Shown: positions 1 through 64,000 of the stretch, in pieces | How positions within the stretch are numbered: the first letter of the stretch is position 1 | How the letters are laid out: every line of letters starts with the position of its first letter | Source: Lepidodermella squamata | Taxonomy: Eukaryota > Animalia > Gastrotricha | NCBI GenBank assembly: GCA_047495785.1 | Contig: JBLDXI010000055.1 | Location: 1,302,001-1,366,000 of the forward strand | Length of the DNA stretch: 64,000 nt | Direction of reading: 5' to 3' | Notes under the pieces: generated by a model | Databases searched by the model: none | What the model was told of the DNA's origin: nothing | Seen by the model: only the letters and a program-made list of their open reading frames with translations | Position numbers and translations under genes: made by a program

Positions 1-484
1 TATAAAATTGCTACTGGACTAGCGTTGGTCGCGATGTTTTTCGGAACTTGCGCTTCACTCATTTTAGCTTACATGTATTACGTCAATCAATGTAATATTC
101 TTGTTAGTAGCAATCAAACAGTATGGTTAACATTGGCTGATGGAACTTTGGTTTCAGCAAACGGAACTAAATGCTATTTGTTTTAGAATTTAAACTTAGT
201 TACACTGAGTGAGTGCTATGTGTACAGTCCTTGCAGGGATCTCTGAAGATCGACCCCAAAAAGGTATCCCAAGTCTTAGCTACACGCTACACGGAAGTGT
301 CAAATAAAGATGAACTGTTGCTTTAACTGCTTGATAGTATGTCGGCGTGGCATCGCGGAACCTTATAAGAACAGCGAACAGCATCCTGAATTTCATTAAG
401 TTTGATAAAGCTCAGCAAAATTTATTTGCATCAGCAAATCGAAGCAACATTTAATCATGACGCTGAAGAAGGAGGGATAATTAT

Positions 485-1768
<1,284 letters not shown>

Positions 1769-1886
1769 GATTTTGCAATATCAATGAAAGAAACGAATGA
1801 AAGAAGAGAAACATATTTTACTGGGTTATTGGGCTATTATATTGCACGCGCTATCTTCGCTGTCTTAAAAAGAGGGCATAATTTCT

Positions 1887-2016
1887 TTATCAGCAAAAGG
1901 AAATGATAGGCGATTGGCAACATTAGACCAAAATTCGGCGTTCAAAAAGTGAACTTGTAATTCCCAAGGATTTGGTTTGATGTTGCCAATCGCCTATCAT
2001 TTCCTTTTGCTGATAA
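1887..2016. repeat. 130-bp inverted repeat (MITE-like), ~46-bp arms
   Basis: TTATCAGCAAAAGGAAATGATAGGCGATTGGCAACAT.. at 1887 has its reverse complement ending at 2016; a degenerate partial copy lies near 2338-2360. Confidence 0.7.
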
Positions 2017-2835
2017 CAAATTTACGGATTACATTTCTGATAAGGAGGAACAAAATAAATGCGGCGAAAATTTCGCTGATCAGTGCAATGATTTTTGACA
2101 ATCGCCATTTTTGACCTACAAATGTCAGCACGGAGTCGACAAGCTTGAGTTGTTGCCACGGGAAACTACGGCAGATTGTTTCGCAATTGACAACGGAGCA
2201 CGGAGCACCTTAAAGAAGGACCGATGGCTACTGAACATAACCGGATATTGATCAGCAATCGTTCGAAAAAAGTTGTCCTCATTTACCAAACCATCCTCGA
2301 ATACAATAATTTAGCCTGTAAGACCTTTAGATTTCCCATCGCCTATATCCTTTTGCTGATGAAGAAATTTTGCGATTAAGATACCGATAAGGGGCGACAT
2401 GACAGATGGCAAATCAGCTAAAATTAGGCGCATATGTTCTAGCCTTCTACCGTATTTTAACGGTTTCACACGCACCTGCGGTTGTTGTGATGTCACTTCA
2501 TGACGTCATTTCAGCCAAAAAGTGATTCATGAAACGTATCCCGGAAGTTCAGGTTTTTGTTAATAGTTACCTGTCACGTTTCATGAATCAAGTTTTATTT
2601 CATGAAATGATCCCTCATCTAACGTACCGGCTCGGTCTATGCAAATCAAATTCAGTTTCAGCTTGAGCTAACTTTAAAGCTGAATTAATTATATCCCGTT
2701 GCTGAAAAAAATAGTGCGGACGTTGCGGTAACAAAAAGTATGGTATGGTATAAATACACAATTAAATATCCAAGCTTTTAATTTAGTTTTTTCTATTGAC
2801 TAAAATTATACATAACCGTTTCCCGAGAAAAACGC

Positions 2836-3216
2836 ATGAAATCAGAACCAACACATTTACCAGCAATCAATGCGCATCAACTGACGTTGCTGCCGAATGT
2901 TTACAACTTGTTTCGAACGATTGATGATCAATATCCGGTTATGGCTTCAGTAGCCATCGATCCTTCTTTTGGGTGCTCTGTTGTCACTTGCGAAACAGTC
3001 TACCGTATTTTCCCGGATCCGGAACTCACGCTTGTCGAATCCGTGCTGGCACATAATGGCGAACAACTTATGGGCCCTATCAATATCTATTTGTTTATTA
3101 ATGGCAACTTTCAGCCGGTTCCATTATTTGTAGGTGGACCTAACCACCCGCATCATGCTGATGTTACGTTGTGCAGTTTCGACGCTAGTCGTTTCGATCT
3201 ATTCGATCGCTCATAA
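2836..3216 (+). CDS. Stand-alone degenerate retropepsin-like domain protein, similar to the C-terminal domains of the neighbouring SH3-SH2 genes
   Basis: Intronless 126-aa ORF with pattern VAIDPS..SVV..MGPINIYLFING..VPLFV..DVTL, resembling the retropepsin strand order (hydrophobic-D[ST]G-like motif, G-x-hydrophobic strand, D-x-x-L). Confidence 0.45.
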   Translation: MKSEPTHLPAINAHQLTLLPNVYNLFRTIDDQYPVMASVAIDPSFGCSVVTCETVYRIFPDPELTLVESVLAHNGEQLMGPINIYLFINGNFQPVPLFVGGPNHPHHADVTLCSFDASRFDLFDRS

Positions 3217-4066
3217 AATAATTTTTATTCGGTTATTTTAACCAAATCGGTGAATTTATGGGCGCAATGCGCCACAAAAACTAATTTCCTCATGCCTCTG
3301 CACTCGATTTTATTGAATTCTAGAATGAAAGACACCGTTATTTTGCAGCTGGCCTGCAAATATGAAATTTTACCGCAAATACCGAATGACTGTCTTCTAT
3401 TTATTAATTAGAATGATTGAATTACCTATTTAATTATTAATAATAATAAAGATTGAACGCCCTAAAATCTTTTGCTGCTTATTCCGGTCAGGCTATTTCG
3501 GGCCAGCTTTTTTTTCATAATTGAAAAGGCCTGAAAACAACAGAAAAAAACCATAGGTCAACCTGTCGATACTATGTGGGAAAGACGAATTGCTCCTGAT
3601 CTCACGGATTAGCATCACAAGAAACTTGGCTTCTACCTGATAAGCAATTATTATTTGGAACTAACTTACATAACTTACGGTCTTGCCTTACATTAGGTGT
3701 AGCGTAATTCGGTAAATACGGTAGGTGAAATTTTAACTGAATGAACTTTGCAGCTTGCTAGATACCTATATGCTATTAAATTCGTGGGTAAATCAATTTT
3801 GGTGCTATTAGAAGGTTTTTCCAAAAATAAATTGTACAATTAATTCCTTTTTGATCTCTGCAAACCCAAAGTTTCACGAAACTTTAACTAAAAACACAAT
3901 CATGGCATTGAAAGCAGCTTCAATATCAATATCAATATCAAGGTTTCAACTTCAGCATCAATGACAAATTAAAACTATGTAGCGGTGAGATACTTCCGCT
4001 CCAAGTTCACGGAATTACGAATTATATGCGTTACACTCGCTTTGACGGCTCATTATTAACTAAATA

Positions 4067-4864
4067 ATGGAAGCTGATGGGTTGTCACCACACAACGGAG
4101 TGCAATTGCTGTCATTTCAGTTAGGCAGTGTTGTGAAAGTCATTCGGTTTCTAAGCTCGACACAATGCCGAGCTGAGATCGATGGCAAAGAGGGCCTAGT
4201 TCTCAGATCTTGTATTCGACTGCGGCCATGTGGTTGGTTCGGCGGCAGCTTGACTCTTCAGCAGGCTAGATCGCTATTACTGCGACAAAACTTAGCAGGC
4301 AGCTTCGCTTTCGAGGACGGAATGTTCATCGTTCATTATTCACGTCAATTTCAAGGATTCGCTCTGAGCATCAAATGCCGCAATGTCGTTCAACACTTGT
4401 TGATACATCGCAGCGGCTGCTCTTACTACATCTGGCCAAACTATCCATTCAGCTCAGTTAATAAACTGGTCGAATTTTACAAGGCAAGACCCATGCGATG
4501 CCCTACCTCCGCATTAGTCAAGCTAAGGGGTGGCATTTCGTCAGATTTTGTGGTTGTCACTATCCAGGCTAATAATGATGGTAGCAATCATTGCATCGCC
4601 TCGGTCGACAGAAGGCAAGACGCTATTCCTATTGTTAAATTATCAATTCTTCAAGAAAGCGGTGTATTGCTTCCTGTTAAACTTGAATCGAACAAGGCGT
4701 GGAGTTTCGAAGGTCGGAAATACCACGTCTACGGCCCTATAGCGGTTACTCTCCAAACGGCCGATTTGCGCAAAATATCTGGAAATTTCAGCGTTGCTAC
4801 TTCGGACAATTTACCCGACATGATCTTGACAGAAGATTTACTTGCACAAGCATATTTTCAATAA
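4067..4864 (+). CDS. GRB2/Drk-derived SH3-SH2 protein with a retropepsin-like C-terminal domain (SH2 Arg lost)
   Basis: MEA..LSFQLGSVVKV..AEIDGKEGLV..IRLRPCGWFGG matches the GRB2 N-SH3/SH2 junction. SH2 elements GMFIVHYS, FALSIK, VQHL, YYIW..FSSVNKLVEFY. Intronless; AATAAA at the stop. Confidence 0.8.
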   Translation: MEADGLSPHNGVQLLSFQLGSVVKVIRFLSSTQCRAEIDGKEGLVLRSCIRLRPCGWFGGSLTLQQARSLLLRQNLAGSFAFEDGMFIVHYSRQFQGFALSIKCRNVVQHLLIHRSGCSYYIWPNYPFSSVNKLVEFYKARPMRCPTSALVKLRGGISSDFVVVTIQANNDGSNHCIASVDRRQDAIPIVKLSILQESGVLLPVKLESNKAWSFEGRKYHVYGPIAVTLQTADLRKISGNFSVATSDNLPDMILTEDLLAQAYFQ

Positions 4865-6270
4865 AATATCTAGCTCTAGCGAGCAATAATGTTCGTGGAA
4901 TCTGATTCATTCCTACTAGGTACCTGCGCTCCGAAATTTTTAACTATTGCAGCGAGTAAACACGCCGTCCCCCTCTATAAATTGATACTATTTATGATAA
5001 TATGATACTATGAATCAGTTACACTGATCCTATCAGCACCCGTGCGAACTTAACGGGATTATCGGTGCAAAATAATGTTGGCTTTAAGCATCCGCGAGAT
5101 AATGATTCATACAGGGCGTCAATTTTACAGTGGCAATAATCTTACTTAGCAATTAAATATCGTTCAAACTAAGTACGTTTCTATATGGAGTACTGCGCAT
5201 ATCATCATTTGATATCCTGTTAGTGCTGCTATTTTAATTTTCTGGGTAAAATAATGGCTTATGCCTTACTATAAGCGTTTGCACTTTTAAGCAAATTTTA
5301 TGAATGGTGCAAATATTTTTCGTTTCAAATCCGATGTAACCGTTACTGCTAATTAGCATCGATAAGTAACCATTAATTAATGGCCGCAATTTCCAGATAA
5401 TAAGTGTAGAGCTAAAATGGAACGAAAAATGGAAGAATATGTGTAACCAAAAATTTTGTTTCAAAACATCAATCACAGTTTGCGAGCAAAGAAAGGCTGT
5501 TGGCAAACTTAGTTTTCATTTTCTGAAGGCGATCATAGCTTAAAAAAAGGCTGAACCACTTCCCAATACCAGCTTAAATATTGTTCTTTGCACTGTAACC
5601 TTGAACGTAAACGGTTCTCCTACTTAAAAATTTAATTAAGTCACCCCGTATAGTCGCTATGCTATCTTTCTTGGCTTTGGGTTTTGTCGCAAAGCCTTAA
5701 GTGATTAAAATCCAGATCCGGAAAATGTATTCCTTAATATTCACTTGTTCGAGTGTAGATGATAACTTTACTTAGGCCCAAAATATATCCCCTCATTTGT
5801 TGTAGCCGCCCTAATGTTGAACACCGAACGTAGCTGAATTGAATATTTCGTACGCACGCGTGAAAATGACCTGTTAAGAAAATTCATGAGCTTATTATTT
5901 GAAAATCCTGAAATTTATCGAGTTCTTCGTCCTCCTCAACTCCTCCAATCTCTTTTTAACAATGAGTGAATCATCTAATGACCAGATAGTGCGACGCATC
6001 GCTGTTTAATTGCTATTTCAGATTACCTAGAGAATGCAAAAACTACTCGCAAATGTGGGTCAGCTGCAGAAAAGAATGATATGCGCAGTACGCAGTATAA
6101 TTTCCATTGCCACTGTAAAAAAGACACCCTGTATTACATGGACCTACAAAAGGTGCAAGTAACTGATAAAGTCCTTCTTCATTTCTATGCTGTGTCCTCT
6201 TTAAGTTTGTAGCTGAATTAAAGCTTGTGTGTTTGATTTTTGTCGACAAGAACAACATCCTCAACAAGAT

Positions 6271-6508
6271 ATGAATAAACCCGCGATTTGGGTTTTCATT
6301 GCCTTAACCCTGCTCGCGGAATTGACTACATCCGTCCAAGGTGGGCCTGGATTGTATGGAGTTTGTCAAGCAGGATGCGCTGCTGTTGTTGTACGCAACT
6401 TTTGGAACAGTCATTGCCGCTGCTGCTGCTCCACTTGCAATTCCCGCAGCTTTTGGCGCTTGCAGTGCCAAATGCGCTGCCGTTACATTATTCCTCCCAA
6501 CACCGTAA
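6271..6508 (+). pseudogene. Frameshifted small secreted Cys-rich protein (GP.YG.CQAGCAAVVV...FG.CSAKCA..PTP type)
   Basis: Signal peptide plus GPGLYGVCQAGCAAVVV in one frame, then ATFGTVIAAAAAPLAIPAAFGACSAKCAAVTLFLPTP* in another frame after ~6394. The usual ACY.AAG segment is missing. Confidence 0.65.
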
Positions 6509-7161
6509 TTTTTTCGCTATGATCTATTATAGCGATGACGAGAGACTATTGTTGACATTTATGAGAGCACCATTTTTCCAGTATGCCCATTTGACAAAAA
6601 TAAAGCTTATTTTTTATTTCATTGGATGTTTATTCCATCACCAAATTTATATTAGGTAGCGGCTTGCGGCTTCTGTGATCTGTGATTTTTTTGGTTATGC
6701 GGAGAAACATGTGGTGAGTGAGTGAAATTCAAATTTTACCTCATAAATCCCTTTTTAGATCTAAGAAAGTTTCTCCAATAACTGTAGGCTAATTTGGGTT
6801 ATGATGCAAAGATTAATTATAGCGGTTTTGAATGCCTTCGAGGGATTCTTTCATTATTCCTATGTCTATTTTATAGTTTGCGATATCCCATCGACAGGGG
6901 AGCAATTTATAAGCTCTTGAGTATGAATTGACGCTAAAATGAGGATGTAATTGACTGCAAAACTATTGAATGAAATTGCGTGTCGCCTGATAGGTATATA
7001 ATTAGTATCCAACTCAAGGTACAGGCGAACCTTGACAGAGCATGTTCTGCGTCATATCTGGTGTGTGACTAAGACGAACTCATAACTGAATGTCAGGATG
7101 GAAGTGCGTTCGTGAAAACTACAATACTTCAAAGATATAGCATTGCCTCAATATATTTTCC

Positions 7162-7983
7162 ATGGAGGCTAGAGCTAATCGCGACTATGTTTCGAAGCGC
7201 ATGGATGAGCACAGTTTCATCCGTGGCGCCGTGTTGAAAATTCTCGAATTTCAGGAGAACAATTACTGCGTAGCCGAGTTCTGCGGCAGAAGTGCAGCCG
7301 TCGATGTCGACCACCTGGATTTATCCGGAGACGAATGGTTTGCCGGCAACTTTTCAGTTGAGGAGACAACGAAATTCTTGCTTCGAAAAAGCCCAGCAAA
7401 TAATCAATCACTGTATCCAGATGGGGCTTTTATGATTCGCTACTCAACATCGCATTCAAGCCACCACGGCTTTTTCAGCATATCTATCAAAGTTGGAGCC
7501 ATTGTCGTTCACGCCCGTATCACTCTTCGGGGTGGTAACTATGTACTCGAAAACCGCAGCGAATGTTTCAGATCGTTGAACGATGTTGTAGCGCATTACC
7601 GTGTAAATCCTATTCCCGACTTGGTGGAACGCATCTGCCTGAAAGATGTTGCTGGAAACGGGGCAAAGTATCGCTTCATGCGATTAGAGGGCCACCCTGT
7701 TGTTGCTGTCATAGATTCGACGCCGAACGGCCGACCAGTTGTAAATGAGCGCCTGTTAAAGCAACTCAAAATTTTCTATCGAAACGACGATCCGAAGGTG
7801 GAGATTCATAAGGGTGTGCCATTGCTGGTTGGTGGTCGACTGAAGCTAACAGTGCAGAGTGCCTTTCTGAAAGAGTACCTGCCAGGCGAGACGTACCCGT
7901 ACCACTGGCAATCAGTCGACTTTGAAGTAGCTGCTGCTGTCTACTCGATGGACCTTGTTGTACCGCCCGGCATGTTTCCTTGA
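7162..7983 (+). CDS. GRB2/Drk-derived SH3-SH2 protein with a retropepsin-like C-terminal domain
   Basis: MEARANRDYVSKRMDEHSFIRGAVLKIL parallels GRB2 MEAIAKYDF..DELSFKRGDILKVL. SH2 WFAG, GAFMIRYS, FSISIK, FRSLNDVVAHY. C-terminal LEGHPVVAVIDST..GRLKLTV..VDFEV..DLVV. Intronless; AATAAA at the stop. Confidence 0.85.
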   Translation: MEARANRDYVSKRMDEHSFIRGAVLKILEFQENNYCVAEFCGRSAAVDVDHLDLSGDEWFAGNFSVEETTKFLLRKSPANNQSLYPDGAFMIRYSTSHSSHHGFFSISIKVGAIVVHARITLRGGNYVLENRSECFRSLNDVVAHYRVNPIPDLVERICLKDVAGNGAKYRFMRLEGHPVVAVIDSTPNGRPVVNERLLKQLKIFYRNDDPKVEIHKGVPLLVGGRLKLTVQSAFLKEYLPGETYPYHWQSVDFEVAAAVYSMDLVVPPGMFP

Positions 7984-8385
7984 ATAAAAAGTCGAATTCC
8001 TAACCACCCGGTGATTGCAAACACGTTAAGAATTTTAAAATTTGTAAAAGTGATTCTTGTCATTTCATTGTATCCATGTGCTTTTTATCGCTTTGGTAGC
8101 CATGAAAAATAAAATAGGTGACAGGTGACTGTAATATTACGGCTAATTTTACTGTGAAAGGATACTCATTCACAGCTCAACTATATGCTGGTAAATCCAA
8201 AAACGTCCGAATATAATCATTACTAGGCTCGACTTCATCTAGCATTGGGGCATAGAGTTGCACTTGAGCGTAAAATCATAACAAAATAGAGCAAGCTCTT
8301 TGTCTACGCATCCGTTAACTTTAAAGTTCTCTCGTGGATTTGCATGAGTAATTGTTTTTTGTTCCAGTACCAGGAGAGTTGCAAC

Positions 8386-10946
8386 ATGAGAGGTAAAGTG
8401 ACATTTTTCAAGTAAAGATCTCTACAACCTCTCCAGTGATTTTAGACGGCGGTAATCAATCAGCAGCATGCGTATTCAGCGGGTGCCACAATTTTTACTA
8501 CACTTCACGTGGGCTTGTTCCCTTCACGATCAGCTGCTTACTGTTCCTCCAAGATTTACCTAGTCAGGACGCATCGAACTCATCAAATCTTTATCGGCTT
8601 TATTTGGACAATTATCAGCTTATGCCTGATGCTACTTTTTTAAGAGTGAATAGCGCCGATTCGCCAGATATCGACTTCACATCCACGGGATCTGTCTACA
8701 AAGATGAGGTGTTCCAATCGGTGATTCACCTTAACGTTACCTTCAAAACTGGCGTAACACCTCGCAATTTCATTCCGTACACCTTGGCGGCGTATTGCCA
8801 GACAAGCTGGCAGTTCCACAATTTTACCTTGATAGAGGAAGGCAAGCTCCTCGTCTAATGTCTCAGCCTCAATTAATCATCTTCTTCATTTTGATAGTTG
8901 CTGGGCAGGATGTGTTCTCAGCCACTGATTACGGAATTTTCGTATCATTTCTGGTTGTTAGCTGTGCAGTTGGTGTTGGAGTGACGCTCTGGCGCCGCTT
9001 TAGATTCTGCAGGCAAACTGAGGATGTGGTGAATCAATCGTCAGCAGTCGACGAATATTTGCTAGCGAGTAGGCAAATGGGCTGTGCTCCTCTGTCCATG
9101 GTAAGCATGGATATCTTTCGATCCAAAAAATTTCGATTTTTTTATGACAGTCGCTGCTGGCTGGAATGATGTCAGCGATTTCCTTACTCGGCACTCCAAG
9201 CGAAGTCTACGTCTTTGGGACACAGTATTTTGCGATCAGTGTCGGAAATTGCATAATTCTACCGATCTGCATTCACTTCATTATGCCGATTTTCTACAAA
9301 CTCAAAGTCACCAGCATTTTCGAGTATATCGAGCTGAGATTTAGTCGAAAATTACGCCGGTTGACCGTAGCTATTTACGTCATCCATGTCAGCTTGTACA
9401 TGGCAATGGTCATTTATACTCCGGTTAGATAAAATCGATCATAAACCGAGATGAATTTCAGACATTTTCTATTAATTTTTACAGGCAATCGCGTTGGAAG
9501 CTGTAGGCGGTTTTAATTTGTGGATTTCAATCGCGGTGACAACAACCGTTTGCATCGCCTATACGGCATTTGGAGGAATGAGGTCTGTCGTCTGGACAGA
9601 TGTTCTTCAACTTGTGCTAATGCTCGCCGGTATGATTGCAGTCCTTATCATAGGTTCAACGCGTGAAGGCGGGTTGTTCGATCGCGCTTGGCTTGCGGCA
9701 AAGCGTGGCAAGCGGATAGAATTTTTCAATATGGATCCTAACCCCCTCATTCGCCATACGTTTTGGACCCTCTCAATCGGCGGCATGTTCACAGCCGGCT
9801 TCAACTATGCAGCTAACCAGGTTCAGCTGCAACGAGCATTGGCTACGCGATCTCTTCGGCAAGCTCAAATAGCTTACTGGCTCAATGTTTTCGGCCTGGC
9901 AACCTTTGTCGTCCTCCCTGGTCTTTGCGGGATACTCGCCTATGCTAGATACGAATTTTGCGACCCGATTAAATCCGGAAAAATTTCGAAACGTGACCAA
10001 ATCATTCCATACTATATTCTTCATGTTTTATCGGAGGATTTTCCCGGTTTTCCCGGGATCTTCATGGCAGCTCTGTTCAGCGGTGGATTGAGCACAATTT
10101 CATCGATTCTGAATGGATTGACAGCTGTAACTATGGGCGATGTTCTACAACTGCCATTTATTAAAAGACGGCATATATCCGATTCAACAAAGGGAAATCT
10201 GTCGAGATTGGTCACTGTCTTCTACGGAATCCTAGGCCTGTTGCTGGTACTTATAATAAAAACCCTACCTGGAATGCTTGAAGCTACAATAACTCTGCTA
10301 ACAACGCTAGGTAAAGAAAATTGATGGCGAGAATTTTTTTCAATTTTATTTGTTAGGTGCGCCAATATTTGGAGTGTTTCTTGTCGGCATTTTCCTCCCA
10401 ATAATCAAATGGCAACCGGTTCTAATTGGCTTAGTGGTAGCACTCGGGTTGAATTGCTGGATAGCAGCTGGGAATATTGTTACCAAGCCGCGAAACTTTC
10501 CAACGCTTCAATTTTCGACCGAGGCTTGCCAGCATATAAACGAAACCCTGCGGATGAAATACGAACCGCAGCCGATTTATTTCGATCGAATGTGAGTTCA
10601 AGCTAGTCCAAATGCCAAAGAAAAATGTGTTTGCTTTTCTAGGAGTGTATTGGAACGTATTTACAGCCTGAGCTATATGCACCTGGCATTTCTCGGCGTT
10701 TTCACTGTGGTCGCTATTTCCTTGGTAATGACGCCAATTTGGGGCCTGGAAAACCCGCACAAGCAGCCCAAAACAGGCGTCAGTAGTGCGTTATCACTGC
10801 GAATTTTCAAAAAGTTACCCCTCGATTACGATAATCTTTCGAGAGGTGTCTGGAAACGCAGTAGCCCAGAGACAGTTGTTGAGGAAAAATCAAAACATGC
10901 ATATGAAAATGCTCAAGGTTCTGTAATATCTAGTACCGCTTTATAA
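8386..10946 (+). CDS. SLC5 sodium:solute symporter (SMVT/SMCT-like) with an extra N-terminal ~150-aa domain
   Basis: DYGIF, EYLLASRQMG, SAISLLGTPSEVYVFG, SIFEYIELRFS, YTAFGGMRSVVWTD, NQVQLQR, DQIIPY, PGIFMAALFSGGLSTISS, GAPIFGVF. Multi-exon; the true 5' end may lie further upstream. Confidence 0.9.
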
Positions 10947-11361
10947 AATAAAATAAAATAATGCTTTGATGATGACTCATTCAAGTTGGACTTTTATTAT
11001 TCTCAACCTCTTTTTCATATCACTTTTTGTCGCAATATCTCACAACAACAGTTTACGCCTCATTGAATTACGATGTTTGGATTTTCGGAAATTTCTGCAA
11101 ATGCTCGGCATCAGTCATCGCCTTTAAGCGCTCTGGCAAAAAAAACGCGATTTGAACAATCAAATGAATTTTATATCTATTATTTATATCTATAAGTGGC
11201 GTGAAAAAAGTATCTGATTTGTTGTTGTTGTTGTTGAGAAAGAAACAATCAGACTTGTAGCCGCGCTGCGTTGAAGTTGAAAGGTTGCGCGGTTGTTGTA
11301 TTCACATTTTAAGTTTGATGAAAGCCGTTGATTTGTTAAGTTGGTTCAAAGATGCTACGCC

Positions 11362-11673
11362 TTAGGCCGATGCATGCTTGCGGAGCCGTTCACTGAGACA
11401 CCTGTTGTAGCACGTCTTCTTCTGCGATGCCATGTTCCAACTGCACAGCGCCGAGCAGCCCGCGACAAAGTTGGACGTCTGGCGCCTGTTACGCTGCGAT
11501 GCCGATGAGTCGTCGATGCCGGTGAAAAAATCGCCGAACAAAGTTTGCGCTTTGCTTAGAAAACCATCCAATGACGAGTCGATCATCTGTTGCTCACCGA
11601 GTGGCGCTGCAACGGTCACGTGTTGCAGCATGACGAGAGAACTGAACAGAAGGCTGATGATGAGGAGTTGCAT
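11362..11673 (-). CDS. Secreted peptide precursor (signal peptide, acidic propeptide, RNRR site, CxxxC..CxxxC mature peptide)
   Basis: MQLLIISLLFSSLVMLQHVTVA signal; RNRR followed by QTSNFVAGCSALCSWNMASQKKTCYNRCLSERLRK; TATAAAAG on the minus strand at ~11808-11815. Confidence 0.7.
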   Translation of the reverse strand: MQLLIISLLFSSLVMLQHVTVAAPLGEQQMIDSSLDGFLSKAQTLFGDFFTGIDDSSASQRNRRQTSNFVAGCSALCSWNMASQKKTCYNRCLSERLRKHASA

Positions 11674-13036
11674 TTTTTTTTAGCAGAAAATATACTGGTT
11701 GCGATTATGTCGCAGGAGAAAAATAAAATCTGCGCTTGGATGGTAGTAAAGCTAAAACGCTTGCAACAGCAGCCGAAAAGTGAACGTAGCCGCAGACTAT
11801 CGGCCGCCTTTTATAGCTGGTAGGCCGGCGTTGGGCAAAGATCATTGAAATTCCGCGCGTACTCGCCATTTTAGGGCAACGTCGAGCACACCGTATTGCG
11901 GGACTCGAAATGCAAATTTTGCGCACACGGCCGTGATGATGATGCGCAGGAACCTTTCCCTATCGGATGCCATGTTTACGGCCGCAAGCTAATGTAGGGA
12001 GTGCACAAGCTGCGCCGCGTGTTCCTAATAACAATGATAGCGGTGAGCTCATAATCTCGTTTCTCATCATCATCTGCCTACCCACTCACGAACCGCAAAC
12101 GCAGCGGTTGGCGAACCATCCAGAAAAAAAACTGGATTATTTTTTCATGAAATCACGCGCTTCTTTTGGCGGCCGGCGACGTTGATATCACATGTCAGAT
12201 TTTCTGGTGTGGATTTGCATACCCCGTCGTGTGATCTTTCGCGCATCGCCAACTGCACACACCAGCAGCCACCGAAGTTTGACACCGCCATGGCGAACAT
12301 CCGCGATTAAATTTCAACTTTGCCCAGCCGGAAAAAAACTTCCATAATTTGGCAGCGCAGCTTGCCAATAAACTGGAATATACCGAGCGCTAGAGTATTC
12401 TTTCAGCAGTGACATTGCTGAGGTAAGATTATCGTCTGTTTTTCTTTTAGTTAGCGTCAATGATAGTTTGGCAGATGCCTGAAAATAATTTGATAATATT
12501 GCTCTGAAAATTCCGAGAATTCAAATTTCAGTTTCAGAGGTTCATGCGAATTTTTATTGGTCATTTGGGTAATAAAGTGGAGATTTTAAGGGTATCTAAG
12601 AAATTCCTTTTATCTAGAAAATTCTTTTTCATTTCTTCGCTGTGAACAGCGAACACCACACGAATTTCGCCCGACAAAAGTCACACGGCCGTGAGTTCTT
12701 TCATGGTTCATGGATAATGGGCATCGACAAGCATTCTACCTTTAGTCGAAAATGCGAAATTTTCAAACCAACAGCGACTGTGTTGCCTCACGACATTCTT
12801 TAGCTCTGAAATTATAAGGTGGCTGGCTAGCGCTCGGTCGGCAAAAAGCTACTGCTCGGTACAAGTTGGAATGCTCACGCTACAGACAAATCTGCTGGCT
12901 TAATTGCGGTTTTTTTCTATGATGACTTGATGACAAGTTGGCTTATAAATATGGTTAATGATCGAGTTTTTCCAGCATTCGTGACTTAGAAGCTTGAAAC
13001 TTTTCTGCAGCTTTTGAAGCTATCCAGCCTTACAAA

Positions 13037-13300
13037 ATGATGCTCAAGCTCGCTGTTCTTTTCGCTGTCCTCGCCTGCGCTACCGCCCAGTTCATCTTCT
13101 ACCCGAACTATCCCGGCAGCACGGCAACATCGACCAAACCTCCGAATGTCAACAACATGCTTTTAGCGGCTTTCAACTACGTGAATGCTGTGCCCAGAGT
13201 CGCTGCTGTTAACAACAACGCAGCAGCCATTGCCAACGCCAATGCTGCCAATGCTGCCATCTGGAACAACAACCGTGCCTTCCAGCCCTTTTTCGGATGA
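13037..13300 (+). CDS. Small secreted Asn/Ala-rich protein (family with 15264 and 16716)
   Basis: Signal MLKLAVLFAVLACATA then QF; TATAAATA at 12944-12951; AATAAA downstream. Confidence 0.75.
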   Translation: MMLKLAVLFAVLACATAQFIFYPNYPGSTATSTKPPNVNNMLLAAFNYVNAVPRVAAVNNNAAAIANANAANAAIWNNNRAFQPFFG

Positions 13301-15176
13301 ATCTTGATTAACCGAGAGACTATCAAAATATTACTGAATACCGAAAATATTATTTACTAAGATTTTGAAATAAAACTCAAGTCGGCAAAGCTATGTACAT
13401 ATTCCATCCCAATTATCCATCCTAACAGGGAGGATTTTATATTCTAAAAACGCAAATTGAATTTCTGTATAAAAACTGGCATACTTTCGGTATATTACTC
13501 ATGTTGTGGATTAAATCTGGAGCGCTGGGGTTAAGGTTTCCATCCAGCTGGCAGGATGTAAGCGTTCCGCTTTTATTTAAAAGTTCATCCATTTCATCCA
13601 TTGAATTAACTCTATGATTGTTTCGTGTCGTTTGGCTGAAAGCTGACTGATGTTGGTGTGCAGCAGGTTTTTTATAATCAATTCATCAAACAACACTGGC
13701 GTGTAGCCACTGAAGTCATATATAGTTTGAACGGCACCACGTAAATTAGCGGGGAAAATAAACTGTAAATATAATAATGTTTGTCGAGCCAAGAAGGAAC
13801 CCGCGTCTTGCGCCTTTGATATTACCGTATTGGCTGGCAAAGTCCTTGCGGCGTTGATGGCAGAGAAATAAAAAGGAATTTTTTGGAGGGATAATAGGCA
13901 TTTCTGATCAAAAGAGGAATCAGTTGGCAAAAGGCCGGATGTAATTGCTCGCCAGTTCTGGTAATATTCTGTAGCTGCTCCGCCTGCCAAGTTTATGGTC
14001 TTCTGTCGATGTTTAGCGTGACCTCGACTGCACTCGGGCTGCATAATGGCTTGAGTTCAAAAGGCGTCGACAACAGGGTACATCAACCCCCTATATAAGC
14101 TGAGACGCGCGCGTGCAAGAAGTGGAGGTATGAGGAAACTTTCCTCATCCCTTTGCATATGAACCCTTGAAGAACCATGCTATAATCAGACTAGTTAAGA
14201 CAGCTCAACTGGAAAAGAATGCGACGGATGTGTCAAGGTGGAAAGGAATGGTAACATTTGAATGTTGCGAGGTGCGGGAGATTTGTTACTTTTGGTGGAA
14301 CGATTGGTATGGCTAATCAATGTTGACTTCATGTTCAAGCGGCTTCGCATTTTAAAACTTCACAACTCAATTGAACCCAGCCGATATAGCAGGCACCTTG
14401 CTAATGCAAAAACCAGCGAAAGCACTCAACGCACCAGTTCAACCTTACTTCACACCTTTTCACGCGCCCCTGACCTCGAGTTCAAGCTTTATTAAACGAT
14501 CGGCCATCTGCAATTACATGACCTGTTTTGTTAAATCTTCTAAGGCTTTTATCCCTGCGACGACCCCTTCTGATTAAAGCAGCAGAAGTTTCTCGACTAT
14601 TATTCTTACAACACCTTGACTTAAGACACGCATGTATAGTTTTGATGGTGATAATAAAATTATTTCACGTGCTCAGCCTGTAATCTGTTCAATTACAATT
14701 ATGGGGGCGGTGAGCATTGGCGAGTCTGGCGCATGACTGGCGAGTATAGTCAAGTTATAACACGATTAGCCGCAAGTGGTCATTAAGGGATTGTTCGCGT
14801 GATTTTTTGCTCGTCAACAAAAAATTCAACCAAAAACAATGGACTCGTGTCAATGAAGCCGACTACCGAAAACGTTCGGTTAAACCGCAGGGCTAGCAAA
14901 ATGTGCTCGGATGAATTCCGAATAGATGCATCAACTATGACTCAATCTCAATGTAGTTGGAACACTGCTTCGGAAACTATTCAATTTTTAATGAATGAAG
15001 GCGTAATTAAAGCCATTGAAAATTAAAATACGTAACGGTGGACATTTTTTTGCCGGCCAATCCTACAATTCAGAAAGCAGAAGAATGCACCGAGACGAAC
15101 GGTGTACGTAATAAATCTCGTGTTAAAATTATAGTATTTTTTGCGCTGACCAAGAGAAATGTTACTGGGCGCCGGC

Positions 15177-15184
15177 TATAAAAG
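15177..15184 (+). promoter_or_regulatory. TATA box of the secreted G/A/N-rich gene at 15264
   Basis: TATAAAAG followed by GC-rich sequence, 87 bp before the ATG. Confidence 0.6.
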
Positions 15185-15263
15185 CGGCCGATGCGGTCGG
15201 CAGAAATCTCACTCCGCCTGTCGCCTTAAAACAACAACTTCGTTTTAACTCTCAGCCGCCAAG

Positions 15264-15869
15264 ATGTACAAGCTCGCCGCCGTCTGCGCTCTCTTCGCCT
15301 GCGCGAACGCCCAGTTCGCCTTTTACCCCGGTGCTGTTGTTGCTAACACCGCAGGTGCCTCGAACGTCATCGGAGCTAGCACCGGAAATGCCGCTTATGA
15401 CAACTCGGCTGCTGGTGCTGTAGGTGCTGGCACCCGCAATGCGGGCGCTCAGGGAAGCCAATACGCCACCGGAGTTGCTGGCTACGGCCAGGGTTACGAC
15501 AACGGAGCTGTTGCTGGAAACAGCAAGAACTACGCCCGCGACTCATCCGTCGTCGCTCTTTCTGACAGGTATAATTTCCAATTTCAATTCATCGATTCCG
15601 ATCTCATGCATTATTTTTTGCCTTTCAGCATTCGCGGTAACGAAGCTTCTGCTGGTGCTGGTTACAGCCGTGGTGCTGCCGCTGGCGGTGCTGCTGGTAG
15701 CAACGGAGCTCAGGGAAGCCTCTACGACAACGCTGCCGCCTATGGTGCCAATTCTGCTGCTCGCAACCTCGGCGCTGCTGGCTACGGAAACCTCGCTGGT
15801 GCCAACAACGCTTTCCAGAATAACTTCGGTGCCGTCAACGGTGGATTCTGGCCCAACCGCTTCTTCTAA
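15264..15869 (+). CDS. Secreted Gly/Ala/Asn-rich structural-type protein, one in-frame 60-bp intron (15569-15628)
   Basis: Signal MYKLAAVCALFACANA then QF; low-complexity GAY/GAAG repeats; GT..AG intron interrupts the repeat composition. Confidence 0.85.
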   Translation: MYKLAAVCALFACANAQFAFYPGAVVANTAGASNVIGASTGNAAYDNSAAGAVGAGTRNAGAQGSQYATGVAGYGQGYDNGAVAGNSKNYARDSSVVALSDRYNFQFQFIDSDLMHYFLPFSIRGNEASAGAGYSRGAAAGGAAGSNGAQGSLYDNAAAYGANSAARNLGAAGYGNLAGANNAFQNNFGAVNGGFWPNRFF

Positions 15870-16608
15870 ACAGTGCCCTAATCGTCACAGGCAATTTTCA
15901 ATAAAAAAAAGAAAAAGAAAACGATTATCAATGAGTGTTTTCAGTGTCACAGCCGCCTTTCTTATTTGCCTTTTGTTTTGTTTATCGGAATCAGCTCTTT
16001 CAAGCAGATAACGTATAAAGCAGTTTATTACAGAATTTCCATTTTGCTCTTGGCGTTTGGCGCTCAATAAGAACTTTCCAGAACTTTTCTCAGGTGTCAT
16101 AGCAGAGGTGGCGCCACTGAAAAAAAATGTTGGTATAGGCCGTGTGCTGATGCTAGCCAGCACTACAGGTGGCCATTAAAACTTAGCCACTACTGCTTAG
16201 CCACACAGAGAAGATGCGCCACGTAGGCTTGATAGCTAGCCTTAACGCCGTTATCTATTAGGGCTGCGGCTGCCTGTGTCGCGTCGACAAGCTTCCACAT
16301 GAAAAAAAATCGACAAGAACCGACCGCCGTCGACCGCTGTCGACGATACCGTAATATCTCGTTGAATTCCTACGCATTCCGGAACTAGTGACCAGACGCT
16401 GAAATCCGCTTGAAGATTATCGACTCCTTCATCTAATAATAGTTCTGTGCATGAACTATATAAGGATGCTATGTTGAATAATTTCAAGGCAATTATTCAT
16501 AGATCGGAGAAAGGAATCTTTACGGCTGTTGTCGACGGGCTGACATTTTTTTATCACACGACCGTCGACAAAAAACCAAACGAACTCGATTTCGCGTCCA
16601 CATGCGGG

Positions 16609-16617
16609 TATAAAAAG
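16609..16617 (+). promoter_or_regulatory. TATA box of the secreted gene at 16716
   Basis: TATAAAAAG about 107 bp before the ATG. Confidence 0.6.
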
Positions 16618-16715
16618 CCATCGACTGGCGTTGGAAAATTCACAGTTCAGTCGCTGTGATACTTCTCTCCCCTTTCAACATCTCGCCTCGAGTCTCAACC
16701 ACTGCCAGTGTTAAA

Positions 16716-17321
16716 ATGTTCAAGGCTGCCGTTATTTGCGCTGTTCTCGCCTGCGCCAACGCTCAACTATGGGGCAACAATTGGGGCAACAACGCCGGCT
16801 GGGGCTCGCTTGGTAATGCTGGTGGGTTCGGCAACTGGGGCAGTGCCGGCTACGGTAATGCTGGTGCTGGCAACGTTTTCGGTGCTAACAACGCCGCCTC
16901 AGCTGCCGGAAGCAAATTCGCCAACGGTGCCGTAGCTAATGGAGCTGCTCGCAACACGGCCAATGGCTACATCAACAGCGGATCCTACTCGCGTGACGCA
17001 TCCGTCCTGGCCGCCAGTGAGAACACCCGTGCTGCTGCCGGCAGTGCTGGAGGCAGCTACAACTCAGGAGCTTCGTATGGCGGTGCCGTCGGAAGCAATG
17101 GCGCCGCTGGCAATTGGGCTGGAAATAATGCTGTTGGTGGCGCGAGCAATGGCTACAACAACTGGGGCAACGCGGCCAACGCTAACCTCGGTGGCTGGAA
17201 CGGCTACGCCAACGGTGGCTGGAACAATGGCTTCGGTAACAACGGCGGCTGGGGTAACGGCCTTGGCTGGGGCAATGGCTTGGGCTGGAACGGCGGCTGG
17301 CGCCAGGGCCTCCTCGGTTAG
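16716..17321 (+). CDS. Secreted Gly/Asn/Trp-rich protein (GWGN repeats), paralog of 15264
   Basis: Signal MFKAAVICAVLACANA then QL; shared core YSRDASVLAAS..GGAVGSNGAAG vs YARDSSVVALS..GGAAGSNGAQG. Confidence 0.85.
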   Translation: MFKAAVICAVLACANAQLWGNNWGNNAGWGSLGNAGGFGNWGSAGYGNAGAGNVFGANNAASAAGSKFANGAVANGAARNTANGYINSGSYSRDASVLAASENTRAAAGSAGGSYNSGASYGGAVGSNGAAGNWAGNNAVGGASNGYNNWGNAANANLGGWNGYANGGWNNGFGNNGGWGNGLGWGNGLGWNGGWRQGLLG

Positions 17322-17567
17322 ACTGCGAGAGAGATAATCCTTCTTTATCCTGCCCTCTTCAACACAACTTCACCAGCAGTTTTCTATAAATAAGGATGCA
17401 CGTATCCTCTTAACACAAAAGGCAACGCCATAAAATGTAAAAAAAAGTGATATGAAAAAGCATACTGCCCTCGTTGATTTTTTCGACTGAAAAAAATCGC
17501 ACTTCCATCTTGTTTTCAAAAATGCACAAATAAATCTTTGGCAACTCATAAGTACTTGGCTTTTGTT

Positions 17568-18621
17568 TCACAGCTCAGTTTTACTCTCAGTTACCGGCTT
17601 ATCATCACATTCACCCGAGTTTTTCCAGTTCTTGCCAGACTTTTTCCGTTTCCAACCGAAGCATCTCGTCTTTCGGCTAGCATTTTCGCTCTCAGAATCG
17701 CTTGAATCTTCGCCTCTGGACACGATTGGAAGCGGCGGTCCTGCGGGCTCTGTCCATTTAACTTGATCATTGAAAACAGCGCTGCGCATAGACGGGTTTC
17801 GTTCCATTCGTTTGTTTATACGTCGCCAAATGCCCATCGTGCTTGGATAGCCGACTTCGCGGCGGAGTTTTGCGTTCTCGGCGCGAAGCTTGACATGATC
17901 AGCGAACAGCGTTGAGTTGTAGCGTTGTGCGAAGATTTCTTCAATTCTTGCCAAGCTGAGCGGACCTTCAATGACACCTTGGTTGTTCTTCATATAGACA
18001 TCGCCGCTTAAGGAAGAATATAAGGCGTGCTTATTGACTTCAGCTGGTTTCATTAGCACCTCCAGAACAACGCTGTTCGCGCCGCGAATCGGGATCAATT
18101 TCATCTATAAAGTTATCTTATAACATGACAAATTTGAAGTATAAATCGAAATTACGGAGAATTGATCTTTCGTGACCGAGGGCTCGAAAGCAGCAAAACA
18201 TTTGTCTATCACATCGCGAATAAAAGCTCGCTGTTTGTCATCGATCAGTTTAAATCCTACAACTTTGCCTGCCGAATCGCAGCCAAAGTATATCACACCC
18301 CCTTGCTCCGAGTTGAGGAGAGCGACACCTTGAACTGCCAAGGTGTCGCGGATAACTGATTTGATGAAACGGGCTGAAAAGTAGAAATGTTAAGCAAGAT
18401 ACTTGGAATTATCAGTCATTTCACTTACAATCAGTCACCTCTACGAATTCGAAGGCGTGTGGAAAAGCGCTGAGAGCCGTAGGGTTAACAGGTTCGTTGT
18501 ACACCAACACGTCTGGCGACTTGTATTGGTCTGTAAATTCGGGTTTTTGAGTTTTCGGACTGAATAAACCCTCTATTAAACCATCGCCTTTCAGCTTTAC
18601 AATAGCTTCCGCTTCGGCCAT
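17568..18621 (-). CDS. Schlafen/AlbA_2-domain protein 1 (SLFNL1-like), 3 exons
   Basis: Spliced (introns 18374-18428, 18105-18155): AFEF..VALLNSEQGGVIYFGCDSAGKVVGF..FEPSV..VLEV..LY..DVYMK..VIEGPLS..IEE; charged tail. Confidence 0.8.
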
Positions 18622-18944
18622 TGCTAATTCGGTGACCGCTAATTTTGCCAAGACGAAATTAAATGAGAGCTTTAAGAAGGATTTTTTTGCAATATTTTTC
18701 TTTGCTAATTTCAGAATAAACAAGTGAACTTGGCGCATGAATTTATTTATTTAAAGCCATTTTTAGAGAACATTTCTATATTTCTGAAGCTTACATTATT
18801 GGCGATCCATGTGGAGCTTAGAAAACTTTTATTTTATGAATTTTAATAACGATTTTTCAGGCAAATGATGGAAACTCTTAGAGGCTCGAAAGTGATCGGA
18901 GATGGACGTTTTTATTTGAACTATATCGGTGTGCATTTCTACTA

Positions 18945-19967
18945 TCATTTTCTCCTGGAGGAAAGTCGCATCCAGCTCAGCATGCGACCGAGTTTTGTTG
19001 TTCGCTTGCTCGAAGCGGAATCTGATGTTTCTTCAATATAATTTACGTTGTCTTTAGATGATACAACGGATCTTGCAAAGCCCTCATTATCGTGAGCTTG
19101 CTGGTTATTCTCAACGGGTCCACTCGAAAGGGTTCGTCGGGCACTTTGTTTGGCCTGGGCAATTTTTTGAAACAATCCTTCCTTATACTCGCCAATGGAT
19201 CGAACTGCAGTTTGCCACGTACTTGCACGCTCACGGACAAAACGCATTTGTTCAGCTTCGGTTTCCAAGTGCAGCATTTCCCCGTTTGTTTTGGTCCTGA
19301 TGTAAGCGCTGCCCCCTCGGCGCATTTGCACAAGCTGATATTCGCCTCCTGAGGAAATTTTGAAATATGGCTTGAAAATGACGGCCATCAAACACCAATT
19401 TGCTTGTACCATTGATTCCTTTGTTGGCCGAAGAACCGTTATATGTTGAACCTCAAGATAAGAAAAGCAATCGGCTGTTAACATATTTGAACCCCTCGAA
19501 ATACCTTGTAATGCTTTCCATGTTGAACTTTGGGATGAAAGTCACGGAAAGCTTCGTGGATTTGATTTGCCCATTCGGCAGGGCTGTTTGAATCCTTTGT
19601 GATAAGACCTTGCGCGACGCCATCCTTGTTACATCCAAAAATCAACACCCCGCCGTACCGTGAATTGAAGAAGCCATTTCCAACACGCGCAGTCAGGTCC
19701 CTCATTTCAGATAACGATGTTGCTTTATAAAATAAAATAGAGACAAACATGTTAGACCTGGCGAAATTGAAGCAGGTATCACTTACGATTGTTGGGGATA
19801 ACAAATTCGACGTATTTCTTGTCAGATTGTAAGTTTTCTAGCGGCTTTTCTCCCAATCGAACTTCTCGCGGTAACTTGTTGTTATCTGCCCTTAGCGTAG
19901 ACCGCTCTGGCATCGCATTTCCACTAATTTCAGCTGAGATTGATTTCGCTACGGGAGTTTTTGACAT
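18945..19967 (-). CDS. Schlafen/AlbA_2-domain protein 2, 3 exons
   Basis: YVEF..GFFNSRYGGVLIFGCNKDGVAQG..FHPKV..AYIR; same two intron positions and phases as its paralogs. Confidence 0.8.
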
Positions 19968-20692
19968 TTTGCATGGATGCCATCGTCAAAACTGAGGACA
20001 CACAGTGAATCCAAAATTTTAAGGTCCATCTTTCCAGGTTTTTAGCTCCAAGGGAAAAAGCCCGTTAAAGTGTTTATATAATGAATTTACAAATTTCCAA
20101 CCTGGATTTATGGCACTGCATCATTCTGTTTCCTGTCTAATGATTTAGTTGATTGCCACGGACCTATTGTCCTAAACGATTCCTTATCAAATATAGATTC
20201 GTAGCATTTATCTTTTCTAAAGAAGCGCCCGTATTCAGTTCTCACTCCCAACAGCATCCAACTTCTATGACTGGCACTTAATATACGCTGGCCAAATATC
20301 TGTCTGATTTTTTCGGACTCATACCTATCAACTAGCCAGTCAAAATGGAAAATTTCTCCTATGATTGAGGCTAAAAAACGATACAGAAATAGTGTTTCTG
20401 TATTCCTGTACAATACAGAAACACTTTTATTAGGATGGACTTTTTATTATCGCATTTTCCTATATAAATGGCGTACAAGATCACTTTTTCCCGCACTTTC
20501 TAGCTACGTTTCTCCGAGTTTTTAGCAGATACAGAGGAGAAAAGCAATCTCGGATTTACTCAGAATACAGAAACACGTTTCTTGTACTCATGACTGTATT
20601 CATCTTCGGTTCCTGCGGAACCTCGATTCATACAGTCATCCAAGATTGCTTAAATCTGAGATTTTATTTCAACTACTTGAGCGTGAGATCAA

Positions 20693-21130
20693 TCATTTTT
20701 TGGAGGATAGCATCTTCTTCAGCGATTTGGTGGGCGCACGATTGGACTCCGCTTTGTTCATCTCCGAATCAGCCAGCTGCTTCAAATTATTAACCGCAGG
20801 TGATCGTCGAATCATCGGCCTCGCCGGCACCTCAGCTTGGGCAGCTCGGTCGCTGGAAGCAGCATTCGCCATCGCAAACCCTCCAAAGGCAAGATCTTGA
20901 TATTCTCGCTGGGTCAATGTTGCCTTTTTCTTCGTTTCAGCCGCAGGTCGCTCCTCGCTGTCCGTGCGTGACTGATAGCATCCGCGAACAAATTCGGCAG
21001 CTGAATTAGCGGCTCTCGCCACAGGATTCTGCCTGGTTCGGGCGGTCGCCCTGGCTTCTTCTTGTTTGCTGACGTTAGTGTCCGATCGCGCGTTAGCTGC
21101 GTTAGACGTTGAAGCTCCAGATCGTCTCAT
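20693..21130 (-). CDS. Basic low-complexity protein, possibly related to the C-terminal tail of Schlafen protein 4
   Basis: 145-aa ATG ORF; NPVARAANSAAEFV..EERPAA and PAVNNLKQ weakly resemble NKISRAAAGFARRV..ENRPAS and PNLHNLKD of 24928-26068. Confidence 0.45.
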   Translation of the reverse strand: MRRSGASTSNAANARSDTNVSKQEEARATARTRQNPVARAANSAAEFVRGCYQSRTDSEERPAAETKKKATLTQREYQDLAFGGFAMANAASSDRAAQAEVPARPMIRRSPAVNNLKQLADSEMNKAESNRAPTKSLKKMLSSKK

Positions 21131-21510
21131 TTTGCGTGATGAGTTTGGCGAGTAAGAGTTTGGAAACGAAACTCGAAAATGAATTTATTGGCTACTGTTT
21201 TCGTGGCTGTTCTTAAATGTTAAATTTAAGTTGGATCTCTTATTTTTCCCATTTTTAGTTTTTATTTAAATACCCGCTTCATTTTGAGACGTGGAAGGGC
21301 TATTATTGCCTGTATCAATACCCGTTTTTAGCTTCTGAGTGACAATGTTTGAGTTTTCACCTTCAAATGATGTTTTGAACTCTTCAAGCTTTACGTTCTC
21401 TCAGCAAGCATTGCTTAAGTATGAGCTAAAAAAGCGCACGCGATTTCTCATTTTTTTACGATTTTTAATCAATCAATTCTTACAATTTTTGATTGAAATT
21501 ATTTGCTCAA

Positions 21511-23484
21511 ATGGGTTTCAAGCAACTTGTCAAGAGTAATAAGCGGTTTTACCAAACCAGCCGCTATTTATTTTTTGTTACATCACTTGGCTTGTTATGC
21601 TTACTTATCAACTATTGCGACGAGTCTCTAGTGGATGTCGACGATGACCATGTTGGCCACAATGTGAACGGATTTTTCGATAACTCGCCAGCGAATAGCG
21701 GCGAGAGTTCCGAACTCATTAACTCATTCATCGCCGAAAAGTTGCCAACGATCGAAAATGCCACCAACGCAGCACCTCAAGATTGTAAAACCTTCTCGAT
21801 GGCATCAGATGAAGTTGCCGGGCGTCTCGAAAGCAGAATAAGCGTTGTTATCCAGCCAGTGCTGAAACACGATCATTTCAATGAACTGGCTGACATTCAA
21901 GCTGCTTATGATTTGACTGTTGCCAGCGTGCTGGCTACAACTAGGCATGTGTCGAACAAACTCGACATTATTCTGCTTGATAATGGGGAATTTGGCCCGA
22001 TGCTGAATCAAATGGTCGAGAAATTTCGCGTCGTCAAAGCTCCACAGCTGAGGGCGGTCAAGCCGATATCGAACGATCGCGCTACTTTATTTCAAGATCT
22101 TATCGAGCTGGCGAGAGATGATGCCGACTTGAGGGGAGATTTCGTAGTTTACATTACCGCTGGAATGCTTGCTGGACCAGGCTGGCTTGACGCCATGTTG
22201 GCGCCGTTTTTCGATGCGAACTTCGGCCGTAAAAATTACCAGCCAAAGCAATCGCTTCGAAGGCCTGTTATCGTCGTCCCACAATTCGACGAACTTGATT
22301 TCAAGGCCATGTCCTACAAAGTCGAGAAAAAATCAGCTCGTTTGCTTTTTAAATGGAACTTCCAGCCGATGTGGTATCAGGTAAAAGTTTATTCAAATGC
22401 TTCTAGGAATATTGGTCTTTACTTCGGAATTTGCCAGGTTTCGTTCGAAGAAACTCTCAACCACTACACCGATGCTGATCTGGTGATGACTCCAACGTTC
22501 ATGCCCCATGCATTTGCTGTGAACAAGGCTTCTCACCTGTTCCGTGAATTGCTTCATTTGCTTCCAAAAGGCGATTCAACCACTCTCGACGCATCCATGG
22601 CGATTTACCGATGCATGAAGAACGCAGCGATTTACTCAGCACCCTGCGCACGCATTGGCTCACCCTATGTTTACGAATTTCTGTTGGAGCAACCAAGCCT
22701 TGGCGAATTCGACCCGAAATTTGTTGACAACCATCAAAATAAGGAGAAGATTCTAGTTCGACTGATCAGCGAATGGGTTGATGATAACAATCTTCGTAGC
22801 CTAACGTTGGCACAACTAGGATTGGAAAATACTGAGACTCCTAAAGCGAATCGCGAGTCATGCAGGTTGGTGGAGATTTTGTTTTTTCGATCCTGTTTAC
22901 AGTTTATTATAGGAACCTGCATTCATATTTGAGAAACTACGCACGCGAGACTGTCGTCCCAACTGGACACGTTGCGTCTGGAATATTTCGTTCGTCACCT
23001 GGAACGTGTTTCCGTTACTCAGTGGACCATAAACTCATTGCAGCCGATTCATGCGTCGTCGCAAGCGAAAACCACGTATTTTTTCTAAAATCAGGATAAA
23101 TCATTTCCAATAATTTCTCGAAATTAGATTTTCTACTTCGAGGAAGATGGGACGATTCGGACTCATAATGGTTTATGCGTTGTGTGGACAAGCGATGATG
23201 GCTACGCGATCGCCACTGTTTGCGCCCCGGAAAAGGATCCGCGTCACCAGACTTGGGATTATGACGAAAATGGAATGTTCCGCTCGCGGGTTCGAAACGA
23301 TCATCAGAACGAAACAGCCATGTGCCTGATGCACGCCAGCGATAGCGAGCCCGGTTTCGAGGGTCGTCAACTGCTAATGATCGGAGAGTGCTGGACTAAA
23401 TCGCGGCCTTATTTTCGATTCCAACGGTTCTCTCTGACTTATTCAAGCCAGAAAGTGAAGCGTAGCGGCGAAAATACTGCCTAA
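21511..23484 (+). CDS. Polypeptide GalNAc-transferase-like type II membrane protein with ricin-type lectin domain; catalytic DxH motif absent
   Basis: N-terminal TM; GDFVVYITAG..GWLDAML (canonical GDVLTFLDSH..GWLEPLL), VVPQFD, FKWNF, TPTF..AFAVNK, PCARIG; C-terminal Cys/QxW lectin exons (QTWDYDENG). Confidence 0.75.
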
Positions 23485-23576
23485 AATATTGTAACGTGAT
23501 AGCCCAAACAATGTGTTAACAATAAAACTTCTGTTAAATAAAACAGTCAAGTTGGGAACTTCATGCATTTTCTCGT

Positions 23577-24611
23577 TTATTTTGGTTTACTTCGTGTAGA
23601 TGAAGAGGTTGATGTTGAACGAATTCGACGAGATGGCCCTGCTGCGTCAACATTAGTTTCTTGAATTGATCCCTGCGAGCCTCGGGGCCAAGGTTCAAAC
23701 GTCTTCTCACGTCGATTGGAATAATACCGATTGACACAGGGCGTGCAAGTGAAAATGCATAAGCATTTGTGTATCCGAGATGGCTTCTTTGGTGGCGGCG
23801 GGAAGTGTTGCTGAAATTCATCGATCAAAGCCTCCTGGTCGTCAAAATTTAAAGGCCCCAGCACATAGCCTTGACAATTCCTGTGATAAGCTCTGCCATC
23901 AGGAGTTTTTACGAGAGCAACATAAGGGTTCGACCTATTTAGAGACATGTAATAAGGCCGAAATACGAGACATAGAATCCACAGCGGAGCTGGCTCGCCG
24001 CCAGTCATAAGTTTCCTGTCTTCACGAACTTCGATGTGCTCAACCTAAAAACAACTCAATGTCGACACGGCGTGGTATCAATGTTTGGCGACTTACGAAA
24101 ACTCCTGGAGCTTTAGGCCGCATTCCATCTAGCAAACCGAGTGGAAATTTATGTAATATGTGTTTTATCCTCGGCAACGTTGAATCGATACCAACAGCTT
24201 TGCCTTTCGAGTCGCATCCAAAAACTAACATTCCACCGTTGCAGGAGTTGTAGAAAGCACTTGCATGCATTTGCAATTCTTCGGCGAGTTCTTCAATATT
24301 AAGCCTACCGTCTTCAATAATCAAAATATAAGCAAAGCGCGTACTACTTATATCGTTAGCCTTTTACCCTTGATTAAAAATGGGACTTGCGAGAATTCGT
24401 AATTTTCTTTCGTCGCTTCAGGAAAAACGATCATACCTGGCGCAACAAAGTCGGGGACTCGATAACAGTTGACCCACATGTCAGACCGATTGTTACCCGG
24501 CCAATATCCTTTACAAGGATGCTCGTCAACATCGATCAATTCTTTAGTTTTTATAGGAGGATTTCCACTAATTTCAGCAAAAATTGAATTCGCTCCGGTA
24601 GTTTTTGACAT
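23577..24611 (-). CDS. Schlafen/AlbA_2-domain protein 3, 3 exons
   Basis: EATKENYEFS..SAFYNSCNGGMLVFGCDSKGKAVGI..GRAYHR..VLGPL; N-terminus MSKTTGANSIFAEISGN shared with protein 2; an in-frame upstream ATG at 24644 is possible. Confidence 0.8.
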
Positions 24612-24927
24612 TATGGATGGCTGCATTGTCAACAATGAGGACATTTAGAAATTTCATATCTTTAAGGCCGATTTTTTATTTTTCAGCTTCTATTATTATA
24701 TTTCATCCAAAATCGCCATAATTATGGTGATAAGAAAATCGGACTTATAGCTTGTGAAATCCTGCCATTTACCTATAGGACCCCGGGAGTATCTTATTAT
24801 ACTAATCTCAAAATGCATCTGAATTCATGCTCAAATAGTTTCATGAAGTCATGAATTAATTGGAATGTGATGTCTGTCAATTATTAAAGTCTAAATTCCA
24901 ATTGCAATTTGCACAGCTGAGTTTTTA

Positions 24928-26068
24928 TTAATCTCTATTTTGCTGACGGTAAATCACAGTTTCTGTTGTTTTCGTTTTGGCCAGGACTTTTGATGAATTT
25001 ACGTCGATACTAGACGCCCGGTTTCGGTTTGATGCTGAAGGACTATTACGCAGCGACCTGAGCGATGAGCTGCGGCGTCGACTTGCGTCGTTGCCTCTGC
25101 GACTTCGCAAAGGACTACGGCTAACTATTGTTTTGAGCTTAACCGTGTCCTTCAAATTATGCAAGTTCGGAATTGGCTTGCCACCCTGCTTTGCCTTGAA
25201 AGGTATTTGCTTAGCCTTATTACCCTGCCGCTGCTGCTTTGCTTCGGAAAATGTGGTTGCCCTTGGAGCCTTGCCATCCTTATTGCTGGAACTCTGCGCC
25301 GTAGATGCAGGACGATTCTCACGTCGAAAATAGTCAACCACCCGCCGGGCAAATCCGGCAGCTGCTCGGCTGATTTTATTGGCCACAGAATCGTTAACCC
25401 CTCGCTCACGGCGGAGGCCTTTGGCGTAGGCTTCAATCTCCGACTCACTCATCAGTTGCATAACAGATCCATCAGCTGCTCGACGGAAAATCGCCCGACT
25501 ATGGTCGTCCAGCGCTACCAAGCCAAAAGTCGGATCCATTGCCGGCCGAATCACCACGCCAATGATTTCTCGCTTTTCGCTAGGAAAGTGGTCGGTGACA
25601 TTTGTTGTTTGGATCTAAGACTTTTGTAAGACATTTCTTGGAGATTAGGGATATCTTTTACCTGATAATGCTTGTTTTCTTTCATTTTTTGAAACGATCT
25701 GAAGTACTTGAATGGCCGAACAAGAATTTGACGAAACTTTTCGATGCGATCTGATGACGAATCCAAGCCAACAGCTCGACCGCTAGGTGAACAGCCTAAT
25801 ACGATGACCCCGCCTCGAACAGAATTGATCACAGCATTTGCCGTTTGCGCAACACTTTTTTCGAAGTGGACGAAATCTTGATCGGTTACTGAAAAAATGC
25901 GTTTATTGTGATATGTTTTAATACAAGAAATCAACGCTAACCTATCCAATTTGTATCCAAAAAGATAGCATCCCGTTTAGCGTCAGCACTCAGCAGGGGC
26001 TCATTTCGCAGAACTTCGGCTGGCATTGAATGCCGATTGCCCCAAGTGAGAAGTTGATCAGCTGCCAT
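24928..26068 (-). CDS. Schlafen/AlbA_2-domain protein 4, 3 exons, with a long Arg/Ser/Lys-rich tail
   Basis: MAADQLL..DAIF..NAVINSVRGGVIVLGCSPSGRAVGL..IIGVVIRP..AIFRRAADGSV; the EF motif is replaced by IF. Confidence 0.75.
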
Positions 26069-26559
26069 TGAGTTTTTCTGAATTTAACGTCCATTTTCTT
26101 GAGTTTCCTAATTTTCGAATATTTAAGTTGGATTTTTTTGCAATCAGGTCATAATTTTATTATTTTACTCACATGCCAGATTTCGACTATTTTTTGCAGG
26201 ATGAGTTTCCAGTTCTAGATTTCGGTGCAATGCGATGCCCGATTTTATGATTGATTGCTGCCTCCGCTGCTTTCAAGAAGCATGAAATGGCTATGTGACG
26301 AGCCATGAAAAAACACGAGCTCTCATCGGCGAAAGACGAGTGTCTTTGTCAGCATGCAACACAGCCTGGGGCGGACACAATTATTTCGAGTTCGAAAGAA
26401 GTACGTCGTCATCGTTCCACTTGTGCATCGAAGGCGGGCGCTGTTTGTTTAAGCGGCAAGCAGGCGCCATGAACGATTAGCGGCAACAAATCAAATCGCA
26501 CAAAATAATGGGCGGTTAAATAATAATAAAACAACAGGAGTGAGAACTTATCAGTTGTC

Positions 26560-27220
26560 GAAGCGCATGCGCAATGCCGCATTTGCGATTCCATTGTCAA
26601 GCGCGTATCACGGCGGCGGCTCGAAGCGATGGTGACATGTCGCTGCGGCGAGCCGCCTTCGTCACCGAGCCGTCACGACGAGAGCGCGCCGCGCGCGATG
26701 AAAACAAGCCGGGGTGCGCGCGTTCCAAGGCGCCCATGATTGCGCGACGACGACGATGATGATGATGAAGGCGATAATAATTTATGACATTAGGTTTCTT
26801 AATGGCTTAAGTCCGCATCGATTCGGGACGGCGCGAAAGAACTCTCTCGCCGCGCGCGCGCGCCGGGTGACTGGCGCTTCGATCGCTCCTCTGCTGTTTT
26901 CGCGCCTATCAAATGGCCTATAAATGGCAGCGCAAACACGCGCAGCCTCTGTGACTCCACGAGAGCGAGACACCATCTCGCCGCTAAATGCAAATACATT
27001 AACCGGCGATCGCACGCCGCGAGTGATCAAAGCTACACGCCTTAAATATTAATCACCGTATCTGCGGTCGGTTGCCGCGCCTTGACTATTTTACCATTCG
27101 CTGTACAGGCGCACTCTCGGCCGCGCTCGATTTGTCGCCATTTCTTGCCCGAGCGCATAATAAATTCGCGCTTGAATCGCCGCTAAGGAAAACAAAACCT
27201 GCGTGAGCGCGCTTTCGCCT
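26560..27220. promoter_or_regulatory. CpG/CGCG-rich upstream region of the nuclear receptor gene
   Basis: Dense CG dinucleotides and CGCG runs, no credible ORF, directly 5' of 27296. Confidence 0.35.
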
Positions 27221-27295
27221 TAAAAAATAATGCCGATTACCTTAATGTGGATTACACCTCGGCTAAAATAAACAATAATTAATAACACCTCGGCT

Positions 27296-29384
27296 ATGAA
27301 TAACAATACACCCTGCAAGGACGCTCAGCTTCGCAGCCCATTATCTCATCCGTCGCCGCCGTCTTCGTCGCAGTCATTAACAAGTAGCTGTTCGAAAAGA
27401 AAGCGATTTTCAAGCTTCGATAGCCCAAGCACGAAAATGCGAGTCAAAAGCAACAGTAGCACGCGCATCGCTCCGACTTCAGGATCCGCCTCTGGTCTGC
27501 TGATCGGGGTCGACGAAGTCGTCGACATGGCCGATATTGCTGATGACGATGAGCTATCGACCAGCAGTGCCAACTCACGCGCGACGTCACGCCTCGATGA
27601 CTACGACCGCGCCGATGCGTCATCGGCGAACAACGACGGCGTCAATCCAAACGGCCGACTACTTGATATCCCTTGCGAAGGTTGCAATTTAAACCCTAAT
27701 TGAAACTCGAACTAATGAATCTTGAAAACTATTTAGTTTGCGGTGACAAGTCAAGTGGGAAGCATTACGGTATTTTCAGCTGCGATGGTAAGGTTCCAGA
27801 CAAAACTTTACCCTGATGGGACTAATATGTAAACTTTTATCAGGTTGCTCTGGTTTCTTCAAACGAAGCATCCACAAAAATCGTGCTTACGAATGCCGAG
27901 CTCAAGGCGATCTTCGAGGAAAATGTCCCGTGGACAAGGTAATGGAAACTTATCTGGCGATTTATTCTTTTATTCAATTTTTGCACAGGTTCATCGGAAT
28001 CAATGCCGAGCTTGCAGGCTGACCAAATGCCTCAATGTGAATATGAACAAAGATGGTAAGGGTTCAAAGTCCTTCACTCCTACCTCAGCTTATCCGATTT
28101 TTTTCAGCCGTTCAACACGAAAGAGGCCCTAGGAAAGCGAAATCTAGCCTCGCTAAACTACAAGCTGTTCTCAACGCCTCAGCCGATTGCTCGTCACTTT
28201 TCGGCGGCGCGCCTGGCTTGTCGCCGTTTTTCCCACCTCTCCTACCCCTAGGCACCGCGAATGCTAATCGAACCAACCCAGCCAATTTGATGACTTCAAG
28301 CAGCATATTCCCAGGCGTAGACCTAAACAAAACGTTCTGTCCTCCCCCTCCACCCCCTGCGTTGTCGATACCAAACCCAAACTGTAACAACCCTTCAGCG
28401 CTAGCCGCTTCTTTATTCGCATCTCTATCGTCAGCAAACGCTTCAGCAGCTTCAAGTGGCTTACTTTCGAATTTATACTCAGCCGGGCTATTCCGCCAGC
28501 AGCAACTTGGGGATGCGGCTTCGAATCCCTTCGCGAATTTAGGAAATCAGCCTAGCCCAGCTGTCAACTTCGGCACCGACACTTCAGCGCCTGTCGCTCA
28601 GCTGCGCTGGAGCGAGAGTCTTGTTGAACTGTCAGCTAAAATGTTGTTCAGTATAATCGATTGGCTGAAAACGTTACCAGCGCTGCGAGCATTATCCGAG
28701 TCTGATCAAGTGTCGATTGTTCGCAGTTGTTGGAAAGACATATTCATCCTTTGCCTCGTGGAGCTTTACCCAAACTTGTTGCTATTACCTGTTGATAGCC
28801 CGAGTGACAGCGATGATGTGAAGGATTCGAATCTGGCAGCGTCCAGCTTACTGAGAACGGCATTCAAAGACGCAGCTAACGGCAGTAATGGAAGTAGTAA
28901 GAGCAGCGTTTCACCTGGTAGCAGCAAACAGGATTTCCAGAATCTGTCGAGAGTTGTAGCAAAGCTGTACGCTTCCAAGCCTGATCAAAATCAGATCAAC
29001 CTCATGAAGATGCTACTCATTTCGCGCCAAGGTAGATATGAGCTTTATTTCAACAATTTTTTTAATCGATCTTATGTAGGAGAGCTTCAAGGCTTAGCAG
29101 AAAAACGCCCGCTTGAAGCTTTGCTGAGTCAAACTATTACGACGATTTCAGCTTGTTTATCGCCGTCGCAAATCGTTCAGATCACCCTGGCCTTGCTAAA
29201 CGTGACGAGTATTAGTGAGAGTGAATTGCACAGTGCGCTGTTTCAAACAATTGTCGGCGACGTGCCTCTTCATCACCTTGTTGTCGGTATCTATTGCAAC
29301 CGCGTTTTCAACTCTGCTTCTCCGCCGCCTCAAGCTAGCAACGGCAGCGGTGCTACAAGCCAAGCTGGTGCCTCAGCCAAATGA
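27296..29384 (+). CDS. dsf: NR2E nuclear receptor, dissatisfaction-like
   Basis: Spliced DBD [85 protein letters not shown]. RSIH and A.GDL.G.CPVDK fit DSF better than TLL/TLX. LBD with W..LP.L..L...DQ. Confidence 0.85.
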
Positions 29385-29495
29385 AAAGAAATCGATTTTG
29401 TACTTTCAACAAAAATAAGACTGAAAGGAGATTGAAATAACCCATTACGTTATTTTTTGAAGAATTTATTTTGACTAGATATTATACCCAGCATG

Positions 29496-29501
29496 CATGT
29501 A
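29496..29501. repeat. Left target-site duplication CATGTA
   Basis: Identical hexamer at 48232-48237. Confidence 0.95.
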
Positions 29502-29575
29502 AGTAGTAAGGGGGGGGTCTCCAGCAACGGTCAAATTTTCAAATATTTTCCCACGGTCGGAGAAATGAATCATAA
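29502..29575 (+). repeat. Left terminal inverted repeat (74-bp core)
   Basis: Reverse complement of 48158-48231 with 2 mismatches. Confidence 0.95.
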
Positions 29576-29580
29576 TGATT

Positions 29581-29792
29581 ATGTCAAGGTCGTTTGAGAA
29601 AGTTTTGGCGCGAAAATTTAAAAATAAATGTCAAGGTCGTTGGTAATTTTTGGCGCGAAAATGAAAATTTGAAAATAAATGTCAAGGTCGTTGGTAATTT
29701 TTGGCGCGAAAATGAAAATTTGATAATAAATGTCAAGGTCGTTGGTAATTTTTGGCGCGAAAATGAAAATTGAATAATAAATATCAAGGTTG
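29581..29792 (+). repeat. Subterminal tandem repeat, ~4 copies of a 47-51-bp unit
   Basis: ATGTCAAGGTCG starts at 29581, 29628, 29679 and 29730 (variant at 29781); each unit contains TTTTGGCGCGAAAA. Confidence 0.9.
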
Positions 29793-30004
29793 TTTGTTGA
29801 AAAATGTTCCCACGGTCATGTGACTGCGGCAGGTTTGGTAAATGCAGTTGTATGAATGAATGAATGAATGAATGAATGAATGAATGAATGAGAGAATGAA
29901 CGATTGAGACACTCCTGCAGGTCGTGTTTTATTGCAAATTTTATTACGATAGTAGTAGTAATAGTAGTAGTAGTAGTAGTAGCAGCAGCAACCACAATCT
30001 TTTA

Positions 30005-30961
30005 TCATGTTCCCACGTGTTCCCACGGAAACATGGTTGCAATATCAGGTGTAACAATGTCTCGAAGGAACGATGACGACGACATAGACCGTTGGCGCGG
30101 CGGACGCGTCGGATTTTGATAGCGAGCATTAGTCATCGCCGTGACCGATTTACCAATGCTCGACTTTGCGAATAGATGCATGGGTGCAGAGGTCTTTGAC
30201 AAGAGTTCCGCAACTGGTTGAAACAGCTGCTTTGCGGAGACTGATAATTTGCTTGGAGCTTTTGTTAAGACTTCAACCAGAGTATCGACCGGGATCTCAG
30301 CCAAGGAACTGTCATCCCGAATAAAAGTGATTGTTGAGGAGGACGATGATCCATCCAATGTGAAGGTAGCATCAGGTGACAAATTCGAACGCAGATGATT
30401 CAAAATAGAGGATGCTTTTTCAAGTTGATCAGACTTTAAACTACCAAAGCGAGCATTGAGGTAATTTGTTGTAGCGTCCCCATTAGTAACCGTGCCTGCT
30501 ACAGCAGTATCACTACCACCGGCTACCGGATCAGAAGCAGCAGCAGCAGCCGCCGCGGTAGGCGTAGTGCCAGTAACAGGTGTGGGAGCAGGAGGTCGAG
30601 GTGACTCTTTCGTAGGTGCTTGATCACTCTGGTTGTTAACTCTGGTATTTTGGAACAGTCGAAAGTTTTGCTTGAGCCGTTCAAGTTCCCCGAACAGGTA
30701 GTTGTACTCTCGTGCACTCTGCGAGTTAACATTTGGTTGCTGTAGTATATCAGTCATTTGATTTTCCAAATCTTCCACCTTGGAATAGGCGGGCCCATCA
30801 AACAAACGCTGCCTCGTCATTGCTCTTCGTTGTAGTGCATCTTTATCACAAACACCTTCTGCGCGCGTAGTAACTGGCGTCGTCGTCGTCGTCACATTTC
30901 CATTACCATCTGCCGCCAAGTCTTGCATGAGGACCAACTTGCGACTATGCTTCTCAGACAT
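30005..30961 (-). CDS. Conserved Polinton protein of unknown function (PW/PZ class)
   Basis: Starts MSEKHSRKLVLM; LENQMTDIL..Y..L and KASSILNHL patterns and terminal W resemble uncharacterised Polinton ORFs; overlaps the upstream ORF stop. Confidence 0.6.
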   Translation of the reverse strand: MSEKHSRKLVLMQDLAADGNGNVTTTTTPVTTRAEGVCDKDALQRRAMTRQRLFDGPAYSKVEDLENQMTDILQQPNVNSQSAREYNYLFGELERLKQNFRLFQNTRVNNQSDQAPTKESPRPPAPTPVTGTTPTAAAAAAASDPVAGGSDTAVAGTVTNGDATTNYLNARFGSLKSDQLEKASSILNHLRSNLSPDATFTLDGSSSSSTITFIRDDSSLAEIPVDTLVEVLTKAPSKLSVSAKQLFQPVAELLSKTSAPMHLFAKSSIGKSVTAMTNARYQNPTRPPRQRSMSSSSFLRDIVTPDIATMFPWEHVGT

Positions 30962-31337
30962 CACGATTAGTGCTGCTTTTACGAAGTGCCAAAATACCGT
31001 CAATAACTGAAGGTAGAACGCTACTAGCAGCTGAAATAAGTAGGGGAATGAAAGCACCACTGCCGTTTTGAACTAGCAATTGGCGGTTGATGTCTGGTGA
31101 TTTAAACTTGGAAATGCGCTCGATAGTTGCTTTATATGTACGTAGCTTCTTAACTGTCTTCGAGTCCGCTGACAGGTTATGACGTAGCAAATTTAGACAG
31201 ATTTCGGTTAGCAGAACAACTATACGAGTTGGCGCCAACCCGAGCAACCGTCGCCGCTGGCTAGGTGGTGCCTGGGTAAGCAGCCGTAGGAAGTCAAGAG
31301 TTCGTTGCCGCTTTGACGTTTGCGCCTTTGGCGCCAT
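30954..31337 (-). CDS. Small basic Polinton protein with a Q-x-G-x-G motif and hydrophobic C-terminus
   Basis: LRLL..P..RR.LL..A..LLTEICLNLL..KKLRTYK..LLVQNGSGAFIPLLISAASSVL, a typical conserved Polinton small ORF. Confidence 0.7.
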   Translation of the reverse strand: MAPKAQTSKRQRTLDFLRLLTQAPPSQRRRLLGLAPTRIVVLLTEICLNLLRHNLSADSKTVKKLRTYKATIERISKFKSPDINRQLLVQNGSGAFIPLLISAASSVLPSVIDGILALRKSSTNRDV

Positions 31338-31520
31338 AATATTATTAATTAACAAACTGTCACTAGAAACGGTTAATATACTTAATCAAACAATACCTAT
31401 ATGACAACTAACGGTCCGACCTGTATAAAAGGTTGCCTGCGGAGAAGGGTGGAAATAGTCATAACTAACGCTTGCTTTACATTTTGGTAGTATATATCCT
31501 GAGATAACTTCTTTTATTCG

Positions 31521-32174
31521 ATGGAAACTACCACCACCACCACCATGGATACCCCGTCATCGCCAACAATCGATGGTCCATTGCTACCTCCACGTGGTCA
31601 TGCTGCTGCTGCTGCTGCCGGCTCAAATCGAAGCGGTTTGATTCCTGGTTGGAATGACCTCAGTCGATTTCAGCGAGTACACTACACCTTGGCCAGGCAG
31701 TCGATAACAAGCTGTAAAGAGCCCACCTTCATGATCTTGCGTCGAAATCATGATGATCACGTTCCAGATCTTGAGTTTTTCATTGGTCATGCAATCGAAG
31801 TGAACAAACTCTACTATACACGCAAGGGTTTGTATCTCTCAGCTCGAGAGCTGCGAATGATTTATGAAAGCATGCAGATCGAAGGCTCATGGGTTGACAA
31901 GATCAAGCAGGAGCTGAAACTACCGAGAGGGAAGATGATGTGCAATGGACCGAAACATCACATCGGAGGAATGTTTCACGCCAAGGTATTTCGTCCGAAC
32001 GGGTCACCCCGCACATATGTCGATGTCCGCCTTTTCCTGCCTGCTGCGGGTAATAACATCATTGGACAAGAAAATTCGCAGGAATTCTCGCAAGATGGTT
32101 TTTGTGCCTCAGATGCAGTCTTCATGGAACTGCAGCACATGATCTACTACATGCTCTCGAACCTGAACGAGTAG
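31521..32174 (+). CDS. Putative tandem PC4-like (Sub1) ssDNA-binding protein
   Basis: YTRKGLYLSARELRMI resembles PC4 P.KKGISL..EQW..L; a second repeat HIGGMFHAKV..TYVDVRLF..SQDGFCAS..FMELQ resembles IG..RYVSV..IDIREY..KGI.L. Confidence 0.55.
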   Translation: METTTTTTMDTPSSPTIDGPLLPPRGHAAAAAAGSNRSGLIPGWNDLSRFQRVHYTLARQSITSCKEPTFMILRRNHDDHVPDLEFFIGHAIEVNKLYYTRKGLYLSARELRMIYESMQIEGSWVDKIKQELKLPRGKMMCNGPKHHIGGMFHAKVFRPNGSPRTYVDVRLFLPAAGNNIIGQENSQEFSQDGFCASDAVFMELQHMIYYMLSNLNE

Positions 32175-32362
32175 AGAGAGAGAATTCGTTCTCGGCTCAA
32201 TGGACTAAACTGACACTGGACAATATATATAATCGCTTACTTAATCTACGTATGCTTAACATATACTGTAGTAGTAGTAGTATTCGTAGTAGTAGTAACA
32301 CAATAAACCGAACATAATCAAGAGTTTGATGTGTTTATTCCTACTGTAACACAGAGTCCTTT

Positions 32363-33164
32363 TTATATAGTCAGTGGTAGGTTCAAGCTGGGAACGTCTT
32401 CCACCTTTACAAAAACGTTGCCAGTTCGAGATCCGATAAAGTTTCGAAAACGGAGTAACGGCGGGCAAGATGATGTGTTATCTATTAAAAGATAACCAAA
32501 AGGCGCGCTCGTAGCAATGTCAAAGCTCTCTATATATTTTAATGATGTGAAGCGGTAATATTCAAATGAAATTTAAATTGTTAACCTTGCAAGAATCTCC
32601 AGTCTTTGGGTAAAATTCGACGAGCCAGGTGTCCGAACTGAGTCATGTCACAAGGTGAGCGAAAAACAATAATGTATCTCGCATTCAAGGTGACATCTCG
32701 GGAAAACTTTCCTCTAAAAATCATGGTTATAATATATTATTCATACAGCAGTAAACAAACCGAGGAAATAAATTATTTTGCGCCATTATTACTGAAATTT
32801 GGCTGTGATGCGAACCGCGGTAAAACAGTTCTGCAACTTGCTTCATATCCTTGGCATCGCAGTAATTATCATCGAATACCAGCAGCTTATGCCCAGGTCC
32901 CAGGTAATCAGCCTCGTGAAAGGTTGTTATGTCATCCCGATATTCGATCGGAATTCCACGCACTGCCCGAACTTGTTGACTGAGTTCGACATGACCTGGT
33001 TGAGCAATACCTCGAAACCAAACTACCCTATCGATAGGTCTATCGAATGAGCCAGGGTACAGCAAAATATCTTTGATTAGTGTTGATTTTCCACCCTGAC
33101 TAGGGCCAGAAATGATTATAGTACAAGGTGCCTGGAAAGCTGTGGTAAACGAAGTCATCGTCAT
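32363..33164 (-). CDS. A32/FtsK-like genome-packaging ATPase (2 introns: 32714-32760, 32530-32585; ~232 aa)
   Basis: Walker A GPSQGGKST, Walker B LLVFDD, RGSHH..SVI..QNNLFPR/GKFSRDVTLNARYII, AT..PFGYLLID; an in-frame upstream ATG exists at 33212. Confidence 0.93.
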
Positions 33165-33235
33165 ATAATCTTCCGTTATGGATTTATTAATATTATGTAT
33201 GGTAGGTAACATTTACAAGCAGCTCTTTTTATATA

Positions 33236-33727
33236 CTATGCAAAGTTGTCCTTAACAAAGCGTGCAACAAAAGCGTCATTTTCGGCTCTCGTATTCCAGC
33301 CATGATTAGTGATTAACGAAAGAATATTAGGTAGGGAAACACCGCGAGCTGACTGATGTAGGAATACCAGGCAATACAAACCACAGTAGGCACTGTCAAA
33401 CGGTTGAAGGCCGCGGTGATTGAATGATACGAGCTTCCTGCCACAATTCGCCATGTTACCGATGAAATGGTCCAGACGAACCGACCAAGATCCCGAATCC
33501 TGACCATAAGAGTCCATGAAGGTAATTGATGTTTCCGTTACATGTATGGCTATCCAATGAGTGCCTGCTGTCGAGCTTGGAGAGGCATTCACGATTAGGT
33601 AAAGAGGCTTAGTATGCATATCATAGTTTTCGTAATAATGAAGCATATCGCACGGAATTGTAGCGTAAACACCTTGATTGATAATAGGGTCGGAATGGAG
33701 CAAAGCATTCAGTTCCAGGGTGTTCAT
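33236..33727 (-). CDS. Adenain-like cysteine (maturation) protease, intronless
   Basis: GTHWIA, FMDSYG, LQ...SAYCGLYC (His-Asp-Cys with oxyanion Gln). Confidence 0.92.
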   Translation of the reverse strand: MNTLELNALLHSDPIINQGVYATIPCDMLHYYENYDMHTKPLYLIVNASPSSTAGTHWIAIHVTETSITFMDSYGQDSGSWSVRLDHFIGNMANCGRKLVSFNHRGLQPFDSAYCGLYCLVFLHQSARGVSLPNILSLITNHGWNTRAENDAFVARFVKDNFA

Positions 33728-33733
33728 GTTTTC

Positions 33734-35082
33734 TTAGAAGAAATTATGTAGGACTGTTCTGTTGGCCTGAATTTCTAGCGTCTTGTTTTTATAATACATT
33801 ACGGCAATCAAAGTCGTTGGAGAAGTCAGTTTCTTGCTGAAGAGAAGGTTGATCGCCATCTGTCCTGTCTGCGTCAAACGTCCATTAGGATCCGAATCCT
33901 GACTCAAGTCGAATGCCATGACAAAGCCACCACCTTTGACGAAATCATCCCGACTTATGTTGACACACTTTGAATTCGAAGTCGGAAATATGGTATCTTG
34001 CATGAGTTGGTAAACTCGGGCACAATCGTTAGCTTCGAAATCCATTGCAAGAGGTGTGCCACCAACAGCCTTTCCATCGATGGTAATTGTTATATTCTGA
34101 AGACCGAAATGTTGAAACCTGAAAGGGTTGGTGGCAGCTGAACCCTGAATACCTTCATCCTCGACCATGGCTTGCAATGGTAAAACAAGTTATATTAGAA
34201 TGGTCTGAAAAAAATGGGTTTTTTCTTTTTACCTAATACAATCTTTTCGGGAATCACTCCTAATACAACGTTGTTGAGGAAAATGGCCGTCATATTGGTA
34301 GGCAAATTGAATGGTTTAGTCACCGTATGAGTGAAACTGTAACGAGCCGGTGCTTCCAATAGCGCCTTTTCAAGTGCAATGGTGACCTCGGGAACAACCT
34401 CAACTCGTTTTACTAGCAAGACCGCCTCCAGAAGTTTGAACTCGTAATTTGCCAGATTATCAGACATAAGGAAAAACTCTGGCTTGTGTAGAGTCAGCTT
34501 AATTCGCACGCTTGTTTGTGGGATCAAATATCGTTCCTGATTGAAGAAATCGGTCGAAATTTTCCCCAGCAAAGAGATGACGGGTTTTTGTTCGAAATTC
34601 TTCACCAGCGCACGACGAGATTTGAACCCTGCATTTTCCTTCAGATTGTTGAACAACCCGGGGGTATCAGGGTACCAACCAACGTTGGTGAGCTTTGTTG
34701 ACTGGATATCTTGTGTTGCCGATAAGAAGTTTTCCATATATGCCTGGTAGCTATGGAGCGAAGAATTCTGCGTGATTAAGCATTCGTTGAGATAAATGTG
34801 ACAGTCCTCGAATAAGGAGTTCAACAGGTTATTTACGCCCGCGCAGCAAAATGTCTCTGTTGTGATGTCATCATTCGTCGGTGTTAGCGTAGCCTTGATT
34901 GATAAATAGGTGTGACTGAGGTCCGTGAAGGCTTCAGAAGCAGGGATAACAAATGTTATCTGCTGGGCTCCACTTATCGATGTTGTTGGAAAGCATTCAG
35001 TTACGTGCGTTCCTGTGATTTCATTTGTGAATGCAGGTGAGGCAAAAACAGCTAATTCGGCTCTAATAGCATGGTCAGACAT
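33734..35082 (-). CDS. Double-jelly-roll major capsid protein (PY); 1 intron 34171-34232; ~428 aa
   Basis: ELAVF..P, FTDLSHTYL, NNLLNSLF, DFFNQERYLIP, P.KIVL/AMV..NPFRFQHF, FDLSQD. Confidence 0.92.
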
Positions 35083-35158
35083 GATTGTAAAAACGTAAAG
35101 CACTTGGGCGATTACAATTTATTCAATTTCTGAAGATCCTTTATATACACACACTTAA

Positions 35159-35682
35159 TTAGAACAAAATGCGATCCGATTTTGGCTGCTTGAACAAAAC
35201 TGCACGCTTTTTTGGTTTCCCTTTGCGTTTGCGCTTTCCAGATCCATACTGAGAAGCTAAATGATTAACAGCTTCTTTGCCAACAGACTTGAGACCTTCC
35301 AATCCTCGGTTTTTTAAAACCTCAGCTACATTGAGATCTGCGCCACTCTGTTGACGCGTGGAGATATCTGAAGCTATGTTGGATGCCGCTGTAGCAGCAG
35401 TGTTTAAGAGCCTGGGTAGAAATGGAATCAGGCTATTTCGTACCCAACCTCGGAGCCAAGTACCTAATATTTTTTTTTGAAAAGAAAAAAAAACAACACA
35501 CGAGAAATTCCTAAGAATGTTGATGAAAACTAATCGCCGTTCTTACCCAAGCCATTACCGACTTGTGGCATCAAAACAATAGAGGGTCCAGTGAATGGTT
35601 GGATTGAAGAAGAAATCCCACGACCAGTCTGTTGTTGCTGAAACCAGTGCAGGTATGAATCGGAGCTAATAGGTTGTCGCAT
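35159..35682 (-). CDS. Polinton core/structural protein with three Q-x-G-x-G motifs; 1 intron 35464-35546; 146 aa; absent from the ORF track
   Basis: MRQPISSDSYLHWFQQQQTGRG..FTG..QVGNGL/GTWLRGWVRNSLIPFL..QYGSGKRKRKGKPKKR..ILF*. Confidence 0.85.
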
Positions 35683-35684
35683 TT

Positions 35685-36870
35685 TTAATGGCGAATGGGA
35701 CGTATGTGGATTGTCAGCATACTTTTCCCTTGTTTAAATACTAATTTCTCTCCTAAAATCATCAATTCGTAAAAATCACAGCTGACGATGAAGAAGAAAA
35801 TCACAGATACCTGAATCGAGGCACATCATGAAGCTCAGGGTGTCCAAAAATTGCGACTTGATTGGGTGATAGTACGGTGTTGAGCCAGCAAAACTGATCA
35901 GGTTGTACTTTTGCTTGTTGGATGCGCCAGAAGACGCGGGAAAAACTCGCAGCAAAGGGACACTTTTATCACCGCAAATAACCGGCTCAATGAGGTCCGT
36001 GTAGCAATAAATCAGCGGAGTGTGGAAATGAATTTGCGGAATGAATTCAGAGTAGAGCGGCTGATCTTTGCGCGTGGATCGATAAGCAACCTCAGCGGCC
36101 AATGAGACCTCATCTGCCAAACTCCTCTGATAAAGATTCAGGGTTAATTTACCATCTTCGTCGGTCTGATATGTAGGTTTTTTCCCATTTGCCATTACCA
36201 ACTTTTTGCCATCTTTTCCGGCCAGTATAAATCGCAATAAATGACTGAAGAGGCTCAAATATTCCCGTTCATGTCTCTGCTGCCAATCTTCATCCCCACT
36301 AGACTCTTCATCTGGAGGGACGTTAATTAAAACGACAGCCTTTCCAAAACCAAGAATCTGCCCCGCAAATTCGGGAAGGTACAACCCGAAGCCGGGTTTT
36401 AGGTCAAAGCGAATGCGATCTTTGCCTTCCTCATAGGCCATGTTGATTTCAGCCCATTCAGGCATAGCAGAGAGCAAGTCATTGATGTAATCTGTCATTG
36501 TCTCGTAGATGCGACCACCCACATGGCACTCGGCAAACTCCAAAGGGTTGTTGTAAGGTGATTCCTCAAGAGTGCCACGGTCCAACCAAGAGGTTTTGAA
36601 AACGAAAAAAGTGGACTTTTTCAGCGAAACAACCTGCGATGGAGTGCAAACCTTGAGGAGGGCAGCTTCATGAGAGCCAACGCTCCCTAAATCTATTATC
36701 GGAAGGCGTAACAAGATGCAACACGATACGAGTTTATTCAACTTACCAATAATATGTGGAAGCTTGACTTTGAACTCTGCAGCAGTATTTTGAGGATACA
36801 AATCTGATGACGCATGAGATGGTAGAACTAGAATCAAGTCCTTGCCGTAGTAGCTATTGACTGACAGCAT
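35685..36870 (-). CDS. Minor capsid/penton protein (PX); 2 introns (36693-36746, 35753-35810); ~357 aa
   Basis: LVLPSHASSDLYPQNTAAEFKVKLP..EAAL; IYCYTDLIEPVICGDKSVPLLR; spliced end DSG/EKLVFKQGKSMLTIHIR. Confidence 0.88.
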
Positions 36871-37126
36871 TATTAGGTAGAGTAGGTACGGTTGGATATA
36901 GTAGATGGTGGACAACCAAGGTCAAAAGCAGTAAAACCAGAGTAAGAGCCAGGGCGAGTACTTGCTTTGATCGCGATGCTAATGATGAAGAGGATCTAGG
37001 TACGCTTGATAAACTCGGTGGTTGAAAAGCAGTTGCGGTTCTCGTTGCAAGGAGAAAAGGTCGAAGTTGCTGAGATCGACGATCAGTTGACGCAAGTTCG
37101 GGATTTGAAATGGATGACATTACCAT
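36854..37126 (-). CDS. Small single-pass membrane protein (putative)
   Basis: 90-aa ATG ORF filling the integrase-penton gap, with VLALALTLVLLLLTLVV; TATATAAA about 30 bp upstream. Confidence 0.5.
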   Translation of the reverse strand: MVMSSISNPELASTDRRSQQLRPFLLATRTATAFQPPSLSSVPRSSSSLASRSKQVLALALTLVLLLLTLVVHHLLYPTVPTLPNNAVSQ

Positions 37127-37141
37127 AAGGTGCGTGCGAAA

Positions 37142-38303
37142 TCACTTCTCTTTATATAACTTCTGGAGCTCATGCGTGTAGAAAACACGCTTCAGTTGCC
37201 CGGATTTATCGTTGGGGTCAGATGATACGCGGTAAGCCACCGTCGAGTGATCATTTTGAGGAAGAATTTCAGTCACATGGTAGATTCTGTCGCTAAAAGT
37301 CGGGTGTTTAATTCGGTTTTTGAAAATTTTCCGCTGTTGCAAGATCCGAACGCGATCTCCCAAATTGAATTTCACTCGTATTTGGCGAATCGTCTTGAAA
37401 GCGTTTCGATGAGCGACTAAATTGTCTGGGTGATCCTCATAAACAGTCATGAAACCGGGTTGCGAAAGCGCCACATTCAATTCAGGGTTAAGGTTCCATA
37501 ACTCATCAGGGCTAAAGCCGGTTGTTGAATTTGGGCAGCTATTGATTGCATCCAAAATGTCGTCAAGTTTATCGATGAAATTTTTAGTGTTATTAGCCAT
37601 CATATATCGAACCAATCGCATTCGAAGGTTCTTGATAAATGTCTCGATTGCACCCACCTTCTTGGGAGAATTAGTGAGGTAAAACCTGGCGCCGAGATCA
37701 GAAAAGTACTTTTGAACTTTCTTATCGCGAAACTCGGATCCTAATTAGATCAGAGATTTTAAATGGAGATTAAGACACTGCGGCAGACAGATGTTTTCTC
37801 TTACCTTTGTCAGTAATTACCTGATTAGGGATCAAGTCGATTTCGGACATGATACCTTTAATCGCACCAAGCACTATAGCAGCTGTTTTATTTTTCAACA
37901 CCCTCAACCAAGTTTTGCGGGTAAAAAGGTCCTTTATGCATAGGACATACTTCTTTCTCGCGTTGAAAAATTGATATTCCTTCGTAATTTCCATTAGGTC
38001 CCCAGCAAAGGTGGAACCCTTAGCATGTACCGCAACTCGCCTATAAAGCTTACGATTGCGCGTAGAAGCTTGCCGGAAAAGGCTATAAGCCGGTTGAGCC
38101 GATAGCCATTCTCGAACTGTTTTATAGGTAATGACCCGATTATTTGGATACCTGGCCTTTGCAGCTTCGTACAGAATTTTAATAGATCGAAATGAACTGG
38201 GCAAGTTAGCAGTATAATATAATGGATGTAAAAGCTCATCAAGAGTTACATAGTCCTCGTCAGAAAGCATGGCGATATTATTATTATTATTGTACATCGC
38301 CAT
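37142..38303 (-). CDS. Retroviral-like (rve) DDE integrase; 1 intron 37741-37804; ~365 aa
   Basis: LYY..P.SF, VREWL..Q.AYSL, FAGDL, IKDLFTR, TDKG/SEF, AIETF, FNLGDRVRI, FY.HELQ. Confidence 0.93.
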
Positions 38304-38320
38304 GCTCACAATTCAGTCCG

Positions 38321-41300
38321 TTAGCCCTTAATATAACCAAAGGGTACAGTTTCGAATGTTTCATAATCTGAAATGAAGCGTTTCATAAACTTGAATCGGA
38401 GTGTTTTTATCACATCTTGAATTGCAACCTTTGCATAGGGATGGCACTGAAATCGGCGCCAAACCTGCTGTTCCAACTTCAAACAAGCCTCGTCTGCGTT
38501 CTTGTCAGCATTGATAGAGTGAAGAAGTCGCATGAAACTGTCGTAGTTGACTTGCCTCTCGAGGGCAGGTTTCAGCTGGAAGCCTTTCATTCGAATTGTA
38601 GTTTGCTAGTACAATAATTAGATTAAGAATTGTTCGTTTAGTCAGAAGTTCAGGAGAGCTTACTCCGTTAGATTGTTGTATCAGATACGTCTTCGGTGCC
38701 AAACCAATAAATCTGATAAAGGTACATTTAACCTTGGATTTTGAATTCGTTATATTCATTCCTTACTTTGTGATGTAATCTCCCGATCCGATCTCATCTT
38801 TCCAGTTACCTATAATAGTTTAAGAATATTCATTCCGATTTTTTTTCATTTTTATTCTGAACGGTTCAATATATTTACCCAGACAGTCGCCTGTGTGCAG
38901 TGGCACGGCTGATCCCGGCTTTTCCACGTAAATGCAAGAGTCTAAAACATGAATGAAAGATCGACTCATGGTTGAATTTAGGGCACTTTGTTTCGGAATT
39001 CTCACCAGTATCAGTATACAACAAGGTTGCCTGGAGCCGATGGAGCTGTTTGAAGAGGTAAATTCTAGCAGCAGAAGTAACCATGGCTGCTAGAACAATG
39101 TTAGACACAGGTAACGAGGGTTGGAACTCTTCCAATTCAGTTGAATGAGTGATGCGTAACCGTTCTTTGGTTAGCATCCCATCACCATCATCTTCGAAGT
39201 CTTCACTCGGAGGCAATACGGCAATGTCATGAATTTTCATGCCAGGTCTTCGAAGTAGTCTCAACAACTCTGATGGTGTGTCGACACATGAAACTTGAAT
39301 TCCATCGGGTCTAAGACCCAGTTTTCCATAAGCTAAAATAAAAAGAGAGAGAGATGGAAGGTTATCAGAATTATTAGCCAACTAAACAATTCCAACCAGT
39401 GTTTAACAGCAATTTCCCAAGGGATCTCAGTGCTGAATTGGGGTTCTTCAGCTTGTCTTTATCCATCTTAAACCCGTACAGTTTTGAGCAAGTCTCAATG
39501 TAGTCATCAATGTCAGGCCCATCATAGCCGCTGGATTCGAGCTTGATCTTTAGAGTGAACAGGTAGTTCAAACAAAAGGTTAAATAAGCTACTGATTACT
39601 CACTTTTAGCCCAGCGTAAATGAACGAACGAAATATCATGTTGGATTTCTTCGGGTAGTGGTATGTCTCTATGAAGAGATGCCCACGATATATCATAGGG
39701 AAGATACAATTAAATTAGGAAAATTTAGTACCATAGAAGCGGACGATTTCGCATTGACCATAATCGAGCGCGAGCCTCAATTCTGAAGTTGTCACGTAAG
39801 CATGAAAGCATCGTTCTTCGTCATTGTGTACACATGCGACTTGAGCTCCCAGTTCCATACATGAACGGCAAGATCCGAATTTCAGGCAGCCTCTGGACGT
39901 TCTATACCCTAGAATTGGCAGGTAGACATCACGCTTGATTCGTACGAGGCAACTAGTAAGTCCAAAGCTTGGATCTTCTTTCGAAAAGAAGTGTGCTCGC
40001 AGATCAATGTCATTGTTTCGCATTGCCAAAACCTTCGGGCATGGCTTGCCGTAAGGAAAAAATACTTCCTCGTATCCGTCTTGCACCGATCCAAGCTTCG
40101 AGCTCAGCACAGCCGGGTACAGACTATTCACATCCAAATACCTTATCTTCTCCCCTGGTAATGTCTCGTAATGTAGCCTGAAAACCTGTGAACAGTCATT
40201 ATGACTGTTACTTGGTGGTCTTGCATAAAAGTTATTATTATTATTATACCTCGGTGCGTCCACCTGTGTAAAATTGCCGTGGCATAGCTCTGTCAACAAT
40301 AGTGAGTGTTCGCTCGATTTCGCCTGCTAAAACAGTGTCTTCAGCCATGATTCGCTTGGCTTCGCATCCCCATGTGACAGTTAGCTGATAGCCGGCGTCA
40401 ATTACCGCCTGATCTTTCGCCAGTGTCTCACGATACAACTCACCAAAGGTGACATTCCGGACCGGGTGTAGCTTATTCGTGCAGTCAGGATAGCATCGCA
40501 AACAACCGTGCCAATGATCACCATGATATTGAAATACTTCGCGAATGTGACCATTTTCATCCAGAACAACCCCGTCTGGTTTGAATCGATAGAATTTTGA
40601 AGTTTCTGGCAACTTGATGGTGACCTCGCCATTCGAATTTCCAGCATGCAGAATCCGCTTGTTACTTTTTTGTGATAAAAATTCGAACCAAATCACCGAT
40701 TCGCGGGAATAATTCGGTCTGAGAGGTTTACAGAATTCCCATCATGTTCATCAAAAGTAAAAATAATAAAAATGTACCCCGCGGAATAACCTGTATTTGG
40801 TACCAGGTGTATAGGCAGATTTTTATCCAGATAAAGAGTTCTCCAAATCAAATTTGATAGTGAAGCAAGAGTTCGCGACTCTTCAAAAGCAGAAATTTTT
40901 AAGGTGGAGGTTCATTCAAAAGGGACTTTTTATTAGGTTTACCTGCGATAGGGTCGATACCGTCGTCACAAGACCCCGGTATGGTTGTTATTTCACGGAT
41001 CAGCTCACGGAATTTGACTACACATTGCTGTAGCAATACGACATCGCTATGACAGTACGCAACAGTTTCCGATTTCAGGCTGAAATTAGATGAAGAATTC
41101 CGTGCGATATGTAGTTTCAATTCATCGATTTTCGCAGATGACATTTTTGACGTGTCATAGTCATTCAGTGTTGGGGCGTTGATTACGTCTTTCAACCAGT
41201 TTTCGGGCGTCAACAGGTTGTAGGGAAAAAATTGCTTCCCAGTAATGTCTTCATTTTGTAGGTCAAATGCTTTGAAAAGCGCTGCCAAACTCGTCATTGT

Positions 41301-43411
41301 TAGCAAGTAAAAGTCGCGAAATACAATGCTGCCTTCAACTTTGATCTCCATGACACTATTGTTGTGGTGGATAGTTTCAAATTGGTATTCATGTCTCTGC
41401 AGCCAAGCCATGATGAACATGTGATCGAAGCTTGTTATAGTAATAGTAGGGAAATAAATCTCAAAACTAAAGTGTTTTTCGAAATTAAAATTACCGAGCT
41501 CCATTGTGAGACAACAGGAAGAGACCTCTGAACTGCTCCTGAAGAATGTACCGCATTAGCTTGTTAACGCAAGAATTGTCACTTCCGTCAGAGACAAATG
41601 AGTGAGTGCGTGGATCATCATTAGTACAATTTGCGGGACATTTGTCAGAGCTCGGTAGGAATTTGCAAGATTCGCAAAAGAAATTGAGACAAACAACTAC
41701 AGGTATCAGGGTGCCATCGTTGCCTCGAATTGTCTCGAAATCAAACAACGCAAGCAACCTCGGCTTTACTTTCCCAATCCTACCAGGTTGAATAACGCAC
41801 TCGTGCGGTGCAGACTCGTCGCGTGGAGGCAAATCACCTTTACAGACACGGCAGTTTCGAATTTCACCTAAAAGATTAAATTTCACTGAGCATGCTTCGA
41901 ATTGCGCAACCACGTACATTTGTGCTTTTTTCGAGCTTTCGCCGGCAACGTTCTTCCACATTTGCTGCACATGAAGAAAGAATCGCAGATTGATTTTCCA
42001 GTAGTTGGGTTCACCTTGACATGAGCTTCATAGCACTGCTTTCCATGGTAATATAGTCCGCAAGAGCCACGACATATTATGTCCCGCTCTCGACTGCTTT
42101 TACAATCTGCCCCAACGGTTTGGCACCTATTGCACTTTCGACTGCATTTATGCGCTACGGAATTTTTCTTATGGAGCATGAAGCAGTATGGGCACATGAT
42201 TTTTCCGCCTGATATGTTAGAAATACCAGTTAGGCCGACGTAGTGTCCGACACTTTCGAACGACCCTACGCCTCCTTCGACATGTGAAGCAATAGTTTGA
42301 CTACTGATAAAACCAATGTAAATTTTTCGCTCGTCAGCTATTTCAACAGTTGCCGGAGGATGAATTGCGACAACCTGTTTCGTTTTGAAGTTGTAAATAA
42401 TCCCTGAGAAAATTAAATTCTTGAATTAGGGTCGAAATAGTATTCAGGTACCAGAATTTACCACGATACGGTAGCCCTATTGTTTCAACAGCTTTTTTAA
42501 AATCCGCGATGCCATAGCGATCTTTATTTCCATCAATACCAGCAGTCTCCATCAGCTGCTTAGCCAATTGCCCTTCGTATTCGAATGCTACTGCTCGCTC
42601 TTGGATTGCCAATGGTGTTAATGCATCGCGATCTTTCGAATAATAGGGACGCAATAGTTCGAAATTTCCGTGACGTTCATGACCAGCCCTCGGCTCATTA
42701 AAATCACGGTAAGCTAGAGCGTGAACAATGGCTCTGAATAGGCACAAGCGATCGTCATTGTCTATGAACAGAACCGATCTGTGAGACAGTATAAAATCGA
42801 CCAATGTCTGCTCTAAACGTCGCTTTTTCTTCGGCTGACCAGCCCCTAGGGCTAGTTCGTCTTCTTCCAATGCACTAGTCTTGATTCTGAAGACAGAAAA
42901 CGTCCAACCTTTTTAATATTAAAAATAGTAATAATTATTTTATTTGAATTTTCTGATTTTTTTAAATTAATTAATTACCCCCTTCCATTGTTGCGCACAG
43001 CCTAGATTGTAAAACCGAGTTGGCCTGGTTTAGAATCAGAGCTCCGGATAATTCCTTTACTTCAATATAAGAGGTTAAGAATGGGGTGTGCAGGGCTTCG
43101 TGGTGGCATTCAACTCGAACGTGATCTCTTCAAATTAATAATATTATTATTAACAGATTGCAATAAATTTTCATGGAAATAAATGGAAATTACCGATCTG
43201 GAAAAGTTGCCTTAATTTGCTGAGCTACAGACTCAAAACTGAGCTGAATCTTGGTCAGAAGTGCGACGATTTGATGGCCACCTTCATCGTCATCGTCTTC
43301 GGTTTCCCATCCCAATCCAGATTGTAAGGCATCCAAGTCCGTGATGGAATACTTATGGACCTCAATTCCGAATAGGTAAGAATAACAGTGATAGCCGAGG
43401 TCAGTCAACAT
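38321..43411 (-). CDS. Protein-primed family B DNA polymerase with terminal-protein/vOTU-like N-terminus and VSR-like insert; 16 exons, ~1389 aa
   Basis: Spliced motifs VLQS, NDDRLCLFRAI..GHYV, FDFET, HNGAR/FD, YCHSDV, YTGGRTE/V, DVNSLYP, KLLLNT/AYGK, YTDT/DS, APKTY, MKGF. 5091 bp minus 921 bp of introns gives 4170 bp, in frame. Confidence 0.93.
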
Positions 43412-43498
43412 AACTAGAATTATATCGATGAAATTGGGTAAATTATTCTTTATGAGAGGCCTGCATTTTTAAATACTCACTCGGTGCTGCTGCTGCTG

Positions 43499-43512
43499 TT
43501 TTGGCGCGGAAA
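43499..43512. promoter_or_regulatory. E2F-consensus site at the pPolB 5' end, with CCAAT boxes at ~43615-43670
   Basis: TTTTGGCGCGGAAA; ATTGG at 43615 and CCAAT at 43641 and ~43666. Confidence 0.5.
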
Positions 43513-43846
43513 TTGTTACTATTTAAGTGTGTAGGAAAACTACCGGTTAAGAAGTAGTGTACGACTACTACTGCAAAAGAAACTATACTAGTAATGCTAT
43601 ACATCTCTGCGCTCATTGGTTGGTTAGCACCCCTCGCACACCAATCATATCCACGAGCCGTGAGTCCAATTTTATTATTCAATGAACACGCGCACTGAAA
43701 AAAAATCTGCATTCCATTCTCAAAATGAACTCAAAGATGGGAGTATAAAAGTCATGATTTATTTTATTTAAAAAAATGGAACTTCAAGTGTTCGACCAGG
43801 TTAAAGCGCGAAATTCTACATGATTCTTATTATTACAATTTTTCGA

Positions 43847-43847
<1 letters not shown>

Positions 43848-43893
<46 letters not shown>
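43848..43893. repeat. (AAT)n microsatellite
   Basis: About 15 AAT units; other simple repeats in the element include (TGAA)n at ~29853-29890, (TAG)n at ~29949-29980 and (TAT)n at ~45123-45150. Confidence 0.9.
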
Positions 43894-44289
43894 GCAAGCG
43901 CTATGTTTAAAAATTTTTCAAAGAAAGAGAGAGAGAGACATCTATTTACATGCCAGCATGCATATAGTAATAATAATAATAATAACAATCGCTATATACA
44001 AAAAATTCGAAGTCGAATTCATTATTACAGTGTGGGTGTGTGTGTGTCCTCGATAGATAGAGATAGAGATAGAGTGAGATAGAGATAATGTAATAAATAT
44101 ATTGCATATTTTGTATGCTATATTTACAAAAAACTTCGAACCGAGTGAAGTGACAGCTTTCAGGTGGAGCTATTAGTGTAAGTAAATTAAGCATATATTT
44201 TGTTACCGTGATATGAATATTCACCAAGGCGTGGGGCGACGTATCTCCTCTTTTTCCACATTGACTGCTTCTGACTGCTTCTGCTGCGA

Positions 44290-44817
44290 CTATTCTTGAT
44301 TTTCGTCCAAGGCTTCGGCCAAGACCTCGTCCAGAACGGCTCGCGCTGTTGCTGCCTGTTGGGCTGCTTGCTGCGCTGCTACCTGTTGCTGCGCTGCTAC
44401 CTGTTGGGCTGCTGCTTGTTGCTGAGCTACTGCTGCTGCTGCCTGCTGGGCTGCTGCGTGCTGTGTCCGGGCAGCTGGCTCTACCTGGCTAATCATATCG
44501 TTGAGCAACCATTTCAGGGCGCAGCTTCGTTCATTCATCTCAACCAGTATGACCTGTTGGCCGAGTAGTACCTCGATGGCGGGACTCATTGTGTGGGGTA
44601 TCATCATTCTAACGCGTAATAAATTAGATTAGCCGACAGAAAATTCGTCAAAAGCTTACCTATGTTCCTCAAGATACTTGAGGTCCCGTTTTACTATGTC
44701 CACCTCTCTGGACATTACTTGCTTAAAGGCTTGCAGCATATTTATTAAACGCTGTGCATCGCGAGCAGCAGCACACAGTTCGTTGTAGGTAGCAATAGGG
44801 TTATATTGCTGATCCAT
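44290..44817 (-). CDS. Small coiled-coil Gln/Ala-rich accessory protein; 1 intron 44609-44659; 158 aa
   Basis: MDQQYNPIATYNELC..LKYLEEH/RMMIPH..AAQQ repeats; a GTAAG..TAG intron restores the frame. Confidence 0.65.
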
Positions 44818-45118
44818 AACAAGTTATTCTATAGAATTATTCTATAAATGTGAAAACTATAATGTGTAACCTCAGTCCGATAATATTTCCTGCACCCAAG
44901 TTTATTATACGATTGATGACGGGTCCGCATCAATAATTATATATGTCAAACTCCACTTTGGCTGACAGGTAGTTAGGTAAAATGGTGACTTTTGGCTAGC
45001 ATTATTTCAGGTTGCTGCATATAAATGTCGAAATCCACTTTCCGCAACAGGCAGGATGGCAGGACAGTGATTTTGGAACCATAATTTAGGGAGGTATAAG
45101 TCTTCATTACTCGTGTTG

Positions 45119-45152
<34 letters not shown>

Positions 45153-45413
45153 GCTATTTATATTATATTTATTGAGATTGTCATTCATACATTAAGGTCT
45201 ATTCAATTCATGTTTTATGGTTGTTCTGGCTACTACCTACTACTACTACTACTACTAGTTATGATTGCCAAAATAATTGTGAGTGCGTGGTGTCCACAAG
45301 CTCCGCCCACCTCGCATGCTATTGGCTGTGCGCGATTATAATATATAGAGTGAGTACGAAGTAAAAATAAAAAAATTAAGGTGGATTTGTTTTAACACAA
45401 AAAAATTGAAATT

Positions 45414-45977
45414 TTATTTTGAATTCGCCAAAGCGATAACAAGAAATTTTTCCACAGCCATATTTTGCATTTCAGATTTGGGATCGGTTATCCCTGTAAT
45501 ACAAAATCGACCTGATGAAAACAAATTAATACTAACTTTCTGGTCCATAATATTTTCGATTCGCAAAGCAGGAAACCGCGTCAAGTCGAGCTTTACTCGA
45601 GTGCTAATTGAAGATAATTCATTCAGGAGAGTTGTATTGAAGCTAATAGTCGTTGGTAGTTGACCAGTAACGGTACAATTACGAATTCGAAAGTTTTGAA
45701 ATTTGATCGAGTTATTGTTGCTCTGCAGCTGAAGTTTTCTCGCTAACCGCCGCCCGCATTTCAGAGCCAATTCTGGTTTCTTGGCTATAACAACAATGTT
45801 GCCTGTTTTGAAAATCAAGGCGGAATAGTATTTTTCCTTGATGATAACGGCATTCCTGAATCTCGGTGATATTTCTGCCATTCTGAAATACGTGATTATT
45901 TTACGCAGCTCGAGTTCAACACCGCCCAGGTTAAAAGTAGCAACAGTATTTCTGATAAAAACGTCGATATCAAACAT
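45414..45977 (-). CDS. TATA-binding protein (TBP)-like protein, intronless, 187 aa
   Basis: Two TBP repeats: IRNTVATFNLG..PRF.NAVI..SALIFKTGNIVV..A..RRLARKLQ..KFQNFRIRNCT..RFPAL..INLFSSGRFCITG. Confidence 0.85.
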   Translation of the reverse strand: MFDIDVFIRNTVATFNLGGVELELRKIITYFRMAEISPRFRNAVIIKEKYYSALIFKTGNIVVIAKKPELALKCGRRLARKLQLQSNNNSIKFQNFRIRNCTVTGQLPTTISFNTTLLNELSSISTRVKLDLTRFPALRIENIMDQKVSINLFSSGRFCITGITDPKSEMQNMAVEKFLVIALANSK

Positions 45978-46130
45978 TATTTGAGAACATTGCAAAATGA
46001 ATAGGAAAAAAATTAAAACTGGGTGGCGCGCGCGCCTTTTATTCTGAAAAAAATTTCAAGTCTTGACCACCGTTATTATTCTGCTTCATCATCATCATCA
46101 TCTGGAATTATACCGGCCGCCGCCGCCGCA

Positions 46131-46922
46131 TCAGCGCCATCTTTTTATTTTTGATGTTGTCTTGGTCGATTCAGCCTGACGCAAAATGCGATATTTCTCC
46201 CACTCGCACGTATGAACACGGTCGATGGGGCGTTGACCATGCAAATCGGCGTGATATACGTTTGCACGCATGTTGACCAGGTACAAAACCGAACTGGTTG
46301 AGCCAGTGGCTGCGGCTTCTAATAGCGGTGAAAGTAGCCATCTCGGCGACACGAAATTGATTTCAGCCCCGGCTTCTACCATTCGAGATAGCGAGCGGCT
46401 TGTCAGGTTTGGATTAGCCGCTGCCACTAGCAAGAGCGACGCTCGATCGTTTTCTCGCATGTAGATAGACCAGAATGGTTCAAGGGCACACTTCATATCC
46501 GGTTCGTGGTCTGAAATAATGATAATAATAATAATAATTTTATTAATTTTTCATTTATTTAATAATAACTGACGCATGAATAAGGAGACGATGTAATCTG
46601 TCACGTGATAATTTTGAAGAATTTCGAAGAGACTTTTCGTCGCGCCGAATTTAAAAGCTGCATATTCGACCCAATATGGTGTGAGGCTATCACCTGTGGG
46701 TCTATTCGCGAAAACAATCCGACTCGTTATAGCCGTAAAGCGGTTATCGTTAGGCCTTAGGTACCACTCTATTCGCTTCTCCAGGTGATATTTAACTACA
46801 TACCTCCCGGTTTCGAAATAAGCTGTGCACAAATGGCCGAGCTCATGATCATTATGAATACACGATAAAATGTTGTCAATAATATGGTGAAAATTCCAAG
46901 GGTGTTTGAAAATTTCCTCCAT
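46131..46922 (-). CDS. Ankyrin-repeat protein with an F-box-like N-terminus; 1 intron 46511-46573; 242 aa
   Basis: N-terminal P..FHHIIDNILSCI..EL..LC; ankyrin repeats MVEAGAEIN, SPLLEAAATG..SVLYLVNMRANV..DLHGQRPID. Confidence 0.7.
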
Positions 46923-47340
46923 TTCTTCGAATTATTAGCAATTCGCAATATTATAACAAGAATCGCATATATTACATGTCACGAAAGTAAAGCGCGCGAA
47001 ACCTGGCGGTTTTTTTTTATTCCCAGGGTTTGGTGAGCGGTGATCGTTTTGATGAGCGGTGACGTGTGTTGACGTGCCGCTCCTCTCTACCCGCGCTTAT
47101 AGTGCATTAACGCCAGTGTATAATGGAACTTTGACAGCAGCAGGAGCATTACAAATTATTGGTGTGCTTTCGCGCCATCTAAGTAACTTCATGCACTAAC
47201 AACACTTTGCAGTTGCAATACCTATATTACTCCTGCAAATTTTCGCAATTTATTACCAACCTCTTGATACTGTACTAGTACTACTACTACTTTGCGAGCA
47301 TTCAGCACGATCATCATCATCATCATCATTATTAGTATCG

Positions 47341-47637
47341 ATGGATTCTCGAGCCAGTGGTTTTCGAAGCCCTCAAGGACAACAGCAGCAACAACAACAA
47401 CAGCCATCTCCTGCGGTTGTAACTGTCCATCCTCAACAGCAGCAGCAGCGGAATCAACTGCGCGATTTATCACTTGCCATTGACAATATTGGATTCCGAA
47501 TTGATCAGCTCGAGCGTAAAGTCGACTCGTTGATGATTTTACAACGCGAAACTGCGGAAGGCTTACTAATGCTGGTGCAAGTGATTGAGCGTGTTCGGCT
47601 GATTCGAAGCATTTTAAATGCCCCCATGTTAGATTAA
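47341..47637 (+). CDS. Small polyQ/coiled-coil accessory protein (putative)
   Basis: 98-aa ATG ORF with heptad LSLAIDNIGFRIDQLERKVDSL; AATAAA at ~47719. Confidence 0.5.
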   Translation: MDSRASGFRSPQGQQQQQQQQPSPAVVTVHPQQQQQRNQLRDLSLAIDNIGFRIDQLERKVDSLMILQRETAEGLLMLVQVIERVRLIRSILNAPMLD

Positions 47638-48157
47638 TGCGATGATTTTCACACAATTCGCAAGGAGTGATTTGTGAGGCGCAAGGAGTGAGTGAGTGAG
47701 TGAGTGTTTTAATTGCGCAATAAAATTTCAATGCAAGGTGTGTATGTAATTTATTTATTAATCAAAAATCGATTTGATGTTTATTACGATAGACAACGCA
47801 GCCAGCGAAATTGACATTTATTTTTGGGATTTTATTTTATTTTTTTTTTCCTACTGAATCGTGGTATTTGTTTACTTTATTTTGACTTTTCGGAAGTTTC
47901 CATTTTGCGAGCATCGATCCTGACCGTGGGAAAATCGCATCAAACGACCTATAGAATTTCATTATTTCCAATCAGCGTGATTTCCAATAATCGATAAGTA
48001 CCGAAAATCGATAATCGATAATCAATCAATAATGATCGGTCCTGCCGCTGTCACGTGACCGTGGGAAAACGACCTTGACATTTATTTCAAATTTTTGGCG
48101 CCAAAACTTTACACATGACCTTGACATTTATTTTTCCATCATTTTCCATATTTATTC

Positions 48158-48231
48158 TTATGATTCATTTCTCCGACCGTGGGAAAATATTTGAATTTTT
48201 GACCGTTGCTGGAGACCCCCCCCTTACTACT
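48158..48231 (-). repeat. Right terminal inverted repeat (74-bp core; degenerate extension to ~48040)
   Basis: Reverse complement of 29502-29575; CCCACGGTCA.GTGAC.GCGGCAGG is shared at 29809-29833 and ~48040-48065. Confidence 0.95.
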
Positions 48232-48237
48232 CATGTA
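48232..48237. repeat. Right target-site duplication CATGTA
   Basis: Identical to 29496-29501. Confidence 0.95.
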
Positions 48238-48477
48238 GCCTATTTTTTCGATTTTAATTTTTTAGCCGCCTTATTATATTTTTCAGTTGCGATGAATTGT
48301 GAGTAAAAGGCCTCTGCAATAAGAAAAGCTTTCCCCGTGCACACGTGACAGTTCAGAGATGCAACCGCACACCTTATAGCAATAATATACGTTTAGAACC
48401 TGTCAATTTCTGTTGAATGTATACATGAAGAATAAAAGCAAAGCCGTTCTAAAGCGCTAGATAAACTAAGATCCTAA

Positions 48478-50784
48478 CTACGGCAAGTCTTCAATCATGT
48501 TGCCGGTGATATGTTTCAGGTTTCCATCGTAGCCTAGGCGTCGAAGAGCCGACGATAGGATTGTCGCATCTTGCCGCAACTCGCTGATCAACCGCTCAAC
48601 ACGGCGAACATTGTCGATAATCTCCAGCGACTCGGTGTATGGGTTGTATCGAACTGTGAATGGTTTCTTGATCGAATCAGCGAATCGGCGCAGATCTTCG
48701 ACCGCCTCTTGGAAGCTGTTGTTGTAGAAATAGGTCTCTTGAAATGTTGTTATCATGCACTCGGTGTTGATTGCATCGCTTGGCTCAAATTTCTTAATGA
48801 CTGACTCCTCCGATAGAACGTGTTTCAACTCGGCCACGCATGACAGAAGGCCAGCGCCGTAGACCCGAAGTGGCGCCTCTTCCTCTAGGTCTGCTTGTGA
48901 AGCATGAGGAGCCGGAGTGCCGGGTAGTTTTGGCGCAAGTTGAGGGGCCGAGCGGCAAAGACCGAACTCAATCGTGAAAAAGTAGAGAATAGCAAGCTTT
49001 TTTATGTCCTCCTCAGATGCACCAAGAGAAGCAAGTCCGATTTCTTGCGAGAACTGCGCGAATTCAGGGTCGGCGAGCATTGGAACATGGCCCAATAACT
49101 CGTGGCAACAGTCTCTGCAAAACAACACTTTTAAACTTCAAACGAAATCTGAATATATCCGGAAATTTACGGCTCTGGACTGTAGAAGGGCTCTGATGGG
49201 TGGCGAATATATTGGGTTGTATGGAAGACTCGGAAAGCAAGCCCAGCTAAGAAGTCCCGCGGCGACAGATATCCAGCGACTGGTCTTAGTTGGAAACCGC
49301 TACGAGCTGTTTTAGTTAGATTCAATGATCATAAAATCATAGTCCCAGAAAATGCGTTACATTTCAAAAATTTCGATACATCTGCGAGTTGAGGAACGTC
49401 GCTGGTTGAGTAGAGATTCTCTTGCTGTAGAAGCTGCATGTTGGCGAGAAACTCATTACAGGCGTAGTCGGGGTATAAACGCATGAGTTCGCCAAATACC
49501 TAAAAAAAACAGTCGTCCTTAAAATTCCAGAAAAATAGGTAATTACCGTTGCCCAGGTTTGCCGCTCTGATTCGCTGTACTCGACTCGTGGCAATGATTG
49601 GCCACTAAAATGAAAGGCAACACAATTACAGAATCGCAGACTTTTGCATGGAACTTACTGGCGGTAGCTGAGGGCGATTTGCCCGAACATCATGCGACGT
49701 TTCCTGTACTCGGGATCTTTGAAGCCCGGGTGATCGGCATCCAGTTCGGCGCCATACATCAACACGTGTTTAGAGGTGACGTCCAACTCATTAATACGCA
49801 TCGGAAAACCGGGGCTGACCTCAACTTCGCCATCATAAACTGAAATATCAAAAAAAAGTTTGAAGATGAGACATGCAGCTAGTTATTCGACTTACTTCTC
49901 AAGGACATTTGAGACTGTTTCTTCAGTTTGCTGCGTCGATACCGCACCCCGCCGACCTGTTGCTCGATTTGCATAAGAAGCTCGTTCAGCTTCTTACCAT
50001 CTTCCTGTAGGTTGACAAAAACATCGTAACGGCTCATTTGCCGCTTCAGAGGTGCTTTCTCCTCGGCGTGGTGAATGTTGATTTTCGGATTGTCCTGCTG
50101 TTGTTGTTGCATCATATCCTGATCTTCACCTGAATTCTCGCCGTAGGTTGGCTTTTTGTTTGTAGCAGGTTCAGGAAATGCTGGCTTCTTGTCTGAATCT
50201 CCAAAAGGCACCGGTGTTTTCTCGGCATCGATCGGCATAGGAGTACGAGCTTCCTCTGGAGTTTCGATTTTTCTCGAGTCGCATTCTGGCGTCCTTGAAC
50301 CAGAGGGGCTTTCGCTTATGGAACTTTTGCGGCTGTTCATCCCTTCGAACATGCTCTCCTTACGAATTTTAACCACGCCAACTTTGTGATCTTTCAGGTA
50401 GTTTAGTAGCTTGACAAGCATCGAATCAGTGGCTGTTTCCACGGATAGCACGCTGACGACACCCGAGTCAGTCTGCTTGTCGTCCATGTCTTGCATCTCC
50501 TGCTCGAGACTATGCATACGCTGGCCACGCCCGCGTGACGCCATAACAGCTGCATGCAGATCGTTGACATCGAGCGGTGGAGCGCCGTTAGACATCGGTG
50601 AAACGTCGCCGCCTGTGTGGTCGCCCATGCTCATGCTCATGCTCTTCGACTGAGGAGGACGTGGCGGTTTGGTTTTACCTGGAGCCGCGAGAGATGGCGA
50701 TTTCACCGGTGGGCGGTTGTATAGCGTGACTGCATTTTTCTTGTCATGCATGTACTGCGACAGGGCAAGACTTGCGTACATCAT
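48478..50784 (-). CDS. TPH: Tryptophan hydroxylase (biopterin-dependent aromatic amino acid hydroxylase), multi-exon
   Basis: [93 protein letters not shown] and YFFT favour TPH over PAH/TH. Confidence 0.88.
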
Positions 50785-51447
50785 CTTTCAGCCGGCTTTT
50801 CTGTTAAATAAGTGAAATTTCTATCATATAAACGAATTCGAAGTAAAATCGAAGGTGGAAACTGAGATTTTGCGATATGCACTTTCTCTTTCTTCCCACA
50901 AGCTAAAGAAGGTTTGGTCAGCATCCAATGTAACGTGCATCCTAGGATGGCTCAATTTAGCAGTAGTAGGAAGGGAATATTGGTCCCGATTTTTCAATCA
51001 GCGTTACTTTACACTGCCTGGCAGGCACGGCGCTAAAACAGCAAAAGCGACAAAACGGCAAAAAGAGATCTTTTAAACAGTAGTTTTTGCTGTTTCGTCG
51101 CATTAGCTGTTATGGCTGTCTGCCGTTGCTAGAATGCTACAAGGTCGAATGAAAGCCAAGGACAATTTTTTAAAAGAAATCAGCTCGAAGCTCGAATTAT
51201 CCTAAAAATGGCCATTTTTATAAAGCTATAGCCATTAATTGTCTCGGAATTTTATTCATGAATTTTGAATGTGTAAAATTTGACGCCTCCGACATATCCC
51301 GCGTGAATCATACAATGCAAAGGATTTTTCCTCCTTTTATTTATTCGCCACTCAAAAATCACAGCGCACTGGCTTGGAAAATCGCACTCGAAATAATGGT
51401 GTTGGTTTTTCAATTGTTATCAAGACGTATCAAATTAATTGATGTCG

Positions 51448-54400
51448 CTATCGCGTTCGCGACTCGTCCATCGGATTCTGCGCCACGCGTATGTGTATGG
51501 CGATGAATAGAGGCAGATAAGATAGGAAGTCTAGCAGATCGAGCGAGTGCGGTTCGGGACGGCCGGCGAACATTTTCGCGCATGCGCTGCGCTCGTGCTC
51601 GATCGTGACCCCGCCGGCGAGTAGCAGCACGCGGAACTGGTCCTCCGACATGCGCTTTTCATCATCGCTGCAAGTCAGCCATAGCCGTTTCGAAAAATCC
51701 ATTTTGTACTCGAGCAGCCGGAAGTCGATCTCGTTGACCATACTACGCACCCATTCGCTGTAATATATTTTTCGTTAGAATAAAAATGCACAAGATATGC
51801 GAAAAATAATTTAGCTAAAGCATTGGCTAAAAATAGATATTCCCTGTGGACTCGGCTTACTCAAGTGCTGTGATACGCATTGAAAAAGCTGCCATAATCA
51901 TAAAAACGCGTTGGTCGACGCCGCGAAGCATATCAACACCAAGTAGTTCAAAAACCTATTCAAGACAACAATAAAAAACTCAGTTCATTGCGACAAAAAA
52001 GAAATAATCACTCACTCGTTGAATGTAAAATGTCTCTTGGTCGTTCAGCTGAGGATTGACTCGAGTTAACGTGTTAAGGGTTTGCTCCATGTCCAGACGA
52101 CCTGATTTGTTGACATCATTCTAAATGGGACATACATTAGATGGGATAGCTACAAACTCAAGAAGATGACTAAACTAGAATAGCACTAAATTTTGTCTAA
52201 ATATACTAAGACTAGAAAGCTGACAACTCTGTTCAAACAACACAAATGCTTCACCATATCGTTCCAGACAACTCTTCGATGCTTTCGTTCTTCCTCAATA
52301 TCTTCCAACTTCTGTATAGTTGACGAAATTAAAATTTAATATATAAGAAATAAGTAGGGTAGCATTATTTTTGAGAAATCACAAAATCACGATATAACGT
52401 GAGATTACCGCTTGGAAAGCATATCGACAGCGTGATAAGACTGTCGGATCCTGGATGTAGTAGAACTGTTCCAGCCAGTCAGGATCAAACTGCTCAACGG
52501 GCTCGTCGTCTTCTGGGAACGGTTCGTTGTTGTTCACCAGCTTCGGTTTGCGGCCTCGGGCAGCTTTCTGCCTCTCGGCGATAGCGCGATCAAGGGCGCG
52601 TCGCTTCGTCGCCGATTTCGACGGCCGGAAAGACAACTCATCGGCCAGGGTGCTCGGTTGGCCCCAGTTGGCAGGCCGGGCTAGCTTTGTCTTCGCGGGT
52701 TCTTCCGGCGGAAGCTCAGGTGTTGCTGGCGTCGCTTCTTTGAACAAGAAATCGAAGTCGTCTGAAAGAAAAAAAAATCTATTTTAGTCACAATAATTGT
52801 CTAGGGTTGCAGCTTAAACCATCGTCCTGTTGAGATGGCCGAATCCGTTGCTTTGGAGCTTCATCATCGTCAGCTTCGGTTAGCAAAACTACGCGGCTCC
52901 TCGAAATTTTCGACATTGGTATCGGGGTGATTGGTGTGCGAGGTGTTGGCGGCGTCTCAGGTTCAGGAGGCGGAGGTCTGAAATTAAGATAGTATAAGAC
53001 CAAAGTATAATTTTATACTTTAAAAAGGGGCTTGGTATAGCCTTCAAATTAATCAAAGCTTACGGAGGATCTGGAGTCGGTTCAGGAGGCGGTGGGGTTG
53101 GTGCTTGCTTCTTCTTTTTCTTTCCACCTTTGATGCCTTTTTTGGGTTTTGGCAATTTGAAAGAAACCTTCCCCTTTTTCGGCGGAAGTGCCACGGGTTG
53201 ACGCTCCGGCTCGGGCTCCGGTGGTGGTGGTGTAAATTCTGGTGTCAAATCCTTTGGCGCGAAAATTGGCGAAAATTCGTCGGGAACTTGGAAAATTACC
53301 GGGTAATATTTGAATGACAGAAAATAGCATACTATACCTTGTTGAGTCGAAGCAGTGTTCGGCACAAAGTTGTAATCAGTATCATAGTTGGTGTCGTACA
53401 TTTTGTCTTGGAAATCAAGCTCAGGCCTGTTGTTGACGTCGTCATCGTCATCGTTCGCCCGCGCTATGTCCATCAACTCGTCCTCAGGTTCGTCATTCCA
53501 ATAGGCCAGCTCGTCATCTAGATCGGCGTCAACGTCTTTACCAGGCATGTTGGCGGTATTTTGGTGGCGTTTCAGTTTCTGCTCAGAACGCAACAACCGT
53601 TTCGCTGTTTCGGCGGCTTGACGACGCAACTTTTCGGCCAGAGCCAGAGCGGCGAGATAATCGCGAAGTTTCCTGGCTTCCTCCAATCTAGCTTTACGAA
53701 TTTCTTCCTTTGACAACTTCCCTTCTCTAATCAGTTTTAGCCGCTCCTATTGAGAGGAATCACAACAGTGATTGTAGCAAGATTCATTACAATATCAACA
53801 AACCCTCATCTTTTTCAGGAAAGCGCGATAATGTTCCCAACGCTCCTCAAAAGTCATACAGGGGCATACACCGCTGAAAAAAAATTGGTTAATATCTTGC
53901 AAATTTTCAATTTACAGATTGCCGCTTACTCCTCCATTTCATGATGCGTACAATGACCCTTGCATTTACAGTTGTGAAACCGGTCAGGGTTTGGTTTCCA
54001 TTCCAACAACCGCTTGCCGTGAACAAACGACCAAAACACGTGGTGCTGATTGTTGTCTCCGCGCTCCCTAACCGTTATCCATTTGTTCATACCATTGCTC
54101 CAGATTAATCGAGACTTGGCCTTTTGATCGGCGCGCCACTGGCGCTCCCTTAGCCGGTACTGGCTGCTGTTGGCGCGATGGTAGTAGAGCGCACCCGATT
54201 CGTCGACCATCTCATCGCCAGTAAACCACTTGGCATCGGCATTGTTGCTGCCCATTAGATCGAGGTAACGAATCATCTGCTCAAAACCGTCGACGTCGAT
54301 GTCCTTGTCCCATTGAGACAGCGGGGCCTTGACCCGGTATCCAATCGTTCTGTCAGCAGCTTTGCGCTAGACAAAAAGAAAGCAAAAATTGGCCATTTAT

Positions 54401-55094
54401 AAATAAATCCGACAGAAATCAGCCTCTGCAAATTATTCAAGTCCTAAATCCTGAATAACTTTATATAATATAAATGTTTGCTTTATATTAAGGTTGTCAT
54501 GTAGAAAGGCCAGTAGAGATTTGGTGATTTCCATCTAATACTTCTCCGATTTACCTTTTTCGAAACCCATTTACTGTTTCGACTTTTATGTGATTAAAAA
54601 TAAAAATGCGTTACCTCTCTTGCCCTTATCGATTGCTGTTGTCTGACTATTTGCTCGGCAACCAATCGCTCCTTTTGTCTATCTTGAAGCTCTTTTATCG
54701 CGTAGAGCAACCTCTCGCGATTCTCCGCCATGTGCCGTTCGACGAAAGCGAGATCGGACGCGGCCGTTGTAGTTCTACCTGGTGTTCCTCTGCTGTTTGG
54801 CGAATACACGATCGGCGGAAATTTCTGTGGAGCTGGCGGAGCTGGGTCATCGACCGGAGGAGCCGCTGCTGTGCGCTGATTTGTCGCGCTTTTCGCCAAG
54901 TTCGGATCCTCGGAGGCGTAAAGGCGCCTCTCACCAGGGCGATTACCATATCGCAACATTCGAGGGGTAACCCTCATAGAAACGCGATAAGGGCATGGAA
55001 GACGAACGCGGCGTAAGACAAACTCTTGGTTTTGAAGAGCCACCTTTACCGCATCCTCGCCTTTTGGAGCAATGATACAGGCCGACCAAACCAT
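51448..55094 (-). CDS. Multi-exon Pro-rich/EF-hand-containing protein (exon model tentative; could be two genes)
   Basis: Chain of minus-strand exons with GT-AG boundaries; DVNKSGRLDMEQ EF-hand-like loop near 52090-52120; C-terminal LDLLDFLSYLPLFIAIH..NPMD. Confidence 0.55.
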
Positions 55095-55605
55095 GCTGCA
55101 CTTACTGCAATAACATCAAACTGGTCCGGGTATAGATGGTTTTTTGCGTGGCACACGGTCAAAAGCTAGTTTGTTTTTTTCCTGGCCCAAGTCACGGAGG
55201 ATAAACTATACTCATCTATTTTATCTATTCCGTGCGCGTGGCGGTTGTACTTTTCATTGCCCAGCTCTGTTGCTAAGCAGCCATGAATGTCCGCACCATT
55301 TTTAAATCAATAGGCACAAATGAAACACCAAAGTTAAGCTCCATTCATGAATAACTAATTTTTCCAAGTCTTGAAAATTTAGTTTTAATCATGCGAAATT
55401 CAGCAATTATCTTCATCAATAGTGATAAAATTTTAATAATTTCAATAACCAGAGTAGGTCATCAACAAAGATTATAAAGCGAGATCGTGTTTTGCAAACC
55501 GAAATCATTATCAAACCGGAAATTTTACATATTCATTGAGGAAAGTCATGAAAAGCGAGAAGTAGAAGCAATATTTGATAAGAAGCTATGCTGAATTCAT
55601 ATTTG

Positions 55606-57718
55606 TCACTTCTTCACGGCCCAAGTTCCATTGCCGTGATTAATATTGCCATTAGCACCATTTTGTTTTCCTGCTGCGGACGGCATGCCACTTCCTATCC
55701 GAGGATTCACGCTTGAATCTACTAGTTGCGAAGTGCGCCGTCCAGGATGACCGCTTTCAAGGCGTTTTCTAACTTTCGGTGGCGAATCGTTAATGGTTTT
55801 ATTGGTTGGAACTTTACCCGAAGCTGCAGTCATCCAAGTTGAATCATTCACCGGTTTTTCATACACAGGTTCAACGCCGGATGCTATCGAAAGCGAAGTT
55901 TTCTCTCGGCGCACCCCAGTCACGCGCGACGGAGATGGCACATCTCTGTCTTCCGTAGAAGGCGATGATTGATATAGTGCCCTTGTCTTCTGAGAATCGT
56001 AAATTTGCTGGAAAACAGTGGCGATCGGTACATCTGACCCCGGCAACGTCCTCACTCGTGTTTTCCGCCTACGGCTAGATGCTTTCCCAACACTCAGCCG
56101 TTGTTGTGTTGGCGCCGGTGGTAGAGCAATGTTCTGCAAGGTTGGCTCAGGCGTTGCAGAATCAGACCGCGACGGTTGAGGACTGCCTTGTCTAACGTTC
56201 GACCCATGATCTGAACCCAGGTAAATTGACAGTGTCTCTGATTCGGCATCAGCTTCGACCTCGGTGGCGAATTCATGCTTCAAGGTATGATTCACGCTAG
56301 TTTTCAGCCACTCTTCCAGTGAACGATGAACTTGCAGCTCATTTTCTGGAATATCGATAGTTGCTTCTGATTGCCGGCGTCGACGGGCTGATGACGTTAA
56401 ACTTGTTCTTGAATGCGGTCTTGAGTTGTCAAGATGAGGCCGTTGATGCTGCTGATGGTGTGACATGACAAAAACTTCAACATCACCTCCCTTGGCTTTG
56501 CTAATATCTTTTAGTTGCTGAGTCGTAGCCGCCGCCATAGCTCTTGCCATCGATAACGACCCAACTCTCGCTCTAAAACTGTATAAATATCATGAATTAG
56601 GTAATTAAAACTGTTCAATATCTATGCAAACCTATTTGTTACAGCGGACGAGACGCTTGGACGTCGCGCATCAAGCTTATTGGGCGATGGCGTAACTTTT
56701 GATTCGGGATCTTTCATAATCGATTTAAGAGGCGTTGCTTGAGTCACTTCCACAGTTACAGATCCGTCCATACGAGGGCTGGCGCCTGCATCCGAGTTTC
56801 CGGGCTTTTGCTTTGCATTTGCCAATAGAATTTCAAAAATATTTCGAGGTTGTTGTCGGTTCTTTTTGTACGTGTCAATTTTCTCAAGCCGCTCTCGGTT
56901 CAAAATAGCCCTCCGATCGAGAATATATACTACGCTAACCATATTAATGAAAGACCCAAGCCCAGCTAATACGGCACCGAGTCGTTCGAACAACGATTCC
57001 AGCATCGTTAAATGAAAGTGCTCTTCATCGTACTAAATTATTAAAAAATTAGGTAAAGATAAATATTTTGGAGTCATCGACTTACATCGCTCATCGCTGA
57101 TGTGTTTGCTGCTAGAATAGTCACAGCACTATATACCATCATCGCCATTCCAGCTAGTGCGAGAATAGTTCCTGTCACTAGGACTGCTACGTTCCTGTTT
57201 GAAATAAATCTGTAAATTAGCACTGTTTCGACAAAATATGATGCAACGAACATTTTAACGACCCGAAGAACGCTTTTCATATAATCTTTGTGGTAGTTAT
57301 CCATGACTTCTTTCAGGCCGAGAGGTAGAACAGCGGCTGCTACCGGTTCTTGACGCGGCGTGGCAGGGGGCGAGACGCCATGCCGAGAAGTCGGACTTGT
57401 TGTCCGGCTGTTCGATGGCGAGGGAGAAGGCGCCCGAGTAGGCACTTGGAGCAAAGAATTCGAAGGCGGGGCTAGCAGTTGCGGCACAGTGCCGTTTCGA
57501 TTTTCTGTCGTCACCACGCCACCGGCTAGGGGCGATTTTTTGAGCGGGCCATTATTATTATTGCTACGATCGTCAACGAAGACGTCATCGCCTTCTGATG
57601 TGAATGAGACAGCTAAAGACGGCTGCTTTTCCAGCTTCTGCTTCGCGGCTGGACTCGCTGCAAGCTGTGAGTTGTATTTTTTGCCAAGTCCATTCTCTAC
57701 GTTAGCATCATTTCTCAT
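55606..57718 (-). CDS. Membrane protein with 2-3 TM helices and long disordered N- and C-termini, 3 exons
   Basis: Hydrophobic VAVLVTGTILALAGMAMMVYSAVTIL and LGAVLAGLGSFINMVSVVYIL; introns near 57034-57081 and 56573-56632. Confidence 0.65.
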
Positions 57719-58359
57719 ATTTCAAAACAAACTAGAGGAAGTATATCGAAGCAGAGAGTGCATTGCGAAATTTGATTCTGAAAAGCATAATAATTGAGGT
57801 TTGACCCGCCCTTTTCAGACAAATCTTCTACAGTAGCAAGTCATCAACTAGCGACGGTGAGGCTGCTTCTGGTTGCTCAGTGGTTCGTAGTATATCCGTA
57901 TGTTATTGATGCGCAAGAGGCATAATAATAATAGTTTGTCAGGTTAATGCAAATACACGGTGATAAATGCGCACCTTGACGACTGGCTTCGATTTTTACC
58001 GCTATGGTGGCGGCCAGTCGATCGCATGAAATAATAATTAGCCTCCACTGCAGCATAGTATCACCTAGTGCCAGAGTAAACGGTCCTCCTTTCCTATTGG
58101 CAGCACAACAGGCGTGGTAGCCCACGGTAGTTATACCACCAGCCTTGAGTCCGCAACTCAGGTACTGCTCTATAATTGAAAACCGATAATCGTTTTACTA
58201 AGCAGCGTCATTACGTATTCCAGCAGTTTCATGTGTAAAGCGGCAAAAAACGCAATCACACCGTCATTAAAACCCCAGAAAGCACACTCGTGTCCGCGGA
58301 TATCTATTCATTTTATTCGCGCGATTGTGTATACAAATTCTCTAAATTTCAAGGGTCAC

Positions 58360-58868
58360 TTATAGTTTTTTATTGAGCTGGATATGGCGCAACTTCTCAT
58401 GAACTTCGTTTGTAACTTCGCCCCACAGGCAAGGCCCACTTTCGCACGGCCTTGCCAGCTCTTGCCGCTTGTGGAAAAAGTTGCATCGGATTACATCGAC
58501 ATCGCGTTTTAACGCATCGTTCATCTCAGCTACTGATTTCGGTGGCATGAATCCTTGCATCAAGAAATAACTGTGAAAAAACATGGGATTTTGTATTCAG
58601 TTCCGAGAATCTATATTGTCAACTCACCAACCGGACGAGTGCTTCTCGCCGTGAGCCTTCATTTTAAAAGGGAGAGAGCGCGTTCCCAAATATTCGAACT
58701 GCTTCAGAAGCCCGCCATGATCCATCAATACATTCGCAATCCGCTTCAATACCGGAACTAGAACGGTCTGGATGAAGATAAAGAGAATTTATAGAAAATA
58801 GTAGTTGTCAAGTAATAACATACCCTCTCATAAGGCCGAACAATGAGAGAAAGTTCGTAGAAACTCAT
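58360..58868 (-). CDS. MRPS6: Mitochondrial ribosomal protein S6, 3 exons
   Basis: MSFYELSLIVR..LKRIANVLMDHGGLL..EYLGTRSLPF..HGEKHSSG.YFL..LKRDVDVIR. Confidence 0.88.
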
Positions 58869-59297
58869 TATTAATAAACTAAATAATGTTAGAAAAACCA
58901 ATCGTAAAACGAAATTTGTACCGCATGAATCTGAAGAAATATTGTAAAAATAATCTTGTTGCCTCGGGTTAATGTAAGAGGCCTGCGTGCCCTTCTAGTC
59001 CTGTAAACGAAGTTTGCAAATAAATTGATAGATTGATTAATTGATTCTGGTGTCAGAAAGGGTTTTAGCGCTTTTCGATTAAGAATTTAAGCCCGCAGAG
59101 TCCCTTCGAAGGTTCGAAAAGCGTTACCAGCGAATGAGCGTATTTCGAATTTGCGCATGACCTTGACAATCTGTTGCGAAGATCTGATATTGATATGGGG
59201 GAGATTAAAGATGATTCTTCTTGTTTGCGTTCAGGCGCGCCAGGGTTGCACGTCACCTCAATTTAATTTGGCAATAACACGCTTTGAGCCTTCCACG

Positions 59298-60190
59298 ATG
59301 AATAATTTGCTCGACCTTTCTCGTCGTGATGATGCTGCCGAGGAATTACAGGCCCGAATGATGAATTAACTTCGAATGAACTTTGTCGTGGAAAAGCCCG
59401 AAGCCGACATTCGCAAAATCATGGCGGAGGAAATGGCCGAACAGAAGAAAGCTAAGGTCTCGGCATTGCGCGAAGAGTTGAAGCGTCATGTCTCTTTTGA
59501 ACAAAAGAAGTCGAATCCTTCAATAAAATCATGAGTTTCAATGCTAATGACGCCAACAGAGATTAGTGAGACCATCAACGAGGATCGAGGTCCTCAGAAC
59601 GTTATCATCTTTGGTGCATCTGAAAGTGCCGCGCAAGGTGTCAACGCCATGGAACACGAAAAGGCCTTCATCTCTAAAGTTGTAAAAACACTCAGGGTGA
59701 AGCTCTCTGCTATTGAAGTTGCCCGATTCGGTACTAAACCTACGTTCTACATTCCCTGCTGTTCTAGCATCGGCTCATCGTGAACACGATGACTCTATTA
59801 ATCGCGGGAAGAATGTGATCGTTAGCGGTCTGCCTACCTCGGCTGATGGCAAAACTAAATTGCTTAGCATTCGACATGCCTCGGTTCTACAGAAGCGGTC
59901 TTCTAGCTGCCGCCCGTCAGGCTGGCGACGATTGGAAGGGTTTGTACATCAAGCCTGGTCTGACTGCCAATAATGTGAAAACGACAATAAACAAATCGAA
60001 GAACAAATCGTGTAATTATCCTTCAATTATCCTGACGCTGAATAATAGCCCGTGTGAAGTCGAGAATTTGGATGCGAATGAATACAAACGCCCAACGGAA
60101 GAGAAAGAGCTCAACCGAATGAAGTTTGAAGTCGAAAACCTTATGGTGAGAAAACCTTGTCCAAGCTTAACTCTATGGATAAACTACTGA
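59298..60190 (+). mobile_element. Decayed non-LTR (CR1/L2-type) ORF1-like remnant
   Basis: Fragments NVIIFGASES..EVARFG, RGKNVIVSGLP and WKGLYIKPGLT in different frames with stops; no ORF2 seen. Confidence 0.5.
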
Positions 60191-60278
60191 AGAGCGAGAG
60201 GGCGACTCGCTAGTATTCAGCTCGCTAGTCGAATTTACAACTTTTTCCAGTGAAAAATAAGGAAAAAACATGCTGGCT

Positions 60279-60316
60279 CATAGAGAATAGAGTTACCTGT
60301 AACTCTATTCTCTATG
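60279..60316. mobile_element. 38-bp palindromic mini-element with an 8-bp TSD (TGCTGGCT)
   Basis: CATAGAGAATAGAGTTAC-CT-GTAACTCTATTCTCTATG flanked by TGCTGGCT at 60271-60278 and 60317-60324. Confidence 0.75.
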
Positions 60317-60445
60317 TGCTGGCTAATTGACACTGAAATTTCCGTAATATTTGTCAAATAAATGATTTAGTGCCACTGTAGTAAAAGCAACTAAGCTACT
60401 ATCACAACCGTAGTTAAAAACAAGCATCTTCTTCAAAAGTACACC

Positions 60446-60523
60446 TGCTAAGTTCCAACAAGCAACATTCAAACTATTGAACCCTCAGACAATAGTTTGA
60501 ATGTTGCTTGTTGGAACTTAGCA
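60446..60523. repeat. Perfect hairpin, 34-bp arms, 10-nt loop
   Basis: TGCTAAGTTCCAACAAGCAACATTCAAACTATTG at 60446-60479 and its reverse complement at 60490-60523. Confidence 0.85.
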
Positions 60524-62169
60524 AATTTTTCTAATCCTGCCATCTATGATGGGATAAAGGTCGGAGATTTTTTTAATCTTTCCTTTATCTTTGATTACCG
60601 CGTACTTTCAAGAAGTTAAGTGCTGTCTCTTAACAAAATGCATAAAAACTGCGCTATTTCAGTGCTTTATATAGGGTAGGGGAGGGATGGGCTTAGTCAC
60701 CAGCCTGTCAAACAGCGCTATTAACTGATTGGCTCAGGCAGGATAAAGGCCCAAACAATCATCAAATCCATCGCTGATTGGACGAATGCGTGCCTGGAAC
60801 AGTTTTTTCTAGAACTGTTAAAATTACTGATCATTGACATTGCAAGGGCAAATAGGATATCGCAAAAGGCAGAGGGCAAGTTCTTGTGAATACGACTTTT
60901 GGATAAAACTTTAGCCGAAAAAACGCTTGGATGGGATAAAGCTCGGGATTTTGAAAAAAATTTGCTACCCTTGAGGGTTGGGGGTTGGCAAACTAATATT
61001 AAAATTGATAGTGTTTACTGTTTACTGTTCACTTTTCACATAAGTAACTCTAATCGTCTTTCGTTCTTTCGATCGTACAAAATAAACAATTGGACGCTTT
61101 GGCACCCGAAAACACAATAAACTCGACACTAGGGCTTACCTTTGCCCAATGGCTGAATTTGTTTCCTGGGGGTTTTCCTTCAGCCTTCAGCCTTCAAAAA
61201 ACAGATTCCTTCAAAAGCAGGCAGGCAACTACGCTACTAACATCCCGAGCGTCATTTGATTGAATTTTTATCAACGTAAGTATTATCAAAGTAAGAAAGT
61301 AAATCCGCGTTAGAAAGCACTGTGCTCAGAAAGCGGCCGCTTTCTAAGCAGCAGTCGGTACGGCAGTGTGCACAGAAAACACTGCTTTCTAAGCAAAATG
61401 CAAAATGCTTGCCAGGCACTACTAGTGTCTAAGCTGAGGCCGGATTTGCCCAACGTCCAAGGGAAAATCACAGTGAAACCGCGTGCAATCATCGATGCTA
61501 TGATCCATCAATGGGACCCGATCGATTTCGATCACCCACCATCCAGTGCTTCGAAGAATTCACAGTCAAGCCAATCGAGCCAATTCAACGAACTGATTTC
61601 TTTCCTATAAGACGATATGAACGATTTGAGTGTCATCAACTCTCTCAACGACTCTTACTCTCTCGACTGAGCTCTCTAGATCGTACAATAATGCCCAGCT
61701 CCGTCTCCCGCAAGCGCACGCTACAGGGCCTCATTGCTTCTTCGTCCGAAAAGTCTACGGCGGCCGCATCGTCGTCATTGACAAACGCCGCCTTGTCTTC
61801 TCCATCATCATCCGCCGACACCTCTTCATCCCGAGCGCCCAAGTTCCACAGAAAAAATTGGCCATGAAGTGCGGAGACCCGGCCGCCGGCGACATGTGAC
61901 CTGCCCAAGTTTGAAGACAAATATAGCGCCAAAAGAGGTGCTTTTCACCTAAAAATATGCAAAAGTTGCAATAAATAAAGAAAAAATATAAAAAAGTTAA
62001 TAATACTTTTGATTTTTTATATGCAAATTTATGCAAATCAGGTGTCTTTATTCATGATTACTGTCGTATTAAAATCTGGGCTGCTGGCATACCTTCTTTT
62101 GAGCTCCGGATGACTTCACGTCCTAAATAATTTTTCAGTTCCCAAGTAAAGTATTCAATCTTAACAAAT

Positions 62170-62583
62170 ATGTCCTTCAGCGGCAATGATCTAGCGGAAG
62201 AAGCGACTGTAATTGATGCACGCAAAAACGCGCAGTTGTTTGAATTAGCTCGGCAGATGAGTGCAAAGACTTCTCAGTTCATCGAAGGCGAGATGCGAGC
62301 TGGTTGTCAGTCATATGCTATGCTTGAGGAAATGAACAAAGCTGCTTCCCGTAAGTATGAGGAGCAGAGATTGCTTGTCGATGGAATTACCGAATCGATC
62401 GATGAAGTTAACGAGAAACACCATGCCGTGATTCAACCACTGTTAAAGCAGTTGGACCATTTAGAAGTTGGCGTCACTTCTCTCGAAAAGTCAGCTGAAC
62501 AGCTCGACGAATGGTCAAAACTTCTTGAGCTTCGAATGAAGGAATGGGAAAAGCGATTGCTTACAGCCGCCCATCAGCAATGA
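62170..62583 (+). CDS. BLOC1S2: BLOC-1 subunit 2, intronless
   Basis: LARQMSAKTSQFIEGEM..YAMLEEMNK..KYEE..QPLLKQLD.LE..V..LE..A..LDEWSK.LE. Confidence 0.85.
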   Translation: MSFSGNDLAEEATVIDARKNAQLFELARQMSAKTSQFIEGEMRAGCQSYAMLEEMNKAASRKYEEQRLLVDGITESIDEVNEKHHAVIQPLLKQLDHLEVGVTSLEKSAEQLDEWSKLLELRMKEWEKRLLTAAHQQ

Positions 62584-62803
62584 TGCACTATATTTCCACC
62601 ATGACGTGCTAATATTTCGATTCTCCATTTCTTTGATTGTCTATCGAAATGCTTTCATATGATTGCTTTTGTATCGTTAACTGTCAATCTAGTGCTTGTT
62701 ATTTTCCGTGAACATTAAAATATGACGTATTTGGCTTCATTATGTTCTTACTATTATTTCTTTGCTTAGGCCGTTCTTAATAATTAGCTGAGCATGTAGC
62801 GAA

Positions 62804-64000
62804 ATGGGATATTTTCACCAAATCAAGTTGCTTCTTTGGAAGAACTATCTAGTCAAGAGAAGGCTACCGGTAAGAACTTTTGTAAAATTTGTTCTCTTGC
62901 ACATTTTTTCTATTTTAGCACATATTGTTCCTTGAAACATTCATCCCATTTGTCCTTTTCGTTATTCTTGGACTCATACGGCAACATGAGTTACCCATCC
63001 CGACGCATACTGGTTTGTTACTTTGATTTTTGCTTGAATTATTTGTTGATTTTCCATTTTCCAGGTTTTATCCCAGCTAAGGCTTTGCCTTCCTCCGGTA
63101 TCGTTTCCGTGATGCAAACATTCTGTTATGGAGAGAGCGATTTTCACTTCGATGGCAATGGACTTCCGAAGCTTCCTGAAAACTCCACGTACGTCTATTG
63201 TGTGTTTCGGCGCAAGGTCTCAAATTGTATCCCTAACTTTCAGATTATTTGTGTGGCTTGGCAAAGTCAACAACGTTGTGAAGGGTCATTACACTTTGTT
63301 CGCCAACTACACAGTGGAGCTGTTTGATCAGATTCCATCAAATTACGAGGAAGATGTTGACCACTACAGCAAAGTTTATCAGCGCTTTGGCGAACTTGAA
63401 AGTGAGTTATTTATATTGGCTAAGATCCAAAGTAACTCGCATTTTCACGTTGATAGATGCGACTGGCAATAACATCGAAAGCAGCAATTATATTGACGGC
63501 AGTTCAAGTTCTTACTCTGGCTCATTTATTCCGTTAAATTTAACGCAGTCTCCATTGTTGTCTAATAATACTAAAGTGGAGGGCTTGATCAGTCGAATCA
63601 ATAATAATAGTCTGACTGTCACCGATGCCATGTCGCTAGTATCATTGCTGAGGCATGGAGCCAACTTCTCTTCTGGAGGCGATGTTTTTTCGAAGCACAA
63701 TGTTGCGAAACTTTTTGTGGTTTGTTGTCTCCTAGCTTCAGTATCTACATTTTCATTTGAAAACATTTCAGCCTCTTCTCAGCCGGAAAGAACTTCAGGG
63801 CTCATTCTTGTCCAAAGAGATGATTCTCCGAATCGCGAACCGTACTGGCGCGAATGCAACTCTTTTGCTGGACAAATTCAGCTCTGACAAGGATCTGAAT
63901 GCGTTGAGCGAAGAAAATGACGGGGATTTCTCCGATGAAGTGCTTTCAGAATTCATCGATTACGATATGTTAGCTGATGCTTTGAACGTCACCAACAAAA
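62804..64000 (+). CDS. ABCA-family transporter (ABCA2/ABCA1-like), 5' exons only, runs off the window
   Basis: MGYFHQIKLLLWKNYLVKRRLP/..LETFIPFVLFVILGLIRQ../..ALPSSGIVSVMQTFC. Confidence 0.85.

Follow-up and report, generated by a model that had tools for sequence, protein, structure and literature searches.

A Polinton in an animal genome carries an intact, divergent two-repeat TATA-binding protein gene

The window analysed here, a stretch of 64,000 nucleotides of animal DNA, contains an 18.7 kb Polinton, and the minus strand of this element encodes at 45414–45977 a real, intact and divergent TATA-binding protein (TBP) of two repeats. The element appears to be intron-rich and recently active, and its TBP seems to have been kept for a long time while its surface was remodelled. 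The explanation that we favour, and to which we give about an even chance, is that this element-encoded, early TBP acts on the element's own TATA promoters, helping host RNA polymerase II.

The reading frame of the TBP gene stays open for 187 codons, from ATG to TAA, with no stop inside. A first-pass annotation had claimed two TBP repeats and suggested a search with Pfam profile PF00352, which bore the claim out with two matching stretches (E 5.2e-16; 58.7 bits against a cutoff of 22.9). The best PDB sequence matches were the yeast, human and plant TBPs (E 1e-9 to 3e-7), with yeast as the best. An AlphaFold2 model reached a mean pLDDT of 94.7 with a 90-sequence alignment that consisted mostly of cellular TBPs, toward which the model leans; folded from the single sequence, without the alignment, the protein gave a pLDDT of 36.8. 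Foldseek matched the model to eukaryotic TBPs with TM scores of 0.83–0.86 at 26–28% identity, and to viral models with TM scores of up to 0.78 at 7–17% identity, below cellular TBP. The saddle of two TBP repeats that defines the family was thus recovered by Pfam, the model and Foldseek alike. The protein carries a net charge of +14, and its gene has the lowest GC content (0.383) among the 15 coding stretches compared. As the annotation had stated, there is no N-terminal extension, the gene is intronless and it lies inside the terminal repeats, 2.2 kb from the right one. The absence of introns is uninformative, because several other short element genes are uninterrupted too; the protease, the PZ-like gene and the last open reading frame (ORF) are likewise open from start to stop.

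The Polinton is bounded by terminal inverted repeats and a 6-bp target-site duplication, and an empty site was found. Its gene content comprises the protein-primed polymerase, the rve-type integrase, the packaging ATPase and the adenain-type protease (Table 1). The capsid, minor capsid, core-protein and PZ labels are those that we presume from Polinton gene order; for the putative major capsid gene, the candidate for the double jelly-roll capsid protein of Polintons, neither a Pfam nor a homologue match was obtained. The label PC4-like, carried over from the earlier reading, was not confirmed: the 217-aa ORF had no match in Pfam or PDB and only sub-threshold leads in Atlas. The Gln-rich and Ala/Gln-rich ORFs near the TBP gene are candidates for transcription cofactors. 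On either side of the element lies the 3' end of a host gene, one for a nuclear receptor and the other for a tryptophan hydroxylase. Since the hydroxylase piece is about 50% identical to all animal relatives listed, the host appears to be a fast-evolving animal without a representative among the matches. On the host side, inverted repeats occur at 1879–2990, with nested 45–54-nt arms, and at 60446–60523, as a perfect 34-nt hairpin with a 10-nt loop; they are possibly small transposons. Two neighbouring, secreted-looking host ORFs rich in Gly, Ala and Asn (15264–17337), perhaps structural proteins, matched no Pfam family.

Table 1. Features of the Polinton in window coordinates; L001 is a second Polinton described in the text
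Feature	Position	Strand	Evidence or remark
Left target-site duplication, CATGTA	29496–29501
Left terminal inverted repeat, starts AGTAGT	29502–29575	+	74 nt, 97% to right arm
Subterminal 51-nt repeats	29599–29797		8 TTTSSCGC (E2F-type) matches
PZ-like ORF (127 aa) and last ORF (318 aa)	30005–31337	-	31% to L001 counterpart, E 1.6e-9
TATAAAAG	31424		before PC4-like ORF
217-aa ORF, earlier label PC4-like	31521–32174	+	Atlas leads 0.81–0.84, sub-threshold
Packaging ATPase, three pieces	32363–33212	-	28–38% to L001 Pox_A32 ATPase, E 2e-10
TATATAAA	33235		before packaging ATPase gene
Adenain-type cysteine protease	33236–33727	-	PF00770 above cutoff (E 1.3e-4); similar to L001 protease
Putative major capsid gene, in pieces	33734–35082	-	position only
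TATAAAAA	33793		before adenain-type protease gene
TATATAAA	35147		before putative major capsid gene
Putative core protein, two pieces	35159–35682	-
TATTTAAA	35740		before putative core protein gene
Small hydrophobic ORF and putative minor capsid gene	35776–37126	-	E 0.001 to L001 counterpart
Retroviral-type integrase, two pieces	37142–38303	-	rve E 0.0013, sub-cutoff; 23–28% to L001 integrase, E 4e-17
TATATAAA	37158		before small ORF/minor capsid gene
Protein-primed DNA polymerase B, many pieces, short GT-AG gaps	38321–43411	-	PF03175 E 4.4e-17 on one piece
TATTTAAA	-63 of predicted polymerase start		E2F-type site at -96
Two-piece ORF with Ala/Gln repeats	44290–44817	-	without family
AATAAA, likely poly(A) signal	45413–45418	-	overlaps TBP stop codon
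TBP gene, 187 aa, two repeats, intronless	45414–45977	-	ORF, Pfam, PDB match, model
GGCGCGCGCGCC palindrome	46025–46036		59 nt upstream of TBP start; E2F-like core, not full TTTSSCGC
Two adjacent open frames, weakly ankyrin-like (sub-cutoff)	46131–46922	-	no TATA box; E2F-type site 79 nt upstream
Gln-rich coiled-coil-like ORF, 98 aa	47341–47637	+	without known family
Related copy of subterminal repeats	48068–48135		2 TTTSSCGC matches
Right terminal inverted repeat	48158–48231	-	74 nt, 97% to left arm
Right target-site duplication, CATGTA	48232–48237

The copies of the element were surveyed in a public run (X1) that holds 90% of the window's words and is possibly the source of the window, so that it is not independent. 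One contig of depth 78 joins position 29495 to 48232 across six shared letters, which is the empty site; the insertion is therefore polymorphic or recent. The bins of the element had depths mostly of 340–586 (2 of 28 were lower), and the TBP gene was recovered in one 758-nt contig of depth 364 with no differences. Depth in this run does not equal copy number; the pattern fits several near-identical copies, all with the TBP gene. Over 30500–38500 of the window, the run also contains at least two diverged sister Polinton families with the same gene order, represented by contigs about 80% identical (depth 64–162) over the ATPase, protease and capsid region. With a likeness threshold of 80%, the TBP gene was covered in X1 by the element's own contig only, and the sister families may still carry a TBP.

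Within 32363–43411, the polymerase, integrase, ATPase, core and capsid candidates are split into pieces. Frame arithmetic placed a frame-keeping, AT-rich GT-AG gap of 47–83 nt between most of the 14 adjacent pairs; two pairs had none, and the ankyrin-like pair and the second ATPase pair were unconvincing. The uninterrupted integrase and ATPase of L001 align in blocks that are contiguous across the gaps (153/152; 134/136; 174/175), and the host hydroxylase gene has gaps of matching size and ends. Judging by these alignments and frames, the gaps in the core genes are likely spliceosomal introns. Maverick core genes of C. plicata are intronless in the part of 10.1101/2022.07.12.499685 consulted, and excerpts of PMC11957031 describe Polinton-like elements of dinoflagellates whose introns derive from introners. 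Core genes divided by introns suggest an element bound to the host nucleus, of a kind that surveys based on ORFs would overlook.

High divergence from cellular TBP, another claim of the first-pass annotation, is confirmed. A full scan of 1.84 billion protein representatives returned 200 matches, mostly 27–39% identical and none close, and the element TBP is about 30% identical to every TBP found, a set without the host's own TBP. No close relative appeared in a word-index protein search (0 of 76 candidates), in viral contigs (0 of 16 stretches) or in metagenome contigs (0 of 257), nor was an exact match found in a collection of 15 billion entries. Searches of viral contigs with three other short TBPs (P0085, P0131, P0021), a piece of the polymerase and the L001 ATPase yielded no locus. 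Across trees, the end branch of the element TBP measured 2.06–4.04 changes per site, and under the mixture model no placement was starred.

P0131, a short divergent match, shares the second-repeat words FPALR and SINxF with the element TBP; it is the one among about 12 short divergent TBP clusters whose genomic context was seen. Its DNA was located in two overlapping metagenome contigs (L001) with the gene order protease, putative minor capsid, A32-type ATPase, PZ-like, NADAR, PAZ, integrase and TBP, and the L001 core proteins are 23–38% identical to those of the window element. By this gene content, L001 is a second, distant Polinton with a TBP, here adjoining the integrase and placed differently from that of the window element. 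A TBP in a Polinton is thus not a one-off. The stand-alone PAZ domain gene (1833–2165 of L001; E 6.6e-8) and the NADAR gene (3757–4167; E 1.1e-38) are possible counter-silencing and repair cargo.

Kinship between the two Polinton TBPs was assessed with trees and with rare residues. In 40-row trees, they were sisters with support of 98/81 (LG+G4) and 93/59 (mixture), under a long-branch warning. A quick mixture tree placed both within an open group of five, and a 155-row tree, built after 20 of 175 proteins had been dropped as partial, repetitive or non-TBP, left both unplaced and was flagged for long-branch attraction. Outside the P0131 cluster (4 of 154 sequences), which has all five second-repeat residues selected for comparison, no sequence has more than two; the five were selected after P0131 had been seen. 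Over all 95 rare sites, P0131 shares 9 and the other long branches 12, 10, 10, 9 and 9. These comparisons suggest common descent of the two proteins; convergence is possible too. Eleven further TBPs of 169–189 aa (P0021, P0028, P0053, P0059, P0077, P0085, P0093, P0098, P0118, P0128 and P0139) also sit on long branches and come from short contigs, and some of them may be element-borne as well.

We consider that the element TBP derived long ago from a eukaryotic TBP-family gene and is probably not a recent capture. Because the ORF is intact, identity is about 30%, the branch is long and both the fold-critical residues and the fold are kept, long selection at the protein level is the simplest reading. 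The fast evolution of host proteins seen in the hydroxylase piece, the intronless gene and a forced clade with TRF2-type sequences that was not rejected (p-AU 0.35) would fit a young, neutral retrocopy of a host TBP or TRF2 that was itself unusually divergent. Free trees do not form that clade, and the element protein keeps Phe and Pro residues that the TRF2-type sequences in the set replace, among them the intercalating Phe, unlike P0047, which we take to be of the TRF2 type. Animal TBP cores are highly conserved, and a related-looking TBP occurs in another Polinton; a retrocopy is thus highly improbable.

The surface of the protein was compared residue by residue in a MAFFT alignment with 89 other TBPs, the yeast sequence coming from the PDB match; substitutions are given in what we take to be yeast TBP numbering. 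All six motifs named in the annotation (PRF, LIF, RFP, NLF, RNT and RNC) are present. Both Asn are retained as claimed, N10 and N100 falling in the canonical columns (Asn in 81 and 86 of the 89 other TBPs). Among the four intercalating Phe, F56, F135 and F153 stand in register; F40, of PRF, lies one column before the canonical first Phe, and R41 occupies the Phe column, on which phmmer, BLASTP and MAFFT agree. Also kept are N69, V71, T73, L114, F116, G119, V122, N159, F190, P191, F207, S209, G210, T215 and G216, together with the basic helix-2 residues R76, R77 and R80. The DNA face has turned from hydrophobic to polar at V161T, I194R, V203S and L205N, phosphate-contact Lys/Arg are changed at R196E, K120N and K218T, and V213C is altered too. 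Two losses had been overlooked in the earlier reading: the first-repeat Thr-Gly (yeast T124/G125) has become Ile and a gap, and the TFIIB loop YEPEL has become LDLTR (E186D, P187L, E188T, L189R). At the two TFIIB-binding acids, the protein has D131 and T133 where 71 and 77 of the 89 others have Glu, so that the canonical acid pair is lacking. The L001 TBP shares polar substitutions at three TATA-specificity positions and a weakened TFIIB loop, and the first loop acid is Asp in both Polinton proteins. According to the portion of PMC1636458 consulted, positions 194, 203 and 205 relax or alter specificity in TBPm3. The sections of PMC7221094 consulted identify the two loop acids as the TFIIB contact, with human E284R/E286R cutting transcription, and attribute to the patch on helix 2 the contacts with TFIIA, TAF1, Brf1, Mot1 and NC2. 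They report both surfaces as diverged in viral TBPs, the patch as lost in giant-virus TBPs, and viral TBPs with altered TFIIB acids as usually accompanied by a viral TFIIB; by Pfam, none was found among the 32 element ORFs scanned. The element TBP thus combines herpes-like surface changes on a bare core with the patch that giant-virus TBPs lose.

An eroded TFIIB loop beside an intact basic helix 2, with no element TFIIB and with the partners that PMC7221094 assigns to the patch, is also what a decoy or repressor would present. Such a protein would sit on TATA boxes without good TFIIB recruitment, or its basic helix would titrate regulators of host TBP (Mot1/BTAF1, NC2, the TAF1 N-terminal domain). 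The effect would be lower expression of host or early genes, or more host TBP available to the element. We rate this main rival as somewhat unlikely: the first loop acid is still an Asp in both Polinton TBPs, KSHV ORF24 activates without the TFIIB acids (PMC12529657, as far as its text was available), and a repressor would also act on the genes of the element itself, which have TATA boxes. The partly kept DNA face, the eroded loop and the high positive charge might instead point to a protein that bends DNA at the AT-rich element ends during replication, integration or packaging, outside transcription. This is improbable, given that neither TATWTAAA nor TATAWAWR occurs in the terminal region at either end and the boxes stand at gene starts.

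The promoter motifs bear on what the protein would bind. Seven TATWTAAA sites were counted in the element, and five of them lie on the same strand 15–110 nt upstream of a predicted start, serving 5 of 15 predicted starts (polymerase, small ORF/minor capsid, core, capsid and ATPase); shuffles gave a mean of 0.22 and reached the observed value in 0 of 2000. The looser TATWWAAR precedes 7 of 15 starts, adding the protease and the PC4-like ORF (shuffle mean 0.74; 0 of 2000). The first motif was chosen on the window element itself, and the start codons are predicted. In L001, TATWTAAA precedes 3 of 9 starts (shuffle mean 0.40; 7 of 2000) and TATWWAAR, also at 3 of 9, is not enriched (127 of 2000). 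The comparison covered two TBP-bearing Polintons, shuffles and the host flank. The TBP gene has no TATA box in either Polinton, in the window element within 150 nt upstream of its start. The window has 34 E2F-type TTTSSCGC words where 14 would be expected, divided equally between the element (17, of which 10 are subterminal) and the host flanks (17). Within the element, they are concentrated in the subterminal repeats and before two genes, the ankyrin-like one and the polymerase gene. E2F-type words without a box precede the ankyrin-like gene and the TBP gene; the polymerase gene has both, and the structural genes have a box only. A sixth minus-strand TATWTAAA (32362–32369) has no long ORF directly below it. 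Between it and 31337, a GTAAG near 32240 resembles a donor, and a TTTCTAG that resembles an acceptor comes shortly before the PZ-like start; a transcript from this box with an intron holding the antisense PC4-like gene is speculative.

The element boxes are canonical, being TATATAAA, TATTTAAA or TATAAAA. Two of the seven upstream boxes, at 43475 and 35740, are TATTTAAA and match TATTWAA, one of them before the polymerase gene; the rest are of the TATA type. TATATAA followed by G is, in the part of PMC1636458 consulted, the sequence that wild-type yeast TBP selected most often. Since they are canonical, the boxes do not need the element TBP, and with one of them before the polymerase gene, they are no clean marker of late genes. 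Host TBP might then read the boxes while the element keeps its TBP for a host-side or occasional benefit, like the cargo that Mavericks are known to carry (10.1101/2022.07.12.499685). Its low GC content agrees with such a role, and so does its location, which is unlike that in L001: it lies outside the core block, in a right arm that looks variable. The very long branch with an intact fold and the presence of a TBP in a second distant, possibly sister, Polinton speak against it, and we regard cargo as unlikely.

The annotation had proposed an early/late cascade on the basis of upstream TATA motifs and E2F sites. Both kinds of motif are indeed there, and the anatomy is what a three-step cascade would look like; the boxes are ordinary, however, and the one before the polymerase gene does not fit a clean division into early and late. 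In our preferred reading, action of the element TBP on the element's own promoters, the order of expression would run from genes with E2F-type words and no TATA box, through E2F plus TATA, to TATA only. The Polinton TBP would likely be made early and likely bind the TATA boxes before the polymerase, packaging, protease and putative capsid genes, its retained Phe, Asn and Pro suggesting DNA binding. Once bound, it would help host RNA polymerase II transcribe these genes, an activity that the TBPs of herpesviruses and giant viruses suggest by analogy. With an eroded TFIIB loop and an intact basic helix 2, it would recruit the polymerase less strongly than host TBP or through another partner. For activation, we count the polar DNA face and the lost TFIIB acids, which parallel KSHV ORF24 as described in the consulted part of PMC12529657. 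Against it count the out-of-register F40, the lost T124/G125, the changed phosphate-contact Lys/Arg and the lost second TFIIB acid, and host TBP could explain the boxes, which are canonical and have counterparts in 8 TATWTAAA sites in 45 kb of host flank.

Compared with known systems, the protein shares with the eukaryotic TBP core the two-repeat saddle, both Asn, three Phe in register, the Pro after the third Phe and basic helix 2. It differs in being encoded by a mobile element, in its identity of 26–31%, and in the missing N-terminal extension, shifted first Phe, lost T124/G125, polar specificity positions and eroded TFIIB loop. With the beta- and gamma-herpesvirus vTBPs, it has in common the viral type of encoding, the polar DNA face, the lost TFIIB acids and the two TATTWAA-matching boxes. 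ORF24, in the part of PMC12529657 consulted, is a large protein with a Pol II-binding N-terminal domain, five partner proteins and a non-canonical box. The element TBP, unlike it, consists of the 187-aa core alone, no partner was identified for it, and canonical TATA accounts for most of the boxes; its structural similarity to herpes proteins is low (rank 46 in the fold search). Membership in the herpesvirus vTBP system was rejected, as the N-terminal domain is missing, no vTA partner was found among the 32 ORFs scanned and only two of the seven boxes, one of them before the polymerase gene, are of the TATTWAA type that marks late promoters there. Giant-virus (Nucleocytoviricota) TBPs are likewise compact with diverged TFIIB contacts, and the nearest Atlas feature clusters of the element TBP are 50–59% viral. 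In the consulted sections of PMC7221094, giant-virus TBPs are mostly partnered by a viral TFIIB and no longer have the basic patch, unlike the element TBP, which in the fold search is nearer cellular TBP than viral models. The element TBP may work like a viral TBP.

Among Polinton relatives, figure legends in 10.1101/697771 and PMC8502044 list a TBP in maps of MELD (adintovirus-like) viruses, which resemble the present case as midsize Polinton-related elements with a TBP homologue; in the material consulted, it is named in the legends only, for non-animal datasets. One supplementary file of PMC8502044 did not contain it, and a term search of the available text of 10.1101/2023.08.22.554363 and 10.1101/2022.07.12.499685 gave no mention. 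To call the gene undescribed, as the annotation had done, was therefore too strong. The literature searched, mostly without subscription papers, contained no study of Polinton promoters or of a Polinton TBP beyond these legends. The window element shares with animal Polintons/Mavericks the terminal repeats starting with AGT, the 6-bp target duplication, the polymerase, integrase, ATPase and protease, and differs from them in carrying a TBP and in core genes split by short host-type GT-AG gaps.

A bolder proposal, which we hold as doubtful, is that a lineage of animal Polintons has a viral transcription switch smaller than any known. Its bare TBP, with a DNA-reading face re-engineered to be polar and a TFIIB loop that is weakened, would be passed on with the element among distant hosts and would steer host RNA polymerase II non-canonically toward the promoters of the element, much as the larger herpesvirus vTBP does. 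With a single-domain factor of 187 aa and a few candidate promoters, the timing of Polinton gene expression, and whether these elements go through a viral cycle, becomes a testable question. The answer would also show how far the specificity and TFIIB surfaces of TBP can drift and still work.
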